From an uncultured Candidatus Micrarchaeota archaeon (GTDB lineage Archaea > Micrarchaeota > Micrarchaeia > Anstonellales > Bilamarchaeaceae): DNA of 64,000 nucleotides. This document shows, piece after piece, positions 1 to 64,000 of this stretch. The stretch spans positions 36,813-100,812 of the forward strand of contig CAIKOA010000008.1 of NCBI GenBank assembly GCA_903828955.1, read 5' to 3'. Position 1 is the stretch's first letter, and every line of letters begins with the position of its first letter. Both the position numbers and the translations under genes were made by a program. The notes below the pieces were generated by a model. It had not been told where the DNA came from, ran no database searches, and worked only from the letters and a program-made list of their open reading frames with translations.

Positions 1-410
1 AGCACCGGGATGAAATCCCCCCCGCAGTCTTTCTTCATCTTCTCCATAAGGAGGTAGTTCTCCAGTTCCAGGTCGAAATAGCTTTCCTTGAGCGCATCAT
101 CATGGAGCCCCCTTACTGTTTCCAGGTATTCCAGCCTGTCCCCGATAAGCTGCCTCTCAGAATTCACGGTTTCCAGTTTCTCAGAGTAAATCGGGCAGAA
201 CGCAGTGGTATTCTCCTCCATAAGCAACATTATCCTGGAAAGGTAGAGATCCTGCTCAACAGTCCTCAATTCAGAATCCACGTTGGCTTTAGCGCTCTCA
301 TCAATGACCATCCCCACATAGATTCCAAGGGAAAAAATCGCAACTGTAACAACGAATGCAATAAGGTAAATATTGAGGCTCAGTTCCCGCTTTAATTTCT
401 CTATCGCCAT
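1..410 (-). CDS. Partial CDS (N-terminal part; continues past window start): membrane protein, one N-terminal TM helix
   Basis: Reverse complement of 410..1 reads ATG GCG ATA GAG... = MAIEKLKRELSLNIYLIAFVVTVAIFSLGIYVGMVIDESAKANVD... with no stop before the window edge. GGTGA precedes the ATG. Not in the ORF track because it is truncated by the window. Confidence 0.4.
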   Translation of the reverse strand, partial: MAIEKLKRELSLNIYLIAFVVTVAIFSLGIYVGMVIDESAKANVDSELRTVEQDLYLSRIMLLMEENTTAFCPIYSEKLETVNSERQLIGDRLEYLETVRGLHDDALKESYFDLELENYLLMEKMKKDCGGDFIPV

Positions 411-584
411 CTCTTCACCGGTTTATTTCTTTGCGCGCTTTCTTGGTTTTCCCCTTTCCCTTTTAATTCCTGCGGTCAGCACCCCGGTTTCCCGCCCAAA
501 GAGGTCCGGCTCGCGCTTCTTAAGTTTCTTCTTGAAAATCTCCAATTCCGCATACACGTCCTTTATCTCAGCCAAATCCCGCAC

Positions 585-812
585 CTATATTTTCTGCGCA
601 ACCGCAAAGCTCCTCTTCAGTTCGGTAATGCGTATGCGCACCACTTCGCCTTTCTGCCCGCCCTGCACAAATATCACAAATCCATCCTTTTTCGCAATCC
701 CGTCCCCCTTTCCGCCCACCGCATTGACCGTGACTTCAAACTCGTCCCCCATCTTCACGGGTTTTGGAAGTTCAGGAATAACCTTCCGCTGCGGCGCCGC
801 TCCTTCAGGCAC
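585..812 (-). CDS. TRAM-domain RNA-binding protein (small, stand-alone)
   Basis: C-terminal 55 aa (KMGDEFEVTVNAVGGKGDGIAKKDGFVIFVQGGQKGEVVRIRITELKRSFAVAQKI) match the archaeal TRAM fold pattern (G-KGDG-A--DGFVIFV---GE-V-V-I). The listed ORF 585..1064 has a low-complexity N-terminal extension. The real start is probably a GTG/ATG between 752 and 812. Confidence 0.6.
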   Translation of the reverse strand: MPEGAAPQRKVIPELPKPVKMGDEFEVTVNAVGGKGDGIAKKDGFVIFVQGGQKGEVVRIRITELKRSFAVAQKI

Positions 813-912
813 TATCTGCTCGTCCACCTCATTCACCCTTCCCAAACTGCCTTCCAGGAGAAAACTTAAATATTTATACCCCCTCCCCCCAATAACGGAA
901 AAGGGTGTTCCT

Positions 913-1503
913 ATGTCTGGAGACGATGAAAAGAAAAGAAAGAGAGTATTTGATCCCTTCGGAAGGGACGACGACATCTTCAGCATGGGCTTTGGAAGCG
1001 AAATGGATGGCATGATGGAAAGAATGCGCGAGGATATGAAGCGCATGATGGAAGGGATGTCCATGCACCTGGATGACGATCAAATAAAGCGCCTTTCCCA
1101 GGACCGCAACGTCCGCGTTTACGGATACTCGATGCGCATGGGCCCTGATGGAAAGCCCCAAATAATGGAATTTGGGAATGTCTCCCCCACAAAAATGGAA
1201 AAGGGCAGGAAGATGCGCCCCCCTCAAGAGGGAGAGGAAGGCGAAGAGGAATCCAAAAAAGAACCCGGAGAGCGCGAGCCCCTCGTAGACATAATCCAGC
1301 AGAAGGACAAGCTCACCGTAATCGCAGAACTTCCCGGAGTCGCGGAAAAAGACATAAAGATAAACGCAAGCGGAAAAAACCTCGAAATCCGAGTGGATTC
1401 CGGCGAGAGAAAATACGCGCGCAAGCTCGAGCTCCCGCGTTCAGTCGACCCAAAGAAAATGCAGAAGAAATACAACAACGGGGTTCTGGAACTCAGTTTC
1501 TAA
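913..1503 (+). CDS. Small heat-shock protein, Hsp20/alpha-crystallin family
   Basis: The C-terminal alpha-crystallin domain (PLVDIIQQKDKLTVIAELPGVAEKDIKINASGKNLEIRVDSGERKYARKLELPRSVDPKKMQKKYNNGVLELSF) carries the I-x-I/V-like C-terminal motif. The first 180 codons of ORF 373..1503 are low-complexity and were rejected. Start taken as ATG 913 (MSGDDEKK). Confidence 0.75.
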   Translation: MSGDDEKKRKRVFDPFGRDDDIFSMGFGSEMDGMMERMREDMKRMMEGMSMHLDDDQIKRLSQDRNVRVYGYSMRMGPDGKPQIMEFGNVSPTKMEKGRKMRPPQEGEEGEEESKKEPGEREPLVDIIQQKDKLTVIAELPGVAEKDIKINASGKNLEIRVDSGERKYARKLELPRSVDPKKMQKKYNNGVLELSF

Positions 1504-1524
1504 CGCAGCGGAAAAGGCGCAAGA

Positions 1525-1830
1525 TTATTCCAGCCCCAATTGCTTCTTCCCTTCTGCAGAAATCTTATCAGGGTTCCAGGGAGGGTCCCAGGCAAGCTGC
1601 ACGACCACTTCCTCAACCCCGTTTATTTTTCCAACCCTCTCCTCCACTTCCGAAACAATATACTGGAGAAGCGGGCACGCAGGAGTAGTGAAAGTCATCT
1701 TCACGGTTACCTTCTTCCCGTTTACCTTTACTCCATAAATCAAGCCAAGATCCACAATATTTATCCCAAGCTCTGGGTCCAACACACTCCGAAGTGAATC
1801 CAGCACATCCTTATCGGAAACCATGCTCAT
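1525..1830 (-). CDS. Fe-S cluster assembly protein, MIP18/DUF59 (SufT/PaaD-like) family
   Basis: DUF59 signature: VLDSLRSVLDPELGINIVDLGLIYGVKVNG-KVTVKMTFTTPACPL. Confidence 0.8.
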   Translation of the reverse strand: MSMVSDKDVLDSLRSVLDPELGINIVDLGLIYGVKVNGKKVTVKMTFTTPACPLLQYIVSEVEERVGKINGVEEVVVQLAWDPPWNPDKISAEGKKQLGLE

Positions 1831-2399
1831 TTATGCTCCTTGGAAGCATAAGGCTTCAGAAGCCTCTTCGCCTTGAAGAGCGCAGCCTCGATGCTTTTCT
1901 CATCCCGGGACCCTGCGCAAATCACTTTCCCGTTCTTGAAAAGAAGAAGCGATGCTTTCGGGTCCCTGAATTTCAGAATCGCTCCCGGGAACTGCTCAGG
2001 CTCGTACTCCACATCCTCGACTTCATATGCAATTGTATAGAGGTCCAGGCTCATCCCTAAACTCGCAGAAGCAACGATGTTTGTAATTTCGAATTTCGGG
2101 TTCTTCTGCTTCTTGAATATCTTTTTTGCCTTTGGAGTAAGAAGCTTAAGCGTTCTAAAAAGCGTCTTCTCAATCGCGGCCTTTGTCTTGCACCCCACGC
2201 AAACAACCTTCCCGTTCTTGAAGAGAAGAAGGGTCGCTTTCGGGTCGTCAAACTTCAAAATCGCCCCAGGGAACTGCTCAGGCTCATATTCTATCCCGGG
2301 TATTTCGCTCGCAAGCAAAAAGAGGTCAAGCTCAAGCCCCAGGTTAGAAGAAGCAACCATGTTAGTAACTTTGTATTCAATTCCGCCTTTTGTAGGCAT
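1827..2399 (-). CDS. tbp: TATA-box binding protein
   Basis: Two direct repeats of the TBP fold: NMVASSNLGLELDL...EYEPEQFPGAILKF and NIVASASLGMSLDL...EYEPEQFPGAILKF. About 190 aa, as in archaeal TBP. Confidence 0.95.
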   Translation of the reverse strand: MPTKGGIEYKVTNMVASSNLGLELDLFLLASEIPGIEYEPEQFPGAILKFDDPKATLLLFKNGKVVCVGCKTKAAIEKTLFRTLKLLTPKAKKIFKKQKNPKFEITNIVASASLGMSLDLYTIAYEVEDVEYEPEQFPGAILKFRDPKASLLLFKNGKVICAGSRDEKSIEAALFKAKRLLKPYASKEHK

Positions 2400-2543
2400 A
2401 ATTCCACCCTTTTTAAACTATAGACGAAAGCCTTTTAAAGGCTTTATAAATAAAGACATGTGCCCTAATTCTGGCATTTCCAGCCGGAGGGTTGGATAAG
2501 CATTTAAAAATGGGGCAGCATAAAATATTGAAAAGGTGGGAAA

Positions 2544-2819
2544 ATGAGACATTCGAAAGGGTTCCTTACGAAGAGGACCAGGAGCCTAAAAAAGAAAAGG
2601 ACCCTCACAGTCTGTGACAGGGTGCGCACGTTCAAGGTGGATGATCGGGTACTGATAAACGTAAAGCCCTACAGGGAAGGCATGCCCTCCCCGCGCTACA
2701 ACGGAAAGAGCGGCAGGATTGTAGAGCGGCGTGGAAATGCCTACGTAGTGCAAATCCAGGACGGAAGGATGGCAAAGACGCTGGTCGCTTCCCCGCTTCA
2801 CCTGAGGGTGCTCAAATGA
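2544..2819 (+). CDS. rpl21e: 50S ribosomal protein L21e
   Basis: MRHSKGFLTKRTRSLKKKRT...; length 91 aa; conserved L21e-RpoF-DUF655 gene order. Confidence 0.9.
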   Translation: MRHSKGFLTKRTRSLKKKRTLTVCDRVRTFKVDDRVLINVKPYREGMPSPRYNGKSGRIVERRGNAYVVQIQDGRMAKTLVASPLHLRVLK

Positions 2820-3142
2820 AGGTAATCTCCACTTCCCCGGTTCCCCTTTCCCTTGTGAAGGAGGTTCTTGAGAAGAGGGCAGAATCCGGCGAGGAGCTCG
2901 GCTACGAGCAGGCAAACGCGTTAGAGCACGCAAAGGAGTTCTCCAAGCTGGAATCCAAGAAAGTGCTCTCGCTTGCAGGAAAGCTCAGGAAGGCGGTTCC
3001 GCAGCTAAACGAGGACACTTCGGTGAAGCTTGCGGAGATTTCGCCCTCCACTCCCGCGCTGGTGCGCGCGATCGCGCTCTACCAGAAGGTTGAGCTCAAA
3101 GATGAAGAAGTGGCAGCAATACTCAAAACAATAACGGGGTAA
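2816..3142 (+). CDS. rpoF: DNA-directed RNA polymerase subunit F (Rpo4)
   Basis: 108 aa, 4-nt start overlap with L21e. Pattern E-A-ALEHAKEF-KL...ILK typical of Rpo4. Position between L21e and DUF655 matches the conserved archaeal cluster. Confidence 0.7.
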   Translation: MKVISTSPVPLSLVKEVLEKRAESGEELGYEQANALEHAKEFSKLESKKVLSLAGKLRKAVPQLNEDTSVKLAEISPSTPALVRAIALYQKVELKDEEVAAILKTITG

Positions 3143-3146
3143 ACGT

Positions 3147-3695
3147 ATGGAAGATTATGCCTGGGTGGTCGAATACATGTCGGCCGGAAAGGCCTCGGAC
3201 TCAAGGAAGGAATCCATTGTCCAGCTTGTGGGCCATAATTTTTTCACCCTCCTTGAGGCGAGCGTTAAGCCGAATGCGTCCATGGTGGTCGGCAACAAGG
3301 TATTCGTAGGCAAGGGGGAACGCAGCGAAATCGACAGAATAAAGGGAAGGATCGTATACACCCAGCTCACTAACGGCGCGCAGGAAATCCTGCCGACAGT
3401 CCTTCGCAGGATAATCGAAGAGCGCAGCGACCTCTTCCTGAACTTCATGAACAAGGCAGCGCCCATCTCAATGAGGGTGCACCAGCTTGACCTTCTTCCT
3501 GGGATAGGAAAAAGGAACATGGAGGAAATCCTCAAAGAGAGGGAAAAAGGCCCATTTGCTGATTTTGCAGACCTCAAGAAGAGGGTTCCGACCCTTGCAG
3601 ACCCTATCGGGATATTCGTGCACAGGATAGTCTCTGAATTGGAAGGCAAGGAGCGCTACTACTTATTCACGAAGCCGCCCCAGCGTGCATTCTGA
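3147..3695 (+). CDS. DUF655-family protein (predicted RNA-binding, HhH-containing)
   Basis: 182 aa. The VKPNASMVVGNKVFVGKG...LLPGIGKRNMEEIL motif resembles DUF655. Position after rpoF as in many archaea. Confidence 0.7.
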   Translation: MEDYAWVVEYMSAGKASDSRKESIVQLVGHNFFTLLEASVKPNASMVVGNKVFVGKGERSEIDRIKGRIVYTQLTNGAQEILPTVLRRIIEERSDLFLNFMNKAAPISMRVHQLDLLPGIGKRNMEEILKEREKGPFADFADLKKRVPTLADPIGIFVHRIVSELEGKERYYLFTKPPQRAF

Positions 3696-3904
3696 TTCCA
3701 AACCGCGGAGGGGGAGCACCCCCTCCCCAGTTTTAGGTTAATCCTGACCCTCCCCCCAATCATGAGTATCATCCTCATGAAAAGCCCCAAGGATATGTTG
3801 TTGCGCTTGCGCGCCCCAGCATATCCCTCTCCAATCGGAGAAGGTTGCCGCGATTGCGGCACTCTTTAAATCAGTTTGCGTCAAATAAATGCTCACGCTT
3901 TCAA

Positions 3905-3977
3905 GAGCCCGTGGTCTAGCGGTCAAGACGCCAGCCTTACACGCTGGATATCCCCGGTTCGAATCCGGGCGGGCTCA
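3905..3977 (+). tRNA. tRNA-Val (anticodon TAC)
   Basis: Cloverleaf by hand: acceptor GAGCCCG/CGGGCTC, anticodon arm CCAGC-CTTACAC-GCTGG, T-arm CCCGG-TTCGAAT-CCGGG, discriminator A. No encoded CCA. Confidence 0.85.
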
Positions 3978-4045
3978 TCTGCCCTTTCTTTTTGCAAAAA
4001 GAAAGGGCCGGTTCCCCCAAAGAAAAAGCATTATCGGATATTACT
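3978..4045. repeat. Interspersed A/T-hairpin repeat, copy A, immediately 3' of tRNA-Val
   Basis: Perfect palindrome ccctttctttttgc/gcaaaaagaaaggg followed by cccaaagaaaaagcattatcggatattac. Related copies at 6771, 9351 (inverted), 10616, 29565 and 47326. Confidence 0.7.
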
Positions 4046-4228
4046 CTTAATTTCCTTTTGCAACTCTTTGTACATCTCCTGACGTCGCCCTCGCAACTCC
4101 TTGTGCATCTCCTTACGCTTCTCATTCCTTGATAGTTATTCATAAAAAGTCATTAATAGCAACATTTATATACTTCAATTGAGTAATCATAATGCGGGAT
4201 CGCATTACGCACAAGCACGGTTGTTATT

Positions 4229-5269
4229 ATGGCAGTATTAATGGCAAAAAAGCATCAGCCAAAAAATAGCAGGCAGCCCAGCATGCATGCGGCCCCCAAA
4301 ATCATGGAGCCGGAAAGGCTAAAACCTTCCAAATCCCTGGATTACCGGAAGTTTGACGGCCAAATAATCTCCGTAATCGATTCAGCAATGATCGAAGGCG
4401 CCGGTGAACCACTGGTAAATGACAACACATATTTTTTCGATCCGGCAAGCGGAAAGTATGCGACTTCCAATTATTGGTTTAGAGCTTGCGTATTGCAGGC
4501 AATTATGAATTTCGAACAGCACATGTTTGGGAGGATCAGGCACCCGGAATATAAGGAAAGGTTAGGATTTGAGCTTGAGCATGCACATGAAACCTTGCAG
4601 AAAGAATTTTTACCAATTATCATGGAGGGCCGTCTCAAAATGAGCCTGCTTATAGATTCCCCCGGCGGGGATATCGAGATGTGTTACCTGTTTCAGGCCA
4701 TGGTTCATGATGTTCAAAAAAGAGGAGGCCATGTAGACGCGTACGTTGATACCAAAGCACATAGCGCGGGAGCGCGTTTGTTTCTACAATCCAACAGGAG
4801 ATTCGCGCATAGCGGGTCAGCCATGCTGATACATGACGCCTATGATGAAATAACTGGGGAAGACGTAAAAGATAGAACGTACGGCTCCCGTGTCCATACC
4901 CTAGAATTATTGGAGAAAGCATGCAATCCGCGTAAGATCTGGCAGCTTAGAACATACGACTTTGAGAGGAGGCTAGAAAACCTAGAGAGAATCCAGTCAG
5001 GAGATCCTTACGCAATCACAGGAAGACCTACGGATGTAGAATTTTCAGCCTCAGAACTGAAAGGCTTTGGCATCGCAAGAGTGCTTCCTGATTTAGATGC
5101 ACTGATGCAAATGTTCTTCCTGGAAACAGGGACCAATCCAGAGGAAATCAGGGACCAGATGCGTTTGATTCATTCATTGGGGAGGCCGGGGTTTAAAGAA
5201 AAACCGGAGCATATAGAACCAGTTGCACAATTCTACATCAATGCTTTGGAGCGCGAAGGCTCAGTCTAG
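4229..5269 (+). CDS. ClpP/crotonase-fold serine peptidase-like protein (S14/S49-like)
   Basis: LLIDSPGGDIEMCYLFQAMVHD...DTKAHSAGARLFL matches the ClpP-fold SPGG and Ser-containing AxSAG motifs. TATA-like catttatatact about 50 nt upstream. Start codon uncertain (alternative Met at MHAAPK). Confidence 0.5.
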   Translation: MAVLMAKKHQPKNSRQPSMHAAPKIMEPERLKPSKSLDYRKFDGQIISVIDSAMIEGAGEPLVNDNTYFFDPASGKYATSNYWFRACVLQAIMNFEQHMFGRIRHPEYKERLGFELEHAHETLQKEFLPIIMEGRLKMSLLIDSPGGDIEMCYLFQAMVHDVQKRGGHVDAYVDTKAHSAGARLFLQSNRRFAHSGSAMLIHDAYDEITGEDVKDRTYGSRVHTLELLEKACNPRKIWQLRTYDFERRLENLERIQSGDPYAITGRPTDVEFSASELKGFGIARVLPDLDALMQMFFLETGTNPEEIRDQMRLIHSLGRPGFKEKPEHIEPVAQFYINALEREGSV

Positions 5270-5337
5270 AGGACATCCTTGCAATTTTTCCGAAAGCCGT
5301 TTAAAATGAAATAATTAATCCAATATCGGGAGTTTTT

Positions 5338-6753
5338 ATGGGAGAAAGCAAATTCGTTAACGACAAGATAGCGGAATTGGAAAAAGAATTGGAACTTCTC
5401 AAATCCACCCCCAGTGAAGAGGAATATTTCAGGAAAAGAAGCAGCGCCCGGGTAAAAATGCGCGCAGAGCAGATGATGGCCGCCAAGAACCAGGCTTTCG
5501 ACACCGTCGCCCTCTGGGGTCTATATGGAAAAGAAGACATAAAGCGCTACAAATGCTTCACCCTCCCCCTCTTCATGACAACCGCAGGCGGCTCTTACGA
5601 TAGCTTACTTGATGGCGCCCTCCTCCTCTCCTACCAAACCACAAACGACCCGAATAAGGTTTACAGCAGAATCGACAATGTAAACTCCGACCACCTCGCG
5701 TGGAAGTTCGCAGCCTTAGAAGGTTTAGGCTCCCCGGAACTCACCCAGGGCCTCTGCACCTCTTCCGGAATGTCTGCAATCCTCATGACCACAATGGCCT
5801 TCCTTGAGCCCGGTGACAACTTCGTTTCCTCCAACCGCGTTTACGGAGGCACGGAGCAGCTCTTCAACATCACTTACCCGAAATCCGGCTGGAAGGTTAA
5901 ATGGATTACCGAGCCCTGGGACCTTAGAAAATGGGAATCGAAAATAGATGAAAAAACCAAATTCCTATACGTTGAATCCCCGAGCAACCCAACCCTTTTC
6001 GTTGCAGATATTCCCGCGCTCGCAAAGCTTGCGCACTCGCACGGAATTCCGCTAATAGTCGATTCCACTTTAGCCAGCCCAGCGCTCATGCGCCCCCTTG
6101 AACACGGCGCAGACATCGTACTGCATTCCATCTCAAAGGTTTCCAATGGAAGCTGCAGGGCAATCGGCGGCGTAATAGTCGCCAAGGATAAGATCGTAAC
6201 CAAAAATCCCGCCATCGCGCAGGATTTCGTAAACAAATTAAAAGGAGGCCATTTCCGCAACATGGGCCCCTGCCTCTCCCCGTTCAATTCAATGCTGATT
6301 TGGGACGAAATGAGCACAATTAGGATTAGAATGAAGGAGCACTGCGAAAAGGCAATGAAGATTGCAAATTTCCTTAAAACCCACCCAATGATTGAGGCGG
6401 TCAATTACCCCGGGCTCCCCACCCACCCGCAACACGAAGTCGCAAAGAGGCTCATGAAGCTTCCCGACGGCACAAACGGCTACGGCTACCTTCTCTCATT
6501 CAACATAAAGGGAGGCCTGGAAAAAGCGAAGAAATTCGCAGAAGCATTCGATTTCGGAGTCCAGGTTACCCATCTGGGCGGAAGCTACACAGTCTGGGTA
6601 CACAACGCCACAACCACACATGCCCAGATGAGCTCCGAAGAAAGGAAATCCGCAGGAGTTCTCGACAACATGATCCGCTATTCCGTGGGGCTGGAAGGCG
6701 CGGATGACGCAATCAAGGCGCTGGAAAAGGCGCTGGACAAAATCAAGGATTAA
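5338..6753 (+). CDS. PLP-dependent Cys/Met-metabolism enzyme (O-acetylhomoserine sulfhydrylase / cystathionine gamma-synthase family)
   Basis: Fold-type I PLP enzyme pattern: GLCTSSGMSAI...LHSISKVSNGS (Schiff-base Lys) ...; about 470 aa. Confidence 0.75.
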   Translation: MGESKFVNDKIAELEKELELLKSTPSEEEYFRKRSSARVKMRAEQMMAAKNQAFDTVALWGLYGKEDIKRYKCFTLPLFMTTAGGSYDSLLDGALLLSYQTTNDPNKVYSRIDNVNSDHLAWKFAALEGLGSPELTQGLCTSSGMSAILMTTMAFLEPGDNFVSSNRVYGGTEQLFNITYPKSGWKVKWITEPWDLRKWESKIDEKTKFLYVESPSNPTLFVADIPALAKLAHSHGIPLIVDSTLASPALMRPLEHGADIVLHSISKVSNGSCRAIGGVIVAKDKIVTKNPAIAQDFVNKLKGGHFRNMGPCLSPFNSMLIWDEMSTIRIRMKEHCEKAMKIANFLKTHPMIEAVNYPGLPTHPQHEVAKRLMKLPDGTNGYGYLLSFNIKGGLEKAKKFAEAFDFGVQVTHLGGSYTVWVHNATTTHAQMSSEERKSAGVLDNMIRYSVGLEGADDAIKALEKALDKIKD

Positions 6754-6770
6754 GCCTCCGCATCAGTACT

Positions 6771-6836
6771 ATCCGATACTGTTTTTCTTTTGCGTCCTGC
6801 CAGACTTTTCTTTTTACAAAAAGAAAAGGGTGGCAT
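6771..6836. repeat. Interspersed A/T-hairpin repeat, copy B
   Basis: gatactgtttttcttttgcgtcctgccagacttttctttttacaaaaagaaaaggg. Near-identical to the reverse complement of 9351..9412. Confidence 0.7.
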
Positions 6837-6873
6837 CCAATTCCTTTTTTAATTTACACTTCAATAGAGGAGC

Positions 6874-7548
6874 ATGTCAGTCGTAATATCTCTCGGCGGA
6901 AGCATGGTAAACGGAACAGGAATACCGGACGTGGAATTCCTGAAAAAATTCAAGTCCCTCCTTAAAGGAAAGGAAAAAGTCGCAATCGTAGTCGGAGGCG
7001 GAAAGGTCGCCCGCACCTATGTCGCAGCCGCATCAAATTTCTCAAAGAATTCGTACTGGAATGATGCGCTCGCAGTTGCAGGGACGCGCCTTAACGCGCA
7101 CCTGGTCGCCCGCGTTTTCGAAGAGGAAGCATCCCAACAGGTCTTCCACACATTTGAAGCAGCCGCTTCCTCCCTCTCAACCCACAGAATTGCAGTAATG
7201 GGAGGCACAATCCCCGGCATAACCACGGATACCGATTCAGTCCTGCTCGCAGAGGCAATCGGGGCAGACCGCCTCATAAACATAAGCAATGTGGACGGAG
7301 TTTACGATTCCGACCCGGCAAAGAACCCGAATGCAAAGATGTTCAAGTCCATGACGCACGCGCAGCTCATCGACCTTGCAAATTCCTCGGACAACCGCGC
7401 CCCCGGCACCCACTTCGTATTCGACATGGTTGCATGCAAACTCATTGCAAGAAGCGGCATAGAGCTCCATTTCGTAGGCGGAAAGAACATCGACGACCTC
7501 CCAAAGGCAATGGAAGGAAAAACCCACAGGGGAACCGTAATCAAGTAA
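6874..7548 (+). CDS. pyrH: UMP kinase, archaeal type (amino-acid kinase fold)
   Basis: ISLGGS...VVGGG...GGTIPGITTDTDSVLLAE...; about 224 aa, typical for archaeal PyrH. Confidence 0.75.
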   Translation: MSVVISLGGSMVNGTGIPDVEFLKKFKSLLKGKEKVAIVVGGGKVARTYVAAASNFSKNSYWNDALAVAGTRLNAHLVARVFEEEASQQVFHTFEAAASSLSTHRIAVMGGTIPGITTDTDSVLLAEAIGADRLINISNVDGVYDSDPAKNPNAKMFKSMTHAQLIDLANSSDNRAPGTHFVFDMVACKLIARSGIELHFVGGKNIDDLPKAMEGKTHRGTVIK

Positions 7549-7593
7549 TCGGGAGCAAAATAAAAACGGGAAAATTAAAAAGAAAAAATTTCT

Positions 7594-8310
7594 TTATTTT
7601 GTCTTCACGAACTTGAGCACTTCCTTATCAGTCATTGTCGTGAATTTCGCATCTCCCTTATACGCATAAGCAATCTCAAGGTTCTCAGGCCCAATCTTGC
7701 CTTCGCTGTACTTCTTGAGCGCCTCAATCGCAACCCCTATTGCGGAATCCAGCTTCATCTCCGGGGTATAATTCGCCTCGAGGTATTCATCCACTTCCTT
7801 TTTCGAATTCCCAATCGAATCCCCGAAATAACCGGTCATTGCCCCGCTGGGTTCAGCCTCGAAGAGCTCCGGCCCATTTGGCCCGATTCCCGCAATAAGA
7901 AGGGATACTCCGAATGGGCGGATTCCCCCATACTGGGTGTAAAGCTGCATTATGTCGCAGACCCCCCTTGCAATTGATTCAGGGGAAGCCGGCTCGTTGT
8001 AGGTAAGCCTGTGCCTCTGCGCGTTGCCTCTCGCAACCTCGACAAGCTTCCTTGCATCCGCAATAAGCCCGCTTGCAGTTATGCAGATATTATCATCTAT
8101 CTCGAAAACCTTCTTCAATGAGTCCGGCACAATCAATTTTGAGTGGGTGCTCCGGTAGGCAATTAATGCAACCCCTTCCCTTGTGGCAACCCCCATCGCG
8201 GTTGCCCCCCTTTTCACTGCCTCTTTTGCATACTCGACCTGGAAAAGCCTTCCATCCGGGCTGAATACGGTAATTGCCCTGTCATAAGCTTGCGGTGTAA
8301 CTCCATACAT
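7594..8310 (-). CDS. psmA: Proteasome subunit alpha
   Basis: N-terminal YDRAITVFSPDGRLFQVEYA is the hallmark of 20S proteasome alpha subunits. Confidence 0.95.
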   Translation of the reverse strand: MYGVTPQAYDRAITVFSPDGRLFQVEYAKEAVKRGATAMGVATREGVALIAYRSTHSKLIVPDSLKKVFEIDDNICITASGLIADARKLVEVARGNAQRHRLTYNEPASPESIARGVCDIMQLYTQYGGIRPFGVSLLIAGIGPNGPELFEAEPSGAMTGYFGDSIGNSKKEVDEYLEANYTPEMKLDSAIGVAIEALKKYSEGKIGPENLEIAYAYKGDAKFTTMTDKEVLKFVKTK

Positions 8311-8350
8311 AATAAAGCACCTCTTTGGTTAGGATTGGAATATAGGGTTT

Positions 8351-9199
8351 TTAAAGCTGCCCAGTATCCGCCTTCTTCTCCAGCATTCCCCCTATCCTCT
8401 TTGCAAGAAAAGCCAATGCCCTCGCCTTAGAAATCTCGACCGCAATAAAAGCAACCGTTGCAGCCGCCAGAAATGCCGCGGCATACCTGGGTTCAAGGCG
8501 CCCTTCAGCCATCCCCTTCAGGAAGGGAAGCCCGGACGCAACCCCTGCCCCCATGCATAATGATATCGTTGATACCGCCCAAAGCTCCGTTTTCCCTCCC
8601 TTCCGCTGCCGCTCAAGCACATCATCCGCCGTATCCCTGCCGAGCTCCCTCCTTAGCACTTTTGCGGATTTATCCGCAGCGAGCATGCTGCTCCGTATGA
8701 ATATGTTTCCCCCCTCCTTAAGTTTCTCCCCGGCCACGATTGCAAGGCCTGCAAGCGCCCTTTCCCGGATCCCCGGAGCCCCGTTTTTCGCAGCCCAGCG
8801 GAGGTATTCCTCTGCCCCTTCCTTCTCATCGACATTCTTATTGTGAAGTGCGGCATGCACGCAAAGTCCCACCCTTCTTTTTCCAAGATATTCCGAAACT
8901 CCGAGCGCGGATTCCCCGTTCCGCATTATAATTTTCTCAGTCGGGAAGAGCTCCTCCATCCCCCCATCCACTATCTGCCCCTTAAGCTTGCGCAGGCTGC
9001 TGCGGCTGGAAAAATCAGAAAGAAATGCAAGTTTCTTCAATGTATCAGAGTTTGCTCCGGCCCTTGTTGCAAACCTGAGGAGCTCCTTTCCCTCCCTTTT
9101 TTCGTCCGAATCCCAGTTCATAAATCTCCAGGAATTCAATCTCTTCCTTCTTTTCTCTGTTTTGTCCAGATAGTAAGAAAGTGTTCTGGCACTATGCAT
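8351..9199 (-). CDS. Hypothetical protein with C-terminal hydrophobic segment
   Basis: 282-aa ORF, no recognisable motif. Possible Sel1-like helical repeat (YLRWAAKNGAPGIRERALAGLAIV). Confidence 0.45.
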   Translation of the reverse strand: MHSARTLSYYLDKTEKRRKRLNSWRFMNWDSDEKREGKELLRFATRAGANSDTLKKLAFLSDFSSRSSLRKLKGQIVDGGMEELFPTEKIIMRNGESALGVSEYLGKRRVGLCVHAALHNKNVDEKEGAEEYLRWAAKNGAPGIRERALAGLAIVAGEKLKEGGNIFIRSSMLAADKSAKVLRRELGRDTADDVLERQRKGGKTELWAVSTISLCMGAGVASGLPFLKGMAEGRLEPRYAAAFLAAATVAFIAVEISKARALAFLAKRIGGMLEKKADTGQL

Positions 9200-9350
9200 G
9201 CCACCTACGTATATGTGGTAAGTATTTTATTCTTATGTATATCCATCTATTTAGATAATCCCTGAAACGGCGAGCCAATTTTCAAATCACGCTATTGTAT
9301 TAAATTCCCCCTCCCCCATACTCCTTTCAGGCGACCAACATGAACTGGCC

Positions 9351-9430
9351 CACCACCCTTTTCTTTTTGTAAAAAGAAAAGTCTGGTGGGACGCAAAAGA
9401 AAAACAGTATGCAGGAATAAAGGTGGAGAT
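9351..9430. repeat. Interspersed A/T-hairpin repeat, copy C (inverted relative to B), flanked by 11-bp direct repeats
   Basis: Direct repeat atgaactggcc at 9340..9350 and 9431..9441 brackets the element. The second copy supplies the start codon of the DUF457 gene. Confidence 0.7.
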
Positions 9431-9895
9431 ATGAACTGGCCGGAACATATGCTCATAGGCGCACTTGCAGGAGTGCTTGTTGCATATTTCCTAGGGGCGG
9501 ATTTGCTCACTTCCGCCCTAATTATTGGAATGGTTTCAGTTTCCGCACTTGCCCCGGACATAGACCACGATTCCTCCAAAATAAGGCAGGCCGCGAACCT
9601 TGCAGTTCCTCTGGCCGCATTCTCCTTTGCAATCACTTCCGCCTGCGAAAACAACCTCCAATGCGTCTTCGCGCACAAGGAATCAATCCTCATAAACGGC
9701 CTTGCAGTAGTGGGCTTGTATATGCTCATAATGACCTTCCTGAAGCCCAGGCACCGCGGGATAATCCATACGCTCAGCGCAGCAGCTGTGTTCGGCCTCC
9801 TCGTCTACATTCTCTCAGATTCCACTTTCGCAATCGCAGGCTTCGCAGGCTATTTCTCACACCTTCTTGCAGACCGGCAGATAAAATTAATCTGA
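9431..9895 (+). CDS. Membrane-bound metal-dependent hydrolase, DUF457 (YdjM-like) family
   Basis: MNWPEHMLIGALAG...APDIDHDSSK...HRGIIHTLS...SHLLADR, the His/Asp pattern of DUF457 multi-pass proteins. ORF 9386.. has an in-frame extension that runs through repeat C. Confidence 0.65.
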   Translation: MNWPEHMLIGALAGVLVAYFLGADLLTSALIIGMVSVSALAPDIDHDSSKIRQAANLAVPLAAFSFAITSACENNLQCVFAHKESILINGLAVVGLYMLIMTFLKPRHRGIIHTLSAAAVFGLLVYILSDSTFAIAGFAGYFSHLLADRQIKLI

Positions 9896-9946
9896 AAATT
9901 TTAGTGAAACCGTTTTATACTTTCTCCTTTAAGGGAAACCCAGGCG

Positions 9947-10453
9947 GTGGGCATGAAAAACAAAATACTCTCAATCCTGTTTGGGCTGGTTGGCGCGATA
10001 GTTGTAATCGCTTGCCTGTACGAAGGGGTAACTTACCTCGGCTTCATAGGAAAAGCCCTGATTGAATTCTTCTCCCCCGGCAACATCCAGGCGATGAACG
10101 GATGCGGAATCGCAACCCCCCAGGAATTCATAGACATAAGGAACGAGCTCCCGACAACCCTGCTTCCGGCGATTTACATAGGAATACCGCTTTCACTTAT
10201 ACTCATTTCCGTGCTGATGTTCTTCAGCGGATACTTCTTCGGAAAGCACAAGGTCGTGCAGGAAATGCAGGACAAGGAAATCAGGAATAATGAAGTGGAG
10301 CAGGAAGTGAACCGGCGCCTTGGGAAGAAAAGCGCAAAAGCAATGAAGGAAGAGCCCGAAGAGGAGGAAGAACCTGAAGAGGGGCCGGAAGAGGCGGAAG
10401 AAGAGGAAGAGCCGGAAGAAAAGCCCGCCCCCAAGAGAACCTCCAGGAAATAG
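9947..10453 (+). CDS. Hypothetical membrane protein with acidic (E/P-rich) C-terminal tail
   Basis: Two predicted TM helices followed by EEPEEEEEPEEGPEEAEEEEEPEE. Confidence 0.5.
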   Translation: MGMKNKILSILFGLVGAIVVIACLYEGVTYLGFIGKALIEFFSPGNIQAMNGCGIATPQEFIDIRNELPTTLLPAIYIGIPLSLILISVLMFFSGYFFGKHKVVQEMQDKEIRNNEVEQEVNRRLGKKSAKAMKEEPEEEEEPEEGPEEAEEEEEPEEKPAPKRTSRK

Positions 10454-10615
10454 CTTCCTTTAATTTTATTTTCCGTTTTTTTTAATCCCAACCCATAAGA
10501 ATGGTCTTATCCATATTTTCCCTGGGAGCTTAGGCGCCTGATGATGAGCAAAGTTTTCCTGAGCGTTTTCTTTAAACGGAATCCTGCGGTGATGAGAAAC
10601 TGGAGCTCTGAGTCA

Positions 10616-10700
10616 CCCCTTTCTTTTTGCGAAAAAGAAAGGTGCGAATCACCCAAAGAAAAAGCATTTTCCAATATTACTTGGGCGCTAGTTGCCTTGC
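10616..10700. repeat. Interspersed A/T-hairpin repeat, copy D, flanked by about 28-bp imperfect direct repeats
   Basis: cccctttctttttgcgaaaaagaaagg...cccaaagaaaaagcattttccaatattac. Flanks: tgatgagaaactggagctctgagtcaccc (10591..10619) and taatgagaaaccggagctctgaatgccc (10701..10728). Confidence 0.65.
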
Positions 10701-10768
10701 TAATGAGAAACCGGAGCTCTGAATGCCCTCATTTAAATTCATTTTCAGCGAGTAATGCCTGTGATAAA

Positions 10769-11368
10769 ATGGGGCTCATGGAAAGAATAAAGCTTTGGTT
10801 CAGGGGGTTCAACTACAAGGAAATTTCTCAAATCGTGAAAGAACTCCAGAAGAATCCTGCAATAGGGGACGCGGCCTTCAATGTGTTCCTGGGTTCCCTG
10901 ATGATGGGCGCGGTGGTTTTCATTTCCATGGCACTAGTCGGCTCAATGCCCGGGGCGGGCTCAGCTGGCGCGGTGGTTTTCATCCCCGCGATCATTTACG
11001 CGGTTGCGATGATTCTAATCGCCATCATCTACTTCTTCGTCAGCGAGGGTGTCCAGTGGGTGCTTGCAAAAGCCCTGGGCGGGAAAGGGGCATACGCGCA
11101 CCAGGTGCAGGTTTCCTCGCTCCCCACCGCTGCGAACATGGTGCTTACTCCAGTCTTTGTAATCCCATTCGTCGGCCCGATTATCTCGATAGTGGTCAGC
11201 TTGTACCGCATCTTCCTGGGCTACCTGATAATCAGGGGGGTCCACGGGCTTTCAAACGTGCGCGCAGCAGCAGTGGTCCTGATACCAGTCGTGCTAGGGA
11301 TAATTGCGTATGTGCTTCTCCTCCTTTACCTGACACCAATGGCGGTCACTACAACGACCCCGGCCTAA
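10769..11368 (+). CDS. Yip1-domain membrane protein
   Basis: Five predicted TM segments after a short cytosolic N-terminus, with the Yip1-like pattern. ORF 10541.. starts inside repeat D. ATG 10769 (MGLMERIK) chosen. Confidence 0.55.
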   Translation: MGLMERIKLWFRGFNYKEISQIVKELQKNPAIGDAAFNVFLGSLMMGAVVFISMALVGSMPGAGSAGAVVFIPAIIYAVAMILIAIIYFFVSEGVQWVLAKALGGKGAYAHQVQVSSLPTAANMVLTPVFVIPFVGPIISIVVSLYRIFLGYLIIRGVHGLSNVRAAAVVLIPVVLGIIAYVLLLLYLTPMAVTTTTPA

Positions 11369-11652
11369 TCCCTTCCCTTTATTTTTTCCAAAAATCTTTT
11401 TTTCCTTTTTTCTAGGATTGCAGAAATCTCCTTCTCACCCAGGCCCGCCCTCCTTAGCATGCAGAGGCAATGGATAATCATGTCCGCGCATTCCTCTTTC
11501 CAGTGCGGGTCCCCATATGAAAATAATTCTAAAATCTCGTCCGCATGCTCCTTCATTGAGCCAAGCGTATAACGAATAGCCCCTTCCCTTCCCCCGTTCT
11601 TCAAGTCCGAGGCAGAAACAATTTTCTCAACATCAATCATGAAAACCCCCAA
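11365..11652 (-). CDS. MazG-like nucleoside triphosphate pyrophosphohydrolase (small, single domain)
   Basis: EHADEILELFSYGDPHWKEECADMIIHCLCMLRRAGL resembles the MazG EExxE/D helix pair. Confidence 0.5.
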   Translation of the reverse strand: MGVFMIDVEKIVSASDLKNGGREGAIRYTLGSMKEHADEILELFSYGDPHWKEECADMIIHCLCMLRRAGLGEKEISAILEKRKKRFLEKIKGRD

Positions 11653-11702
11653 ACCTACTCGGAAGCGATTATTTTTAATCCAATTCTTCCAAAAGGAGAA
11701 AG

Positions 11703-12110
11703 ATGGGCAAAAAGAAAGGTTCCGTTTTCGAATACCTGAAGAAATCCCCGGCAGTAGTAGCCATAATCCTCATAGGGATAGTCGGAATCTCGCTCGCAGC
11801 ATTCGTCTTTTCCGAGTCCGCGCCAAAGCCCGCTTATCCACAGGAAACCCTGGACAATTTCTCGAAATGCCTCACCGAAAAAGGCGTGATTATGTATGGG
11901 GCAAGCTGGTGCCCCCATTGCCAGGAGCAGAAAGCCCTTTTCGGGGACTCCTTCCAATACGTTGATTTTGTCGATTGCGAGAAAACCCCAAACCTTTGCA
12001 GCGCTGCGGAAATCAAGGCCTTCCCCACCTGGATAATAAATGGTGAAAAGCACCTTGGCACAAAGCCCCTGGACATTCTCGCAGTTTATTCAGGGTGCAA
12101 ACTGGGATGA
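11703..12110 (+). CDS. Membrane-anchored thioredoxin-fold thiol-disulfide oxidoreductase
   Basis: N-terminal TM helix, then a WCPHC active-site motif. Confidence 0.7.
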   Translation: MGKKKGSVFEYLKKSPAVVAIILIGIVGISLAAFVFSESAPKPAYPQETLDNFSKCLTEKGVIMYGASWCPHCQEQKALFGDSFQYVDFVDCEKTPNLCSAAEIKAFPTWIINGEKHLGTKPLDILAVYSGCKLG

Positions 12111-12114
12111 TAAA

Positions 12115-12858
12115 ATGATAGGAATAATCGGATTCGGAAAGCTCGGGAGCGCATTTGCGCAGGGGTTTTCCAATAAAAAAATCCCAGTAATCGCTTACGA
12201 CAAATTCCCTGAAAAAATAACCCTCCCCAGAATCTCAAAAGCAAAAACACCCAAAGAAGTTTTCGAAAAATCCGAAATGCTCCTCCTCGCACTCAAGCCC
12301 GCAGTAATCCTGGATTTCCTTAAAGAAAATTCAAAATACGCAAAAGGAAAACTGCTCATTTCCCCGGCTGCAAAAACTCTTCTTAATGATTTGGAAGCAG
12401 CCTCACCGGATTCAAAATTCATCCGCGCAATGCCCAACATAGCCGCAAGCGAAAACCTTTCCTCGCTTCCCTATTGCCCTGGAAAAAACGTTTCCAAAGA
12501 GGACGAAGAAAAATTCATCAGGATTTTTTCAGAAGTCGGAAACCCCATCAAAGCAGAAGAGAAGCACATGGATGCATTCACCGCAATCTCCAGCTCCTCA
12601 ATCGCTTACTTCGCCTATTTCGCAAGGGCGATGCGCGAAGCGGCAAAAGACGAGGGGATTCCTGAAAAGGACGCGGAGCAGGTGATTGCAGAATCGCTAG
12701 AAGGCACGGGCGCCCTCCTGAAAAAGAACTCCCCGGAAAAACTGATCGAAACCGTTTCCACTAAAGGCGGAGTAACCGAAAAAGGATTAAGGGAACTGGA
12801 ATCCGCAGGGGTTCTGCTTGCAATTAAGCACACTATAAAATTCCAGTCCAAAAAATGA
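12115..12858 (+). CDS. proC: Pyrroline-5-carboxylate reductase
   Basis: MIGIIGFGKLGSAFAQG Rossmann N-terminus and ProC-like C-terminus (TKGGVTEKGLRELE). ORF 12040.. is an upstream extension that overlaps the thioredoxin gene. Confidence 0.7.
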   Translation: MIGIIGFGKLGSAFAQGFSNKKIPVIAYDKFPEKITLPRISKAKTPKEVFEKSEMLLLALKPAVILDFLKENSKYAKGKLLISPAAKTLLNDLEAASPDSKFIRAMPNIAASENLSSLPYCPGKNVSKEDEEKFIRIFSEVGNPIKAEEKHMDAFTAISSSSIAYFAYFARAMREAAKDEGIPEKDAEQVIAESLEGTGALLKKNSPEKLIETVSTKGGVTEKGLRELESAGVLLAIKHTIKFQSKK

Positions 12859-12872
12859 AAATAAAGAAAAAC

Positions 12873-15800
12873 TCATTCCTTTTCCGAGGAATTTATGAAG
12901 GCTTTCCTTATCTGCCTTCCGCGGTGGTCCATCTGCTCCTTTATCTCCGCGGCGAGCTTATCCCTCTTGGCCACCCGCTCCGGAGTCCAGACCTTCTTGT
13001 TCTGGCCGGGCTTCCCGACCATCTTGATATAGTCTTCGGAAAGTAGCAGCACTTCGAATTCTCCCCCCACCGATACGAACCCGGAATTGTGGCCCTCCCT
13101 CTTGAAGAGCTTTGGCATGTCCGCCACAATCTTGCCCGCGTCCGCAGCAGAAAGAAGAATATCTATCCTGAGCTCAGGCTGGTCTTCCGGAATCAGCCCC
13201 GGGTTCTTCCTAATCTTTTCGCAGAGGTCGCTCAGCACCGCAAACCTCTCCTCGCTCTTCATCTTCCATGAGGCATCCAGGATCTTGCGTGGTGTATCAT
13301 TCTTATTCAATCCATTGACCTGGTAGGATTGCTCAACGAACCAATCCGAAACCCCGTTTGTGCCGTATGCAGGCTCTTCATTGTTTCCATCCGAAGAGAA
13401 CCCGCTCACCGTTGGCGGAAGAACCGGTGCATTGCCCTCAGCGGCGGTCGGGGAACCCCTCAGCGAAGCAGCCTTCGCCTCCAATGCGCCCACTTCTTCT
13501 GCAAGCCTGAGTTTCCCTTCCCTTGCCTCCCTCACTTTCTTGTCATAGCCTGATGGGGGGGTCTTCGTGTTGAACTCCCCCTTCGGGCCCACATAATCGC
13601 TCATTCGCGTAAGCGCATCAAGGGCGGCCTTCTTCCTTCCCAAATCCTGCCCTTCCATAGATGCGAATTCAACCGAAGAACCCATCGCATCAATTATTAT
13701 CTGCCCAAGAACCGCTTCCGACATCTTGTGCTGGATTTCCTTGCTTCCATACACGCGGTCCGCGGTTTCCACAAGTATCGCAAACCTTTCCTCAACATTC
13801 TCAAGCGCCTTTGCCTTCCTATAAATGTCCCTCGGGTTTCCGTCCCTTGGAATTGAATTCTTCGCAAAGGCATTCTCAGCCGCCTTGCTCATATCAAACG
13901 GCGCAACTGAAACCGGCGCATTAGCTGCCGCAGCCTGCGGAGCCTGAGCGCCTGCAACCGCTGCCACGGCCGCACCGCTTTCCTGCTGCGGAGCAGGGGC
14001 CTCCTGGACCTCCTGCGCTTCCATTGCTGATGCAGGAACCGTTCCCATCCATTCAATGACGCTCTTGTAAAGAACTTCCTGCCCCTTCGTGGGCTTTGCT
14101 TTTGAAAATCCCCCGTCCTTATTCAATACTCCAGACGCCCGCGTTGCAATCTTCACCGCAGCCGCAGTTGCCTGTGGGTTTCCCATTGCAACGTTCCTTC
14201 CCGTGCCCATGGCGGTTATCAAAATATTCCTCACCATCGAGTCATCCATCTTAAGCTGGATATTGTTGTCAAGCATGTAATTGGCGGTGTATGCAAGGAC
14301 CGCAAACTGGTCCTGCGCATTCTCAATCTTGAGCGCAGCATTGTAGAGCGCCCTCAGTTGCGGCCCGGCCGGAACATCCGGATTCACTTCCGAAAGCCCG
14401 CTGTTTGCAAGCGCAGTGTTTACCGCCGCATTCAAATCATATGCGGGCACTTTGGGAGCCGTTTTAACCACTTTGGCCTGCTCGGCCGGGTGAGCCCTGC
14501 CGGATCCTTCATCCACAGCACTCCTCACAGTCGTCCTCTCATGGGAAACGAGCGCCGCAACCGGCTTATTCATCTGCCCATGCATTCCTGCCTCCTCATT
14601 CCTCTGATGCATATTGGAGTGTGGCCCAACCGTCGCAAGAGTGACGATTCCTGCAATGCCCACCACTCCCGCAGCCACAAGCCAGACCTCGTGCCTCTTT
14701 CTTGAATAGAACTCTGAAACCCGTTTTGCACCGGATATCGTGCCCTCCCGCTTTGCGCGGATCCATCTTCCTGCCTCATTGTACCATGCATTATGCTCCG
14801 CCATCCCCATTCCAAACCTGATGCCCTCATTCTTGCGCTCTTCAAGCGCGCGGGCATATGCCTGGCCTTCGCTCATCGAAGGTATTTCAATTACGCGTGC
14901 CCGCGGCTTTGAAGGAAGCTCCCCCTTTCCTGCAAATCCATAAACGAATATGCCATTTACCGCCTTTCCAATAGGAGTTTTCCAGAATTTGTCTTCCCTG
15001 GCCTCAGGAATCGCTTCCCTTTCAATATCGATTGGCGTTGTGGTTTCCGGTTTCTCTTCTTTGCGTTCGGGCTCCACCAAAATAGGCGCAGGCGGAGCCA
15101 CGGAAGGCGCTGCGAGCGCATCGCTAATCAGCGTTCCCACTGAAAATTCCGGCCTTGCCGGAAGCGGAGTAACCGTCCTCTTCTCAAAGGCAGGCCCCAC
15201 CATTATGGGCGGCTCCGCCTCTTCTCCAAGTGCCGCATCCATCGCGGCAGCAATCTCGGCTTCTTCAACATCCGCAAGCGGCCCTGTCTCCGCTTCTGCA
15301 ATTGCCGCAGGATGTTCCGAAGCCTTTGCGCGTTCCGCAACATCACTTCGGCTGAATACCGCGGTTATCCCATCCTCGCCTTCCGGTTCAGCTCCCGCAA
15401 TCGCTTCAGGATGTTCCGAGGCCCTTGCGATCACTCTCATCTCCCTCTGGCTGACCACCGCGGTCGCCTCCCTCATGCTTCCTGGCTCGGAAGCGATAAT
15501 TGGCGAAGCTGCAGGAGTAGAACCAACCGGTCCCGGAGCCTCTGAAAGCACCGTGGGCCTGTGCTCCGCCTCGGGCTCTCTCAGCACAAGCAGTTCCCTG
15601 GAAAGGCGCGCCTTTTCTTCTTCAAGCGCATTTGCCCTGTTTTCCATGCGGGCCATCCTGGTATCCTTCTCCTTCATTGCCCGCTCGTAAGCATCAACTT
15701 TCGCAACAAGCTCGCTTATCCTTCCAGCTAAACCCGCGTTATCCCTCTCGAACTTGTTGCGGGCTTCCCTGAGCCCTATAATTTCCGCATTTCTATCCCC

Positions 15801-17012
15801 GATCGCTTCATTCAGCCTGCCGTTCTCTGCCCTGAATGCATCAACGGTCTCCCGCTCTTTTCTGAGTGCAGCCTGGAGATCCCCGATTTCCGCAGTAGAA
15901 GTAATTTCCCTTGCACGAAGCCCGTGCACTTCCTCAATTACTGCCGGGGGAATTCCTCTTTTTCCCGCTTCCTCAATTAGCTTTCTGTTGGCTGCCTTGA
16001 GTTCATCCATCTCATTGGAGAGTTCCCCAACCCTAAAAAGCACCGTATCTCTTTCAGAGGCAATCACCGAGGAATCATAAACGCCCCTCATCGCTTCCGC
16101 GGTGGTGTGCAGATACCAGGAATCAAACATCCTCTTGTACATTTCCCCTTTCGAATAAACGCTGCCCGCGTATTCCTCTGCGTTCGCAATTAATTGGGTG
16201 AATAGGATTATCCCTTCGTTTGGCTCCACCCAAACCCCCCTGGAAGTAAGCCTTTCGCAGGCATCCATCACTTCCCCATAAGGAGTGAGCGGAGTCATCT
16301 TCATGTCCCCATAGGCCTGCGCCATCATGGAGAACCCCTTCTCCTTTGCATGGGTCCAGCTAAGGTAATTGTTTAGCCTCCCATCATCTGCAATCTCTTT
16401 GGAAAATGCCCTGATCATTTGATACTCGGAAGCATAATTTTCATTCTCAAGGCGTTTTCCCCTGAGCGCCTCGACCGCCTGCGCCACTTTGCTGCGCATA
16501 AGCGCCGGCTCGGCAGTCCACCCCTTCCAGTCTTCCCCGGTTATTTCAGAAACCCGGTAAAGCGTGCTCCCATACCGGAGGAAGCGCTCTTCATTTTCAG
16601 CCGCCTTTTTCATTGCAGCCGCATGCGCGTCTTCCCCGGTCGTTCCCAAGCCAAGAGCAGGCTTTGGAGAAAGCGTATTTCCCTTCGGCGCATCATTCCT
16701 TATTCCAGTAAGCGTATCCTCTTTTCGTTTAGTCTCTTCTGTAGCAACTCCTTTTGGCATCGGCCTTGCTATTGATTGGGTAATCCTTGCCCCCGCAGGA
16801 GCTGTAGGCGTGCCGGAAACAATCGGCTCACTGCCTTCAGGGCGCCCCTGCCTTGGAAGAGGCAGCCTCTCAGGAGGAGGAGGCGGCCTCGAAGTGCGCG
16901 CTATTCCTCCCCTGAAAGTCGCCGTAATCGGCCTCTTTGGCTTTGAAGGCATTACTGGAACTGGAGGAGGGCCCTTTCTGCCCCCATCATTAGGGTTACC
17001 GTAATCTGGCAT
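12873..17012 (-). CDS. Giant (1379 aa) lineage-specific single-pass membrane protein with coiled coils and four internal helical repeats
   Basis: Uninterrupted 4.1-kb ORF. One TM helix (VWLVAAGVVGIAGIVTLATVG) about residue 745. Coiled-coil stretch (residues 330-480). Repeated module beginning EERFA-L / DQFAVL occurs four times. Start set to ATG 17012 (MPDYGNP) because a tttataaa TATA box lies 25-34 nt upstream. Confidence 0.75.
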   Translation of the reverse strand: MPDYGNPNDGGRKGPPPVPVMPSKPKRPITATFRGGIARTSRPPPPPERLPLPRQGRPEGSEPIVSGTPTAPAGARITQSIARPMPKGVATEETKRKEDTLTGIRNDAPKGNTLSPKPALGLGTTGEDAHAAAMKKAAENEERFLRYGSTLYRVSEITGEDWKGWTAEPALMRSKVAQAVEALRGKRLENENYASEYQMIRAFSKEIADDGRLNNYLSWTHAKEKGFSMMAQAYGDMKMTPLTPYGEVMDACERLTSRGVWVEPNEGIILFTQLIANAEEYAGSVYSKGEMYKRMFDSWYLHTTAEAMRGVYDSSVIASERDTVLFRVGELSNEMDELKAANRKLIEEAGKRGIPPAVIEEVHGLRAREITSTAEIGDLQAALRKERETVDAFRAENGRLNEAIGDRNAEIIGLREARNKFERDNAGLAGRISELVAKVDAYERAMKEKDTRMARMENRANALEEEKARLSRELLVLREPEAEHRPTVLSEAPGPVGSTPAASPIIASEPGSMREATAVVSQREMRVIARASEHPEAIAGAEPEGEDGITAVFSRSDVAERAKASEHPAAIAEAETGPLADVEEAEIAAAMDAALGEEAEPPIMVGPAFEKRTVTPLPARPEFSVGTLISDALAAPSVAPPAPILVEPERKEEKPETTTPIDIEREAIPEAREDKFWKTPIGKAVNGIFVYGFAGKGELPSKPRARVIEIPSMSEGQAYARALEERKNEGIRFGMGMAEHNAWYNEAGRWIRAKREGTISGAKRVSEFYSRKRHEVWLVAAGVVGIAGIVTLATVGPHSNMHQRNEEAGMHGQMNKPVAALVSHERTTVRSAVDEGSGRAHPAEQAKVVKTAPKVPAYDLNAAVNTALANSGLSEVNPDVPAGPQLRALYNAALKIENAQDQFAVLAYTANYMLDNNIQLKMDDSMVRNILITAMGTGRNVAMGNPQATAAAVKIATRASGVLNKDGGFSKAKPTKGQEVLYKSVIEWMGTVPASAMEAQEVQEAPAPQQESGAAVAAVAGAQAPQAAAANAPVSVAPFDMSKAAENAFAKNSIPRDGNPRDIYRKAKALENVEERFAILVETADRVYGSKEIQHKMSEAVLGQIIIDAMGSSVEFASMEGQDLGRKKAALDALTRMSDYVGPKGEFNTKTPPSGYDKKVREAREGKLRLAEEVGALEAKAASLRGSPTAAEGNAPVLPPTVSGFSSDGNNEEPAYGTNGVSDWFVEQSYQVNGLNKNDTPRKILDASWKMKSEERFAVLSDLCEKIRKNPGLIPEDQPELRIDILLSAADAGKIVADMPKLFKREGHNSGFVSVGGEFEVLLLSEDYIKMVGKPGQNKKVWTPERVAKRDKLAAEIKEQMDHRGRQIRKAFINSSEKE

Positions 17013-17036
17013 AACATATATTCTTCTATAGAAATG

Positions 17037-17046
17037 TTTATAAACA
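17037..17046 (-). promoter_or_regulatory. TATA box for the giant-protein gene
   Basis: Reverse complement reads TTGTTTATAAACATTTC. The in-frame upstream ATG at 17069 would make this box part of the coding sequence. Confidence 0.45.
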
Positions 17047-17116
17047 ATTACTTTTTTCCATCTTTTCACACACTTTCCCTATTCCTATATATTATTTCCC
17101 CGCTTTAAGGGATAAT

Positions 17117-17779
17117 ATGGCAATCCAATGCCGTGTCTGCGGAAGGGAAGGCTTCGACATCTGCCCGGAATGCTCGTTCAAGGAGATGAACCAGCAGTGC
17201 TGGAGGTGCAGGATGTACATCCCCAAATCCGAGATGCAGCAGTTCCAGGGCCAGTGGATATGCCCAAACTGCAGGATGGACCTCCAGGAAGGGGAAAGGC
17301 ACGGAAAGGGGCGCGGCGCCTCCGGAGAAGGAGGGCCCGGGGATGAGCCGGGCAGCCAGGAAATGCGCGACAAATTGGGGGAATGCGAACGCTGCAAGAG
17401 GCCCACGGACGTCTTCTACATAGTCAATGGAAGGAAGCTCTGCAAGTTCTGCTTTGAACAGGGAAAGGAATACATGGCGCGCGGCCCCGGCACATCGCCC
17501 GCACGCATCCAGATAATGCGCAGGAAATACGAAAAAAAGGGCCTTTTCCGCAAAATACTCGAATTCTTCTTCGGAAAACCCGAGGAGCCCGAATACGAAA
17601 TAGTCGAAGCCGAAGTTATAATTCCAAAGAAGAATGAAGAGCCGAAAACCCAGAAAGAGTCTGCCCAAAAGCCCCCGGAGGGGGCAAGGGCCGAGATAGT
17701 TCCCAAGAAAAGCGAGGGGCAGAAGCCCCAGAAAGAGGAAAAGCCAAAGCACGACTGGCAGGAGCACAAAAGAGAATAA
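17117..17779 (+). CDS. Triple zinc-ribbon protein with basic/acidic C-terminal tail
   Basis: Three CxxC...CxxC modules (CRVCG..CPEC; CWRC..CPNC; CERC..CKFC). ctatatatta TATA 25 nt upstream. The antisense ORF 17105..17767 is low-complexity and was rejected. Confidence 0.6.
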   Translation: MAIQCRVCGREGFDICPECSFKEMNQQCWRCRMYIPKSEMQQFQGQWICPNCRMDLQEGERHGKGRGASGEGGPGDEPGSQEMRDKLGECERCKRPTDVFYIVNGRKLCKFCFEQGKEYMARGPGTSPARIQIMRRKYEKKGLFRKILEFFFGKPEEPEYEIVEAEVIIPKKNEEPKTQKESAQKPPEGARAEIVPKKSEGQKPQKEEKPKHDWQEHKRE

Positions 17780-17899
17780 ATTCTAAGTTATTGAAGTATA
17801 AGGATATCCATTTTACGTAAGCGGGCTGGGAACTGAAGGCTGGCATTGCGTGAGAATAGGCTGCAAATCAATAAAAAGAAAAGCGAGGGAAAATAATTC

Positions 17900-19465
17900 A
17901 TGGCAGAGAAAATGCTTACGCCTGAAGAGAAGGCGGCAGCAATGCCGGTTATACAGAGCGCGATGCAGGCATACCAGCAGCACTACGGGATAAAGCTTAC
18001 CGAGCAGGAAACTTCCCGCGTCATGGATAGGGCCCTTAACAATCTGAATTCCCAAGCAACGCCAAGCGAAGTGCGCGGGGCGGTAAGGAACCTGATGCTC
18101 GAGGTCCTCACCAAAAATGACCCTGCGCGCGCAACTGAGCTACAGATGCAGGCGCAGGGCGTTCCTGGATCAGAGAGAAGCAGGATACCCGCTATTGCTG
18201 AGAATGAAGGAGCCAATGCTGCAAATGCCGGCTTACCAAAAGAGGCCGGAGCCCAGACTCCGGCACAAAGCCCGATGTTTTTAGGCCCAAAGCATGGCCA
18301 GGAAACCCAGCAGGAGCAATTCGCTTCTGAGCAGAAGAAAATAATCGGACAGATTTTTGCAATAAGCCCAAAGCACTTTCAGGAAGCCATCCTTAGCAAA
18401 ATCGAGCCTCTCAAACCAAACGCAACCTCAGAAGAAAGGATGGAAAAGATAAAGGAACTGTTCAACCTTATAAAAAAAGGAGGAGTGCTAGGCATCGAAT
18501 ACCAGTTCTCCGAAGGCAGACCTCCGAAAACCCCTAACGAGGTCTTAACTCCTGAGAAAGACGGAAAAATGCGGGCGGATTGCGATGAGCTTTCCCTTTT
18601 CTTTATTGCTGCGGCACGAAAACTGAATATCGACCTTTCGGATGTAAGCATCGCAGTGGTTAAGTTCGAAGCGCAAAATCCCGTTTTGCTAAACAAAAAA
18701 GAGCCATTGCATGCTGCCATTCTGACAATCGGAAACGAGAAAGCTCTTCTGGACCCGGTTTTTGGAATAATGGAGAAAATGAACTCTTTTGGTTCAGAAG
18801 ACCTTCTCAAGGCATATAACGGAAAGTTTCTTCCGGGCAACTTTATGATAGTTGGGGTTTTGGATGTAAAGATTGCCAGCGATTTAGCAGATATGGCAAG
18901 CATTCATTTTCATGAGAAAGCCAAATACTATGCAAGCCAATTTCAAACCGAGAAAGCAATATCTACTTTAGAAATAGCAACCGCAATAAGCCCGAATAGC
19001 ATTAATCTCAAGGAGGAACTGCTCGGGCTTTATTTGAATATCGCGGACGAAGCGGTCAGCAGCGGGAAAATTTCCATGGCAGAAGCCAATTCCAAAAAGG
19101 CACTTTTGTTGGGCTCAAAGATCAGCTCTCCTGGCAGCGCGGTTATTGATAATCTTTACCATGCGCACGATGTTTTAGGGTCAGCATACATGAAACAGAA
19201 GAAATATTCTGCAGCCATTTCAGAGTTCGATGAAATGATTAGAATAAAACCTGCGGAGCCGTTGGCATACTATAATAAGTCATATATACTCTATGGTTTG
19301 GCAGGAGATGCATACCGCGCAGGCGCCGTAGAGGACGCTAAAAAATATCTTAGTGACGCAGAAAGCACGATGTTTGCCGCGTCACAAAGAGTTGCTGAAG
19401 AAAAATATGACCAAAATATGATGGAATTGTTCCGTCTTATCCAAGAAAAAAGGTCAAAACTTTAG
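17900..19465 (+). CDS. Multi-domain protein: conserved N-domain (shared with 59503..59805) + transglutaminase-like Cys-protease core + TPR-like helical C-terminus
   Basis: N-terminal 80 aa are about 60% identical to ORF 59503..59805 (MAEKMLTPEE[KR]AA..PV[IV]QSAMQ.Y.QHYG.KLTE.ETSRV). Middle: CDELSLFFIAAARKLNI...HAAILTIG...LDPVFG, a Cys-His-Asp transglutaminase-like core. C-terminus: TPR-like helices. Confidence 0.7.
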   Translation: MAEKMLTPEEKAAAMPVIQSAMQAYQQHYGIKLTEQETSRVMDRALNNLNSQATPSEVRGAVRNLMLEVLTKNDPARATELQMQAQGVPGSERSRIPAIAENEGANAANAGLPKEAGAQTPAQSPMFLGPKHGQETQQEQFASEQKKIIGQIFAISPKHFQEAILSKIEPLKPNATSEERMEKIKELFNLIKKGGVLGIEYQFSEGRPPKTPNEVLTPEKDGKMRADCDELSLFFIAAARKLNIDLSDVSIAVVKFEAQNPVLLNKKEPLHAAILTIGNEKALLDPVFGIMEKMNSFGSEDLLKAYNGKFLPGNFMIVGVLDVKIASDLADMASIHFHEKAKYYASQFQTEKAISTLEIATAISPNSINLKEELLGLYLNIADEAVSSGKISMAEANSKKALLLGSKISSPGSAVIDNLYHAHDVLGSAYMKQKKYSAAISEFDEMIRIKPAEPLAYYNKSYILYGLAGDAYRAGAVEDAKKYLSDAESTMFAASQRVAEEKYDQNMMELFRLIQEKRSKL

Positions 19466-19782
19466 TGGATGCGCGGCTCCAGTCTGTGTTTTTCCCGTTT
19501 TTCTACTGGTTTAGGTCTTAGTTCTTCAAAACCCCAATTCGGGGGCAACTTTGCTTTTTGACCCACAGATGGTTTTTCCAGCGTGGCTCCCGCATCTTCC
19601 ACCGGCTGGGCTTTCTTAGGCACAATCGCTAATTTCTCCCTGTCATCCGCCATCCGTACAGCCTTTTCCGTATCTGTTATCGGCGCCCTATTATTAAAAG
19701 TTGCTTTAGGCCGTTCCCTTCCGCAGGCTGGGGAAAGAGCAATAACAGTTGCAAGCGCTGCGGCGCCAAGCAGCCTTTTCAT
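19462..19782 (-). CDS. Small secreted/lipoprotein-like hypothetical protein
   Basis: N-terminal signal-like MKRLLGAAALATVIALSPAC (possible lipobox), then a Lys/Pro-rich region. Confidence 0.4.
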   Translation of the reverse strand: MKRLLGAAALATVIALSPACGRERPKATFNNRAPITDTEKAVRMADDREKLAIVPKKAQPVEDAGATLEKPSVGQKAKLPPNWGFEELRPKPVEKREKHRLEPRIH

Positions 19783-19876
19783 ATGTTGTATTTAGTGTAA
19801 GAGAGTATATAAAGATTCAGGTTGTGCATGTCTGCAAACCAAAAAACGAGAAAGCGCCCGATGGCGCAAATTAAGG

Positions 19877-20254
19877 CTAAACTCTCCTCGTCCTGCTTAT
19901 TTTACCCTTCCCGTCGTATTTTATTATGTCTTCCTTCCCGTTCTTGTCGATTAAGCTGATGCTGACCGTCTTGCTGTCCACACTCAGAGAAAGGTACATC
20001 CCGTCCGAAAGCCTTGTGCTTATCGTATTCCCGTCGTCGTCCCTTCCTATATGGAAATCGGTCTCCCCGACCTTTGCAAGCGCCCTCATAAACGAAGGGC
20101 CCATTTCGCTCCCGAAAGCCCTCTCCGCGTTCTTGAACGCCTGTATGCAGATATCCCTTGCCCCGTTCACTTCTGAGGGAATTATCGAAAGCGGGTTGAT
20201 TGCAGTCCGCATCTCTTCAGTCTGAGCCTTGTTTTCATCCGGGCCAAATGCCAT
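19877..20254 (-). CDS. Hypothetical protein (possible Roadblock/LC7-like fold)
   Basis: 125 aa. C-terminal beta-rich pattern HIGRDDDGNTISTRLSDGMYLSLSVDSKTVSISLID is loosely Roadblock-like. Weak. Confidence 0.35.
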   Translation of the reverse strand: MAFGPDENKAQTEEMRTAINPLSIIPSEVNGARDICIQAFKNAERAFGSEMGPSFMRALAKVGETDFHIGRDDDGNTISTRLSDGMYLSLSVDSKTVSISLIDKNGKEDIIKYDGKGKISRTRRV

Positions 20255-20264
20255 TCATAACACC

Positions 20265-20606
20265 TTAAATTTTCTCTATTCTGTTCCCTACAATCCTTAT
20301 TATTTTCGAGCCGCCGGCGGAGCAGTAGGTCGCATTCTCCTTAAAGAGCGCGGAAAACTTATTCTTCCCGTCGCTAATCGAGCATACGTTCGGATACTTG
20401 AACACAACAACTGCGTTCTCCGTGAATTTCGGCGCCTCCATCCCCTTCTGCGCAATCAATGCGGGAAGGTAGAGGAGCGCCTGCCTCTGCTTTTTCGGAA
20501 GGTCTTTGAGCTTCATTTTTTTCTGCCCGGCCTTCACTGGAACTTTGGAGGATTTTTTTCCCTTTGCTTTTCGCGCGGTTTTCCGTTGCATACTATAATT
20601 ACACAC
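20265..20606 (-). CDS. Hypothetical basic (Lys-rich N-terminus) protein, possibly nucleic-acid binding
   Basis: MQRKTARKAKGKKSSKVPVKAGQKKMK... basic tail. No family recognised. Confidence 0.35.
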   Translation of the reverse strand: MCNYSMQRKTARKAKGKKSSKVPVKAGQKKMKLKDLPKKQRQALLYLPALIAQKGMEAPKFTENAVVVFKYPNVCSISDGKNKFSALFKENATYCSAGGSKIIRIVGNRIEKI

Positions 20607-20657
20607 TTTCCCAAATAAAAACCTATCTGCAAAACCGGATTTTCCGTTAATAAAAAT

Positions 20658-21251
20658 CTAAGGGGCGCTTCCTTCAAGGGCTCCCTTCCTTTTCACCTTT
20701 CTTTCCACCAAATCAATTATCGTGGAAGGCTTCCTGTGAATTGTAGGCCCCCCATCCAAAACCAGATCCACTTCCTCCAGGATTCCCTTCTCAACCTCTT
20801 CGATGCAGGTAGGCGGCTCCTTCCCCTTCCTGTTCGCGCTCGTCGTAATTATCGGCATCCCCAAATCAGTGCTCAATTTCCGCATGAATGAATGCTCCGG
20901 AACCCGGATTCCAATTTTCCCGTCTTTTGCTACGGGCAATTTAATTTTCTCCCTGGTAACAAGCGTAACCGGCCCCGGAAGCAAATTCAGGACCGCAAGC
21001 CTTTCCGCCTCCCCTTCAACATCCGCGTACTCGCGAACCATATCCAGATTTCCCAAAATTACAGAGAAGGGCTCCCCCTTTCCCTTCTTTTTTATTTTCC
21101 TGATTCTCTCCACAACCTTCGGGTTCCGCGCATCCCCTCCAATCCCATAAAGCGTATCCGTCGGGTAAACCAAAACCCCTCCACTAAGCAGCACTTCCTT
21201 TGCCTGCTTGAATGCGCGCGCATGCTCGTAAAGTGAAATTCTCTCGCTCAT
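20658..21251 (-). CDS. tsaC: L-threonylcarbamoyladenylate synthase (TsaC/YrdC/Sua5 family)
   Basis: YrdC-domain pattern VLVYPTDTLYGIGGDARNP...SVILGNLDMV...ITTSANRKG...VLDGG. Confidence 0.85.
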   Translation of the reverse strand: MSERISLYEHARAFKQAKEVLLSGGVLVYPTDTLYGIGGDARNPKVVERIRKIKKKGKGEPFSVILGNLDMVREYADVEGEAERLAVLNLLPGPVTLVTREKIKLPVAKDGKIGIRVPEHSFMRKLSTDLGMPIITTSANRKGKEPPTCIEEVEKGILEEVDLVLDGGPTIHRKPSTIIDLVERKVKRKGALEGSAP

Positions 21252-22849
21252 ATCTCCTCTACCTTGATGGGCCCGTATTTCCTCTCAATCTTTCGGAATT
21301 TCTTTGACCCCTTCCCGAAAATATAAGAAATATCATTCGGCTTTGCAAGGACCACAAACTGGTTTTCCCTCTTCTCCACTTTGAATTCATGGTTCAAAAC
21401 GTGCGAAAGCATTTCCTCGAGCCTTCCGCCCCCTCCTCCTTCACCTCGATCTCTTGCGCCCCCGCCGCCTCTTCTTCCCCGTCCTGACCCCCGCGTGGCA
21501 GTTTCCATCGAGAGCACAACGGTTTCTTCTCCGAATTTATACAGCTCATATTCCAGTTCGCCCGATTCAAATTCCCGCACCTCAATTACCGGCCTGGCAA
21601 GGTCCTTTTCCCTCATCCCGGTGGGCACCTTCACGGTTTGCTCAAGATCATAAACTTTCCCCACGCGCCCCTTATCGATCAAAATAACAGTATCCACTAT
21701 CTGCGGAATCATTCCGAGTTCCACCTTCCCAATCAGCCTCTGGATCGCATCAATTGCCTTGTGCCCGTGCACCACTCCCACAAGCCCGATTCCGGATAGG
21801 CGCATATCCGCAAAAATCTGGAAATCCTTAATCTTGCGCACCTCATCATAGAAGGTATAGTCCGGCCGCACAAGCAGGAGAATTTCCTTCGTATTGTCAA
21901 AATCCCCTTCAAGGGCGGTATACTGCGTAATCTCCTCGCGCACCCGCATATCACGCGGGCTTTCCATCGTCTTCACTACTTTTTTCTTGTCGTAATAGTA
22001 CTCGGCAAGCGCGGCCGCAAAAGTAGTCTTTCCGCTTCCCGGAGGCCCGCAAATGAGGATTCCCTCCGCCTTATTGTCTATCCTGTCCTTCAATTTCTCC
22101 CGCACATTATAATCCGCAAATTTCAGTTTCTTTATCGGCCGAACTATGGTAATCTCAAATCCATCTGAAAATGGGGGCTTTGCAATTACAATCCGGTAAA
22201 CCCCCAGCTGTATTACAGAAGCTCCCTCCTTGTCTATTTCAAAGTAATAGCTCCTGTTCCGGTTCACCGCCTCAACGATCTCTTCCCCAATTGCGCGGAG
22301 GGCGTCAAGCGAAATCGGCGCCCCAACCTCCTCCACGATAACTTCCCCGGGCCGCCCCCTTTTCCGCACCACCTTGCAATCCTCCTTGAAGTGCACGCTC
22401 ATTACGTCCGGCTCGAAATACTTCGCAAACTTAAGCTCCTTCGCCTCCTCGTGCGAATGCAAATAAACAGTAAGAATCCCTTCTGCAAGGGCAGCCTCGT
22501 GCTGCACCTTGTCCCCGGTAATGAGCGTAGCCCCAAGCCCGCGCGCAAGCTCCCGGACTAAATGGTCAATCGCCCCTTCCTTTTTCGCAGCCCGCACCTG
22601 GTCCGGCCGCGGCCTCTCCCCTTCAATAATCACCTCTATTTCCGATTCCTTCTCGAGTGCGCGCAGTTTTCCAATCACAGAAAACCCTGCAAAACCCGTT
22701 TCCTTATTCATATTCGACTGGTATTCCAGCTCCGCAATCGTCGCCCTGTGTATAAAGAATTTCCCGCTAAGCCCCTTCTCCTTAATGAGCTCAAGTATCC
22801 TCCCATCCACAATTACGCTGGTGTCGCAAACATAATCCATCCCAATCAC
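21248..22849 (-). CDS. PIN-domain/PhoH-like ATPase with C-terminal KH domain (COG1855-type) carrying an RGG/Gly-Arg insert
   Basis: N-terminal PIN (CDTSVIVDGRI), Walker A GPPGSGKTT, C-terminal KH-like region. Insert RGSGRGRRGGGGARDRGEGGGGGR at 21437..21508. Confidence 0.8.
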   Translation of the reverse strand: MIGMDYVCDTSVIVDGRILELIKEKGLSGKFFIHRATIAELEYQSNMNKETGFAGFSVIGKLRALEKESEIEVIIEGERPRPDQVRAAKKEGAIDHLVRELARGLGATLITGDKVQHEAALAEGILTVYLHSHEEAKELKFAKYFEPDVMSVHFKEDCKVVRKRGRPGEVIVEEVGAPISLDALRAIGEEIVEAVNRNRSYYFEIDKEGASVIQLGVYRIVIAKPPFSDGFEITIVRPIKKLKFADYNVREKLKDRIDNKAEGILICGPPGSGKTTFAAALAEYYYDKKKVVKTMESPRDMRVREEITQYTALEGDFDNTKEILLLVRPDYTFYDEVRKIKDFQIFADMRLSGIGLVGVVHGHKAIDAIQRLIGKVELGMIPQIVDTVILIDKGRVGKVYDLEQTVKVPTGMREKDLARPVIEVREFESGELEYELYKFGEETVVLSMETATRGSGRGRRGGGGARDRGEGGGGGRLEEMLSHVLNHEFKVEKRENQFVVLAKPNDISYIFGKGSKKFRKIERKYGPIKVEEI

Positions 22850-22963
22850 TTGCGCTTATATGAAGAGCCCCATAATAAATAGTTTTCCAGATTATAGTGT
22901 ATGTAAGCGGTTCTTCATGAGCAAAACAGAATCTTTATAAACCGTTCTATGCACACTATTCTC

Positions 22964-23081
22964 TCGCCAACGGCCATAGGGAGCTGGAAACACCCGATCC
23001 CATCTCGAACTCGGAAGTTAAGCGGCTCTACGGCTTTATCTGTACTGCCCTAAGGGTGGGAAAATGGGCTGCTGTTGGCAC
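22964..23081 (+). rRNA. rrf: 5S rRNA, copy 1
   Basis: GCCAACGGCCATAGGGAGC...CCCGAACTCGGAAGTTAAGC...GTACTGCCCTAAGGGTGGGAA...GCTGTTGGC. Helix I closes the 5' and 3' ends. TTTATAA TATA box 25 nt upstream (22934..22940). Confidence 0.85.
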
Positions 23082-23087
23082 TTATAT

Positions 23088-24605
23088 TCATCTAGGCCTT
23101 TTTATCAGACGCTCTTTAAGCCCGTCTTGTTTTCCCGCCATCTCCTCTGCCAACTCCCCCTCGGGGCCCTTGTAATAGCCGATTACCTTGTTGTCCTTGC
23201 CGTACAATCTCACTCCGTCTATTATTGTTCCCCTTTCCTTTGCGTACATTTGAAGCAGGGGCCATATTTTTTCTCCATTGTATTCATACATATGATCATA
23301 GTCGATAAGGTACATCTTGTTTGTTTTCGTGTCCCTTGCAATTGAAATAGAATGCCCCTGATCCTTACGAAAAAGCTCCACAGTGTACGCCTCTGCTCCA
23401 TTCATCTGCAGGAACTTGGTTGCCAAGGAACTTATATTGCCGCAAATGCCCGCATCAGCCGTTTTCCTGCTCAAAATCCATTCCCGGATGCCCCTGTACG
23501 CGTTATCAACCCCTATCTCCTCCAACGTCCTTGCGTCTTCAGAATATGGTTTGTTTACGGCATCCGCCAGGGGGCCACTGTAATTCTTTTCCCCTGCCCA
23601 TGCCAGTGCTTGCGCAGCCGCGACTAAATCAAAAAAAGAGCTTCCCTTGTATTTTTTTGCAAACTCTCCGAATGTTTCGGAGCTTTTCATCCTCTCCGTA
23701 AAAAGGAAAAGCGCCGGAGTCCAGTGGGCCGTTAGCTCAGCAGTATCGTTCCTCGTGCCGCCCTTCTCCCGCCCCACCGCAAACCCCCTCTCTATTTTTA
23801 CTTTGCCCGTTTCCTTTTCTCCAAGGCGGAACTTTACCCCCACGCCGATTTCATCCGCAAACATTTCGTTTTGCGCCTTCGCCCCCCATACGTATATCTC
23901 AGGCCCCACGTACTTGCCTTCTAAGGAAACCGCAGCCTCGCCCCCGGTTTTAAACGGCGTATGGAGCATCTCCACACGGATGCTGGCGCGGTCAAGGTGT
24001 ATCACCACCCCAGCCCTCGCCTCGTCATGGTGGGGGATTGAGGCCTTCGCCCCTGCATACTCATACGGGCGGTCCGGTCCAAAGAATACCTGCTCCTTCG
24101 CATAAAAAATCAGGGGTTCGAAAATGAAAGCAGCCCCTCCCGAAGCGGTAAAGTGGGGGGATTCATAGGAAAATACGCCCCCTCCCTGCGCCCACACTCC
24201 GGCTTCCACCCCCAGCCTTAGCCCGTACCCCCCGTCGCTCATTGTTTCCCAAACACCCCCTGCGCTTATGTTCTTGAACATGGAGGTGCGCACCTCGCTG
24301 GTTCCCGGGATTATTGGCATGCTTACGCTTCCGTACAGGTCAAAGGCGCCCACTTTCCCCCCTGCTTCCAGCGACGGAGTTACAAAGAAAAGCGGCCTGT
24401 AATAGTTCAGCTCCAGCGCGCCCGCCCCGGCCCCTATTTGCACCGGTCCGAAAACACCCTTCACCTCTCCCTTGGTAACCTCTCCGGCCTGGCTGCGCCC
24501 GACATTCGACAATTCGAATTTTAGATAATCCAAAAACGATTTTTCCCCTGTTTTTACCGGAACAGTTTCCTTTAGTTCAGCGGATTCTTCCGATTTTTGG
24601 TCCAT
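23088..24605 (-). CDS. Hypothetical protein: Gly-rich beta-strand N-terminal half + C-terminal Cys/His/Asp transglutaminase-like segment
   Basis: 505-aa ORF lying exactly between the two 5S copies. C-terminus GICGNISSLATKFLQMNGAEAYTVELFRKDQGHSISIARDTKTNKMYLIDYD (C..H..D spacing of the papain/TGase fold). No signal peptide. Confidence 0.55.
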   Translation of the reverse strand: MDQKSEESAELKETVPVKTGEKSFLDYLKFELSNVGRSQAGEVTKGEVKGVFGPVQIGAGAGALELNYYRPLFFVTPSLEAGGKVGAFDLYGSVSMPIIPGTSEVRTSMFKNISAGGVWETMSDGGYGLRLGVEAGVWAQGGGVFSYESPHFTASGGAAFIFEPLIFYAKEQVFFGPDRPYEYAGAKASIPHHDEARAGVVIHLDRASIRVEMLHTPFKTGGEAAVSLEGKYVGPEIYVWGAKAQNEMFADEIGVGVKFRLGEKETGKVKIERGFAVGREKGGTRNDTAELTAHWTPALFLFTERMKSSETFGEFAKKYKGSSFFDLVAAAQALAWAGEKNYSGPLADAVNKPYSEDARTLEEIGVDNAYRGIREWILSRKTADAGICGNISSLATKFLQMNGAEAYTVELFRKDQGHSISIARDTKTNKMYLIDYDHMYEYNGEKIWPLLQMYAKERGTIIDGVRLYGKDNKVIGYYKGPEGELAEEMAGKQDGLKERLIKRPR

Positions 24606-24762
24606 GCAACTTCAATTCTAGATTACGCACCCAAATTTAAAATGGGTATTGGCGCGTGCATGGAAATGGATTCGAGCCCTTATCCGGAGGAGCGGGGGAA
24701 TTCCTGCGGTTCAGCATGAGCGAAACAGAATCTTTATTACTCGTTCTATGCGCACTATTCTC

Positions 24763-24880
24763 TCGCCAACGGCCATAGGGAGCTGGAAACACCCGATCCC
24801 ATCTCGAACTCGGAAGTTAAGCGGCTCTACGGCTTTATCTGTACTGCCCTAAGGGTGGGAAAATGGGCTGCTGTTGGCAC
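24763..24880 (+). rRNA. rrf: 5S rRNA, copy 2
   Basis: Identical to copy 1 over the mature region. The duplicated block extends from about 24711 to 24890 (about 190 bp, about 95% identity with 22911..23090), including the upstream promoter-like segment. Confidence 0.85.
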
Positions 24881-24961
24881 TTATATTTACTTACTTATTC
24901 TGATTCTTGCGTTTAGATAGAATTTTATACCTCACCGCATTATTCGCCATCAGGTGAAAAA

Positions 24962-25279
24962 ATGCTAAAAGTAACTCTTTCGCACATCGGTGCGGTCTCT
25001 TTGGGAAGGTTGCTCGCAATCTGGTCCTTCGTAATCGGTCTGATCCTGCTGGTTGTTTATGGATTAATATCCATAGTGCTGGCGCTTATCGGGATGATTT
25101 CAGGGACGGATGTGGTGAGCACAATAGTCGCATTGCTCATAAGCCTCGTAATGGGTGTCGTAGGGCTCATCGTATTCGCAATTGCGATGTTCATCTGGGG
25201 CTTCCTCTGCGCGATAGTCTACAACATAATTCTGGGAGTGGGCGGCGGAATAGACGTCGACCTCAAGGAGCGCTCCTGA
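24962..25279 (+). CDS. Small hydrophobic membrane protein (3 TM helices)
   Basis: 105 aa, almost entirely hydrophobic helices (LLAIWSFVIGLILLVVYGLISIVLALIGMI...). Confidence 0.5.
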   Translation: MLKVTLSHIGAVSLGRLLAIWSFVIGLILLVVYGLISIVLALIGMISGTDVVSTIVALLISLVMGVVGLIVFAIAMFIWGFLCAIVYNIILGVGGGIDVDLKERS

Positions 25280-25418
25280 ATTTTTTCCTTCTTTTTCTTA
25301 TTTATTTAAAAATAAAATGCAGGTTAAGTGGCCTTGCGGCCACAGCCCTGCATCTGCAGGCAAATGCAGGTTGGTTTGGGCTTGCGCCCAAAGCCCTTCA
25401 ATTTTTAAAAATAAAAAT

Positions 25419-25503
25419 TGCAGGGGACGAGATTTGAACTCGCGAACGGACTTACCGACCAGGCCCTGAACCTGGCGCCTTTGGCCACTCGGCAACCCCT
25501 GCT
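25419..25503 (-). tRNA. tRNA-Leu (anticodon CAG), long variable arm
   Basis: Reverse complement: GCAGGGG-TT-GCCGAGTGGCCAAAGGC...CCAGG-TTCAGGG-CCTGG (anticodon CAG), variable arm, T-arm GCGAG-TTCAAAT-CTCGT, acceptor CCCCTGC + A. T-rich tract follows. Confidence 0.8.
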
Positions 25504-25675
25504 TAAACTTTTTTGTCCTTTTGCATACCTTGTGGCAAAAAAGTTTATTAAAAACCACTAGGTTTTCTTTGCTTTGAAACGCTTTGTCCATCGCTGTTTG
25601 GGCCGCGTCTTTTTTATCACTCTTTGCCAAAACAGAAAGCAGAAGATAAATAGGTAATATTCTTTTAAAAAACAA

Positions 25676-25999
25676 TCAGCCGGTGTCCTTGATTTCGGTT
25701 AGGCGCTCAAGCAGGCCGATTGTCCAGGAATATACCTCCATGTCGTCCCAGTCCGTGATGTTCTGCTCGCCGCCAATGAAGCGGATGTAGTTCCTTTTCA
25801 CAATCCCCTGGAGCTGTTCTATTTCGCGCTCAATGTGTTTTGTGCGCTTCTCAAAATCATCTTCGCCCTCGCTTTCCCGGGCGCGGGAAAGGTCGTCAAG
25901 CTCCTGGTTGAGCTGCTTCACTCGGCCTTCTGCAAAGGAAATTAATTCATCTTCATTTTTGAACTGCGTATCGTCATTCTTTGATGCCATTTTTCTCAC
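25676..25999 (-). CDS. Hypothetical small acidic protein
   Basis: 107-aa ORF with coiled-coil-like heptads. No family recognised. ORF 25298..25675 overlaps tRNA-Leu and was rejected. Confidence 0.4.
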   Translation of the reverse strand: MRKMASKNDDTQFKNEDELISFAEGRVKQLNQELDDLSRARESEGEDDFEKRTKHIEREIEQLQGIVKRNYIRFIGGEQNITDWDDMEVYSWTIGLLERLTEIKDTG

Positions 26000-26199
26000 C
26001 CGCTTCCCCCTCGCATATTACTTATATAAACCAAACGGTCTCCTTTCACAAATATATGGTAAAACACCGCGTAAGGAGATGTTCAAAGCGCATCAAAGGC
26101 GGCGTCAGGAGATGCAAAAAGAGTGACAAAGAAAAGTGCGCCGCGGGTTTTGCGCCACTGCTTTTGCCCGGCTAAGACAGAAGGACAAAAGCGGTGAAT

Positions 26200-26269
26200 G
26201 CGGTCGCCGGGATTCGAACCCGGGTCGCGAGATTGGCAACCTCGTATCCTACCGCTAGACTACGACCGC
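26200..26269 (-). tRNA. tRNA-Gly (anticodon GCC)
   Basis: Reverse complement: GCGGTCG-TA-GTCTAGCGGTAGGATAC-GAGGT-TGCCAAT... anticodon loop TTGCCAA; T-arm CCGGG-TTCGAAT-CCCGG. tttataaaca TATA about 50 nt upstream (26316..26325). Confidence 0.8.
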
Positions 26270-26385
26270 TAAGACTTGCGTTAGCCCATTATGCGGAAAA
26301 ACGTTTTTAAAATCAAACCTAAATCTTTATAAACATCTCTTTGCATAATTTATAACAAGACAATCTATCCGGGTCGGAGCCACCC

Positions 26386-27501
26386 ATGCCAAAAAACAAC
26401 GATGTTGAAAAACCTGGTTCTATCCAAAGCCGCAACCGTAGCAGCGCCCCTCCGGGCCCGCTCAGTAGGGAACCGAAGATTGAGCAAATCCAGGGCGCAT
26501 CTTCAGCTCAAGAAAAAAATCCGGGAAAAGGGGCTGATGCAGAGCGGAGGAATCTTGCTGCGAGCGAAGAAGAGAAACCAAAAGCGTCTGGGGAAGCGCT
26601 TTCCAAACCCCAGAATGCTCCCCCGCGTTCCACTCATGAAGACGCGAAAGCGCTTGCTTCAAAAACCATAAAGGAAGCAAAGGAAAAAGCGAAGGCTCGC
26701 CGGCTATCTGCATCATTGCCCCCTGCATCCCAGACCCTGCCGATAACCCCAGTTTCTATTGCATTGGACAGCAGCATGGATGCATCCGAGGTCCAGGCAA
26801 AGATATCTCAGAGTGTGCTTGAGGCTCTCAATGAATCGCGCCGAATGCAGGGAAGGCCGGAGATGAGCAAGGAAGAACTCCAGAGAAAGATGGAAGAATG
26901 GGCTGCCAACGGGGAAAAGGAAAGAAGGCGGAATGAAGATGGAGCCAGGATATATCCTATTTTAAAAGATCCAGCTCAGAGGGCAAAACTTGAGTTAGCG
27001 CTCAGGCATTGCATTTCAAAAAAACAATTCCGGTTCGTTATTGAGTTCCATAAGCACTACTCACCTGCAGGAGGCGTGGAGTATAGCTCCTGGTTTTATC
27101 CGTTCATTAAAAGAGAGCTAAGTTTGCTGCTGGATGGGAATCCTGCCGGGCAAATAGAGTTAGCGGAGGCCTTAGGGGTCAGGCCGGAAAACGCAATAGT
27201 AGAGCTGCTTGGGAGGGCGTTTTACCGCGGGGACATTGCAGAAATCCGCAGGCTGGAGAAAAGGTTCCAGCCAAGCTATTATGAGGAGAAACTTGCGAGA
27301 ATACGCGCCACCGGCCTCTCTGATGATAACGAAGGAGAACATGCGGGCAGAAAGTTGGCCAAGGACCTGGGCGTGCTTTCTGACTATGACGATGCAAAAT
27401 TGTTCGAGCCCCCAGAACCAGAGAGCTTGTATGACGCCTGGGTAGATGGGAAAAACGTTTTGGAGGTCTTTTTAGACAACTTTGTTGTAAAGAAGAAATA
27501 A
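26386..27501 (+). CDS. Hypothetical protein with disordered N-terminal third
   Basis: 371-aa ORF. N-terminal 150 aa are Pro/Ala/Ser/Lys-rich. C-terminal globular part has no recognised motif. Confidence 0.5.
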   Translation: MPKNNDVEKPGSIQSRNRSSAPPGPLSREPKIEQIQGASSAQEKNPGKGADAERRNLAASEEEKPKASGEALSKPQNAPPRSTHEDAKALASKTIKEAKEKAKARRLSASLPPASQTLPITPVSIALDSSMDASEVQAKISQSVLEALNESRRMQGRPEMSKEELQRKMEEWAANGEKERRRNEDGARIYPILKDPAQRAKLELALRHCISKKQFRFVIEFHKHYSPAGGVEYSSWFYPFIKRELSLLLDGNPAGQIELAEALGVRPENAIVELLGRAFYRGDIAEIRRLEKRFQPSYYEEKLARIRATGLSDDNEGEHAGRKLAKDLGVLSDYDDAKLFEPPEPESLYDAWVDGKNVLEVFLDNFVVKKK

Positions 27502-27614
27502 CTCTCCTCCGAATTAGCTATCAGTTTGCAAATATTGAGCAAACAACAAACCATTATTCCGTCCTGCAGTCGCCCTAATCTTCTATTTTATTCCTTTCCC
27601 CCTAATTTCTCCCC

Positions 27615-28688
27615 ATGGGAAAAGTCCACGTAGTGGGAGCCGGGCCTGCAGGCTCTGTTGCGGCGATTTCCGCAATCCGTTCCGGCTACGACGTTTCACT
27701 TTACGAAGAGCACCCATGCGCAGGCGTCCCCACAAACTGCTCCGGCCTAATCTCAAAAGAGGGTTTGGAATCCCTGAAAGGATTCATAGATTACAGGAAG
27801 CACGCAATCCACAAAATGCGCGGGGCAATCCTGGATTTTGCAGGCTTCCAATTGAAGGTGGATTCAAAAAAAGACATCGCTTACATACTAAACCGAGCTT
27901 CCTTTGATGCTGAACTTGCAGCAAATGCAGAGAGGGAAGGCGCAAAGGTAATCTACTCCAAAAAGATGGAAAAGCCATTTCCCGAAGGAACAATAATCGG
28001 GGCAGACGGCCCGAATTCAACGGTCGCTTCTTCCTTTCTTTTCCCCAGGATTCCGAGATTCGTAGGCACCGCGCAGGCAGAGGTAAGATACGATGGGGCA
28101 ATGCCGGAATTTGCAAGGGTATTCCTCTCAAACGAAAGATTCCCGGGCTTTTTTGCATGGCTGATTCCAAAAAATGAGGAAATTGCGGATATGGGCGCAG
28201 GCTGCGTCCTCCCGGGAAACCCGCGCAGGGCATTGGACTCCCTCTCAAAATACGCCGGAATTCCCATTCCAAAAGAGCAGAGGCATTTCATCATCCCGCT
28301 TATGCAGAGGCCGCTTACCGCGGCGCGCATAAGGAAAAGGAACATACTTCTTGCAGGGGATGCGGCAGGCCAGGTGAAATCCACAACCGGCGGAGGCGTC
28401 GTATTTGGCACAAAATGTGCAGCGCTTGCAGGAAAGTACGCGGATTTCCCGGAGCGTTATGAGCAGGAATGGAAGGAAAAATACGGCCCCGACCTTGATG
28501 CGCACTACCGCCTCCACAAATCCCTATGTCAGCTTAACGATGATTCACTGCGCACAATAGGCTCGCTTGCCTCCACTCTCCAGATAGAAAGGTTTCTGGA
28601 AGAAAAAGGGAACATGGACAGGCCGACGAGCATGCTCTGCCCGGAACTCCTTCTCCACCCCCTCTCACTGCTGAAAAATAGGGATTAA
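27615..28688 (+). CDS. Geranylgeranyl reductase family FAD-dependent oxidoreductase (digeranylgeranylglycerophospholipid reductase-like)
   Basis: N-terminal dinucleotide fold VHVVGAGPAGSVAA, GADGPNS, and LAGDAAGQV near the C-terminus, the GGR-family pattern. Archaeal lipid saturation. Confidence 0.75.
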   Translation: MGKVHVVGAGPAGSVAAISAIRSGYDVSLYEEHPCAGVPTNCSGLISKEGLESLKGFIDYRKHAIHKMRGAILDFAGFQLKVDSKKDIAYILNRASFDAELAANAEREGAKVIYSKKMEKPFPEGTIIGADGPNSTVASSFLFPRIPRFVGTAQAEVRYDGAMPEFARVFLSNERFPGFFAWLIPKNEEIADMGAGCVLPGNPRRALDSLSKYAGIPIPKEQRHFIIPLMQRPLTAARIRKRNILLAGDAAGQVKSTTGGGVVFGTKCAALAGKYADFPERYEQEWKEKYGPDLDAHYRLHKSLCQLNDDSLRTIGSLASTLQIERFLEEKGNMDRPTSMLCPELLLHPLSLLKNRD

Positions 28689-28729
28689 ATACTTTTAGTT
28701 CCTATTCTAGATACTCGACGAGGTCTCAT

Positions 28730-29227
28730 ATGCTCCAGCAACTGCAGGCTGAAACGCCTGTGCAGAGAAAAACCTATTTCCCCAGCGAGACCGAGGCAGC
28801 GCCTCCATTCATACGCGAGCATTACAACGAGCTCCACGACAAGCACAAATTCCAGACCGTGATCACTTACATTCCCCGCATAAGGGGCTCATTCAACGGG
28901 GAACTCGAAAAATTCGACAAGCTCCCCAAGGAGGAGCGCTTCAGGCTTTACGAAAATTTCATGTTCGGGGAGGTGCGCAACGCCACAGAGGAGATCGCGC
29001 GCGCAGAAGACAAGCTGAAATACATGAAGAAGGTCGAGCGCACGCAGGAAAAGCAGGCGAAGAAAATCTCCGACATGATAGACAGCAAGGAAGACCTGAA
29101 GGCAGAGGATATGCGGGTTTTCCTTCCTCCGAAAATGTTCGCCCGCCTGATGCTTTATGTGAAATACGCGGGCAACAACAAGAAAACAATACGCGCATTT
29201 TTCAAGAACCTGGAGAAGGAGAAATAG
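28730..29227 (+). CDS. Hypothetical protein
   Basis: 165-aa ORF, charged/helical. No family recognised. Confidence 0.4.
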   Translation: MLQQLQAETPVQRKTYFPSETEAAPPFIREHYNELHDKHKFQTVITYIPRIRGSFNGELEKFDKLPKEERFRLYENFMFGEVRNATEEIARAEDKLKYMKKVERTQEKQAKKISDMIDSKEDLKAEDMRVFLPPKMFARLMLYVKYAGNNKKTIRAFFKNLEKEK

Positions 29228-29239
29228 CTATTTTTGGAA

Positions 29240-29313
29240 AGCCCCCGGAGGGATTTGAACCCTCGACCTATTGTTTACGAAACAATCGCTCTGCCAGGCT
29301 GAGCTACAGAGGC
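29240..29313 (-). tRNA. tRNA-Thr (anticodon CGT)
   Basis: Reverse complement: GCCTCTG-TA-GCTCAGCCTGGCAGAGC-G-ATTGT-TTCGTAA-ACAAT...GAGGG-TTCAAAT-CCCTC-CGGGGGC-T. Confidence 0.8.
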
Positions 29314-29372
29314 ATATGCCGTTCAAGCCATTTTTATCAATCGTTGGTTTTTTATGGCTTGGGGCGAATCCA

Positions 29373-29453
29373 CGCCGACGGCAGGATTCGAACCTACAAT
29401 CCCTTGCGGGACCAGTTTTCGAGACTGGCGAAATACCGTTATTCGACGTCGGC
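29373..29453 (-). tRNA. tRNA-Ser (anticodon CGA), long variable arm
   Basis: Reverse complement: GCCGACG...CCAGT-CTCGAAA-ACTGG (anticodon CGA), variable arm CCCGCAAGGG, T-arm GTAGG-TTCGAAT-CCTGC, acceptor CGTCGGC-G. Confidence 0.7.
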
Positions 29454-29564
29454 ATGCCACTTGCTAATAAACGGCATAATCATTTGCACCCGTTTATTTT
29501 AAAAAACAAATCCGTGCGCGTTGCGTAAGGAGATGTTTAAAGAGTTGCAAAGCATAAGGAGAGT

Positions 29565-29600
29565 AATATTCGACACTGTTTTTCTTTTAGGTGTGCTAGC
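29565..29600. repeat. Interspersed repeat, partial copy E (no hairpin half)
   Basis: gacactgtttttcttttaggtgtgctagcc matches copy F (gatactgtttttcttttaggtgcgctagcc) at 32/36 positions. Confidence 0.55.
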
Positions 29601-29703
29601 CAAAAATAATATATTGAAAAATAGCAAGAAACAGGAGGAACCCCTAAGGATTTTTGGATACCCGTTTTTGTCGTAAGTAAGCAGATGGCCAAAAACGGGA
29701 TAT

Positions 29704-29773
29704 GCGGCCGCCGGGATTCGAACCCGGGTCGTTGGCTTGGAAGGCCAAAATCCTACCGCTAGACTACGACCGC
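29704..29773 (-). tRNA. tRNA-Gly (anticodon TCC)
   Basis: Reverse complement: GCGGTCG-TA-GTCTAGCGGTAGGAT-TTTGGC-CTTCCAA-GCCAA...CCGGG-TTCGAAT-CCCGG-CGGCCGC. Confidence 0.8.
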
Positions 29774-29851
29774 TAAAAAGCAAGTTATTGTTGCATAAAT
29801 TCACTTTTTAAACATTCCATTACAATATCAACCAATTTCTGAGGTATTATC

Positions 29852-30979
29852 ATGTTTCCAAATATATACAAGGGGGATTACCGCCTTTTGCTGATTCCGC
29901 CCCTCTTGCTCATAGCAATATCACTATTGCTCGTCCCCACAATGAAATTCGGGGTTGATTTCCGAGGAGGCACCCTCATCACGCTCCAGCTTTCCGGAGA
30001 TATCGACAAGGCGGCACTCGAGCAGGAACTGACTTCGATGGGCCTTGACGCACAAGTAAATGTTTTTGAGGGAACTGTCAGCAGGACAGCGGAAATAGAG
30101 GTTTCCCAGACCGACGCGCTGATTGAAGCGGACAAATTGAAGGAGCAGTTCAATCCCCTCTTGGAAAAGGTCGCGGTTTTGGAAGCCCAGTCAAACGCAG
30201 ACCCCACAAAGTTGAAGGATTACAATACGCAGAGGGACCAGCTCAATTCGCTTGCAGACCGGATGTTCGAGCTCGGCGGAGTAACCTCGAAGGCGGAGTC
30301 CTTCACCAACCTCAACCAGCTGCGCACAAGCTTTTCGGACGCATACCTGAAGGTCTACGAAATCCACACCTCAAAAATAATGGATGCGATTAACCGGAGG
30401 GCCCACTACTCCAGCTATTCCATAGTCACCGTAAGCCCGGCCCTCAGCATGAGGTTCCTTGAGCAGGCAGGAAACGTAGTTTTATACTCGGCAATCCTGA
30501 GCGTAATCCTGGTATTCATCTTTTTCCGCCTTCCAGTTCCAAGCGCCGCGGTCCTAATCGGTGCGGCAAGCGACATAATAATCGCAATGGGCGGAATGTG
30601 CCTATTCGGAATCCCGCTCACGCTGCCCTCGTTTGCAGCCCTTCTAATGTTGATCGGCTTCTCCCTGGACACCGATATTCTGCTTACCACAAGGATCCTG
30701 AAAAGAAGGGGCGAGCCGAGAGAAAATGCATTCGATGCAATGAAGACCGGAATGACCATGAGCTTCTCGGCAATCGTTGCATTCAGCGTCCTGTTCATAA
30801 TCGCAATGCTTACCCATATCACGACTTATTATGAGATTTCCGCGGTTGCCCTTGCCGGCCTTGTCGGGGACATCTTTGCAACATGGGGGATAAACGCAGT
30901 AATTATTCTCTATTATAAGGAAAGGCTGGACCATAAGGAAAAAATTGAACATGGCAGGCCGGAGCACACGGGGGGATGA
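29852..30979 (+). CDS. secF: Protein-export membrane protein SecF
   Basis: N-terminal TM then KFGVDFRGGTLITL motif. Six C-terminal TM helices. Followed immediately by secD, the archaeal secFD order. Confidence 0.75.
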   Translation: MFPNIYKGDYRLLLIPPLLLIAISLLLVPTMKFGVDFRGGTLITLQLSGDIDKAALEQELTSMGLDAQVNVFEGTVSRTAEIEVSQTDALIEADKLKEQFNPLLEKVAVLEAQSNADPTKLKDYNTQRDQLNSLADRMFELGGVTSKAESFTNLNQLRTSFSDAYLKVYEIHTSKIMDAINRRAHYSSYSIVTVSPALSMRFLEQAGNVVLYSAILSVILVFIFFRLPVPSAAVLIGAASDIIIAMGGMCLFGIPLTLPSFAALLMLIGFSLDTDILLTTRILKRRGEPRENAFDAMKTGMTMSFSAIVAFSVLFIIAMLTHITTYYEISAVALAGLVGDIFATWGINAVIILYYKERLDHKEKIEHGRPEHTGG

Positions 30980-30982
30980 AAA

Positions 30983-32638
30983 ATGGTTGACCACAAACAC
31001 ACCATCGGAGCGCTTTTCATTCTCTTTGCAATAGGGATTTTTGCATTCCCTCTTTTCTCGGGGCTGGTCCTCATACTCTCCTTAGTAGTTTTCGGGGGGC
31101 TTTCCTCCATCTGGAAGGAGCGCGAGCTCAAGCTCCTTTCGCTGGCAGCGATAGTCCTTCTCGCCCTATGCAACATGGGCATAAACGGGATGAAATTCGG
31201 CATTGATTTCAGCGGAGGAACCAGGATTCCAATCATCCTTGAATCCCCGGCATCCCAGACAACAATGACCGAAATGGTCGACATCATAAAGAAGAGGGCA
31301 TCCGCATTCGGCCTTACCGAAGTAAAGGTAAAATCAATCGGGGACAGCCAGATAAACGTCGAAGTCCCAAGCGGAGACCCCGCACTCATAAGCACAGTAG
31401 AATCCCTCCTCTCCCACCAGGGAGTGTTCGAGGGTGTTGTTGATGGGAAGGTGGCGCTCTCTGGAGACGCTATTCTTCCGGGAACAATCCAGAACGTGCC
31501 AGCCACCTATCTGCATGGGGCGGACTGGGGGGTGCAGTTTTCCGTAACTAGAGACGGCGCAGAGCATTTTGCCTCAACAGTCAACGGCAAGGCAAACTAC
31601 CCGCTCTACATGTACCTGGACCGCCCGAAGGATGCGATAGTCATCGCTTCCTGGGATGAAGTGAGCAAGAACGTTAAAGTCAAGGACAGGCAGATGGTGC
31701 GTTCGGCAGCCAAGAAGGCGCTCACGGTGGAAAACAGCACAATCAACTTCTATATATTGGATGAGCTGAACGTGTCCTCGCTCCACGCCTCCACGAACAA
31801 GACCAAGGCAATAGTTTCCAAGGCAACGGAAGCCCAGATTGGAAGCCAGCTTCGTGCAGAGGGCTTCACCGTCCAGGTCGTGGAAGACACTGAGATATCC
31901 CCGGATGTTCAGCAGATTGAAACAGGAGAATACATAATAGAGGAATGGAAGGCGGTTGGGCTTCTTTCCTCTCCAGTCCTCAACCCGACCGTAACAGTGG
32001 GCACTCCAAACTACGGCTACATCATCAGCGGAGGGGCCCAAGGGGACACCCCTGCGGAAAAGCAGACGGACGCATACAACAAGGAAAAGGGAATCCAGTC
32101 CATCCTTAAGGGAGGGGCTCTTCCAATCCAGATTTCGATTGGAAGCAAAACCACGATCCCTGCGCCTCTCGGTTCGGAATTCCTCAAATTGAGCGTAATC
32201 GGGCTCTTCATCTCATTGATTGCAATCTCGCTCCTTGTTTCAGTCAGGTACAGGAAGATGAACATCCTCCTCCCGATCATCGCAATCAGCGTCTCTGAAA
32301 TGATAATCCTGCTTTCCATCCTGGGCTCGTTTACAATCGACCTTGCGGCGATGGCAGGAATAATTGCGGCAATCGGCGTAGGGGTTGATGCGCAAATCGT
32401 GATTACCGATGAACTCCTCAAGAAATCCGCAGGAACGCCGCAGGAGAGGCTTGAGAACGCATTCACCATCATAACCACGAACGTTGTGGTGGCGATCTTT
32501 GCGATGGTCCCGCTGCTCTTCTCAGGAATGGTCGAGATTATCGGGTTTGCAATATCCACAATCCTGGGCTCGCTCCTCGGGCTGCTGATCTCAAGGCCGT
32601 CCTACGCAGCGCTGGTGCAGAACATCGCAGAAGAATAG
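30983..32638 (+). CDS. secD: Protein-export membrane protein SecD
   Basis: KFGIDFSGGTRIPI motif, large extracytoplasmic domain, C-terminal RND-like TM bundle. 551 aa. Confidence 0.75.
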   Translation: MVDHKHTIGALFILFAIGIFAFPLFSGLVLILSLVVFGGLSSIWKERELKLLSLAAIVLLALCNMGINGMKFGIDFSGGTRIPIILESPASQTTMTEMVDIIKKRASAFGLTEVKVKSIGDSQINVEVPSGDPALISTVESLLSHQGVFEGVVDGKVALSGDAILPGTIQNVPATYLHGADWGVQFSVTRDGAEHFASTVNGKANYPLYMYLDRPKDAIVIASWDEVSKNVKVKDRQMVRSAAKKALTVENSTINFYILDELNVSSLHASTNKTKAIVSKATEAQIGSQLRAEGFTVQVVEDTEISPDVQQIETGEYIIEEWKAVGLLSSPVLNPTVTVGTPNYGYIISGGAQGDTPAEKQTDAYNKEKGIQSILKGGALPIQISIGSKTTIPAPLGSEFLKLSVIGLFISLIAISLLVSVRYRKMNILLPIIAISVSEMIILLSILGSFTIDLAAMAGIIAAIGVGVDAQIVITDELLKKSAGTPQERLENAFTIITTNVVVAIFAMVPLLFSGMVEIIGFAISTILGSLLGLLISRPSYAALVQNIAEE

Positions 32639-32659
32639 AAAACAACCCATATCTTTTCT

Positions 32660-33751
32660 TTACTTCTTTTTCTTCTCAGAAATTGCCGAGAGGTAAACCT
32701 CCCTCGTCTTCTCGGCCACCCTCTTCCAGGAATAATCCTTCTTAACCTTCTCCTTTGCCTTCTCCACTATTCGTAAGTATTCCTTTTCCTTCGCCCCGAA
32801 TTCCCGAAGGCGCTCCGCAAGCCCAGCCTCATCCGGGAAAAGGAACTTCTCCGCATCAGCGCCATAAACCTCGCGGAAAAGTTCAGGGGCTTCCCCCACC
32901 GGAGTAGAGAACATCGGCCTTCCCGCAGCCATTGCCTCAAGCCACACAAGGGAGAACCCCTCATACCTGCTCGGAAGAACAATTGCTTTTGAATAGCAGT
33001 AAATCTTGCCCACATCACCGGGCTGCACTTCGGTGAATTCCGCATCCACCTTTAATTCTTTTGCAAGGGCTTCCAGGCTCTTTTTCGCCCCGTCGTCATT
33101 TCCGGCAATCAGTATTTTCTCTTTTCCTCCTGTCCGCGCGGCAGCGCGTATGAGCATGTCCACCTGCTTATCTTTATCCAGCCTCCCCACATAGGTGAAG
33201 TATTCGCCTTCAGTAAAAGGGGGGCATTCGAATGCGGAGGCGTTAACCCCATTAGGAATATACACTATTTTTCCAGGCGCAACCCGCCCCTCAATAAATG
33301 GAATCGAGTGCCTGGACACAACGATTACCCGTGAAGAAGCCGCAAATATGATGCGCGCAAACGTATTCCGATAAATCCACTGCGCAACCCGCCCCATCCC
33401 AGAGAGCTGGGGATATCCATGCACCGTGAATACGAATGGCTTCCCCCTCACCTTTGCCGCAACCGCGGTGCACACCGGCATCAGCGACCCATACCCATGC
33501 GACGCATACACATCTGCATCTTCAGCCATTAGCCTTAAGGCAAGGAAAGGAATCCATGAAACCGAAGAAAAGAAAGGAAACTTTAGCGCCCAGTGCCGTT
33601 TAACCAGGAAAGGCTCCCCCCCTCCTTTTCCGGAAGTGTGCACAACAATGCTTTCCCCCATCCCGTGCAGGCATTCGCAAAGCTCATACGCATGCCTCTC
33701 AATCCCCCCGATTGCCGGGGGAAAGGAATGGACCGCTTGCACTATCTTCAT
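32660..33751 (-). CDS. Glycosyltransferase family 4 (GT-B, retaining)
   Basis: C-terminal EGFSLVWLEAMAAGRP (the E-x7-E GT4 signature) and N-terminal donor-binding domain. Confidence 0.85.
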   Translation of the reverse strand: MKIVQAVHSFPPAIGGIERHAYELCECLHGMGESIVVHTSGKGGGEPFLVKRHWALKFPFFSSVSWIPFLALRLMAEDADVYASHGYGSLMPVCTAVAAKVRGKPFVFTVHGYPQLSGMGRVAQWIYRNTFARIIFAASSRVIVVSRHSIPFIEGRVAPGKIVYIPNGVNASAFECPPFTEGEYFTYVGRLDKDKQVDMLIRAAARTGGKEKILIAGNDDGAKKSLEALAKELKVDAEFTEVQPGDVGKIYCYSKAIVLPSRYEGFSLVWLEAMAAGRPMFSTPVGEAPELFREVYGADAEKFLFPDEAGLAERLREFGAKEKEYLRIVEKAKEKVKKDYSWKRVAEKTREVYLSAISEKKKK

Positions 33752-33761
33752 TCAATTCCTC

Positions 33762-34754
33762 TCAGTTCTCAACAGTTATTTCTAAGTTGTTGCCATCGAA
33801 TGCAACCTTCGCATCCTTGCCGTCAAAGTCGTTGTATACCGTAATGTTCCTCACTTGCGCTTTCAGGTAGAGCGTCTGCCTGGTGTTCGTCCAGTCATTT
33901 GCGCTTCCGCTTACCACTACTGCCTTAGGCTTGAGCTTGTCAAATAAGAAGTCCAGCTCGCTCAGCCCCTCGCTCATCCCGTGCCAGGGCATCTGCACAA
34001 CGTCGCAGGGCTTGGAATCCATTAAGATTTTTGTCTGCGCGCTCCCTTCAATATCCCCGGTAAGGAGGGTGCAGAACCCCCTCTCATCTTCCAGCCTTAG
34101 CGACACGCCGTCATTATTCGGGTCGAAGAACCTTCCCTCTCCCTTGATGGGGTTTTCAACTATCACATGAATCCCGCTGTAAAGGTTCTCATCCCCCCTG
34201 CCCACAAATTTGACCTGCCCCTCCTTCTTTATGCCGTTTATGTAGGAGGTATATCCAGCAGAGCCTTCTTCGCTCCTCCAGATATCCCCTATGCGGAAGT
34301 TCTCCCCCACATATTGCAGCCCCCCATAGTGGTCAGGGTCATCATGGGTGGAAACGACCACCTCAAGGTCATCAACCTGCTTCTCAAGGAGGAAATTCAC
34401 AACGGCCTGTTTTTTGGATTCGGGCCCCCCGTCAATCAGCATGTCGAAATCCCCTTTCTTCACGAGGATTGCATCGCCCTGGGTGTTCCCATCCCCCACA
34501 TTTATGAAGTAAACGTACATGGTCGCATTCGGGTCTTCCGCATATTCAACTGCGGGCCGGACTTCCACCGGAGGCTTCTCCCCTCCAGTAATGGTCGTAT
34601 TGGTGCCCCCCGTGATTACAAGGTGCCCTCCCGTAGTCCCGTTTCCATGGCTGACGGGCACGGTTTCATTCTCAACCACCACAGGAGGTTTCTGCTCGCC
34701 GCACCCGGCAAGGAAAATAAAAACCACAAACAATGCAAACAATTTTCTCATCAT
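33762..34754 (-). CDS. Secreted lipoprotein with metallo-beta-lactamase fold (ComEC C-terminal-domain-like)
   Basis: Signal peptide + LAGC lipobox. STHDDPDHYGG (HxHxDH-type metal motif variant). MBL beta-sandwich pattern. Confidence 0.65.
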   Translation of the reverse strand: MMRKLFALFVVFIFLAGCGEQKPPVVVENETVPVSHGNGTTGGHLVITGGTNTTITGGEKPPVEVRPAVEYAEDPNATMYVYFINVGDGNTQGDAILVKKGDFDMLIDGGPESKKQAVVNFLLEKQVDDLEVVVSTHDDPDHYGGLQYVGENFRIGDIWRSEEGSAGYTSYINGIKKEGQVKFVGRGDENLYSGIHVIVENPIKGEGRFFDPNNDGVSLRLEDERGFCTLLTGDIEGSAQTKILMDSKPCDVVQMPWHGMSEGLSELDFLFDKLKPKAVVVSGSANDWTNTRQTLYLKAQVRNITVYNDFDGKDAKVAFDGNNLEITVEN

Positions 34755-34796
34755 TTTCTACACCTTCTGCTCATTCTGATTAATACTCAATAATAC

Positions 34797-35348
34797 CTAT
34801 TTTATGAGTTTGCCCCTCGCATCCTCAAGAAGCGCCCTGCAAACGTCCTGCTTGTGCCGCAAATCCGGAATCAGCGCCCCTGAGAAATGCAGGTGCCCGA
34901 TCGCATCATATATCGCATCCATTTTCTGGAAGTAATATTCCGCCTTATCCCGCTTCCCTTCCCTTAATTGCTCCACTACGAGCCTCTTGATTTCCCCAAT
35001 GCAATCCAATAGGCCCAGAAGGTAGGGCTCTCCCTCCACCCCGATCTCATTATTCGAGGGAATCTCCCCTTCTTCCGCAACCGCAATTAATGCAACCGCT
35101 TCCGTATACTCCTGCTCAACCATTCTCCTCCTGTTGCCTATGCGCGGAAGCGCCTCCATGCCGCTTTTAGCCCGTGCCGCAAGCTCCTTTGCCTCCTGGA
35201 GGTTCCCATTGTGCACCTCCTTAATCGCCTTTGCGCACATCCTCACTACTCCTCTCTCATCGCGGATGTAGGAATCCAGCTCCTTTTCCTTCTCCAGAAG
35301 TATCTTTTCTATTTCAGGGACGTTCATGCACCTATTTCCCAATCGCAT
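34797..35348 (-). CDS. Translin-family protein
   Basis: Helical pattern EKELDSYIRDERGVVRMCAKAIKEVHNGNLQEAKEL... and EPYLLGLLDCIGEIKR match the translin/TRAX fold. Alternative start at Met-8 (35327). Confidence 0.55.
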   Translation of the reverse strand: MRLGNRCMNVPEIEKILLEKEKELDSYIRDERGVVRMCAKAIKEVHNGNLQEAKELAARAKSGMEALPRIGNRRRMVEQEYTEAVALIAVAEEGEIPSNNEIGVEGEPYLLGLLDCIGEIKRLVVEQLREGKRDKAEYYFQKMDAIYDAIGHLHFSGALIPDLRHKQDVCRALLEDARGKLIK

Positions 35349-35350
35349 TC

Positions 35351-35358
35351 TTTTATAA
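35351..35358 (+). promoter_or_regulatory. TATA box for tpiA (leaderless transcript likely)
   Basis: ttttataa 23-30 nt upstream of ATG 35381. Confidence 0.45.
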
Positions 35359-35380
35359 CTTTGCTGCGGATAGCCCCTTC

Positions 35381-36040
35381 ATGATAGTCCTGAACCTGAA
35401 GAACTATTCGGAGACTTACAAGAGGATTGACCTTCTTGTGGATGCGGCGCGGGAAGCCTCCCAATTGAGCGAAGTGCGCATAGTGGTCTGCCCTCCCCCA
35501 ACGCACTTGCAGAGGGCAAGGATGGCGCACAAAGACGTATTTGCGCAGCACGTTGACCCGCTTGAACCAGGCGCATACACCGGCTACACCCTTCCCGAAG
35601 GGGTAAAATCCCTGGGCGCAAAAGGCTCCCTCATAAACCACTCAGAACGCAGGTGCCCGGACAAGGTTTCGCTTGCGGTTCCAATGCTCAAGAAATACGA
35701 GCTTGAATCCATCGTTTGCGCGGAAAGCCCGGCCGAATGCAAGCAGTTTGCAAAATTCAAGCCGAACTTCATCGCAATCGAGCCGCCTGAACTCATAGGC
35801 TCAGGAAAGAGCGTCTCCAAAACCAAGCCGAAAGTGATTAGCGATTCTTTGGATGCGGTAAGGAAGGTAAGCAAAGACATTCCCCTTCTCTGCGGAGCAG
35901 GGGTCAGCGACAAAAAGGACGTGGACAAGGCACTCTCCCTTGGCGCTTCCGGGGTTCTGCTCGCCTCAGCGTTCGTAAAGGATCCGGACCCGCTCAAGTT
36001 CCTAATGAACCTTTCCAAGCCCTTCAAGCATTATATGTAG
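35381..36040 (+). CDS. tpiA: Triosephosphate isomerase, archaeal short form
   Basis: MIVLNLKNY...INHSERR...AIEPPELIGSG...CGAGVS...GVLLASAFVK; about 219 aa. ORF 35231.. is an upstream extension that overlaps the translin gene. Confidence 0.85.
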   Translation: MIVLNLKNYSETYKRIDLLVDAAREASQLSEVRIVVCPPPTHLQRARMAHKDVFAQHVDPLEPGAYTGYTLPEGVKSLGAKGSLINHSERRCPDKVSLAVPMLKKYELESIVCAESPAECKQFAKFKPNFIAIEPPELIGSGKSVSKTKPKVISDSLDAVRKVSKDIPLLCGAGVSDKKDVDKALSLGASGVLLASAFVKDPDPLKFLMNLSKPFKHYM

Positions 36041-36246
36041 TCACCAGGCAGGGGAGATCCCCCGCCTAGTGGAACCTACCCCCCCTCGCTAGGCTTATGT
36101 CCTTAGGTCGCTTCGCATTATTCTTTACCCATCCCCAACCTGCCCCATAACACGTCCTTGGTTTTATTTGCGTTCTTTTCCTCTATTTTGTGTTCATTTT
36201 AGTGGTTTAATGTGGGTTTAAAAAGGTTTTCCCCCATAATAACATT

Positions 36247-38016
36247 ATGACTGATAATCCTAAAGAGGTCAAAGCAAAAACTGATGCGGCAGTCGCACAG
36301 GGAAGGCGTTTTTTCCTAGGCGACGTTGCAGGCAGCCTGCACAGGCAGCAGGCAGCAGCGCAGAGAACCACTCCTCCTCCACAGGCAGCCGCGCAAAAGC
36401 CGGCTCCGGAACCCGCGAGGAAAACCAGGGGCTTCGAAGAGCCCGCGCCAAAAAGCCCAGAACCGCCTCAAATACTTCAAAAACCTCCTGTTTATCCGCG
36501 CCCACAGGGAGCCCGCACAACCCCCCCGATGTCATTCGGTTTTGATCCGGAAGGGGGCGCCAGCAAGGCCAGCGGGGAAAGGGCGCCAACAATCATTCCG
36601 GCGGAGCCACAGCCTTCTCCGGAAGGTTTTGTCGAAAAGGGAGGCACCCCGGACAGCATAATGGACGCGCTTTTTGGCGCAACAAACAGGGAAGCGAGGC
36701 TCGAAGAGATGCTCTCAATAAAGCAGGGTGTTTCAAAACTGGCGCTCCAGCGCGGCACCGCCCCGATGCAGATGGACGCATTTACAGAAGAAAGCGAGGT
36801 GAGCGAAAATATCGAGCGCCTAAAGGGAAAGATCCCCACCCGCTTCGTCCCATTCATCGAATCCGCAATGGAAGTGCTCGCAAAGAACATGAAGGGCTAT
36901 GAGCCCCTCGTGAAAGTCATGATGACGGAGCGCAGGTGGACGCACGAGCAGGAGGAGACCCTCGGTGGCGCGCTTTCAGCCGCTTCCGACGAGCTCCAGA
37001 GGATTTTCAGCAGGATGTACAAGCAGGAGGCGGTCCAGAGGGTGAAAAGCAGGCAGGAAATCAAGGGGCTTGCGGACCCGGGGGAGGTCGAGAAGCTTTT
37101 CGCACACACAATCCTAAGCTCAAAGCACGCAAACGCAAACCGCGAAACAAACGTTTTCGACGCATTCGCAAAAGGCGCAACGTTCGTTTTCCTGAGCCAG
37201 CAAAGGCCGCGCACATTCATGCACGCACTCGGCCACCCGGAAATCGCAAAACCCTATGGCGCTTTCGGTGGCGTTGAAGGACTCGGCGTGATGCTCGGGC
37301 TCGACCTTCCGGACCCGCAAACCGTTAACAACATGCCAAACCCGCTGATAGGGCTCGGCTTCCGCCTTTACTCGGAAGTGCACCTCACCACCCTTGCAGG
37401 CTGGCTTGTTTCGGTCTCGTCCAAGTGGCCGCGGCCGCAGATTGTCGGTCGTTTTGAGAACATGGTGAAGCACGATGTGGACGAATTCCAGAGCGCGGTC
37501 TCCGAAACACGCTTCAACGCAGAAATGTTCTTCCAGGTGCTTGGGAGGGAAGACCACTCAAAAATCAGGTCCGATAAGAGCCTGAATTCGATATTCGAAG
37601 AAGCCGCCAAGGGCTCGGGAAGCATGATTTACGGGAACGCAGACGACATTTTCGATGCGCTCGAAGCGGTGGTTGGATACATGAACATGCTGAAGCACGA
37701 CAAGGTCGCAAGGACGCTGTTCCTCGAGTCCTATCTTGCAAACTACCCGCTCGGAACGAACGGGGGGACCTTCTACAAGATGTTCGGGATGTGCCTTTTC
37801 AACGAAAAAGACGACATAGAGCGCCACCCGGAAGTTGTGGAAGCATTCCAGAACGACCCGGACGCGCGCGTACAGTTCCACATCCAGGAGAAGCTCGAGC
37901 AGCTCGAAGTAAGGAAGACGCTCATGGGCCTGAGGGCGGGCCAAGAAGCCGCCAAGGGAGAAAAACCCGAAGACGATTTCGGGGACCTGACCTTCGAGGG
38001 AGAACCAAAGCCCTAG
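36247..38016 (+). CDS. Hypothetical protein: Pro/Ala-rich disordered N-terminus + about 430-aa globular domain of unknown family
   Basis: 589-aa uninterrupted ORF in a locally GC-rich stretch. No recognisable catalytic or nucleotide-binding motifs. Confidence 0.55.
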   Translation: MTDNPKEVKAKTDAAVAQGRRFFLGDVAGSLHRQQAAAQRTTPPPQAAAQKPAPEPARKTRGFEEPAPKSPEPPQILQKPPVYPRPQGARTTPPMSFGFDPEGGASKASGERAPTIIPAEPQPSPEGFVEKGGTPDSIMDALFGATNREARLEEMLSIKQGVSKLALQRGTAPMQMDAFTEESEVSENIERLKGKIPTRFVPFIESAMEVLAKNMKGYEPLVKVMMTERRWTHEQEETLGGALSAASDELQRIFSRMYKQEAVQRVKSRQEIKGLADPGEVEKLFAHTILSSKHANANRETNVFDAFAKGATFVFLSQQRPRTFMHALGHPEIAKPYGAFGGVEGLGVMLGLDLPDPQTVNNMPNPLIGLGFRLYSEVHLTTLAGWLVSVSSKWPRPQIVGRFENMVKHDVDEFQSAVSETRFNAEMFFQVLGREDHSKIRSDKSLNSIFEEAAKGSGSMIYGNADDIFDALEAVVGYMNMLKHDKVARTLFLESYLANYPLGTNGGTFYKMFGMCLFNEKDDIERHPEVVEAFQNDPDARVQFHIQEKLEQLEVRKTLMGLRAGQEAAKGEKPEDDFGDLTFEGEPKP

Positions 38017-39920
38017 CCGTGGAATATCGGCCTCTTGGATAGTTCAGGGGTAAGCGAAAGCGCATCAAAGGGCATTCCTTTCGTTCCTTCCCTTATGGTT
38101 TTTCCAAGTTCAGCAGCATCCATATCCTTCTTCTCATCCGTTGCGCGAATCGTTACGGAAAGCTTCCCGCTCTCCGCCTCCTTATCCCCGATTACAGCAA
38201 TGTAGGGAATCCATTCTTTCTGCGCATTCCGGATTTTCTTTCCAAGCGTTTCCGTAGTGTCATCCAAATCGCAGCGGACCCCTTCCCCAATTAGCTCCAT
38301 CGCCTTCCTGGCAGCATCCACGTGCTTTTCCGAAATCGGAATGATGCGCACCTGCGCAGGCGAAAGCCAGAGAGGGAGAATTGCCTTCTTCCCCTTCTCC
38401 ATCCTCATCGCTTCCTTTTCCAGAAGAGCATAAATTACCCGCTCCAGGCTCCCGGAAATTGATGCATGGGTAATTATGGGCCTCTGCTTGCTCCCATCCT
38501 CAGCCACGAAATTTATGTCGTAAGTATCCGCATTCTCCACATCAATCTGCACGGTAGTAAGCGCGCTAGCCTTATCCATCGCATCAATGAAGTTGAATTC
38601 GAATTTTGTAATGAAGTACGCATACCTCTGGTCAAACAATTCCACAACAATTGGCTTCCCAATTTTCTTCACAAGGGAATTGTACCATTCCTTGTTCTCT
38701 TCGTAGAAGCTCCGCAGTATGCGGAAACCAACTTCGCATTCATCAAGCAGGCTCACTCCGCTCAGCCAATCCATCCCGAGTTCCAGCTGCATCTCAAACT
38801 CTTCCCTTGCCTGCCCCATATCCTTCAAAATTCCGTGCATATCCGGCATTGTGAATGCGCGCAGCCTCTTCAATCCGGCAAGCTCGCCTCCCTGCTCCCT
38901 CCGAAAAGAATACCGAGTTAATTCAAACATCCTCATCGGAAGCTGCTTATGGCTGAAAACCATGTCGTGCGCAATTAAGAATTGCCCGAAGCATGCGGCA
39001 AAGCGGAGGAAGAATTTCTTATCCTCGCTCATCACCACATACTGCCGGGCCGGAAACCTGTTCAAATATTTCTTGAGCGAAGGGTGCTCGTAATCATACA
39101 TGATCGGAGTTTCAACTTCCATCGCCCCATAATCCACGCACGCATCCGTAATCGAGCGCTCAAGCAGTTTCTTTACAAGCCGGCCCTTAGGGTAAAACCG
39201 GAAATTCCCGCTGTCCGCCCCCGGCTCATAGTCCACCAATTCCTGCTCCCGCATCAATTTTATGTGGGGCGGCTCCTTATCATAAGCCCTCACCTTTTTC
39301 GTCTCATAAGTCGCGAGCTTCTTCAGCTTTTCATTCCCAGTGAAGTTGAACTTCTCAATCTCAGTAAGCTTTCCATCCGTACCGAGCACGTAGAATCTGC
39401 TCGTCATCTTCTCTTCTGCTTTAATTGAATCCGAAACCGCCAGAGTATCGCTTACCTGCACAACGTGCTGGCCCTTATCCACATTGACCCCGTGCGCAGA
39501 GAATACGCGCGAAAGCTCGCTTAAGGGATGCCCCTTGCAAGCAACATTAAATTTCTTATACCATCCAAAAGGCGCCCTAATCACGGTAAATCCGACTTCC
39601 TTCAGCTCCCCTTCAATCTGCTTCATTAATTCGATTGCAGCCTCCGGAGTAGAAGGCGCAGAGCCCATGAGCAAGTGCGCATAGGGATAAATCATTACAT
39701 TCCTGCACTTTACCTGCGCAGCAATTTCCTGAATGTCTTTCACAGCCTGCTCAATCACCGAATCCAGGTTCCCCTCATCCGTTTTCTCAACCGCGATGCG
39801 CACCCAGAGCGCATCCTTCATTTCCGCTTTTTTCATTTCCTCCGGGATTTCTTCCGAAAGCTTTGTCTTCTTGGTCACTTCGTAGGAAACGCTGTCAGCG
39901 TGTATTATCAGCTCTTTCAT
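38013..39920 (-). CDS. thrS: Threonyl-tRNA synthetase, archaeal type (N-terminal D-aminoacyl-tRNA-deacylase-like editing domain)
   Basis: Class II aaRS motifs (FRREQ..., GG at motif 3). Archaeal N-terminal editing domain (MKELIIHADSVSYEV...) in place of the bacterial N2. 635 aa. Confidence 0.9.
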   Translation of the reverse strand: MKELIIHADSVSYEVTKKTKLSEEIPEEMKKAEMKDALWVRIAVEKTDEGNLDSVIEQAVKDIQEIAAQVKCRNVMIYPYAHLLMGSAPSTPEAAIELMKQIEGELKEVGFTVIRAPFGWYKKFNVACKGHPLSELSRVFSAHGVNVDKGQHVVQVSDTLAVSDSIKAEEKMTSRFYVLGTDGKLTEIEKFNFTGNEKLKKLATYETKKVRAYDKEPPHIKLMREQELVDYEPGADSGNFRFYPKGRLVKKLLERSITDACVDYGAMEVETPIMYDYEHPSLKKYLNRFPARQYVVMSEDKKFFLRFAACFGQFLIAHDMVFSHKQLPMRMFELTRYSFRREQGGELAGLKRLRAFTMPDMHGILKDMGQAREEFEMQLELGMDWLSGVSLLDECEVGFRILRSFYEENKEWYNSLVKKIGKPIVVELFDQRYAYFITKFEFNFIDAMDKASALTTVQIDVENADTYDINFVAEDGSKQRPIITHASISGSLERVIYALLEKEAMRMEKGKKAILPLWLSPAQVRIIPISEKHVDAARKAMELIGEGVRCDLDDTTETLGKKIRNAQKEWIPYIAVIGDKEAESGKLSVTIRATDEKKDMDAAELGKTIREGTKGMPFDALSLTPELSKRPIFHG

Positions 39921-40030
39921 AATGATTACCTTTAATGCGTTTTATTCAGATATTCTTTAAAATGCTGTATTAGGCGGCGCGCACGGCCGCCACCTCGTTA
40001 TTTTTATTCCTTTCCCCACCAAATTAATGC

Positions 40031-43000
40031 ATGTCATTGAGGAATTTGTTTGCGTTCTTAGTGGTGTTGGGCCTCGTTTTTTCCGCCCCCAGTGTTCCGA
40101 TAGGTGCGTGCCAGAACATAACCGCCCCAGGGGCGTATTATATGCTCACCAGGGACATCAGCGGGGATTATGGTACGGAGAATTATTGCATAGGCATCTA
40201 TGCTGAAAACGTCACCCTTGATTGTGCGGGGCACAGCATTTCCGGAGCCACTTCTAACGATGTGGAGATAAGCCACACAAACAACGTGACGCTGAAGAAC
40301 TGCAACATCTACGGAGGCGTTTGGGGCTTATATGCAGATGGCTATAACCACACAATAGTGAACAACACATTCCACGACCAGAGCGAGAACATTGATGTGG
40401 CGATTTCCGGAAGTTATTTTGCAAACAACACCTTTTTTGCATCCGAAAACGAATGCGCATTAAACTCGGGTGACGACAATGTTTTCGAGGGAAATGAATT
40501 CTATGACTGCGGGTATTCCGGATTATCCTTAATCGGAGACCGCAACACCGTTAGAAACAACACCGCCCACGACTGCGACGAATCCGGATTCTACGTACAC
40601 GGAATGCTGAACAACATAACCGGAAACACAGCCTATGGGGATGACCTAGTAGACTACACCGGAGGCGGGTTTGAAATTGCCGGGGCGTCCATGGACATAA
40701 TTTCCGGGAACACCGCTTATGGAAGCGCCAATGGATTCTACATAGAAGGAAACATCCCCAGGGACATTCTTGGGGCGGGCGTGCCCACAGTATTCGGAAA
40801 CACGTTCACGAACAATCACGCATACAACAACATCGTGGGGCTCAACACACTCGATTACAATGGAACGTACAAAAATAACGTTCTGGAGCAAAACCAGGAG
40901 GCAGACCTCCTGCTTGGAGGGGATGCCTGGTTCAGCATTGGAAGCGGCCTGCATGGGGGAGACATGAGGGCCACTACTCCACTTCAGACGCTGCCCAAGA
41001 TGTGCTACAACCTCTTTGAGAACAACACCGGCTCCGAAGGCAGGCCGATCTATTTCGCGAACAAGACCGTAACCCTCAGCGGAGGCACCTATTCGGAAGT
41101 GGTGCTCTGCAACGCGGACAACTCGGTTGTCGAGGGCGTAACTGTCTCCGGCTCAGACGACCTGGACAACAACGGGATGCTCCTCTTCTACACCGATGAT
41201 GCAACCTTGAAAAATTCAGCCTCCAATGACAACCTGTTCGGCTTCGCTTTATTCGGCAGCAACGGAACCGCCCTTGAGGGATGCAACTCGGATGGCAGCG
41301 GGGTCGGAATAGCCACCGGCCGCTGCAAGGACATCCTGGTCACAAATCACGAAAGCAAAAACAACAGGATGAACGGAACCCTCTTCATAAACCTTTTGAT
41401 GAATTACCTTGGCGGGCCCCTCACCGGGGAGCCTCTGGCCGCCCCCCTCAGAATCAAGGATTCCGGGGCGGGTGCGATATTCATCCAGTCCCCGCGCACA
41501 ACTGTCTCAAGCTCTTCCTTCTCGGAGAGCACGGCAGGGGTGATGTTCGCCTTCAGCGATGAATCGCTCATGCAGGGGGTAAGCATCTTCAATAACGACA
41601 TTTTTGGCGCCGGATACCTGAATTCCTACGATGGGGCGTTGTCCGGAAGCAACATTTACGGAAACGACGGGGACATGTACTCTATTTTTTATGAGGGGAC
41701 AGGCCTTCCGCCCAGATACCAGATGCTCGAAAAGCTTCCTCTTGGAGCAGGGGTGCTTGACCTTAGCTCGGGCGTCTTGACGAGTCTGGAAGGGACCTTA
41801 AGGTACACCGGCCCGTGCTGGTCTTCCTCACAGAATTGCGACCCGGCCCGCGGCTCGATATGCAGCTATGATACAGGAGGGTGCGTGGACGGGGCCGTTG
41901 AAAACCATTACAACTCCTCAAGAATTTATGAGAACAACTATGGGCTCGTGCTCCTGAACATCGGGAACGAGTTTGTGGACGGATGCAGCGTTTATGGCAA
42001 CAGCGTGCTAGGGGTAATTGACGCATCCAATGTGAGGAACGCCCTCGCAGGCGATCTCCAATCCTCGCAGATTCCGGTGGAGCAGCCCAAATCAGCAACC
42101 ATAATCCACACCACGATGTCAAAGAACGGCGAAGGCTTGTTCTCGACCTTCGCGGCCGTCATTGAAAAGAGCAACGGAGGGCGCCAGACTCAGTTCGAAA
42201 AGCTTCTCCTCCTTCTGGACAAATCGATTCCAAAGGGGACCTTTGAATTCGAACTTGTAGAGGCGAACCCGTTCTGGAATATGGACCTGCCGCTTGCATT
42301 CCGCGCAGACCCAAGCGCACAAGGAATCCCGTGGGAGGTCAACAACTCCGCGGTAGGTGCGGGAACATCCTCGGTGTCCTTCTCGGTTGAAGACAACGCC
42401 ACCGCGGTCTATGTGATCTCTGATACCAACCTTCCAAGCGTAAGAAAGATAGTCGTGCAAGAAGAGGATTTGGACTTGAATGCGACCTTGCACTTGCTGC
42501 CGAGCGTGGGCGTGGCGGGCAAGGAGCCGTTCCTGGACAAGTACTTCCTTGTGGCGGCATTGGCCGAGAACCCGAACTATCTCTCAGCAACCCCAGAGGG
42601 CCCGGAAATAACGAATTTCCAGGTCCACTACGGAGGAACCGCAAACTACGATGGAAACACCATGGGGCTCTACCTCCTTTCGTACTACCGGCAGGGCTGG
42701 TATTGCGAAGAGGATACCGATTGCCCGAACTACCCGCACCAGCGCTGCTACGAAAAGATGTGCACCAATGTCCAGTGCGAGTCCGACAGTGATTGCAATT
42801 CCCTCCAGGCTGCCCCGACGGGGCAATACTGCGTGGGCTACATTTGCTCAGGCTGCAGAAACGACACGGATTGCGAGACCGGCTATTCGTGCTATGAGCT
42901 GGCCCAGAGCAACGGGGAATGCCGGCCTACTTTATGTGTCTATGACTCGGAATGCCCGGAGGGCTATGTATGCAATATGGAAAGGGCCGCGTGCGAGCGG

Positions 43001-43816
43001 TCCATAATAGGAGGGGAACGCTCCTCAGGGCCGCTTCCGCTTCCGCAAGAGCAGCCTAAGGATGTCCTCAAGGCTTCGGAAACCCCGCAGGGAGACGTGT
43101 TCCTTAAAGGAAGATGGATTCCGGTCCCTCTTCAATCAAACAACGTTTCGGGGCGGACAATCACAGTGACTCCGCTCTCTCAGCATGACCGCACCGAGTT
43201 CCTGAGCCAAATCTTCGGAGACGTAATCCCGTCCGGTTATCTGGTATATGCGGACGTCTACGGATTGTTTGCAACGCCCCTTCCCGGAAAAGAGGGCGCG
43301 GAGCCATTGGTCTACGCATGCCAACAGGATGCGGACTGCGGAGATTGCGAATACTGCAGCATAGCCAACCACCAGTGCATGCCAAAGGAAGCGGCGCAGT
43401 GCGGGGTTGTGGGCAAGCAATGCGGGGCAGGATATGCCTGCGACCAGTGCTCCTGCGTTCCTCCGGAATGCACATCTGATTCGCAGTGCAAGGAAGGCTA
43501 CCAGTGCATGGATTACTCATGCGTAGAGAAGCCCACGGAGAAGCCTCCGGAGCAAAAGCCTCCAGAGCAGCCTTCACCCGCGCCTGTAGCTCCTACTCCG
43601 GTAGTAACCCCAGAGCAGCCTCCGGAAAAGCCGACCTACCCGCTTGTGACGGTTGAAGTTCCCTCTGTGAATGCGCCCAAGCAGCCGGTAACCCAGCCGC
43701 AGGCTGAATTCCAGGTCCAGCAGATAGGAGTGGTGCTCCTTCTCTTGATAGGGCTTGTGGCAGCATACCTGTGGTTCAGCAGGAGGCACCAACCCTCTGC
43801 AACACACAGGGAATAG
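40031..43816 (+). CDS. Giant secreted right-handed beta-helix surface protein with Cys-rich modules, Pro/Glu/Thr linker and C-terminal TM anchor
   Basis: Signal peptide. Parallel beta-helix repeats (NVTLKNCNIYGG...NNTFHD...NNTAHD...GNTAYG). More than 30 N-x-S/T sequons. Cys-rich CxxDxDC modules (residues about 880-1170). PEQKPPEQPSPAP linker. C-terminal hydrophobic helix + RRH. Confidence 0.8.
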   Translation: MSLRNLFAFLVVLGLVFSAPSVPIGACQNITAPGAYYMLTRDISGDYGTENYCIGIYAENVTLDCAGHSISGATSNDVEISHTNNVTLKNCNIYGGVWGLYADGYNHTIVNNTFHDQSENIDVAISGSYFANNTFFASENECALNSGDDNVFEGNEFYDCGYSGLSLIGDRNTVRNNTAHDCDESGFYVHGMLNNITGNTAYGDDLVDYTGGGFEIAGASMDIISGNTAYGSANGFYIEGNIPRDILGAGVPTVFGNTFTNNHAYNNIVGLNTLDYNGTYKNNVLEQNQEADLLLGGDAWFSIGSGLHGGDMRATTPLQTLPKMCYNLFENNTGSEGRPIYFANKTVTLSGGTYSEVVLCNADNSVVEGVTVSGSDDLDNNGMLLFYTDDATLKNSASNDNLFGFALFGSNGTALEGCNSDGSGVGIATGRCKDILVTNHESKNNRMNGTLFINLLMNYLGGPLTGEPLAAPLRIKDSGAGAIFIQSPRTTVSSSSFSESTAGVMFAFSDESLMQGVSIFNNDIFGAGYLNSYDGALSGSNIYGNDGDMYSIFYEGTGLPPRYQMLEKLPLGAGVLDLSSGVLTSLEGTLRYTGPCWSSSQNCDPARGSICSYDTGGCVDGAVENHYNSSRIYENNYGLVLLNIGNEFVDGCSVYGNSVLGVIDASNVRNALAGDLQSSQIPVEQPKSATIIHTTMSKNGEGLFSTFAAVIEKSNGGRQTQFEKLLLLLDKSIPKGTFEFELVEANPFWNMDLPLAFRADPSAQGIPWEVNNSAVGAGTSSVSFSVEDNATAVYVISDTNLPSVRKIVVQEEDLDLNATLHLLPSVGVAGKEPFLDKYFLVAALAENPNYLSATPEGPEITNFQVHYGGTANYDGNTMGLYLLSYYRQGWYCEEDTDCPNYPHQRCYEKMCTNVQCESDSDCNSLQAAPTGQYCVGYICSGCRNDTDCETGYSCYELAQSNGECRPTLCVYDSECPEGYVCNMERAACERSIIGGERSSGPLPLPQEQPKDVLKASETPQGDVFLKGRWIPVPLQSNNVSGRTITVTPLSQHDRTEFLSQIFGDVIPSGYLVYADVYGLFATPLPGKEGAEPLVYACQQDADCGDCEYCSIANHQCMPKEAAQCGVVGKQCGAGYACDQCSCVPPECTSDSQCKEGYQCMDYSCVEKPTEKPPEQKPPEQPSPAPVAPTPVVTPEQPPEKPTYPLVTVEVPSVNAPKQPVTQPQAEFQVQQIGVVLLLLIGLVAAYLWFSRRHQPSATHRE

Positions 43817-43860
43817 CCTCTCTTTTTATTTTCTTTCTTATTTCTTCTTTCTTGTTATTT

Positions 43861-45162
43861 ATGTTTGGCACTTCCGGAATACGCGGCGTATACGGCTCAG
43901 AAATAACCCCAGAACTAGCCTTGCGCATAGGGAACGCATTTGCCTATTCTAGCCTGGTCGTTGCAAAAGATACGCGAGAGACCGGAGAGCTCCTTTCCAA
44001 TGCGGCAATGAGCGGTGCGCTGAGCGCAGGAAAGGATGCGATCTATTGCGGAATAATCCCCACTCCCCTTCTTGCCTTTGCAACACTTAAGCACAAGGCA
44101 AACGGGATAATGGTCACCGCCTCCCACAACCCGCCCGAATACAATGGGCTGAAACTCATTTCCAAGGGAAAGGAAATTGGGAAAGAGGAAGAGAAGAAGG
44201 TCATTTCCAATTATGAAAAGGGAATCTCCCTCTCTTCCTGGGACAAGACCGGCTCTGAGAAAAGAGACGAGGAAATAATTGAAGATTACATAAAATTCAT
44301 CCTTCCATTGATTGATGCCGAAAAAATACGCGCACGCGCGCCCAAAATAGTTGTTGATTGCAACGGTGCCGCGCACGTGGTCACGCCACGCCTTCTGGAA
44401 ATGCTCGGGTGCATCGTGACCGCAATCAATATGCAATCACGCGGATTTGCAAGGCCTTCCGAGCCATCTGCCAAGAATCTTGATGCGCTTTGCGCAAAAG
44501 TAAAAGAGGAAAAGGCGGACTTTGGAATTGCCCATGACGGCGACGGGGACCGCATCTCAATTGTGGATGAGCGCGGCTACGTGATCAACATGGACGTCCA
44601 GCTCTCCCTCATGATTCTGGAAGAGTTGGGAAAGAAAAAAGGAAAAGTTGTGAGCACGGTTGAATCTTCCCTCATTGTAAAAGACGCAGTTGCCCAAGGC
44701 GGCGGCGAACTCATAATTACTCCGGTAGGCAGCACCTATGTCGCTGATAAAATGGAAGAAGTCGGCGCGGTTTTCGGAGGGGAACCCGCAGGGGAATATA
44801 TCTACTCAAAGGGAGTTCATGTTCCGGATGCAATTTTAGCCGCAGCCAAATTTGCGCAGATGTTTTCAGAGAAGGGAAAGTTTTCAACCCTCTCTGCCCC
44901 TTTCAAGCCCTTCCCAATGGTCAGGGAGAAATTCAAGACCTCGGACAAGAAGAAGGCAATGGAGAAAATACGCTCCGGAATGGATTTCGAAGGAAAACTG
45001 AACACGGTTGATGGCTTGCGCGTGGATGCGGAGGATTACTGGCTTCTTATCCGCCCTTCGGGAACCGAGCACATAATCCGCCTTACTCTGGAAGCGAAAG
45101 AGCAGAAAAAACTGGAAGAAAGCCACGCAAAAGCAAAGGCGCTGATTGAAAAATCGGTTTAG
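43861..45162 (+). CDS. glmM: Phosphoglucosamine mutase / phosphomannomutase (alpha-D-phosphohexomutase family)
   Basis: MFGTSGIRGV N-terminus, active-site TASHNPPEYNGLK, DGDGDR metal loop. ORF 43771.. is an upstream extension that overlaps the previous gene. Confidence 0.85.
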   Translation: MFGTSGIRGVYGSEITPELALRIGNAFAYSSLVVAKDTRETGELLSNAAMSGALSAGKDAIYCGIIPTPLLAFATLKHKANGIMVTASHNPPEYNGLKLISKGKEIGKEEEKKVISNYEKGISLSSWDKTGSEKRDEEIIEDYIKFILPLIDAEKIRARAPKIVVDCNGAAHVVTPRLLEMLGCIVTAINMQSRGFARPSEPSAKNLDALCAKVKEEKADFGIAHDGDGDRISIVDERGYVINMDVQLSLMILEELGKKKGKVVSTVESSLIVKDAVAQGGGELIITPVGSTYVADKMEEVGAVFGGEPAGEYIYSKGVHVPDAILAAAKFAQMFSEKGKFSTLSAPFKPFPMVREKFKTSDKKKAMEKIRSGMDFEGKLNTVDGLRVDAEDYWLLIRPSGTEHIIRLTLEAKEQKKLEESHAKAKALIEKSV

Positions 45163-45308
45163 CCCTGCTTACCCTCTTTATTTAAAATATTCATAATCAC
45201 TAAATACCTTGGTGGTAGGTTGGAACATGAGTTTGCCATAGTGGCGGATTACCTGCAGACTCAGCCAGCCCGCCCAGTGGATCACATTCATTTGGAGGTG
45301 GCAAACTC

Positions 45309-46565
45309 ATGTTGAAAGCAGTCGTTTTAGCAGGAGGGGAAGGAGTGCGCATGCACCCCCTCACTTATACGCGCCCGAAGGCGATGCTGCAGGTAGGGGG
45401 CAAGCCGATGCTCTGGCACGTCCTTTCCCGCCTCAAGAAGGCAGGAATTACAAAAGCAGGAATCGTCGTAAAATACAAGGCAGAAAAGATCATCGAATAT
45501 TTCTCAAAGGAAGAGAATTCACTAGGAATGCAAATCTCGTTCATCCAGCAGGGCCTGAAGCACGGGACCGGCGCAGCATTGATGGATGCGGAAAAATACG
45601 CGGATGAGGATTTCCTCGCGGTGGCCGCGGACATAATCTGCGACCCGGCGCTCTACCGGAAGGTAATGGAAGCGCACGGGAAGGAGGAGAAAACCGTTGC
45701 ATTGAAGAAGATGCAGGACGTTTCCAACTTCGGAGTCGCTGAAGTGCGGGATGGAAAAATCACGAATTTTGTGGAGAAATCCGAAAAGCCCCCCACAAAC
45801 CTGGCGAACCTTTCCGTCTATTCGTTTTCTCCCTCGGTTTTCTCGGAACTTGGGAAGCTCGCCCCGTCATCCCGCGGCGAATACGAAATAGTTGATGTTT
45901 TCCGCGGCGCGAGGGCAGTCGAGGTATCGGAATTCTGGGGGGAAGTAAGCTACCCCTGGCATCTTTTCGACCTGAACGCCAAGCTCCTCTCGGAAATGGA
46001 GGCCTCCATTGAGCAGGTGGAAAATTCCACCATAAAAGGAAAACTAATAATGGAAAAAGGCGCAGAGATTTTCGATTCGTATATCGAAGGAACCGCCTAC
46101 ATCGGCAAGGATTCCAAAATCGGCCCGCACTCATTCCTCCGCGGAAACAATTCGATCGGCGCAAACTGCCGCATCGGCGAATCCACCACAATAAAGGACA
46201 GCATACTTTTTGATAATGTGAATGCGAAGCACCTCTCTTACATAGGAGACAGCGTAGTAGGAGAAGGCGTGAATTTCGGCGCAGGCACCCAGATCGCAAA
46301 CTACCGCTTCGATGCGAGCCACATAAACATCCAGACCGAAAAGGGCTGGATAAATTCCGGAAGGAAAAAGCTCGGCAGCATCATCGGAGACCACGTTAAA
46401 TTCGGAGTCCTTGCCTGCACAATGCCCGGGAAAATGATAGGAAACGACTGCTGGATTGGCTCGAATGTAAATGTGATGAGGCACGTGAAGCCGCACACGA
46501 AGATTTTCGCAAAGCAGGACTACATCTACCAGTCCCAGGAAGACCAGGACCAGCATTCCGGGTGA
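45309..46565 (+). CDS. glmU: Bifunctional sugar-1-phosphate nucleotidyltransferase / acetyltransferase (archaeal GlmU-like)
   Basis: N-terminal nucleotidyltransferase LAGGEGVRMHPLTYTRPKAML. C-terminal left-handed beta-helix hexapeptide repeats (IGANCRIGE...IGDSVVGEGVNFGAGT). Confidence 0.75.
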   Translation: MLKAVVLAGGEGVRMHPLTYTRPKAMLQVGGKPMLWHVLSRLKKAGITKAGIVVKYKAEKIIEYFSKEENSLGMQISFIQQGLKHGTGAALMDAEKYADEDFLAVAADIICDPALYRKVMEAHGKEEKTVALKKMQDVSNFGVAEVRDGKITNFVEKSEKPPTNLANLSVYSFSPSVFSELGKLAPSSRGEYEIVDVFRGARAVEVSEFWGEVSYPWHLFDLNAKLLSEMEASIEQVENSTIKGKLIMEKGAEIFDSYIEGTAYIGKDSKIGPHSFLRGNNSIGANCRIGESTTIKDSILFDNVNAKHLSYIGDSVVGEGVNFGAGTQIANYRFDASHINIQTEKGWINSGRKKLGSIIGDHVKFGVLACTMPGKMIGNDCWIGSNVNVMRHVKPHTKIFAKQDYIYQSQEDQDQHSG

Positions 46566-46569
46566 GTGG

Positions 46570-47325
46570 ATACACCTGATTATCGGAGTCGACCCCGGAG
46601 TTTACACCGCATATGCAGCCATTGATTTGAATGGAAACCTGATTGCTTCAGGCTGCGAAAAAGAGGCAAGCCACGAAAGGATTGTAGAAATAATCTCCCA
46701 TCTTGGAAAGCCTTCGCTAATCGCAACCGATGTTTGCCCTGCACCTGATTTTGTGCAAAAGGTCGCAGCCCGTTTCCATGCGCGATTGCACATCCCTGAA
46801 CGCAGCATGCTTGTTGAAAAGAAAAAAGAGATTGGAAAGGAAATCCAGAACCCGCATGTGCGCGATGCGCTTGCCGCTGCGGTAAAAGCATACCGGCATT
46901 ATGAGAACACCTTGCGCAGGATTGAGCATTCTGATACTGCCTTCGACAAGGAACTCCTGAAGCACCTCTTTATCCAGGGTTATTCTGTAAAGAACGCAGA
47001 ATTCATGCTTGCAAAGCGAGAAGAGAAAAAGTTAGAACAGAGCGGGGAAATTGAAGACCGGAGGACACGGACTCCGGAGCAGGTAAAAAAAGACGAGCGC
47101 CTTCTTTCAATCCTTTCTGAGAACGAAAACCTCCGCAAAGCCCTTGAACTCGAGCGCGCCCGCCGCGCTGATGCGGAAGAGAAATTAAAGAGGGCGGGAA
47201 CTTCCCGCGTTGTAGAAGTGAGCCGCGACCGCGAAGTCCAGAGGCTGCAGGGGCAAATCGCAAGGATGCAGTCCTTTATTTTCCACCTGAAAAACAGAAG
47301 TGAAAAGAAGAAAATGAAGAAATGA
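46570..47325 (+). CDS. COG2433/DUF460-like protein: RNase-H-fold (RuvC/YqgF-like) N-domain + coiled coil; no canonical start codon before the conserved motif
   Basis: Frame reads IHLIIGVDPGVYTAYAAIDLNGNLIASG (YqgF/RuvC N-terminal motif) from 46570. No ATG/GTG/TTG in frame between the upstream stop (46486) and TTG 46627, which the ORF track uses as the start. Confidence 0.5.
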   Translation: MHLIIGVDPGVYTAYAAIDLNGNLIASGCEKEASHERIVEIISHLGKPSLIATDVCPAPDFVQKVAARFHARLHIPERSMLVEKKKEIGKEIQNPHVRDALAAAVKAYRHYENTLRRIEHSDTAFDKELLKHLFIQGYSVKNAEFMLAKREEKKLEQSGEIEDRRTRTPEQVKKDERLLSILSENENLRKALELERARRADAEEKLKRAGTSRVVEVSRDREVQRLQGQIARMQSFIFHLKNRSEKKKMKK

Positions 47326-47440
47326 TATTTGATACTGTTTTTCTTTTAGGTGCGCTAGCCTTTTCTCCTTGAGCCGTTGCTCAAGGGAAGAAAGCGAAGC
47401 TTTCTCAGATTTTACAAAAAGAAAAGGATGGCAAATGGGG
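47326..47440. repeat. Interspersed A/T-hairpin repeat, copy F (long variant with internal insertion)
   Basis: gatactgtttttcttttaggtgcgctagcc ... tttacaaaaagaaaagg. Same ends as copy B, with about 45 extra bp inside. Confidence 0.6.
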
Positions 47441-47518
47441 GATCTGTGATTTGAACACAGATAACAAGCTCCCAAAGCTTGCAGCATACCAGGTTGGCTC
47501 AATCCCCCGTGAGAGAAT

Positions 47519-47911
47519 CTAAGTGAATTGTTTTCTCTCAAGGATATAAGTATCCCTAACTTTTTTAATACTAAAGCCTTTCTTCTCGTACAGATTCAAT
47601 GCAGGGCAGTTTGTCGGCCTCACCTTAAGCATAATGTCCATCTTTTCCTGGTTTGCATAGTCAATTGCCTTGTCCACGAGCATACTGCCTATCCCCCTCT
47701 CACGGTAATTCTCGACTACGCCAACCCCCTGCAGGAGAATCCGCCCTTTCTTTTTTATCAGGTGGATGAAGCCAACGTCCCTTCCCCCTGCCTTTGCAAC
47801 GAAGTAGAAATCGTTTGCAGAAAACCTGGGGAAAGCCTTTGGAAAAATCCGTCTAATCACTTTGAAAATGCGTTTTTCATCCGTGCTTTTCCTTACTTCT
47901 ATTTTCTTCAT
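47519..47911 (-). CDS. GNAT-family N-acetyltransferase
   Basis: Acetyl-CoA binding motif A: LQGVGVVENYRERGIGSMLV. Confidence 0.8.
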   Translation of the reverse strand: MKKIEVRKSTDEKRIFKVIRRIFPKAFPRFSANDFYFVAKAGGRDVGFIHLIKKKGRILLQGVGVVENYRERGIGSMLVDKAIDYANQEKMDIMLKVRPTNCPALNLYEKKGFSIKKVRDTYILERKQFT

Positions 47912-48531
47912 AACTGCCCCATTGTTATGTTCAATTGCCCTTCCCCAATTTCAAGCACAACGCTCCGCAGGTTTTTTCCCGCAGGGAGCTGCACAACCGT
48001 TGTTTCCCCGATTTTCTGCTTCCCTTCAACATCGTGGATGTGCCCGCAGATAAGCAAGAGGGGGCGCGCCTCCTCCATTATTTTGCGCACGGAATGGCTT
48101 CCCGCATGCAAACCGGCCTCCACCTCATCCAGAAGCCCATACGGAGGCACGTGTGTAAGCAATATGGTTTTCCCGTCTATAGGCAAATCCCTCATCTGCG
48201 CATAGATTTCTTCTTCGCGCATCTCCCCAGGGGTTCCAAAGGGGGTGGGGGGCGTAAAACCAAAACCAACTATGTTGAACCCTCCGGCAATTTCCATTCT
48301 CTGCTTGTGCAGGCAGCGCGGGTATTTATCCGGGGAATCCAATTCCTCGCTGTTTCCCGGAACCCAGTAAATATTGTCAGAAATTGAGAGCAAATCCTCC
48401 ATGAAGGAAACGCTTCTTCCTATGTCTCCTGCAATCAGCACATAGTCATATTTGGAAGCAACTGCCCGCAACCTGTCAAGAACCGCTTCTTCCCCATGGA
48501 TGTCAGCCAGAAGGAGTATCTTCATCTTCAT
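47908..48531 (-). CDS. Calcineurin-like metallophosphoesterase
   Basis: Motifs LLLADIHG, AGDIG, GNSE, GHIHD. Start set at MKMKILLL (48531) so that it does not overlap the Nop5-like gene. Confidence 0.8.
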   Translation of the reverse strand: MKMKILLLADIHGEEAVLDRLRAVASKYDYVLIAGDIGRSVSFMEDLLSISDNIYWVPGNSEELDSPDKYPRCLHKQRMEIAGGFNIVGFGFTPPTPFGTPGEMREEEIYAQMRDLPIDGKTILLTHVPPYGLLDEVEAGLHAGSHSVRKIMEEARPLLLICGHIHDVEGKQKIGETTVVQLPAGKNLRSVVLEIGEGQLNITMGQL

Positions 48532-50080
48532 GCCTGCCCCTCGCCCTCGCGGCATTTTCATTAATCTCTTTCAGGCGTTTTTCGAACTTGTCCTTAATAA
48601 GCGGCCCAATGAACCTTTTCGTGTAAACATCCGCTTTTGCAGCAAGCGAAATCTTTGTTGCAAGTGCGCGCGCAATCTTTCCCCGGACACCTTTAGGCGC
48701 AGTTGAAATTGATGCGTGCTGGAAAATTACCCCGTGTTTAGGGGGCGCGATGTTCCGGTTGCGCAGATGCTTGAAGAGCGCCTTCTCTGCGCCCATTACC
48801 TGGACTGTGCTCGCAGGCAGTACCGCAAGCTTCTTCATACCGCCGGCAACTGAAATCAGTTTTCCCGCGAGTTTAGCCCCGACAAGATAATGGAGGTTCG
48901 GGCATTCTTCGCGCGCAACGTCGTCCATGTGCTTCTCGTGCCTGTTCATGAGCGCAAAAATGGCTTCAATCTCTTGCGCCATTTTCTTCATATTCTCAAC
49001 ATCTTTTTCGTTGAAATTTCCGCCCACGCTGTTTTTCCCTGCCTCAGCGATCTGGCGCGCCTTCCCTTCGCCAACATATTTTGCAACCGCCTCGATTGGC
49101 ACGTCTTCTTTCGTAATCATATTTATGATGAGCGCGTAATTCCTCTTGTTCTCCACGTTCAATTCAGGGAAATAGAGCCCGTAAATCTCCTCGAGCCTTT
49201 CCCCTAGCTGGTTTGCAACGCGCTCTTCCTCTTCGATGCAATTAGAGAGCTGCGCTAGGTACATGTCTCTCCCGCGCAAAACCTCGGTGGTCTCTTCGCG
49301 CGCCCTCTTCATGAATTTTGAGCGGTCAAACCTTCCTTCGCTTCCTTCCCCCTCAGAAGGGCTTCTTTCGCGGAAGCTTCCGCCTTCCCTCCGTTCCTGG
49401 TTCCTGAAGCCGATGCTCCCCCCTCTGCGTTCCCCTCCGCTAAATGGGCGCCTCTCCCCTCCAAATGAGCGCCCGCCGCCCCGGTCCCCGCGGTATCCGC
49501 CGCCAGAAGGCCTCGGCCGATCACCATAATCTCTGCGTTCTCCACCTTCTCCCTGTCTTTCTCCGCTAAATGGGCGCCGTTCATTTCCTTCGCGCCTTCC
49601 TTCTCCACGGAAGCTGCCGCCAGAAGGCCGGTCACTATACCCTCTGCGTTCTCCGCTAAATGGGCGCTTCTCTCCGCCTTCCCTAGGGCGGCCTCCTTCT
49701 CTATCTCCTCCTGAAGGCCTGTCTCTATACCCACCACGATCTCCAGAGCGGTATCCTTCCCCCCTCCTTCCTTCGCCGCGGTATCCGCCGCCAGAAGGCC
49801 TATCGCTATACCCCCTATGTTCTCCGCCTTCGCGGGGGCGATGCCCGCCTTCCCCCAGTCTTTCTCCGCCTTCGCGCCTTCCTTCGCCGCGGTACCCGCC
49901 TTCACGTTTTCCGCCGCCCAAAGAACTCCGCTCGTTGCCTTCCCTTCTTTCTTCTCCGCGGTAGCTTTTCAAATCCCTTTTGCCCCCGCTGGAGCCTCCT
50001 CCAGTGAAGTTTCCCCTATTCCTGTCCCGTCCCCATTTTTTTTCTCCCATTTTAATCATGCCTCGTATGTGGTTTCCCAC
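48503..50080 (-). CDS. Nop5/Nop56/58-like protein (NOSIC + Nop domains) with about 275-aa N-terminal RGG/GAR repeat region
   Basis: C-terminal half has NOSIC (LGERLEEIYGLYFPEL) and Nop domain (GAKLAGKLISVAGGMKKLAVLPASTVQVMGAEKALF...). N-terminal half is tandem RGG/RPFSGER/YSDRPSGG repeats, visible as about 100-bp DNA repeats (ctccgctaaatgggcgc x3). Confidence 0.8.
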   Translation of the reverse strand: MGNHIRGMIKMGEKKWGRDRNRGNFTGGGSSGGKRDLKSYRGEERREGNERSSLGGGKREGGYRGEGRREGGERLGEGGHRPREGGEHRGYSDRPSGGGYRGEGRRGEGYRSGDRGGYRDRPSGGDREGGRPREGGEKRPFSGERRGYSDRPSGGSFRGEGRREGNERRPFSGERQGEGGERRDYGDRPRPSGGGYRGDRGGGRSFGGERRPFSGGERRGGSIGFRNQERREGGSFRERSPSEGEGSEGRFDRSKFMKRAREETTEVLRGRDMYLAQLSNCIEEEERVANQLGERLEEIYGLYFPELNVENKRNYALIINMITKEDVPIEAVAKYVGEGKARQIAEAGKNSVGGNFNEKDVENMKKMAQEIEAIFALMNRHEKHMDDVAREECPNLHYLVGAKLAGKLISVAGGMKKLAVLPASTVQVMGAEKALFKHLRNRNIAPPKHGVIFQHASISTAPKGVRGKIARALATKISLAAKADVYTKRFIGPLIKDKFEKRLKEINENAARARGRHEDEDTPSG

Positions 50081-51186
50081 ATCTTTTGCGCGAGCTTCCC
50101 TTCGTACATGAACTTCTCCACATCTGCCTTTTCCCGCCTTTCACGATGTGTTGCCAGGAAGGCATTCAGCTTGTCCACAAGAATTTGCTTGAGCTCGCCA
50201 GTGAGCATTTGCCCGCTCCTATATTCTCCTTCAATCTTTTTTAGCCTTTGCTCATCAGGCTCAAAGAGCATTTTCAGCCATTGGAAGGAGACATCCACGT
50301 CGGGATTTCCGCCCAATTTCCTGTGCTCCTCAACAGTTTCCCTCCCTCCGGAAAACGCATACTTCATTATTTTCTTGCGCACCGCCAACTCACCATCATT
50401 CAGCCAGATTGCAGTATCCGCCACGCTTGCGCTCATTTTCCCATGCACCCCCTGCAGCGGCGGAATAAACTTGGAATGTATCGCCGCAGTCTTGTGGAAT
50501 CCGAGCCCTTCGGCAATATCGCGCTGTATTCTCCAGTACGGGTCCTGGTCAATTGCCGCAGGAATCAGGCACCTCTTCTTCTCAAAGAAAGTCGGCACCA
50601 TCTGGTATGCGGGGTACTGGATCATCCCGATATTCGTCTCGTTCGTAAAACCGAAAACCGCCTTCGCAGTGGAAAAAGTGACCTTTTTCGCAGTCTGCAT
50701 CAAAAGCGGGTAAACATTGGAGGCGTACTCGCTGTTCTTGAAAACAAAAGTGCGGTCCGGGTCAAACCCGACCGCGGCAATGTCCCGGATATTCTCTTCA
50801 GCATACCCCTGCACTCCCTTCCAGGTGTATTCCCGCTTGTGCAGGAACTTCTCCTCATCCGGAAGCTGCACATAAAGATTTACCTTGAACCGGTCTTGCA
50901 GCCATTTAGTAAATACTAAGGGAATCAGGTGCCCGATGTGCATCGGCCCGCTCGGCGCCCGCCCGGTATACAGGAAAAATCCCTTTCCCTTCGCATAATC
51001 ATCCAGCACCAAATCCAAATCCCTGTGCGAAAAGAAGTAATCCCTCTCCAGCATCACGTTCTTCTCATGCGTTTCCTTCATGAGCCTCTCGCGGAGCGCA
51101 GGGCTTATCCTCTTCGTGCCGAACTCCTGAATTAATTTATCATAATCTATGGAACCCTCGACTTCCCAGGGCGTAACGATTGACAT
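50056..51186 (-). CDS. trpS: Tryptophanyl-tRNA synthetase (archaeal/eukaryotic type)
   Basis: Class I HIGH (PSGPMHIGHLIP) and KMSAS (GKMSAS) motifs. 376 aa. Confidence 0.9.
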   Translation of the reverse strand: MSIVTPWEVEGSIDYDKLIQEFGTKRISPALRERLMKETHEKNVMLERDYFFSHRDLDLVLDDYAKGKGFFLYTGRAPSGPMHIGHLIPLVFTKWLQDRFKVNLYVQLPDEEKFLHKREYTWKGVQGYAEENIRDIAAVGFDPDRTFVFKNSEYASNVYPLLMQTAKKVTFSTAKAVFGFTNETNIGMIQYPAYQMVPTFFEKKRCLIPAAIDQDPYWRIQRDIAEGLGFHKTAAIHSKFIPPLQGVHGKMSASVADTAIWLNDGELAVRKKIMKYAFSGGRETVEEHRKLGGNPDVDVSFQWLKMLFEPDEQRLKKIEGEYRSGQMLTGELKQILVDKLNAFLATHRERREKADVEKFMYEGKLAQKMWETTYEA

Positions 51187-51230
51187 GGCTCTCCTTTTGC
51201 CTCGTTATTATTTATAATCTATTGCAAAGT

Positions 51231-52982
51231 TCATCTCTCCCAGCAACTGCTGTCTTCCGGGTGATACTCCTCATATCCCCTCGGGCAGCAGACCGCATAC
51301 TCATCAATCCAAACATCACCGGACTCCGGGCATACCCTGCAGGTGCCTTTGTTTTCCCCGACCTTTGCGCAATGCGGGTATTTGGAGTCACAACCGCATC
51401 TTTCGCAGTCATTGACCAGGCCCAGCTTCTCATCGCAGAACATTGGCTTTTCTACCGAGCACTTGCCATACTCGGTCCCGTCATTGCATTTTTTTGCAAG
51501 GGCATAGCTCACGGTTTCTTCAGGAGAGTAGCAATATAGGATTTTAGCAGGGTAACTCCACTCATCCACGGGCGCAGGTTCCGTTGGAACCGGGTCGCCC
51601 TTCTTGTAATAAAGGTAATCCGAAGGCGGCCACGTGCTTTCGTATATAGAATACAGCCCGTTGCTTTGCTTTACCCCGACCGTAAGATGGTCGTACTTTC
51701 CATCGCTGTCAGTATCAACTTCGCAGAGCTCGGTTCCGGAAATCCCTGCCCGAAGAAAGAGTGAGGCGAGCAGAACCGCGCTGTCGTCGCAGTCCCCCTG
51801 ATCCATCATTAAAGTGTAAGCAGGCGGCTGAACCCAGTCCACCTTCCAGTTCGGGTCGCTAACGTAATTTACTGAACCATACACAAATTTCAGGAGCCTT
51901 AAATCCATAGACTCCCCGGTTGGCTTGCCGTTCATTTCATCGACAATGTCAATCACCAGCGGGTCGTTCGGGTCCACCTGGAATGCATACTTGTAGTGGT
52001 AGCTCCCGATGTCATCATACAACGCATTGATCTCCTGGTTTACCCCCCGGTACTGGTTTGCATAATCATCAAACAGCGCACCCTGGGTGTCGTTCCTCCA
52101 TTCCCCAGGGGAATCATGTTTCAGCTGGTAAAGCAGGTATATCGATTGCTCCATGTGGGCAAGCGCGCCCTTCAGGTCCTGGAGGTAGGCAAGGTCGTCA
52201 TAAAGATACTTGTCGGTGTTTTTCTTTTTCTTGTATGCTTCCGCAAGGGCCTTTATCGCGTACATCTCTTCCTGCTTGCTTCCGAGCGTGAGGGACGCGG
52301 CCTTGACTTTACCGGCCTGGGATTGGTTTGCGGCCACAGTGTTCTGCAAAACGCCCAGCTCCCCGATCGGCTCTGCCATCAGGCCCGCGCAGCCTTCAGC
52401 ATCCGCGATCACCGCGTCGTAATTCTTCAATTTCCACTCATTAAGGGCTTTCTGCCTGCAGGCTTCGATTGTCACATTCCCCCCTATAACGCTCAGCTCG
52501 TTCTCGACTTCGTTTACGCAGGCGCCTTCAGCGCAAACTTCCCCGGACGCACAGCCGCAGTCCTTTGCGCAGGATGCGCAGCTTTCCCCGCCCTCGCAGA
52601 TTCCGTTTCCGCAGCAGGAAGGGATTATGGAATGGGCGCACTGCCCAATCGTGGTATTGCAGGAATCCCTTGTGCAGGAGTTCGCATCATCGCAGCTTTC
52701 AAGGCACTTCATCAGTGTGCACCTGTTTGCCTGGCATGCCATTCCGCTGCAGCAATCAGAAACAGTATCGCAGGTCTGGTTATCGGTTCTGCATGAAGGG
52801 GCGGAGGGCTTTTCGCAGAATCCCTGCGAACAGATCTCATCAGGCGCGCATTCAGTGGTTTTGTTGCAGGCAACTTTCGCCATGGCAGCGCACCCTGAAA
52901 ACGCCAAAAAAGCAAAAACCAAAATAGCGCAAAACGCGATCGAAGATTCTTTCCGCATGTCCTCCCCCGCATTATTCCGCAT
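51231..52982 (-). CDS. Secreted Cys-rich protein with central transglutaminase-like cysteine-protease core
   Basis: Signal peptide (IAFCAILVFAFLAFSGCAA). N- and C-terminal Cys-rich modules (CxxDxxC). Core GDCDDSAVLLASLFLRAGI...DHLTVGV (Cys/His of the TGase-like fold). Alternative start Met-9 (52958). Confidence 0.65.
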   Translation of the reverse strand: MRNNAGEDMRKESSIAFCAILVFAFLAFSGCAAMAKVACNKTTECAPDEICSQGFCEKPSAPSCRTDNQTCDTVSDCCSGMACQANRCTLMKCLESCDDANSCTRDSCNTTIGQCAHSIIPSCCGNGICEGGESCASCAKDCGCASGEVCAEGACVNEVENELSVIGGNVTIEACRQKALNEWKLKNYDAVIADAEGCAGLMAEPIGELGVLQNTVAANQSQAGKVKAASLTLGSKQEEMYAIKALAEAYKKKKNTDKYLYDDLAYLQDLKGALAHMEQSIYLLYQLKHDSPGEWRNDTQGALFDDYANQYRGVNQEINALYDDIGSYHYKYAFQVDPNDPLVIDIVDEMNGKPTGESMDLRLLKFVYGSVNYVSDPNWKVDWVQPPAYTLMMDQGDCDDSAVLLASLFLRAGISGTELCEVDTDSDGKYDHLTVGVKQSNGLYSIYESTWPPSDYLYYKKGDPVPTEPAPVDEWSYPAKILYCYSPEETVSYALAKKCNDGTEYGKCSVEKPMFCDEKLGLVNDCERCGCDSKYPHCAKVGENKGTCRVCPESGDVWIDEYAVCCPRGYEEYHPEDSSCWER

Positions 52983-53036
52983 TAAATGTTTATAAAGTGC
53001 AAATAAAATAAAAAAAGAAAAATTTTGGGGAAGTGC

Positions 53037-54848
53037 CTAAACTATCACGAGTTTAACGCAGGCCCCGTTATTGCATCCATTAATGCCGCAGTTATAGGTC
53101 GTTGAAACAATGTTGCCTTCGGAGCAATAGTATTCCCGCACCTGGGTCTTGCTGTTGCAGGTATCCGTATTGGAGAGCTGGCCCTTTGTTGCGGTCCCCT
53201 TCGTATAGTAGTCTATCCCCCCGTCGCTGTCGGCGCATTTTGCCTCGATGCATTTGCCGCTTGAGCATATCTCGTCTTGAGCGCATCCGATATCCGTCTC
53301 CTTTGCAAGCAGCCCGCTGCAGTAACCCTCTGCAACAGTATAACTGTCCTTGCAGGAATCGGTGACTGCAACCACATACCCGTTGTCGGTTGATTCGGTT
53401 GCGGTCCCCTTCGCATATGCATCTTTCCCCCCGTCGCTGTCCACGCACTCCGCGGGCGAGCACACGTTCTTGTAGCAGAGCTCATTGTAGCTCATGCAGC
53501 TTATCGAAGTGCTATCTGCGCTCCCTCCGTTGCAATAATATTCGGTAAGGTGCGCGAAGTCTGTGCATAGGTCATCATAGCCGTGCGAACCCACGGTCAC
53601 CGTGCCTTCCTCATGCCTGTTGTTGCCGCCATCAGTGTCCGAGCAGGTGCTCGAAGCAGGCCTGCATTCCCCGGAAACGCAAACATCCCCGGAATCGCAG
53701 TTGAGCCTTGTGCTCTCAACATTGCCATCAGAGCAGTAGTATTCCGTAACCGTATCGCTGTCGTAGCAGTTGTCGTTCCAACTATCTCCGTCCTTTTCAA
53801 CTGTCCCGTATTCGTTCTTGTCCTTCCCTCCATCCGAATCCGTGCAGTAGTTGGAAGTGCATTCCCCGTTCACGCACATCTCATCGGATGCGCAGTCAAT
53901 CCTCTTGCTCGCTGCGCTCGCGCCGTCGCAGTAATATTCGTTAACCGTATCCCCATCATAGCAATAATCGTCATATTGCTGCCCCCCGGCATACACAGAC
54001 CCATACTGCTCTTCGTCTTGCCCAAGATCGGTATCCCTGCACGCGGTGGGTATGCAGCTGCCGTCTCCGCAGCTATAGGTGCCTCCGCAATCCACAGTCG
54101 TGTGGAAAACGTTCCCTTCCGAGCAATAATATTCCGTAACCGAGTTTACTCCTGAGCAAACATCTACATAGGTAATCCCGCTTGAGCCCCTTGTGGCCCC
54201 CTTCTCATAGATGTTGAAGCCGCCGTCGTTATCTGTGCACGCGGAAACAACGCATGCCCCGTCTTCGCATGCTTTCCCGCTTGCGCAGGCAATCACCTTG
54301 CTTAATATCTGGTTATTTGAGCAATAGTATTCCAATACATTCGAATAGCTGCTGCAGTTATCCGTGAAGCTGTCGCTCCCTTTTTTAGCGGTCCCCTTCA
54401 CTTCAGTATTCTGCCCGCCATCCGTATCAGAGCAGAGCACTTCCCCGCATTTTCCTCCTGAGCATTCCGTTCCCGCAGGGCAGGGCACGGTTTCGCTCGT
54501 TATCGCGTTGTTTAGGCAATAATACTCAAATACTGCGTTTGTTGTCGGGCTGCAGGTATCATTGAAGGATTCGCCGCCCTTAGTGGTGGTCCCGTATTCA
54601 AGAGCGTTCTTCCCGTTGTCCGAATCAACGCAATTTGGGGAAACAACGCTTCCGTTCTGGCCCGTTCCGCACGCGCCGGTGTGCGATATTACTGCGCCCG
54701 CCTCCTTCGCATAACATTCATTTGTATAAGTAACTCCGTCAGAGCCGCACACTTCGGCTTTCTCGCTGCTGCACTGGCCAGAAGTTTCCGTTGCGCACCC
54801 GAATAAAAGAAGCCCCAAAATAATCAGGAATATGGCGATTTTTTTCAT
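53037..54848 (-). CDS. Secreted protein made of about 11 tandem Cys-rich repeats (C-x-D-x-DGG...EYYC module, about 45 aa)
   Basis: Signal peptide MKKIAIFLIILGLLLFGCA. Repeated CSDTDGGQN..KG....G.D...D.C......V.EYYC units. Listed ORF starts 84 codons upstream with no signal peptide. ATG 54848 chosen. Confidence 0.75.
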   Translation of the reverse strand: MKKIAIFLIILGLLLFGCATETSGQCSSEKAEVCGSDGVTYTNECYAKEAGAVISHTGACGTGQNGSVVSPNCVDSDNGKNALEYGTTTKGGESFNDTCSPTTNAVFEYYCLNNAITSETVPCPAGTECSGGKCGEVLCSDTDGGQNTEVKGTAKKGSDSFTDNCSSYSNVLEYYCSNNQILSKVIACASGKACEDGACVVSACTDNDGGFNIYEKGATRGSSGITYVDVCSGVNSVTEYYCSEGNVFHTTVDCGGTYSCGDGSCIPTACRDTDLGQDEEQYGSVYAGGQQYDDYCYDGDTVNEYYCDGASAASKRIDCASDEMCVNGECTSNYCTDSDGGKDKNEYGTVEKDGDSWNDNCYDSDTVTEYYCSDGNVESTRLNCDSGDVCVSGECRPASSTCSDTDGGNNRHEEGTVTVGSHGYDDLCTDFAHLTEYYCNGGSADSTSISCMSYNELCYKNVCSPAECVDSDGGKDAYAKGTATESTDNGYVVAVTDSCKDSYTVAEGYCSGLLAKETDIGCAQDEICSSGKCIEAKCADSDGGIDYYTKGTATKGQLSNTDTCNSKTQVREYYCSEGNIVSTTYNCGINGCNNGACVKLVIV

Positions 54849-54901
54849 GTGCATGCATTTGCGCAGAAAGCTTAAAATCTGTTCTGCCCCCAACGTCAAG
54901 T

Positions 54902-56041
54902 ATGGAAAAGTGCCCCCTGCCCGCGTTATTATGCATCCTTCTTGCACTTTTTCTTGCTTTTGGAATGGGCTGCCCTTCCCCGCAGGAATCCCGGGCACCC
55001 GCTGGATCCACGGGGCACACCAAATCAACGCAACCCAACGAATCCACGGAACCCATCCAATCAACTGAATTCCAATGCTTCCTGGTAAATCCGCAGGCAA
55101 ATTCCCTGGGAATAGGAGGCACGGACATCGGGCTCCCCGTCGAGCGAAGCGATGGAACCACCTGGATTCTTTTTGGAGACGTTAAAGGCACAACCTCAGG
55201 CAAGGGAGGCGCAAGCGCGCTCGCAATCTCGCCAACCCCATTCAATTGCAGTTCGTTTAGCTGGAAAAGCGACGGGGAGAGATTTTACCAGCCGCTTCAT
55301 TCGGCAAGAAATTCCACCGATGCATCCACCGTTCCCGCTGGCGCAATCGAGCTGGACGGAAAATTCTACATCTACGCGATGCGCGTGACCCAGTGGGCTT
55401 TCAATTCCGGGCCAGGGGCTGCCACAGAGGGGCACGGGATGCTTTTCCGGCAGGAGAACTCCACATTCGTCCCGGTCGCCTCCTGGGCGCAGAACACGCA
55501 CACGAGCGCCGCGCCCGTCATCGGTAGGCTTGAGGACGGCACCGAAGCGGTTTTCATAGCTTTCACCAACAAATACAGGGACTCCCAAATCTATGGGGCG
55601 TACGTCCTTCCTTCGGAAATTGAGGGCCCCTCCAAATACCATTATTTTGCGGGAATGGAAAACGGGGAGCCGAGATGGGGCGACGAATCCTCTGCGGTCC
55701 CCATTAAAGGGCTATACGCCAACGGCACTGGGGAGATCTCCCTCGCCTACAACCCCGTCCTCAAAAAATACCTCCTGATGTTCAAGGATTACAAGGGCTC
55801 GAGGGATTCCTTCTACCTTTACTCCGCGGACAACCCGTGGGGCCCGTATTCCCTTGAGAAGGAATTCACTCCATGCGGAACTGCGGGGGATAAGCCCTCC
55901 TGGATGGAAGAGGGCTGGAGCGGCTGCTACGGAGGCTACATCTTCCCCAATTCCTTCGGAGCGGACGGAAAGGACATTTATTTCACGGTTTCCGTCTGGG
56001 TCCCCTATACCACAATCGTCTCAAAAGGAAGAATGGATTAG
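54902..56041 (+). CDS. Secreted lipoprotein, DUF4185-like (putative glycoside-hydrolase-like beta-propeller)
   Basis: Signal peptide with lipobox-like AFGMGC. C-terminal YGGYIFPNSF...YFTVSVWVPYTT resembles the DUF4185 C-terminus. Medium-low confidence in the family call. Confidence 0.55.
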   Translation: MEKCPLPALLCILLALFLAFGMGCPSPQESRAPAGSTGHTKSTQPNESTEPIQSTEFQCFLVNPQANSLGIGGTDIGLPVERSDGTTWILFGDVKGTTSGKGGASALAISPTPFNCSSFSWKSDGERFYQPLHSARNSTDASTVPAGAIELDGKFYIYAMRVTQWAFNSGPGAATEGHGMLFRQENSTFVPVASWAQNTHTSAAPVIGRLEDGTEAVFIAFTNKYRDSQIYGAYVLPSEIEGPSKYHYFAGMENGEPRWGDESSAVPIKGLYANGTGEISLAYNPVLKKYLLMFKDYKGSRDSFYLYSADNPWGPYSLEKEFTPCGTAGDKPSWMEEGWSGCYGGYIFPNSFGADGKDIYFTVSVWVPYTTIVSKGRMD

Positions 56042-56496
56042 TGATGGGGGGTTGCTTGGGATGAAACACTTTAGGGGGCGCTCCCCCTGAAGGGTTCTTC
56101 ACGGTTTCCGTCTGGGTTCCCTACACCACAATCGTCTCAAAAGGAACCATCTGAAGGAGCCCGCAAATCCATTCCGGATCGGCCTTTTTATGCTTTTCAC
56201 CAACTGTTTTTCAGAATACGAGAGAGGGAAAAACGCCCCCGGTGGAAAAGCCCAAAAATGCGGGTTTTTTCAGGAGCGGTGCAACAAATTTTCAGAAGTA
56301 TTCTCCGTCTGAGGGGCAAAACCTTTTTAAACACGTATATTCATATCTATCCTTTACCTTTTACGCTTCGAGCGCCCTCTTCGACGAATGGCGCGATGAA
56401 AAACGAATTTATTCATATAGGGTAGGCTATCTCTTCACGTTGGGGAGACAGCCGGCGTTTATAACGCCAAAAGAGTGTGAAGTAACTAGCTATGAA

Positions 56497-59396
56497 GTTT
56501 GGATATGTTGCATCCATGTAGTGGATGACTAGGCTAGTGCCAGCAAACTCACGTGGTAAGCTGCGATAAGCTTGGGTTAGGTGCACGCAACCATTGACCC
56601 CAAGATCTGAGTGAGTGCCCCTCGGGAAACTGAGGCGCACAGCTACCCCGGGAATTGAAACATCTAATTACCGGGTGGAAAAGAAACCAATTGGGATTCG
56701 GTTAGTAAGTGGACTGAAAGCCGAACAGGCCGTGCTGAATTCCCTGCAGCAATGCAGGGCAAATGTGGCGGGGAATATCCATTCTCTGAGCAGAAGTCCC
56801 CTGGAATGGGGTGCCATAGCGAGTGAAAGCCTCGTATGCGAAGGAGTGTGGAGTGAACCAAAACGAGTACCGTCCACCGGATAGCGGGCGGGAATATGGG
56901 GGTATCAACCTCCAAGCCTAAATATTGGGCATTAGACCGATAGCGAATGAGTAACGCGAGTGAACGTTGAAAAGGACCCCGGAAGGGGTGTTAAAAGAAC
57001 CTGAAACTACATGGAGACAGGAAGGTAAGGCATGAAAGGGTTATATGTTTGCCGAAGTGAATCCCAGAAATGGTTGGATCGAGGCAAAAGCACCAGTGTC
57101 TTATCATTCTTCTCGAAGCAAGAGCCAGGGAGTTTATCTGTGTGGCGAGACGAAAGTCGAAGCGAAAGCGAGCGTCCGCAGGTAACCAGGGACATCCTCT
57201 GAAAAGGGGACCAGTCACACAGATCAGACCCGAAGCCGGCGCGATCTACTCCTGACCAGGGTGAAGCCAGCCTGTCCGTTGGTGGAGGCCCGCAACCAGT
57301 GATGGTATATTCCTCTTGGGTGAGTCAGGTGTAGGGGTGATAGTCCAGTCGAGCTTGGCAATAGCGGGTTCCCCTCGAAATGTATCTCAGTACAGCGTCT
57401 TCCGAGGATGATAACGGGGTAGAGCACTGAATGGGAAGAGCGGCTCCGAAAGGTGTCACTTCCCTATCAAACTCCGAATTCGTTATCTCCGTAGACGAAG
57501 GCAGTCGGGTTCACGGGGTAAGCTTGTGAACCCTTACGGGAACGACCGTACGTGAGGTTAAGGGCCCTAAATTCTGGTTAAGTGTGAATACAAAGGAGCT
57601 TCTATCCTTAGACAGCTGGAAGGTAGGCTTAGAAGCAGCCATCCTTTAAACAACGCGTAATAGCGGACCAGTCGAGGATGCAGGTTCCGAAAATTGACGG
57701 GGCTAAACCAGATCCCGATACCCCACCCGAGCCAAAAGCTCGTGGAGTAGGGGGGCGAACGGGGCGGGTAGAAGCAAGGCGGTAACGTCTTGTGGACCGT
57801 TCTGTTATGAATATCCTGGTGTCAGTAGTAGCATATCCAAGTGAGAATCTTGGACGTCTGATAGGGCACGGTTTCCTCAGCCATGTTTGTCAGCTGAGGG
57901 TTAGGCGATCCTAAGTGGTGAGGTAACACCGGAGCCACGAAAGGGAAGCAGGTTAATATTCCTGCCCAACAGAGGTAGATGCGGCAACGCAAGTGCGGTT
58001 TTTGACCGCTTGGGATAAGCTGAGCCCGGGAGACCGGGTTTAACAGCGATACATCCATCGAGTCTTATCATGAGGAGAAGTGGATGAAACGCTGGAATAG
58101 GAGCAATCTTTGGCCGATTCCTGAGTGCCATGAAAAGAAAACCGTTCCGATCCTCTATTTCCGTACCTAGAACCAATACAGGTGCCCCTGGCTGAAAAGG
58201 CCCAGACGTGTTAAGACAACCCAGGCAAGGGAACTCGGCAAAATAGTCCCGTAACTTAGGAAGAAGGGATGCCTACCATCTTGTAGATGGTAGGTGGCAC
58301 TGACAAGGGGAGTGCGACTGTTTATCAAAAACACAGATCACCGCAAGGTCGTAAGGCTTAGTATGGTGGTCGACGCCTGCCCACTGCCAGTACCTGAACG
58401 CCCCATTCAAGGGGAAGAAGGGCTGGTAAAGAGCGGGGGTAACTCTGACCCTCTTAAGGTAGCGTAATACCTCGCCGCTTAATTGGCGGCTTGCATGAAC
58501 GGCGTAACGCCACTCCTACTGTCCCTGCCTGGGACTTAGTGAACTCATTGCCCGGTGAAGATACCGGGGACTTCCAGAGGGAAACGAAGACCCCGTGGAG
58601 CTTTACTATAGCCTGATGTTGCTGTATCGGTGTGGCTACCGAGCGTAGATGGGAGCCGTCGAGACCGTATCTCCGGATACGGTGGAGGCAAAATTGAAAC
58701 ACCATCTAGTTATGCTGATACTGCTTACCCGCAAGGGGACAGCATCAGGTGGATAGTTTGGCTGGGGCGGTACGCCCTCGATAGAAAAACAAGGGCGCCC
58801 AATGTTCTGCTCAGGCGGGTCAGAAATCCGCTGTAGAGGGTTAAAGACAAATGCAGGGCTGACTGTGTTCCTAAAAGCGTGGAACGCAGAGACGAAAGTC
58901 GGGCTTAACGAACCTTAGTATTCTATTGATGGGAATCTAAGCTGTCAGACAAGCTACCCCGGGGGTAACAGGCTCGTCGCGGGCGAGAGTACACATCGAC
59001 CTCGCGGCTTGGTACATCGCTGTCGGCTTGGGACATCCTGGTGGTGCAGGAGCCACCAAGGGTTGGGTTGTACATCCATTAAAGTCCCACATGAGCTGGG
59101 TTCAGTACGTCGCGAGACAGTACGGTAGTATCTTCTGGAAGTGTAGGTTCTTGAGGGGAAGGAACTTTGAGTACGAGAGGAACGGAGTCCCGGGGCCTCT
59201 GGTGTATCGGTTGTGTCAATGCATTGCCGAGCAGCTACGCCCTCCGTCGATAAGACCTGAAAGCATCTAAGGTCGAAGCGACACCCAAAACGAGGAACCA
59301 AAGACCGCCTATAGTAGATAGGTTTGATAGGAGCGGGGTGTAAGTCCTTAGCTAACGCGAGGGATTCAGCCTGCGCTTACTAAAGGTATAATCCCA
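56497..59396 (+). rRNA. rrl: 23S (large subunit) rRNA, about 2.9 kb, not linked to 16S or 5S
   Basis: 5' region GTGGATG...AAGCTGCGATAAGC...GGGAATTGAAACATCTAATTACC (domain I). Sarcin-ricin and peptidyl-transferase-like segments further in. Ends bracketed by a complementary processing stem (56483..56496 / 59397..59412). All ORFs called inside were rejected. Confidence 0.85.
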
Positions 59397-59502
59397 AATT
59401 TCATAGCTAGTTATCTTTTTCATTCTATTTTATTTTACTTCGTCTTAGCGTGAGCGCTGCCCAGTTCCTATCCCAAAATTAAGTTTAAGTTAAATCCGCG
59501 TT

Positions 59503-59805
59503 TTATTTCTTCTCCTTCTTTTCCGCGGGCTTCTCCGCCTTCTCTTTCCCAGCCCCCTTCTTGAACTCGGCTGCCCTGGCCGGGTCCTTCTTGGATAGAA
59601 GCGCAAACATCTGCTTTACGACTTCCCACTTTACTTCGCTAGCAGTTGCAGAGGATTTCAGCCGATCTAGGGCCCGCTCCACCACCCGGGAGGTTTCCCG
59701 CTCCGTAAGCTTTAGCCCGTAGTGCTGCTCGTAGTTTTGCATCGCGCTCTGCACAACCGGAGTTTCCGCCGCCCGCTCTTCCGGAGTAAGCATTTTCTCT
59801 GCCAT
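59503..59805 (-). CDS. Small N-domain protein (paralog of the N-terminus of ORF 17900..19465), Lys/Glu-rich tail
   Basis: MAEKMLTPEERAAETPVVQSAMQNYEQHYGLKLTERETSRVVERALDRL... is about 60% identical to residues 1-80 of 17900..19465. Confidence 0.65.
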   Translation of the reverse strand: MAEKMLTPEERAAETPVVQSAMQNYEQHYGLKLTERETSRVVERALDRLKSSATASEVKWEVVKQMFALLSKKDPARAAEFKKGAGKEKAEKPAEKKEKK

Positions 59806-59856
59806 GCATTAATTTCCCCACATTTCTTTTTATTGTTTTGCACCCATTTCTAAGCG

Positions 59857-60324
59857 ATGGCAACATTCAATTCCCAGACCCCCTACATAAAACAGATATC
59901 CCTCTACTTCGACAACTCAGACTACAAAAGCGCGCTTTTCCTCTCCGAGGAATTCGCATCCGCGTTCCCAAACGAAATGATTTCCCATTTCCTTTACGCA
60001 AAAGCCGCATTCTGGCTGGATTCCTTCGATACCGCAAGGGAGGAAGCGCTGAAGGCATTCAACCTCTGCAAGGGGCAGGACGACCTCGCGGTCGCGGGAA
60101 TCCTCCTCTCCTGCGTCTATTACAGCCAGAACGAATACGAAAAAGGGCTCGTCCTCCTCAACCTCCTGCGAACAAAGCTTCCCCAGAACGAAGAGATACA
60201 GAAATTGAAATTCATCTTCGCCCTCGCGCTCCACGACGAGGCCGCGGCAATGCGCCACCTGGAGGACCTCTACGACATAAACAAGAAATCTGCAAGCGAC
60301 TTCATAGTCAAATTCCTGGAGTGA
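59857..60324 (+). CDS. TPR-like helical protein, paralog 1 (divergent partner of 59503..59805)
   Basis: 155 aa, about 40% identical to ORF 61810..62286 (PY.RQIS.Y....Y..A..LSE.F...FP..M..H.L.AK..FW...F..AR.EA.KA...). The overlapping alternative-frame ORF 59838..60332 was rejected. Confidence 0.65.
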   Translation: MATFNSQTPYIKQISLYFDNSDYKSALFLSEEFASAFPNEMISHFLYAKAAFWLDSFDTAREEALKAFNLCKGQDDLAVAGILLSCVYYSQNEYEKGLVLLNLLRTKLPQNEEIQKLKFIFALALHDEAAAMRHLEDLYDINKKSASDFIVKFLE

Positions 60325-60378
60325 GGCAGTAAAACCGCGCACGAGCTGTTTTTTAAAGAATATAAAAAAAGGAAAAAT

Positions 60379-61713
60379 TCAGGCGCTTATTTTTGAAAGC
60401 GCATCAAGCAGCTTTCTGTTCCTCGCGATATCATCTTCAAGGGCGGCCTTGTTCTGCGGCTCCCTGCGTATCTGAGTCTGCGTTGCAGTTATGTCATTCC
60501 GGATCTGGTCGCGAACCATGTTCAGGGCCTCCATTTTTTGTCTTTTATAAAGGCTCTCATACGAATCCGCGCCCAATGACTGCGCAACCGAATCCAGCCT
60601 CTTCTCTACCTCTTGCGTTGGGGACAGTACCGCAACCCCTGCCTCCTTCCTTTCAGCCTTTCTCGCTTTTTGTGCGCGCTCCTCTCCAGGCCCCTCGGTT
60701 TTAACGTTAATATCCCCGCCCGACATTCTCATCTGCCCTATTTCCGCAACCTCGCCTTCCTTAGCCGGCTTTATTTTAGGCTGTGCGGGTTCAGATTTTT
60801 TGGTTTCTGCAATCGCAACAGGAGGAGGCGCAGAAGGTTTCGTTCCCCCTGCGAGTACTTCCCGCGTTGTTTTGCCGCCCATCGCCCCGCCCATCTTCGC
60901 CATGGCAGCTTTTGCAAGCTGGCTGGCGAGTTCTTCATTAGAGATCGTTCTCCCTTTCTGCTCCCTTGCCGCGCTTCTTGCAGCAGCATCCGCCTTTCTT
61001 TGCTCTTCCCGCTGCTCCCTTTCCGCACGGGCTTCAGCTCTGGCTTGTGCCTCAGCTGCTTCCCCCTCGCGCTTCTTTTCTTCGCGTCTTGCAGCCCTCT
61101 CTTCCCGTGGCGTCATCTCTTTTTTGTGTTCCGGAATAATCAGGCTCTCGGAAGGGTGCTTCATCCTTTCGGGCTTTTCCGCCTCCGCAATTTTCGTTTC
61201 CTTCTTCTCCGGATAAACATCCTCAACAGCATAAAGCCCGGGCATCTTCTTCCTGCGTTCCTCATCCACTTTCTCATATGCAATCCGGAAAAGCGCCTCA
61301 TCCCTCGTCATTCCCCGCGAAGTAAGTTTTGCGATTTCCGCATCCGTTTTCCTTGCGCTTGCAATCGCAGCAGCCTGGTATTCCTTGAATTCCTTAGGCT
61401 GCACTTGCCTTAGGTATTCGCGCACCTCGGCAAAAGCATTAGGGGGCGGCTTTCCGGTCTTGTCCCATTTATCCAGAAGCTGCGTAACGGTATTCCTCAC
61501 TTCTTTAGGGGAAATATCAAATTGCCGCGCATAATACGCAAATGCCTTGGAAACATCCCCCGCAACTTCTTTTACGATCGCGCTAACTTCCTGCGAACGC
61601 AGATTCAGCCCATAAGTGGCCTGGTATTTGCTGATTGTGTCCATCACGACCTTCTCAATCATCGCTTCGGTGGGGGCCTTTCTCTCCACAGGGGGCATCT
61701 TGAGGTTGTCCAT
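60379..61713 (-). CDS. N-domain protein (distant paralog) with long charged/disordered middle and C-terminal coiled coil
   Basis: N-terminus MPPVERKAPTEAMIEKVVMDTISKYQATYGLNLRSQEVSAIV follows the same pattern as the N-domain of 59503 and 17900. EKKREGEAAEAQARAEARAEREQREEQRK charged region. Confidence 0.6.
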   Translation of the reverse strand: MDNLKMPPVERKAPTEAMIEKVVMDTISKYQATYGLNLRSQEVSAIVKEVAGDVSKAFAYYARQFDISPKEVRNTVTQLLDKWDKTGKPPPNAFAEVREYLRQVQPKEFKEYQAAAIASARKTDAEIAKLTSRGMTRDEALFRIAYEKVDEERRKKMPGLYAVEDVYPEKKETKIAEAEKPERMKHPSESLIIPEHKKEMTPREERAARREEKKREGEAAEAQARAEARAEREQREEQRKADAAARSAAREQKGRTISNEELASQLAKAAMAKMGGAMGGKTTREVLAGGTKPSAPPPVAIAETKKSEPAQPKIKPAKEGEVAEIGQMRMSGGDINVKTEGPGEERAQKARKAERKEAGVAVLSPTQEVEKRLDSVAQSLGADSYESLYKRQKMEALNMVRDQIRNDITATQTQIRREPQNKAALEDDIARNRKLLDALSKISA

Positions 61714-61809
61714 GTTATTCTCTCTCAGCGGAAGTTTTTATTGTTTATGGTGGATGGGGATTTGGGGAAAAGCGCATCTTTTTTACCTTTCCCCTCCTAA
61801 TTCCGGTTC

Positions 61810-62286
61810 ATGCAGCAATTCACGTCCCCTTCGCCATACATGCGGCAGATTTCAATCTACCTGAAGCAGGAGAAATACCCGGAGGCGCACTCCCTCTCGG
61901 AAAAATTCGTGAATTCCTTCCCGGACAACATGATGGCGCACCTCCTTCTCGCAAAATCCTCCTTCTGGATAAATGATTTCCAAAATGCAAGGGACGAGGC
62001 AAAAAAGGCATACGGGATAGCAGAAGGTACCGCAGAGGTAATAATGGCGGGAATCCTTCTCGCGTGCTCCCACTACCGCCTGAAAGAATACGAAAAGGGG
62101 CTAAAACTCGTAAGGGCTCTCTTTGAGCAGGCTCCAAACATGGAGGAGCTCGTCAGCCTCAAGTTCGCATTCGCAATGGCATTGAGCGATGAGTCGGAGG
62201 CGGCAAGAAGCATCGAAATCCTCTACTCCATAGACAAAAAGGCGGGAAGGCGGCTCCTGGAAAGCGCGCTCCTTGGCGGCCCTTAG
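61810..62286 (+). CDS. TPR-like helical protein, paralog 2 (divergent partner of 60379..61713)
   Basis: 158 aa. Homologous to 59857..60324 along the full length. Confidence 0.65.
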   Translation: MQQFTSPSPYMRQISIYLKQEKYPEAHSLSEKFVNSFPDNMMAHLLLAKSSFWINDFQNARDEAKKAYGIAEGTAEVIMAGILLACSHYRLKEYEKGLKLVRALFEQAPNMEELVSLKFAFAMALSDESEAARSIEILYSIDKKAGRRLLESALLGGP

Positions 62287-62333
62287 GAAGCCTTTTTAAC
62301 CTGCTTTTCCTAAATCCCTCCACAGGTGAAAAA

Positions 62334-63122
62334 ATGAGAATTCTGATAATTGCATTATTGGTTGCAATGCTCTTCCTTGCCGGATGCCCCGGAGCGGGAA
62401 CTGGCCAGAAGGGCACAACAGGGACAACCTCCCAGGGCACAGGGGCCCAGGGCGCGGGAACGCAGCAGGGCGGCCTTCTTGGAGGAAGCTCAGGCGCTAG
62501 CGGAGGCGCAGGAACCGGGACTTCCGGCGGAACCCAGGGAGGCTCAAGCGGAGGAAATAATCCGTTTGCGAACTGGGACATGCAGGCAATGGTTGCCGCA
62601 GGCCAGCCGGTCTACTGCGAAGTGACCTACAACTCCAACGGCGTCTCTGACACCCAGAAGATGTACATAAAAGGGGAGAACATGCGGGTTGAAATGACAT
62701 CCCTCGTTGAAGGCCAGGCAACGCAGACCGTCATGATAATCAAGGGAAAAATGCAATACATGCAGCCGCAGCAGCCAATGCAACTAACTCAAGGAGCTAC
62801 CTGCGACTGGGTTTCCATAGACAGCGAAAAGCTCAAGGCGTGCATGCCGCAAGGCACAACGCCGCAGGAAGGCGTGGATACGGCCCAATACAATGAAACC
62901 CCGGCGAACTACAACTGCAATTACGGGACTTTCGGGGACGAGAAGTTCACGGTTCCCTCCATTCCGGCTTCTTGCGACCTTTCCACGCAGCTTTGCAACG
63001 CATATGCCGCGATGAACCAGGCAGGGGCAGGAGGCTATGGGAACGCAATGTCAGCGTGCCAGGGGCTTACCGGCCAGGCTTTGCAGGACTGCGTCCAGGC
63101 CCAGTACGGAACCGGAAGCTAA
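62334..63122 (+). CDS. Secreted lipoprotein with Gly/Thr/Ser-rich linker and Cys-containing C-terminal domain
   Basis: Signal peptide + lipobox FLAGC. GTGQKGTTGTTSQGTGAQGAG linker. Eight Cys in the globular part. Confidence 0.6.
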   Translation: MRILIIALLVAMLFLAGCPGAGTGQKGTTGTTSQGTGAQGAGTQQGGLLGGSSGASGGAGTGTSGGTQGGSSGGNNPFANWDMQAMVAAGQPVYCEVTYNSNGVSDTQKMYIKGENMRVEMTSLVEGQATQTVMIIKGKMQYMQPQQPMQLTQGATCDWVSIDSEKLKACMPQGTTPQEGVDTAQYNETPANYNCNYGTFGDEKFTVPSIPASCDLSTQLCNAYAAMNQAGAGGYGNAMSACQGLTGQALQDCVQAQYGTGS

Positions 63123-63212
63123 TCCCAACCGCATATCCATTTTTTTCTTCTTTTTTGCAGTTTCCCAGCCTCCGGGCGAGCCATTTTATTCCCTTCCATT
63201 TCTAGTTAGATA

Positions 63213-63710
63213 ATGGCAGAGATAAAAGATTTGAATATGCTCATTAAGAAAACCGTCCGGGACGGAGGGGTGCTTGCGCTCCTCTATTTCGACCTCCACG
63301 GAAACAACAAGGAGACCCTTGTGCAATTGGGTGCAGGCCTTGTGCAGAAAGTCCTCAATGAAGAAGGCGTGGTTTTCGCAAGGGGGGAAATAGACGAACC
63401 CATGGAGAACAACAAGCTCTTTTCCACCTCAATAGAGATGAAGGTGCTCACAGAGGACCTCTCCTCGCTTGCAGGGCTCTGCTCGAGCTTCTGCCCGTTT
63501 TCGCTTGAAGTCATAGAGCCACAGGGAATTTTCCTGGACACCGCGCATATGCAGGACCTGCTCATTTTCATTTCCACGAACTCTTATGATTACAAGAAAT
63601 ACATAATCGAGAAGGTCTCGACCCCGGAAACCAGGGCGGAATACGCAAAAAACCTACAAAACCGGGCGGAGATAGGCAAAAGGCTCCTTGAGAAGAAGGG
63701 CGCAGGCTAA
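63213..63710 (+). CDS. Hypothetical protein, likely co-transcribed with downstream KaiC-like ATPase
   Basis: 165-aa ORF ending 10 nt before the next start. No family recognised. Confidence 0.45.
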   Translation: MAEIKDLNMLIKKTVRDGGVLALLYFDLHGNNKETLVQLGAGLVQKVLNEEGVVFARGEIDEPMENNKLFSTSIEMKVLTEDLSSLAGLCSSFCPFSLEVIEPQGIFLDTAHMQDLLIFISTNSYDYKKYIIEKVSTPETRAEYAKNLQNRAEIGKRLLEKKGAG

Positions 63711-63720
63711 GGTGGAAAGA

Positions 63721-64000
63721 TGGCCGAAGTCATAAAGACCGGGATGCCGGGATTGGACAAGATGCTTGATGGAGGGCTCCCCAAGGGCTCAATCTCAACC
63801 ATAAGCGGCCCAACCGGCTCGGGAAAAAGCACCCTTGCCCTCCAGTTCTTGGTGAACGGCGCGCGGAAATACGAGGAAACCGGCCTTTACGTATTCATAG
63901 AGGAATCCCACGAAGCGGTATACAGGAACCTTTCCTACAAGGGCTGGAACCTTGAAGAATTGGAGCTCTCAAAGAAGCTGAATTTCATGGACTATCCGCC
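63721..64000 (+). CDS. KaiC/RadA-like RecA-superfamily ATPase (partial, continues past window end)
   Basis: MAEVIKTGMPGLDKMLDGGLPKGSISTISGPTGSGKSTLALQFL, the KaiC-like N-terminus with Walker A. Confidence 0.7.

What the first reader, a model, noticed from the sequence alone, without database searches (positions are those of the whole stretch)
22911..24890. Two near-identical 5S rRNA genes (with their promoter-like upstream segments) flank a single protein-coding gene on the opposite strand
About 190-bp direct repeats (22911-23090 and 24711-24890, about 95% identical) each contain a TATA-like box and a complete 5S rRNA. They bracket the 505-aa ORF 23088..24605, a Gly-rich beta-strand protein with a TGase-like C-terminus and no signal peptide. 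That ORF is transcribed antisense to both 5S genes, and its stop lies 7 nt from the 3' end of 5S copy 1. Either a gene was inserted between tandem 5S copies, or 5S was duplicated around it. Either way the repeats make a recombination-prone cassette, and the protein is expressed in rRNA-linked context.
Basis: seen in the sequence. Interest (0 to 1): 0.6.

Follow-up and report, generated by a model that had tools for sequence, protein, structure and literature searches.

The report
Duplicated 5S rRNA genes bracket a hypervariable gene
In this Micrarchaeota (DPANN archaeon) genome, a short 5S rRNA gene with its promoter was copied to the other side of its neighbouring gene, which is ordinary; the more interesting part is that neighbour, an unannotated, unusually fast-changing protein with a porin-like barrel joined to a protease-like domain.

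Summary
Two identical, full-length 5S rRNA genes (22966-23080 and 24765-24879, + strand) lie in 182-bp direct repeats (22907-23088 and 24706-24887, 175/182 identical). They bracket a 505-aa ORF on the opposite strand (23088-24605).

Seven related Micrarchaeota contigs keep the same gene neighbourhood. Each has only one 5S gene, convergent with the orthologous ORF and 6-40 nt past its stop, and none has a 5S upstream. Copy 1 is therefore ancestral, and copy 2 is most likely a lineage-specific copy of the whole 5S transcription unit.

All 7 differences between the repeats fall in the first 47 nt (promoter side). The last 135 nt are identical, which suggests selection or gene conversion.

Archaea with one 23S gene and two 5S genes are already known, so the duplication itself is ordinary.

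The bracketed gene is more notable. It has no Pfam, NCBIfam or PADLOC match. A confident AlphaFold model (pLDDT 93.5) shows an outer-membrane-porin-like β-barrel followed by a domain with an invariant Cys-His and a mostly conserved Asp/Asn. The gene is also hypervariable: two contigs whose neighbouring proteins are 81-93% identical carry versions only 28% identical, and DNA similarity breaks exactly at the 5S trailer. Its function is unknown.

The parts
22907..23088 (+). Direct repeat copy 1: the ancestral 5S transcription unit (promoter, about 12-nt leader, 5S, 8-nt trailer CTTATATT)
   Evidence: the repeat finder; alignment. This copy sits in the position orthologous to the single 5S of the relatives. 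Its promoter is 2-5 positions closer to the relatives' promoters than copy 2's is.
22930..22942 (+). BRE/TATA-like promoter element AATCTTTATAAAC of 5S copy 1 (inferred)
   Evidence: Sequence. The motif is enriched in the window: 10 matches at up to 2 mismatches against 1.7 expected, including one upstream of the 23S gene. It aligns with TTTTTAAA in the relatives.
22966..23080 (+). 5S rRNA gene, copy 1
   Evidence: Rfam RF00001, 80.8 bits, full length. It folds into a three-helix junction.
23088..24605 (-). 505-aa gene (P0001), a member of an uncharacterised, mostly Micrarchaeota family. Residues about 28-277 form a closed antiparallel beta-barrel, 288-401 are helical, and 388-480 form a papain/transglutaminase-like core with C388, H418 and D435.
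   Evidence: ORF; homologues; AF2 model pLDDT 93.5; Foldseek hits to OmpG, TamA, PorV and LptD barrels; triad conservation; PDB profile hit 4xz7; no Pfam, NCBIfam or PADLOC hit.
24633..24643 (-). TATA-like box (ATTTTAAATTT on the - strand) about 33 nt upstream of the ORF's ATG. This is the gene's own promoter, outside the repeat (inferred).
   Evidence: Read directly from the sequence.
24706..24887 (+). Direct repeat copy 2: the derived, lineage-specific copy of the 5S transcription unit, inserted between the divergent promoters of the 505-aa gene and the 105-aa membrane-protein gene
   Evidence: It is absent at this position in all seven related contigs. The intergenic distance is 356 nt here against 71-138 nt in the relatives.
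24765..24879 (+). 5S rRNA gene, copy 2, identical to copy 1
   Evidence: Rfam; blastn 100% identity.
24962..25279 (+). 105-aa membrane-protein gene, the conserved left-hand neighbour of the slot
   Evidence: ORF; 60-68% aa identity to the relatives' 106-110-aa neighbour.
21248..22849 (-). PIN-domain/PilT-like ATPase gene, the conserved right-hand neighbour
   Evidence: Pfam PIN and T2SSE; 73-78% aa identity to relatives.

Best explanation
Ancestral state. The locus holds a 5S rRNA gene that is unlinked from the 23S gene and independently transcribed. In this Micrarchaeota clade it sits tail-to-tail with a clade-specific protein gene, a few nucleotides from that gene's stop.

The duplication. 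In the window's lineage the whole 182-bp 5S transcription unit was copied. The unit comprises the BRE/TATA promoter, a short leader, the 115-nt 5S and an 8-nt trailer. The copy landed in the intergenic region on the other side of the protein gene, so the gene is now bracketed by direct repeats.

Current state of the copies. Both look functional: each has an identical full-length RNA and a TATA box. The transcribed part has stayed identical, through purifying selection and probably gene conversion, while the promoter-proximal 47 nt have drifted. Copy 2 carries the derived states.

The bracketed gene. It is a long-standing resident of the slot, not an insertion. It encodes a beta-barrel joined to a Cys-His-Asp/Asn papain/transglutaminase-like domain. 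It is one allele of a hypervariable cassette that is exchanged between lineages as a gene-sized unit, with the conserved 5S gene forming one edge of the exchanged segment.

Shown versus inferred. Shown: the repeats, 5S identity, synteny, single 5S in relatives, hypervariability and its breakpoints, and the predicted fold. Inferred: the direction and mechanism of the duplication, activity of both promoters, gene conversion, and the protein's function.
For: - Two full-length identical 5S genes lie in 182-nt repeats.
- The 23S gene is 33 kb away with no 5S or 16S beside it. Unlinked rRNA genes are reported as common in DPANN (PMC8997704), and independent 5S transcription units are known in archaea (PMC8339473).
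- Seven related contigs share the neighbourhood (membrane protein, barrel gene, 5S, PIN-ATPase, Sua5). Each has one convergent 5S and none has one upstream.
- The single-5S state occurs on at least four separate deep branches of the protein tree: P0002, P0004, P0009 and P0011.
- Copy 1 matches the relatives at 22939, 22941, 22942 and 22953, where copy 2 differs, and copy 1 is closer to them in every comparison.
- All 7 differences fall in the first 47 of 182 nt. The hypergeometric probability is about 5e-5 (my arithmetic).
- Orthologous pairs with 4-7 upstream differences show 3-6 differences over the same 135 nt, so zero differences hints at homogenisation.
- Independent assemblies reproduce both junctions.
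- Hypervariability: L007 versus L013 have neighbouring proteins 81-93% identical and flanking DNA 78-89% identical, but barrel proteins only 28% identical. Similarity ends just after the shared TATA box and resumes exactly at the 8-nt 5S trailer. Across all pairs between different lineages the barrel gene is 26-41% identical while PIN is 73-93%; the closely related pair L001-L002 shares one allele (85% versus 95%).
Against: - No genome closer than about 39% (barrel protein) or about 75% (PIN) identity to the window was found, so the duplication cannot be dated or polarised by a near outgroup.
- The protein tree is star-like, with bootstraps of 5-78%. A scenario with the window as outgroup and a single loss in the other lineages is therefore not formally excluded.
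- No reads were available, so neither copy number nor the resolved arrangement could be checked directly.
- No expression data exist. Copy 2's TATA box (TTTATTAC) is more degenerate and could be weak.
- The duplication mechanism is unknown: no target-site duplication or microhomology was seen at the repeat ends.
Confidence: 0.7

Rival explanations
1. Footprint of cassette exchange. A circularised or tandem [5S + barrel gene] unit recombined with the resident 5S gene, either by Campbell-type single crossover or by tandem duplication of the 1799-nt unit followed by loss of one gene copy. This would leave a 5S on each side of the surviving allele. The differences in the promoter part would then reflect donor-versus-recipient divergence rather than drift after a simple copy.
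For: The slot undergoes gene-sized allelic replacement with one breakpoint exactly at the 5S trailer. That is the same boundary as the right end of the window's repeat. The family is multi-copy in some genomes: there is a paralogue at L001 819-2384, and one MAG holds two paralogues, so unit duplications do occur. Repeat similarity ends sharply at both ends.
Against: No remnant of a second gene copy lies beyond copy 2. This route needs an extra precise deletion. No circular or tandem intermediates were observed. It is not distinguishable from a simple segmental copy with the present data.
Confidence: 0.15
2. Both 5S copies are ancestral to the clade. The relatives lost the upstream one, and gene conversion keeps the window's copies nearly identical.
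For: Weak tree resolution leaves the window's position open. The transcribed part shows signs of homogenisation.
Against: All seven related contigs, on at least four deep branches, lack the upstream copy, and they have short intergenic regions (71-138 nt) with no 5S remnant. Copy 2 carries derived promoter states.
Confidence: 0.07
3. Assembly artefact: a single 5S was mis-joined or duplicated by the assembler.
For: Short-read assemblies of the same population fragment at the repeat. Contigs start or end inside the 5S at window positions 24869, 24792, 23026 and 22977 (my arithmetic).
Against: The two copies differ at 7 positions and have different unique flanks. One independent contig spans copy 2 with both unique flanks, and two others span copy 1 with both unique flanks. 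Copy 1's position is orthologous to the relatives' 5S.
Confidence: 0.03
4. Integrated mobile element: the 1.6-kb segment is cargo that integrated into the 5S gene and duplicated its attachment site, as archaeal integrative elements do at tRNA genes.
For: Direct repeats containing a stable-RNA gene flank a discrete segment.
Against: There is no integrase or any other gene in the segment. The gene occupies the same slot next to a single 5S in relatives. Neither the protein family nor the 5S sequence was found in viral contigs. The repeat includes the complete promoter and gene rather than a 3' gene fragment.
Confidence: 0.02

Closest known systems
Archaeal genomes with one 16S, one 23S and two 5S rRNA genes, and unlinked rRNA genes (e.g. 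Thermococcus kodakarensis, Methanomethylophilus alvi, Thermoplasma-type organisation)
   Same: A surplus, independently transcribed 5S gene with its own promoter, unlinked from the 23S gene. T. kodakarensis has one 16S-23S operon and two 5S genes (PMC7137780). M. alvi has one 16S, one 23S and two 5S genes, not in an operon (PMC10673518). Unlinked rRNA genes are common in DPANN (PMC8997704).
   Different: Here the two copies lie 1.8 kb apart as direct repeats bracketing a single protein gene on the opposite strand. The duplication is lineage-specific within a clade that otherwise keeps one 5S locked tail-to-tail with that gene.
Replacement-type flexible genomic islands / hypervariable surface-protein loci (own knowledge: the same slot carries highly divergent alleles between conserved flanks, e.g. 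O-antigen or S-layer loci)
   Same: Conserved flanks at 78-89% DNA identity surround an unalignable gene of the same family and length in the same slot. The breakpoints are sharp.
   Different: This is a single-gene cassette. One flank is a 5S rRNA gene. The protein's location and function are unknown, and only one closely related pair of alleles has been documented so far.
Transglutaminase-like / papain-like cysteine peptidase superfamily (Pfam PF01841, clan Peptidase_CA)
   Same: The Cys-His-Asp/Asn order and spacing match (C388, H418, D435). Cys opens a helix, and His and Asp lie on the following strands. The motif G-x-C...G-x-x-A-Y...H...D aligns with PDB 4xz7.
   Different: No member reaches the Pfam gathering score: 0 hits for P0001, and 1 of 56 relatives at E 0.0037. 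The domain is fused to an N-terminal large beta-barrel, an architecture I found no description of.
Bacterial outer-membrane beta-barrels (OmpG, TamA/BamA barrel, PorV, LptD, OMPLA)
   Same: A closed antiparallel barrel of about 14-16 Gly-rich, amphipathic strands. Foldseek probability is 1.0, and TM-score normalised to the target is 0.55-0.61 for OmpG.
   Different: The host is an archaeon with no known outer membrane. There is no signal peptide. Sequence identity is 8-13%. The barrel is N-terminal and followed by a soluble-looking enzyme domain. Membrane insertion is untested.

Membership tests
5S rRNA (Rfam RF00001) | Covariance-model score above the gathering threshold over the full model | tested here: met
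   Both copies score 80.8 bits against 38, covering model positions 1-120.
5S rRNA (Rfam RF00001) | Three-helix-junction secondary structure | tested here: met
   The MFE fold gives a closing helix plus two arms. The Rfam structural alignment agrees.
5S rRNA (Rfam RF00001) | Own archaeal promoter and evidence of expression | tested here: inconclusive
   A TATA-like box lies 25-30 nt upstream in both copies and in orthologues. No transcript data are available.
Transglutaminase-like / papain-like cysteine peptidases (PF01841, clan CA) | Significant match to the family HMM | tested here: not met
   No Pfam hit for P0001 at E<=0.1. Only 1 of 56 relatives hits Transglut_core, at E 0.0037.
Transglutaminase-like / papain-like cysteine peptidases (PF01841, clan CA) | Conserved Cys-His-Asp/Asn triad in that order, with Cys at a helix N-terminus and His/Asp on following beta-strands | tested here: met
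   C388 is present in 54/54 sequences, H418 in 54/54, and D/N435 in 49/54. Helix 388-401 is followed by strands 405-413, 416-425 and 430-435.
Transglutaminase-like / papain-like cysteine peptidases (PF01841, clan CA) | Structural or sequence similarity to a solved member | tested here: inconclusive
Transglutaminase-like / papain-like cysteine peptidases (PF01841, clan CA) | Thiol-dependent peptidase or transamidase activity | not testable with these tools
   Needs biochemistry.
Outer-membrane beta-barrel proteins | Closed antiparallel transmembrane-type barrel fold | tested here: met
   AF2 pLDDT is 93.5, with about 15 strands at residues 28-277. Foldseek hits OmpG, TamA, PorV and LptD. Strands alternate hydrophobic and polar residues. 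This is fold level only.
Outer-membrane beta-barrel proteins | N-terminal signal peptide for export | tested here: not met
   The N-terminus MDQKSEESAELKETVPVKTGEK is charged with no hydrophobic segment, and most relatives are the same. Only P0011 has a possible lipobox extension, whose start codon is uncertain.
Outer-membrane beta-barrel proteins | Host has an outer membrane and BAM-type insertion machinery | not tested
   The organism is a Micrarchaeota archaeon. No BamA search was done. From general knowledge these archaea have a single membrane.
Integrative element with att-site duplication | Integrase within the bracketed segment, and the segment absent from relatives | tested here: not met
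   The segment holds only the 505-aa gene. The gene is present in the same slot in seven related contigs.
Replacement-type hypervariable locus | Same slot, conserved flanks, highly divergent homologous gene, sharp breakpoints | tested here: met
   L007 versus L013/L014 and L004 versus L013. This was shown in relatives; no close relative of the window was available.

The most novel reading that the evidence does not exclude
The 5S gene is the conserved homology anchor of a single-gene exchange cassette. The cassette encodes a Micrarchaeota-specific, rapidly diversifying pore-like beta-barrel fused to a Cys-His-Asp/Asn enzyme domain. This protein would act at the interface with the host cell or with viruses, an outer-membrane-style barrel in an organism without an outer membrane. 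In the window's lineage the cassette has a 5S anchor on both sides: 135 identical nt, each about 85% identical to 5S genes across the clade. That would make the gene swappable or excisable by homologous recombination alone.
Probability: 0.15. Interest if true: 0.75.

Novelty: new variant of a known kind. Interest (0 to 1): 0.42.

Why it matters
The 5S duplication matters little on its own. It adds an example of how unlinked rRNA genes in reduced DPANN genomes duplicate as tiny promoter-to-trailer units and stay identical.

The bracketed gene could matter more. Micrarchaeota depend on host archaea, and the molecules that mediate contact are largely unknown. This protein is clade-restricted and unannotated. 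It has a confidently predicted porin-like barrel plus a catalytic-looking Cys-His-Asp/Asn domain, and it changes by whole-gene replacement between otherwise near-identical genomes. That pattern is what one expects of a host- or virus-interaction factor, which makes it a concrete, testable candidate. The fixed position next to a 5S gene also gives a simple handle (5S-anchored PCR or read recruitment) for surveying its allelic diversity in metagenomes.

Tried and rejected
- Pfam, NCBIfam and PADLOC scans of the 505-aa protein and its relatives gave no family.
- phmmer against PDB, with the whole protein and with the C-terminal 162 aa, gave nothing meaningful.
- The first AlphaFold run used a 2-sequence alignment and was unusable (pLDDT 33.8). 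It was replaced by a run with 56 sequences.
- The search for homologous proteins with the C-terminal domain alignment returned nothing.
- The metagenome locus search with the 14-sequence alignment failed because no conserved stretch was long enough. The 5-sequence alignment gave only 2 loci.
- Similarity beyond the repeat ends was tested against shuffles and is absent. The apparent upstream extension in the MAFFT alignment is therefore not real.
- The bacterial promoter/terminator scan is uninformative for an archaeon.
- The integrated-mobile-element idea was rejected: there is no integrase, the gene is syntenic in relatives, and nothing was found in viral contigs.
- The 521-aa TPR protein at 17900-19465 looked TGase-like by eye but shows no relation to the C-terminal domain profile.
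- No GC anomaly marks the gene as recently imported.
- Literature searches for Micrarchaeota/DPANN beta-barrel, porin or transglutaminase proteins found no description of this family.
Full report
**What is there.**
- The window is archaeal. It contains an archaeal-type 23S rRNA at 56494-59402 with no 16S or 5S beside it.
- Its closest relatives are metagenome-assembled genomes labelled Candidatus Micrarchaeota/Micrarchaeia.
- Rfam finds exactly two 5S rRNA genes, at 22966-23080 and 24765-24879 on the + strand. Each scores 80.8 bits over the full model, and they are identical.
- They sit in a 182-nt direct repeat (22907-23088 / 24706-24887; 175/182 identical; spacing 1799 nt).
- Each repeat begins with a BRE/TATA-like element: AATCTTTATAAAC at 22930, and the variant AATCTTTATTACT at 24729. 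This lies about 25-30 nt before the 5S. Each repeat ends 8 nt after the 5S (CTTATATT).
- Sequence outside the repeat is no more similar than shuffled controls.
- Between the repeats, on the opposite strand, is a 505-aa ORF (23088..24605). Its stop is 7 nt from the 3' end of 5S copy 1.

**Is it an assembly artefact?**
- Reads were not available.
- The identical protein occurs on contigs from four other metagenome assemblies.
- Converted to window coordinates (my arithmetic), two contigs run from inside copy 2 through the gene, across copy 1 and on into the PIN-ATPase/Sua5 genes.
- One runs from 26281 across copy 2 and the gene and stops inside copy 1 at 23026.
- One covers 22977-24887.
- Each repeat is thus spanned with both of its unique flanks in at least one independent assembly. 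The breaks fall inside the identical 5S sequence, as expected for a true repeat.
- The copies also differ at seven positions. I rate an artefact at about 3%.

**Which came first?**
- The 505-aa protein has no Pfam family and very few relatives: 79 hits among 1.84 billion representative proteins, about a dozen of them full length.
- I fetched the genomic context of these relatives.
- Seven contigs (L001, L002, L003, L004, L007, L013/L014, L016) share the window's neighbourhood. The order is a 105-110-aa membrane protein, the barrel gene, the 5S, a 232-246-aa membrane protein (absent in the window; L016 also has an extra 207-aa gene here), a PIN/PilT-like ATPase, then Sua5.
- Every one of them has one 5S gene, convergent with the barrel gene and 6-40 nt from its stop. 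None has a 5S on the upstream side, where the spacer is only 71-138 nt, against 356 nt in the window.
- These single-5S loci carry proteins from at least four deep branches of the family tree, though that tree is poorly resolved.
- More distant family members (L006, L009-L012, L015) are not next to a 5S.
- In the promoter part, copy 1 shares the relatives' bases at 22939, 22941, 22942 and 22953, where copy 2 differs. Copy 1 is 2-5 positions closer to every orthologue.
- The most economical reading is that copy 1 is the ancestral gene. Copy 2 is a lineage-specific copy of the whole transcription unit, dropped between the divergent promoters of the barrel gene (TATA-like box at 24633-24643, - strand) and the 105-aa gene.
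- So 5S was duplicated around a resident gene; the gene was not inserted between tandem 5S copies.

**Age and homogenisation.**
- All seven differences lie in the first 47 nt of the repeat. The remaining 135 nt (12-nt leader, 5S, trailer) are identical.
- The chance of that distribution is about 5e-5 (my arithmetic).
- Orthologous pairs with a comparable 4-7 differences in the upstream 47 nt have 3-6 differences in the same 135 nt.
- Complete identity therefore suggests concerted evolution (gene conversion) on top of purifying selection, but it does not prove it.

**How unusual is the duplication?**
- It is not very unusual. Unlinked rRNA genes are reported as prevalent in DPANN (PMC8997704).
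- 5S genes are independent transcription units in several archaeal groups (PMC8339473).
- Archaea with one 16S, one 23S and two 5S genes are documented: Thermococcus kodakarensis (PMC7137780) and Methanomethylophilus alvi (PMC10673518).
- The specific features here are the bracketing geometry and the conserved tail-to-tail junction between the 5S and the barrel gene.
- Because of that junction, the oligo-T tract that could terminate 5S copy 1 (TTTTT at 23100-23104) lies inside the codons for the protein's basic C-terminal tail. Likewise, the mRNA would run into antisense 5S sequence that contains a T-run (sequence). Whether this overlap has any regulatory role is unknown.

**The bracketed protein.**
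- With a 56-sequence alignment, AlphaFold gives a confident model (pLDDT 93.5, pTM 0.91).
- Residues about 28-277 form about 15 long antiparallel strands. Residues 288-401 are helical. Residues 388-480 form a helix followed by a beta-sheet.
- Foldseek against the PDB matches the N-terminal half to bacterial outer-membrane barrels: OmpG (TM-score 0.55-0.61 normalised to the target), TamA, PorV, LptD, OMPLA and VDAC. Probability is about 1.0 at 8-13% identity. The viral library gives the same kind of hits, weakly.
- The strands are 15% Gly. They alternate a hydrophobic face with a polar or charged face.
- There is no signal peptide. One relative, P0011, may have a lipoprotein-like N-terminal extension, but its start codon is uncertain.
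- In the C-terminal domain, C388 and H418 are present in 54 of 54 aligned relatives and D/N435 in 49 of 54. The Cys opens a helix, and His and Asp sit on the next strands.
- A profile of this domain hits PDB 4xz7 at E 0.0016 with Cys, His and Asp aligned.
However, the family does not pass the Pfam model, so I describe it as 'works like' rather than as a member.
- The barrel looks like an outer-membrane protein. It fails the membership criteria that could be checked (signal peptide, host type), and membrane insertion is untested.

**Hypervariability (the unexpected result).**
- L007 and L013 are close relatives. Their neighbouring proteins are 81-93% identical (PIN 93%, 237-aa protein 88%, membrane protein 85%), and their flanking DNA is 78-89% identical.
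- Their barrel proteins are both 526 aa but only 28% identical, and the DNA is unalignable.
- DNA similarity stops just after the shared TATA box upstream of the gene. It resumes exactly at the 8-nt trailer of the 5S.
- L004 carries the L007 allele at 90% DNA identity.
- Across all pairs of syntenic loci from different lineages, the barrel protein is 26-41% identical while the PIN-ATPase is 73-93%. The closely related pair L001-L002 shares one allele (85% versus 95%).
- The slot next to the 5S therefore holds a gene-sized cassette that is replaced as a unit, with the conserved 5S forming one edge. This resembles replacement-type flexible islands and hypervariable surface-protein loci (own knowledge).
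- It also raises an alternative origin for copy 2: a footprint of recombination between [5S + gene] units. I cannot separate that from a simple segmental copy. No remnant of a second gene copy is present.

**Verdict.**
- The duplication is a new instance of a known kind of event.
- The bracketed gene belongs to an uncharacterised, clade-restricted, hypervariable family with an unusual predicted architecture. That is where further work would pay off. Its function remains inferred only.

Noticed in passing
window 26314-26345 (+); also 56320-56332 (+): A third copy of the 5S promoter-like segment (78% identical over 32 nt, with an exact AATCTTTATAAAC at 26322) lies upstream of the 371-aa ORF at 26386. 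A related AACCTTTTTAAAC lies about 160 nt upstream of the 23S gene. The 13-mer matches 10 times at up to 2 mismatches against 1.7 expected. It is probably this organism's strong-promoter consensus.
   Followed up: partly
window 56494-59402 (+): The 23S rRNA gene stands alone. No 16S or 5S is adjacent anywhere in the 64-kb window, and the 5S genes are 33 kb away. This is a fully unlinked rRNA organisation.
   Followed up: partly
L007 3943-5581 versus L013 3901-5614 (and L004): There is a gene-sized allelic replacement of the barrel gene between otherwise 78-89% identical contigs. The breakpoints lie just after the shared TATA box and exactly at the 5S trailer, and the proteins are 28% identical.
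   Followed up: yes
L001 819-2384; L009 and L011 (same MAG, GCA_016932815.1): The family is multi-copy in some genomes. L001 has a second paralogue (31% identical to the window's protein) between a 111-aa gene and a tRNA. The window has only 173 nt at that position (25503-25675). One MAG carries two paralogues, neither next to a 5S.
   Followed up: partly
window 22850-22906 versus L001 11741-12439, L007 5796-6509: Relatives have a 232-246-aa multi-pass membrane-protein gene between the 5S and the PIN-ATPase gene. The window has no homologue of it anywhere and only 57 nt at that position. This is a second rearrangement at the same locus.
   Followed up: partly
L016 1062-2882 (P0011): This family member sits in the 5S-adjacent slot and has an N-terminal extension of about 100 aa. 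The extension begins with a lipoprotein-like signal (…LSACLALSGCAST…), unlike the other members. The true start codon is uncertain.
   Followed up: partly
window 25419-25502 (-): ARAGORN calls a tRNA-Leu(CAG) here, but Rfam's tRNA model did not report it at the gathering threshold.
   Followed up: no
window 17900-19465 (+): A 521-aa orphan protein whose only recognisable feature is a C-terminal TPR. A Cys…His…Asp stretch looked TGase-like by eye, but it shows no relation to the barrel protein's C-terminal domain profile.
   Followed up: partly
window 21248-22849 (-): The PIN/PilT-like ATPase carries a Gly/Arg-rich (RGG-like) insert, …RGSGRGRRGGGGARDRGEGGGGGR…, near its C-terminus.
   Followed up: no

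Follow-up and report, generated by a model that had tools for sequence, protein, structure and literature searches.

The region described here lies within a 64-kb stretch of DNA from an uncultured Candidatus Micrarchaeota archaeon (hereafter the window), and centers on a nop5 gene within a string of genes on the minus strand. Its features, together with one more distant segment of the window that bears on the discussion below, are as follows, with the supporting analyses in parentheses:

50056..51186, minus strand: class-I Trp/Tyr-tRNA synthetase, upstream of nop5, with its stop overlapping the nop5 start (Pfam tRNA-synt_1b)
48503..50059, minus strand: nop5 (aNOP56-like) coding sequence of 518 aa, with no N-terminal fibrillarin-binding domain (ORF, start analysis, Pfam, NCBIfam)
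49331..50059, minus strand: predicted disordered R/G/E-rich N-terminal extension of the Nop5 protein, aa 1-243 (composition, motifs, DNA repeats, AlphaFold2)
48506..49330, minus strand: structured core of the Nop5 protein, aa 244-518, coiled-coil plus C-terminal Nop domain, predicted to bind L7Ae/K-turn RNA (phmmer, AlphaFold2, Foldseek)
48569..49216, minus strand: Pfam Nop domain (PF01798, spanning NOSIC and Nop) (Pfam)
47908..48531, minus strand: metallophosphoesterase (calcineurin-like, weakly YfcE/MPPED2-like), directly downstream of nop5 (Pfam Metallophos, Metallophos_2, Metallophos_3)
47519..47911, minus strand: small GNAT acetyltransferase (RimI/Ard1-like), sharing 4 nt with the metallophosphoesterase gene (Pfam Acetyltransf_1)
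47436..47508, minus strand: tRNA-Pro(TGG), directly after the gene string (tRNA prediction)
21422..21496, minus strand: second RG-rich segment, TRGSGRGRRGGGGARDRGEGGGGGR, in a PINA-like PIN-ATPase-KH protein (RG scan of 50 ORFs)

The ORF scan gives an open frame of 525 codons for nop5 (48503..50080, minus strand), within which the ATG at 50059 (518 aa) is the most likely start, in preference to the GTG at 50080. This ATG shares the four nucleotides ATGA with the TGA of the upstream synthetase gene, an overlap that is identical in the closest relative (L006) and is consistent with translational coupling of the two genes. The adjacency of synthetase and nop5 is also found in L001, L006, L007, L008, L009 and L011. 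Of the two proteins encoded downstream, the metallophosphoesterase scores below the cutoff of the NCBIfam YfcE subfamily and matches MPPED2 in PDB with an E-value of 2.5e-5, and the GNAT protein, also below cutoff for NCBIfam rimI, matches RimI and archaeal Ard1 structures at 1e-6 to 1e-7.

The C-terminal half of the protein contains the NOSIC and Nop domains that the first-pass annotation had recognized, with PF01798 matching at aa 289-504 of the 525-codon ORF (E 1.1e-48, model positions 9-227 of 228). In a phmmer comparison with PDB sequences, the core aligns to residues 127-377 of Pyrococcus furiosus Nop5 at 36-39% identity (E 4.6e-51) and to residues 124-385 of Sulfolobus solfataricus Nop5. 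AlphaFold2 models the core at pLDDT above 90, starting with a helix at about aa 246 and including two long helices (264-296 and 351-385, pLDDT above 90) in the coiled-coil domain. The best Foldseek match is 3icx_A (S. solfataricus Nop5 135-380; TM 0.94, rmsd 1.3 Å), and 3nvi_A, an N-truncated Nop56/58 in complex with L7Ae and C/D RNA, reaches TM 0.91, the rmsd for these two structures ranging from 1.3 to 1.8 Å. The Nop-domain motifs GAEKALFKHL, PPKHG.IFQ and RGK.AR are kept in the protein, and an alignment of 84 sequences that includes three canonical Thermoprotei Nop5 has 21 invariant columns, among them positions of the G-A-E-K-x-L-F and P-K-x-G-x-x-F motifs. In the phylogenetic tree, the protein falls inside a single clade that holds all Nop5 proteins from Micrarchaeota without the N-terminal domain (NTD). 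Among the 120 best hits, where canonical Thermoprotei Nop5 are present, we found no NTD-bearing Nop5 labeled as Micrarchaeota. Judged from these sequence comparisons, the gene is the Nop5 orthologue of this lineage, the Micrarchaeota (DPANN) form of the box C/D RNP scaffold.

Archaeal Nop5 (aNOP56; 3NMU, 2NNW, 3PLA, 3ID5) has the coiled-coil and C-terminal Nop domains in common with the window protein, and in addition a fibrillarin-binding, RuvC-like NTD of about 120 aa that is missing here. The first-pass annotation had proposed this absence, and every search agrees with it: neither PF21572 nor PF08156 matches the protein, the NCBIfam aNOP56 model (NF011121) is matched only at positions 133-391 of 417 with 263.8 bits, under its curated equivalog cutoff of 452, and tblastn with the Thermofilum NTD finds no match in the window. 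We also built an NTD HMM from 46 canonical NTDs, which scores the control loci at 1e-15 to 1e-45 and matches nothing at E <= 10, whether in the window or across 566 kb of Micrarchaeota loci. All 47 canonical loci sampled from other archaea encode an N-terminal domain of about 100-130 aa, detected by the HMM in 46 of them at E <= 1e-3, and the domain is absent from all 39 Micrarchaeota-type loci. The loss thus appears to be clade-wide, consistent with a single ancestral event. A split gene, with the NTD encoded separately beside nop5 or fibrillarin, finds no support, as the 566 kb without an HMM match include the fibrillarin loci L060, L087 and L088; none of the small ORFs that follow fibrillarin is conserved or matched by a Pfam family. 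The predicted core can be equated position by position with, and superposes almost completely on, N-truncated Nop5 constructs made in the laboratory (3ICX, 3NVI), but those are engineered fragments while the window protein is natural, lineage-wide in our sample, and equipped with a disordered tail. In the literature searched, we found neither an NTD-less Nop5 nor RG-rich tails described for Micrarchaeota or DPANN.

The gene surroundings differ from those of canonical nop5 as well. Fibrillarin adjoins nop5, 300-600 nt downstream, in 46 of the 47 canonical loci, in contrast to the Micrarchaeota-type loci where the two genes are unlinked in 37 of 39, the exceptions being L060 and L089 in which fibrillarin is adjacent to the NTD-less nop5 on the same strand. 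Neither fibrillarin nor L7Ae is encoded in the 64-kb window. Loss of fibrillarin from Micrarchaeota was rejected as an explanation, as searches with the L060 fibrillarin and then with a Micrarchaeota fibrillarin profile retrieved many fibrillarins with intact SAM-binding motifs, labeled Micrarchaeota, Micrarchaeia, Gugararchaeum, Norongarragalinales and Anstonellaceae, the last of these a sister family. The slot that fibrillarin holds in other archaea is taken by the metallophosphoesterase, a homologue of which follows the NTD-less nop5 in 34 of the 39 Micrarchaeota-type loci and in none of the 47 canonical ones, and the GNAT gene follows it in most Micrarchaeota loci. For guide RNAs, a strict C/D'/C'/D pattern detected no C/D sRNA in the window, and a search for C and D boxes flanking a guide of at least 10 nt complementary to the in-window 23S rRNA was also empty; shuffled controls likewise gave zero, which makes this negative uninformative. 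At Rfam gathering thresholds the window yields rRNA and tRNA only.

We consider it fairly probable that this protein is a Micrarchaeota Nop5 with an intact core and a lost NTD that still binds the C/D RNP through its core, has acquired a disordered R/G/E-rich tail as an RNA-binding appendage, and meets fibrillarin by another route. Under this model, the core would dimerize via its coiled coil and bind C/D RNA at the L7Ae-bound K-turn. The 3NVI structure, in which an N-truncated P. furiosus Nop56/58 was crystallized with L7Ae and box C/D RNA, shows that such a truncated protein can bind both. Because fibrillarin is kept in the phylum, it must reach the RNP by a non-canonical contact or act undocked from Nop5. 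The tail would bind RNA non-specifically, promote annealing and associate with itself, so that substrate RNA becomes locally more concentrated. Its function may resemble that of the KKE/D tails of Nop56 and Nop58 and of the GAR domains carried by eukaryotic fibrillarin and Gar1, from all of which it would have evolved independently.

The gene order raises a second reading, which we regard as unlikely: that the NTD-less Nop5 no longer serves fibrillarin, and instead forms a methyltransferase-free K-turn RNP, acts as a Prp31- or U3-like RNA chaperone or organizer, or recruits other enzymes such as the metallophosphoesterase or GNAT, with fibrillarin working independently of Nop5. Since the only known fibrillarin-docking surface is gone with the NTD, at every Micrarchaeota-type locus sampled, the description 'C/D methylation scaffold' may no longer fit the job of Nop5. 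The unlinking of the two genes points the same way, as does the phosphoesterase downstream of nop5 genes whose products share 38-83% core identity with the window protein, with tight or overlapping junctions; in L090, a homologue of the phosphoesterase (31% identity, E 3e-30) is located 1.1 kb upstream of fibrillarin. However, the adjacent same-strand nop5 and fibrillarin genes of L060 and L089 suggest continued cooperation, and gene order alone does not demonstrate physical interaction. The GNAT protein looks like a RimI/Ard1 protein N-acetyltransferase of generic type, and nothing specific can be assigned to the phosphoesterase.

In the N-terminal extension, Gly (30%) and Arg (22%) together make up 52% of the residues, followed by Glu (13%), Ser (9%), Pro (5%), Asp (4%) and Tyr (4%); acidic residues amount to 17%, Tyr and Phe are interspersed, and the net charge is +19. 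In the AlphaFold2 model, pLDDT stays below 50 over almost the whole of aa 1-240 and no secondary structure is assigned until aa 246; by this model the extension is disordered. RGG boxes were reportedly defined by Thandapani et al. in 2013 as clustered di- or tri-RGG with triplets 0-4 residues apart. The extension has three RGG triplets in all (aa 108, 193 and 212, at spacings of 85 and 19 aa) and 12 RG, two RG pairs of which are 3-5 aa apart; it contains no di- or tri-RGG clusters and is dominated by the words RGE, GER and REGG. It thus has the Gly/Arg-dominated composition and predicted disorder of a GAR-type region without the RGG clustering, and with so few, unclustered triplets and many acidic residues we rejected a canonical GAR domain. 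What was initially described as a 275-aa N-terminal RGG/GAR region is therefore better described as an Arg/Gly-rich disordered N-terminus of about 243 aa, R/G/E-rich and with three RGG only. The same three RGG and 17% acidic residues may make the tail a weaker RNA binder than a true GAR domain. No candidate arginine methyltransferase turned up in the Pfam scan of window ORFs or when ORFs were read by eye.

Repeats are visible in the extension at both protein and DNA level. Two degenerate peptide modules recur, Y.DRP(RP)SGG four times at spacings of 27-37 aa and RPFSG(G)ER three times at spacings of 30-42 aa, and the DNA word CTCCGCTAAATGGGCGC occurs three times (49435, 49561 and 49651). The copies of the DNA repeats are spaced 21 to 555 bp apart, mostly 69-171 bp, so that the tandem repeats of about 100 bp previously reported hold up as thrice-repeated DNA word and degenerate modules but not as a clean tandem array. 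When 48000..50500 was searched with Tandem Repeats Finder, no array was returned and nothing reached a score of 30, the repeats being too degenerate and irregular. Identity between internal DNA repeats reaches up to 97%, which implies recent duplication, and on this sequence evidence the extension is a product of recent in-frame duplications.

Comparison with relatives shows that such tails vary greatly. In the seven syntenic loci, tails of 12, 31, 36, 99, 164, 204 and 243 aa, the shortest of them in the close relative L008, are attached to orthologues with cores 74-83% identical. These extensions come from independent assemblies and are all in frame with conserved ends: five of the seven open with MGR(K/Q), and the junction to the core has a conserved stretch such as ...FDRSKF(I/M)KKARE. 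More widely, RG-rich tails of 25 aa or more are N-terminal in 49 and C-terminal in 21 of the 120 best homologues, while 32 are tail-less. Tails of the same compositional type, Arg and Gly with acidic and aromatic residues, appear in many lineages at either end of the protein. The earlier suggestion that the RG-rich region replaces the NTD does not agree with these data, as the NTD is missing throughout the 39 Micrarchaeota-type loci but the tail varies from 0 to 243 aa and is sometimes C-terminal. A metagenome scan for near-identical relatives, aimed at polymorphism in repeat length, returned 55%-identical orthologues only, plus one bacterial RluB-like protein matched via low complexity.

These observations could also be accommodated if the tail were translated yet neutral: low-complexity sequence prone to slippage, and with no selected role, would have expanded at a disordered end of the protein that tolerates it. 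The 12 to 243 aa range of lengths on such similar cores, the internal repeats of up to 97% identity and the tail-less homologues would all be expected in that case; the tail is dispensable in many relatives, and neutral repeat expansion would give the same pattern. We hold this to be improbable, with recurrence of the same compositional type at either terminus in many lineages arguing against it. In the window, moreover, RG-rich segments are limited to two nucleic-acid-handling proteins of 50 ORFs, and composition that is kept while sequence and length turn over is the usual signature of a selected disordered region.

The extension being an annotation artefact, with an internal true start, a G/A-rich untranslated spacer, a frameshift or a misassembly, is largely refuted and very unlikely. 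The purine-rich low complexity does open other coding-strand frames across the tail region, e.g. a 198-aa ORF at 49309..49905 (minus strand), so an open frame by itself is weak evidence of translation. However, at each of the seven syntenic loci nop5 begins within or against the end of the upstream gene, with the first in-frame start at -4 to +139 nt from the upstream stop, and the tails at these loci are always in frame. For these reasons we take the tail as translated, which by comparative sequence evidence it almost certainly is. The internal start with an untranslated GAR region that had been raised as a possible refutation finds no suitable codon: the frame has no ATG from 50050 to the core, and the sole internal Met (FMKRARE), part of a conserved core helix, is replaced by Ile in L007, L008 and L009. 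Arg and Gly codon usage in the tail is like that of background genes of the window. Genes are densely packed in this window, where an untranslated stretch of some 730 nt would be out of character.

Also proposed at first was a divergent Prp31/Nop-like paralogue, which would have a canonical Nop5 beside it elsewhere in the genome, and although Prp31 has the same NTD-less coiled-coil and Nop architecture and its structures align at TM 0.76-0.79, this can be dismissed as the least probable reading given the much stronger phmmer match to archaeal Nop5 (4e-51 versus 1.7e-14 for Prp31 chains in PDB), the lack of a Prp31_C domain or any Pfam family other than Nop in the protein, and the single NTD-less Micrarchaeota clade with no NTD-bearing member among the 120 best hits.

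Prp31 is nevertheless an instructive comparison. It binds the L7Ae-family protein 15.5K on K-turn RNA in the U4/U6 snRNP and recruits no methyltransferase. Its similarity to the window protein is distant (E 2e-14), and the C-terminal domain of Prp31 is missing from the archaeal protein, whose host has no spliceosome. Prp31 too has no N-terminal domain (PMC11213020), and the losses in Prp31 and in Micrarchaeota Nop5 were probably independent. Compared with canonical archaeal nop5, the window gene has no adjacent fibrillarin and an added 243-aa disordered R/G/E-rich N-terminal extension. This extension is similar to the GAR/RGG domains of eukaryotic fibrillarin, Gar1 and nucleolin and to the KKE/D tails of Nop56 and Nop58 in being a charged, disordered, repeat-built terminal appendage on a (sno)RNP core protein; it differs from eukaryotic GAR in its few RGG triplets, its acidic content and RGE/GER/REGG words, its location on Nop5 rather than fibrillarin, and its unconserved length. 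Archaeal fibrillarin has no GAR domain (PMC7608942), and in yeast the KKE/D regions of Nop56/Nop58 and Cbf5, which are disordered, help rRNA to be matured and modified (PMC11528048). In the window, the second protein with an RG-rich segment is encoded at 21248..22849 on the minus strand and is a PIN-ATPase-KH protein (NCBIfam PRK13764 E 5e-196, PINA E 2e-124). The insert that the first-pass annotation described as RGG is indeed present and RG-rich, at aa 452-476, but the gene is 26 kb away and thus not a neighbor of nop5. With such segments in 2 of 50 window ORFs, the case for broad use of RGG boxes on RNA-processing proteins is weak.

The particle of Nop5, fibrillarin, L7Ae and guide RNA has, to our knowledge, been treated as invariant across Archaea and Eukarya, and we know of no structural model in which fibrillarin is not docked on the Nop5 N-terminal domain. 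A lineage that has fibrillarin and an NTD-less Nop5 raises the question of how, or whether, the methyltransferase is positioned. Micrarchaeota Nop5 is also nature's equivalent of the truncation mutants on which structural studies have relied. Arg/Gly-rich disordered tails are regarded as a eukaryotic hallmark of nucleolar RNPs. Their repeated appearance on an archaeal RNP scaffold bears on the evolution of RNA processing assisted by disordered tails, and on a role that condensation may play. The phosphoesterase and acetyltransferase pair in the place of fibrillarin beside nop5 provides concrete new partner candidates. At its furthest, the rewiring could extend to the whole box C/D machine of Micrarchaeota: after ancestral loss of the NTD, Nop5 would have become a Prp31-like organizer of K-turn RNPs with no tethered methyltransferase, or with new partners from the metallophosphoesterase-GNAT string, RNA being captured by GAR-like tails and fibrillarin arriving by another route. 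We put this forward as a speculative scenario that we regard as unlikely. If it were true, Micrarchaeota would offer an archaeal precedent for NTD-less Nop proteins (compare Prp31) and for disordered, R/G-rich regions on proteins of the snoRNP type, both of which are usually deemed eukaryotic innovations.

The open reading frame that the first-pass annotation placed at 48503..50080 on the minus strand is present (525 codons, GTG start); in the preferred reading it starts at ATG 50059 and encodes 518 aa. Its single Pfam domain is Nop (PF01798, aa 289-504, E 1.1e-48), and it matches only positions 133-391 of the 417 in the NCBIfam archaeal C/D-box aNOP56 model, scoring 263.8 bits where the cutoff is 452. 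Among proteins with solved structures, residues 127-377 of P. furiosus Nop5 (E 4.6e-51) and 124-385 of S. solfataricus Nop5 are aligned, a span corresponding to the coiled-coil and C-terminal Nop domains. An AlphaFold2 model built from an alignment of 84 homologues is all helical with pLDDT >90 over aa 245-513, including long helices at 264-296 and 351-385, while pLDDT is <50 for almost the whole of aa 1-240 and the model has no secondary structure N-terminal of aa 246. Foldseek superposes the model best on Nop5 fragments truncated at the N-terminus in the laboratory: 3icx (S. solfataricus Nop5 135-380; TM 0.94, rmsd 1.3 A) and 3nvi (N-truncated Nop56/58 in complex with L7Ae and box C/D RNA; TM 0.91). 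The coiled coil and the Nop domain are both intact and conserved, and the N-terminal fibrillarin-binding domain (NTD) is missing, as had been proposed from the sequence: Pfam finds Nop alone, the NCBIfam match starts at 133, and an NTD HMM has no match at E <= 10. The window protein is orthologous to archaeal Nop5, yet it is a variant rather than a standard member, because the NTD, a defining feature, is absent and the score lies below the curated equivalog cutoff.

Close homologues are all from Micrarchaeota (DPANN), with the best labelled Bilamarchaeaceae, and 116 of the best 120 are NTD-less. A core-alignment scan with one genome per species gave 80 loci, supplemented with loci fetched via exact protein look-up, and these were analyzed with tblastn, the NTD HMM and a neighbour-joining tree. 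All 47 canonical loci (Bathyarchaeia, Thermococci, Thermoproteota, Methanobacteriota and others) encode an N-terminal domain of ~100-130 aa, detected by the HMM (E <= 1e-3) in 46; what it misses, in L072, is a low-RG N-terminal extension of 108 aa. The NTD is absent from each of the 39 Micrarchaeota-type loci (window included), where the HMM found no match at E <= 10 across 566 kb. Together these loci form one side of the tree, a pattern consistent with a single ancestral loss that is not specific to the window gene.

Fibrillarin lies 300-600 nt downstream of nop5 in 46 of the 47 canonical loci, the exception being L035, whose contig stops just past nop5. The corresponding genes of the window form a string with overlapping junctions:

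47436..51186 (-): gene string of synthetase, nop5, phosphoesterase, GNAT and tRNA-Pro
50056..51186 (-): class-I Trp/Tyr-tRNA synthetase, upstream of nop5
47908..48531 (-): metallophosphoesterase, in the place of fibrillarin in other archaea
47519..47911 (-): RimI-like GNAT, after the phosphoesterase

The gene after nop5 encodes a calcineurin-type metallophosphoesterase in 34 of 39 Micrarchaeota-type loci and in 0 of 47 canonical ones; in about two-thirds of the loci that have it, a small RimI/Ard1-like GNAT comes next. Neither gene is immediately downstream of nop5 among the canonical loci, where the one GNAT match (L038) is 4 kb upstream. The nop5-phosphoesterase-GNAT string is common to the window, L001, L003, L004 and L007-L032, and persists among loci whose Nop5 cores are 38-83% identical to that of the window; the synthetase precedes it in the window's own clade, and tRNA-Pro follows it in the window. 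NCBIfam and PDB comparisons gave no specific assignment for the phosphoesterase or GNAT, and the association is by gene order only. On the 1.2-Mb contig of L090 (3203..5666), fibrillarin is preceded on its own strand, at a distance of 1.1 kb, by a homologue of the window phosphoesterase (31% identity, E 3e-30); a PD40-like, probably secreted protein is encoded between the two. Upstream of the window synthetase are two large, probably secreted Cys-rich repeat proteins (51231..52982 and 53037..55100, both minus strand; weak Kazal-like and Dicty_CTDC-like Pfam matches), a pair kept in the closest relative (L006, 1..3210).

In two Micrarchaeota-labelled loci, L060 (1418..2910) and L089 (3612..5060), the gene right after nop5 is fibrillarin, and Nop5 itself (259-266 aa) has neither tail nor NTD. 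Within the NTD-less group, the neighbour-joining tree places this pair of loci in a basal subclade, and this position suggests that NTD loss came before the unlinking of nop5 and fibrillarin. Searches with the L060 fibrillarin and then a Micrarchaeota fibrillarin profile returned many matches of 215-225 aa, labelled Micrarchaeota, Micrarchaeia, Gugararchaeum, Norongarragalinales and Anstonellaceae, all with intact SAM-binding motifs and none with a GAR extension. These rule out fibrillarin loss in Micrarchaeota. Fibrillarin stands alone in L087, L088 and L094; in the last two (2395..6663 and 2415..6663) it follows SecD-SecF-DUF2085, and one of the two genomes is labelled Anstonellaceae, the sister family of Bilamarchaeaceae (PMC8561730). 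The window SecD-SecF (29852..32638) has 45-50% identity to these counterparts and is followed by a glycosyltransferase, not fibrillarin, which is likely encoded elsewhere in the source genome. Pervasive unlinking and the new neighbour genes argue for a rewired RNP, a reading that we consider unlikely; the pairs retained in L060 and L089 argue that Nop5 and fibrillarin still cooperate.

In place of the NTD, the window protein carries a tail of ~243 aa (nt 49331..50059), rather than the 275 aa first annotated. It consists of G 30%, R 22%, E 13%, S 9%, P 5%, D 4% and Y 4%, with 61 basic versus 42 acidic residues (net +19); hydrophobic residues, aliphatic or aromatic, number only 16. The repeats described earlier are real, with CTCCGCTAAATGGGCGC occurring three times in the DNA, but the segment is R/G/E-rich and disordered and not a classic RGG/GAR array: RGG occurs 3 times and RG 12 times, and the frequent words are RGE, GER and REGG. 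Modules Y.DRP(RP)SGG (4 copies, spaced 27-37 aa) and RPFSG(G)ER (3 copies, 30-42 aa) recur, and the DNA contains a dozen degenerate direct-repeat families, mostly 65-97% identical to the reference copy and spaced 21 to 555 bp (the majority 69-171 bp); Tandem Repeats Finder called no array in the region. Among the best 120 homologues, 49 have an RG-rich N-terminal tail of at least 25 aa (15 of at least 60 aa, the window's being longest), 21 have an RG-rich C-terminal tail of up to 234 aa, and 32 have neither. That the tail is neutral appears improbable.

Only two of 50 window ORFs have an RG-rich segment, nop5 and a PINA-like PIN-ATPase-KH protein (21248..22849, minus strand; NCBIfam PRK13764, E 5e-196). 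The feature is therefore targeted and not a genome-wide compositional bias, yet it does not amount to the broad use on RNA-processing proteins once envisaged.

21422..21496 (-): RG-rich insert of 25 aa, TRGSGRGRRGGGGARDRGEGGGGGR, just ahead of the C-terminal part of the PIN-ATPase-KH protein

On a high-GC bacterial contig (L093, 1..1305), a protein resembling pseudouridine synthases has a very long C-terminal tail rich in R, G, P and D, which matches the Nop5 tail through low complexity only. Read by eye, the translation points to an enzyme of the RluB type, with an RsmD-like gene and mutL after it; this is an unrelated case in which an RNA-modification enzyme bears a disordered, Arg-rich tail.

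The window also contains rRNA genes:

22966..23080 and 24765..24879 (+): two 5S rRNA genes, 100% identical over 135 bp, 1.8 kb apart
56494..59402 (+): complete 23S rRNA gene

With the 5S copies ~32-34 kb from the 23S gene, the rRNA genes appear unlinked; no 16S rRNA gene is found within the 64-kb window. An ORF of unassigned function (23088..24605, 505 aa) lies between the 5S genes on the opposite strand. Three ORFs, 17900..19465(+), 59503..59805(-) (short, 100 aa) and 60379..61713(-), have a similar N-terminal module (MAEKMLTPEE.AA..PV.QSAMQ.Y.QHYG.KLTE.ETSRV) and so look like a paralogous family of unassigned function. ARAGORN predicts tRNA-Leu(CAG) at 25419..25502(-), with no Rfam tRNA match at the gathering threshold.

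An artefact or a paralogue, taken jointly, is very unlikely. Prp31, proposed earlier as a possible relative, also lacks the NTD (PMC11213020) and has the same architecture, but is not closely related: its match to the window protein reaches only E 1.7e-14, versus 4.6e-51 for P. furiosus Nop5.

The tail, basic and disordered, is almost certainly translated, and its length is hypervariable. Its coding strand is T-poor, so other reading frames are open too; an open frame alone is therefore weak proof, and comparative evidence decides. ATG 50059 overlaps the synthetase TGA stop (50056-50058) as ATGA, an overlap identical in L006 (core identity 83%), where the N-terminus also matches (MIRMEKKGW in the window, MIKMGEKKW in L006). 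In the seven syntenic loci compared, the synthetase stop and the first in-frame start are -4 to +139 nt apart, and tails of 12, 31, 36, 99, 164, 204 and 243 aa are in frame every time; MGR(K/Q) opens five of them, and all seven have a conserved stretch at the core junction (e.g. ...FGAGFDRSKF(I/M)KKARE), which has diverged further in L006 and L011. Three orthologues have Ile in place of the sole internal Met before the core (FMKRARE), a residue within the conserved helix. The tail uses Arg and Gly codons as other window genes do. Start overlap, in-frame tails and the Ile substitutions speak against an untranslated spacer or a frameshift, which is hardly credible.

The box C/D complex is described as highly conserved in the box C/D literature covered here, and searches of openly available full texts gave no description of NTD-less Nop5 or RG-rich tails in Micrarchaeota or DPANN. 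Compared with the GAR domains of eukaryotic fibrillarin and Gar1, the tail is similar in composition but falls short of an RGG cluster; archaeal fibrillarin has no GAR domain (PMC7608942). Another comparison is with the disordered KKE/D regions of Nop56/Nop58, which in yeast support rRNA maturation and modification (PMC11528048). By analogy, the tail may supply non-specific RNA binding, annealing or self-association, while the core, judging from Nop5 structures and the truncations 3NVI and 3ICX, would still dimerise and bind L7Ae on K-turn RNAs. We favor the conservative reading, in which the NTD-less Nop5 is probably the box C/D sRNP scaffold of Micrarchaeota, with an RNA-assisting tail.
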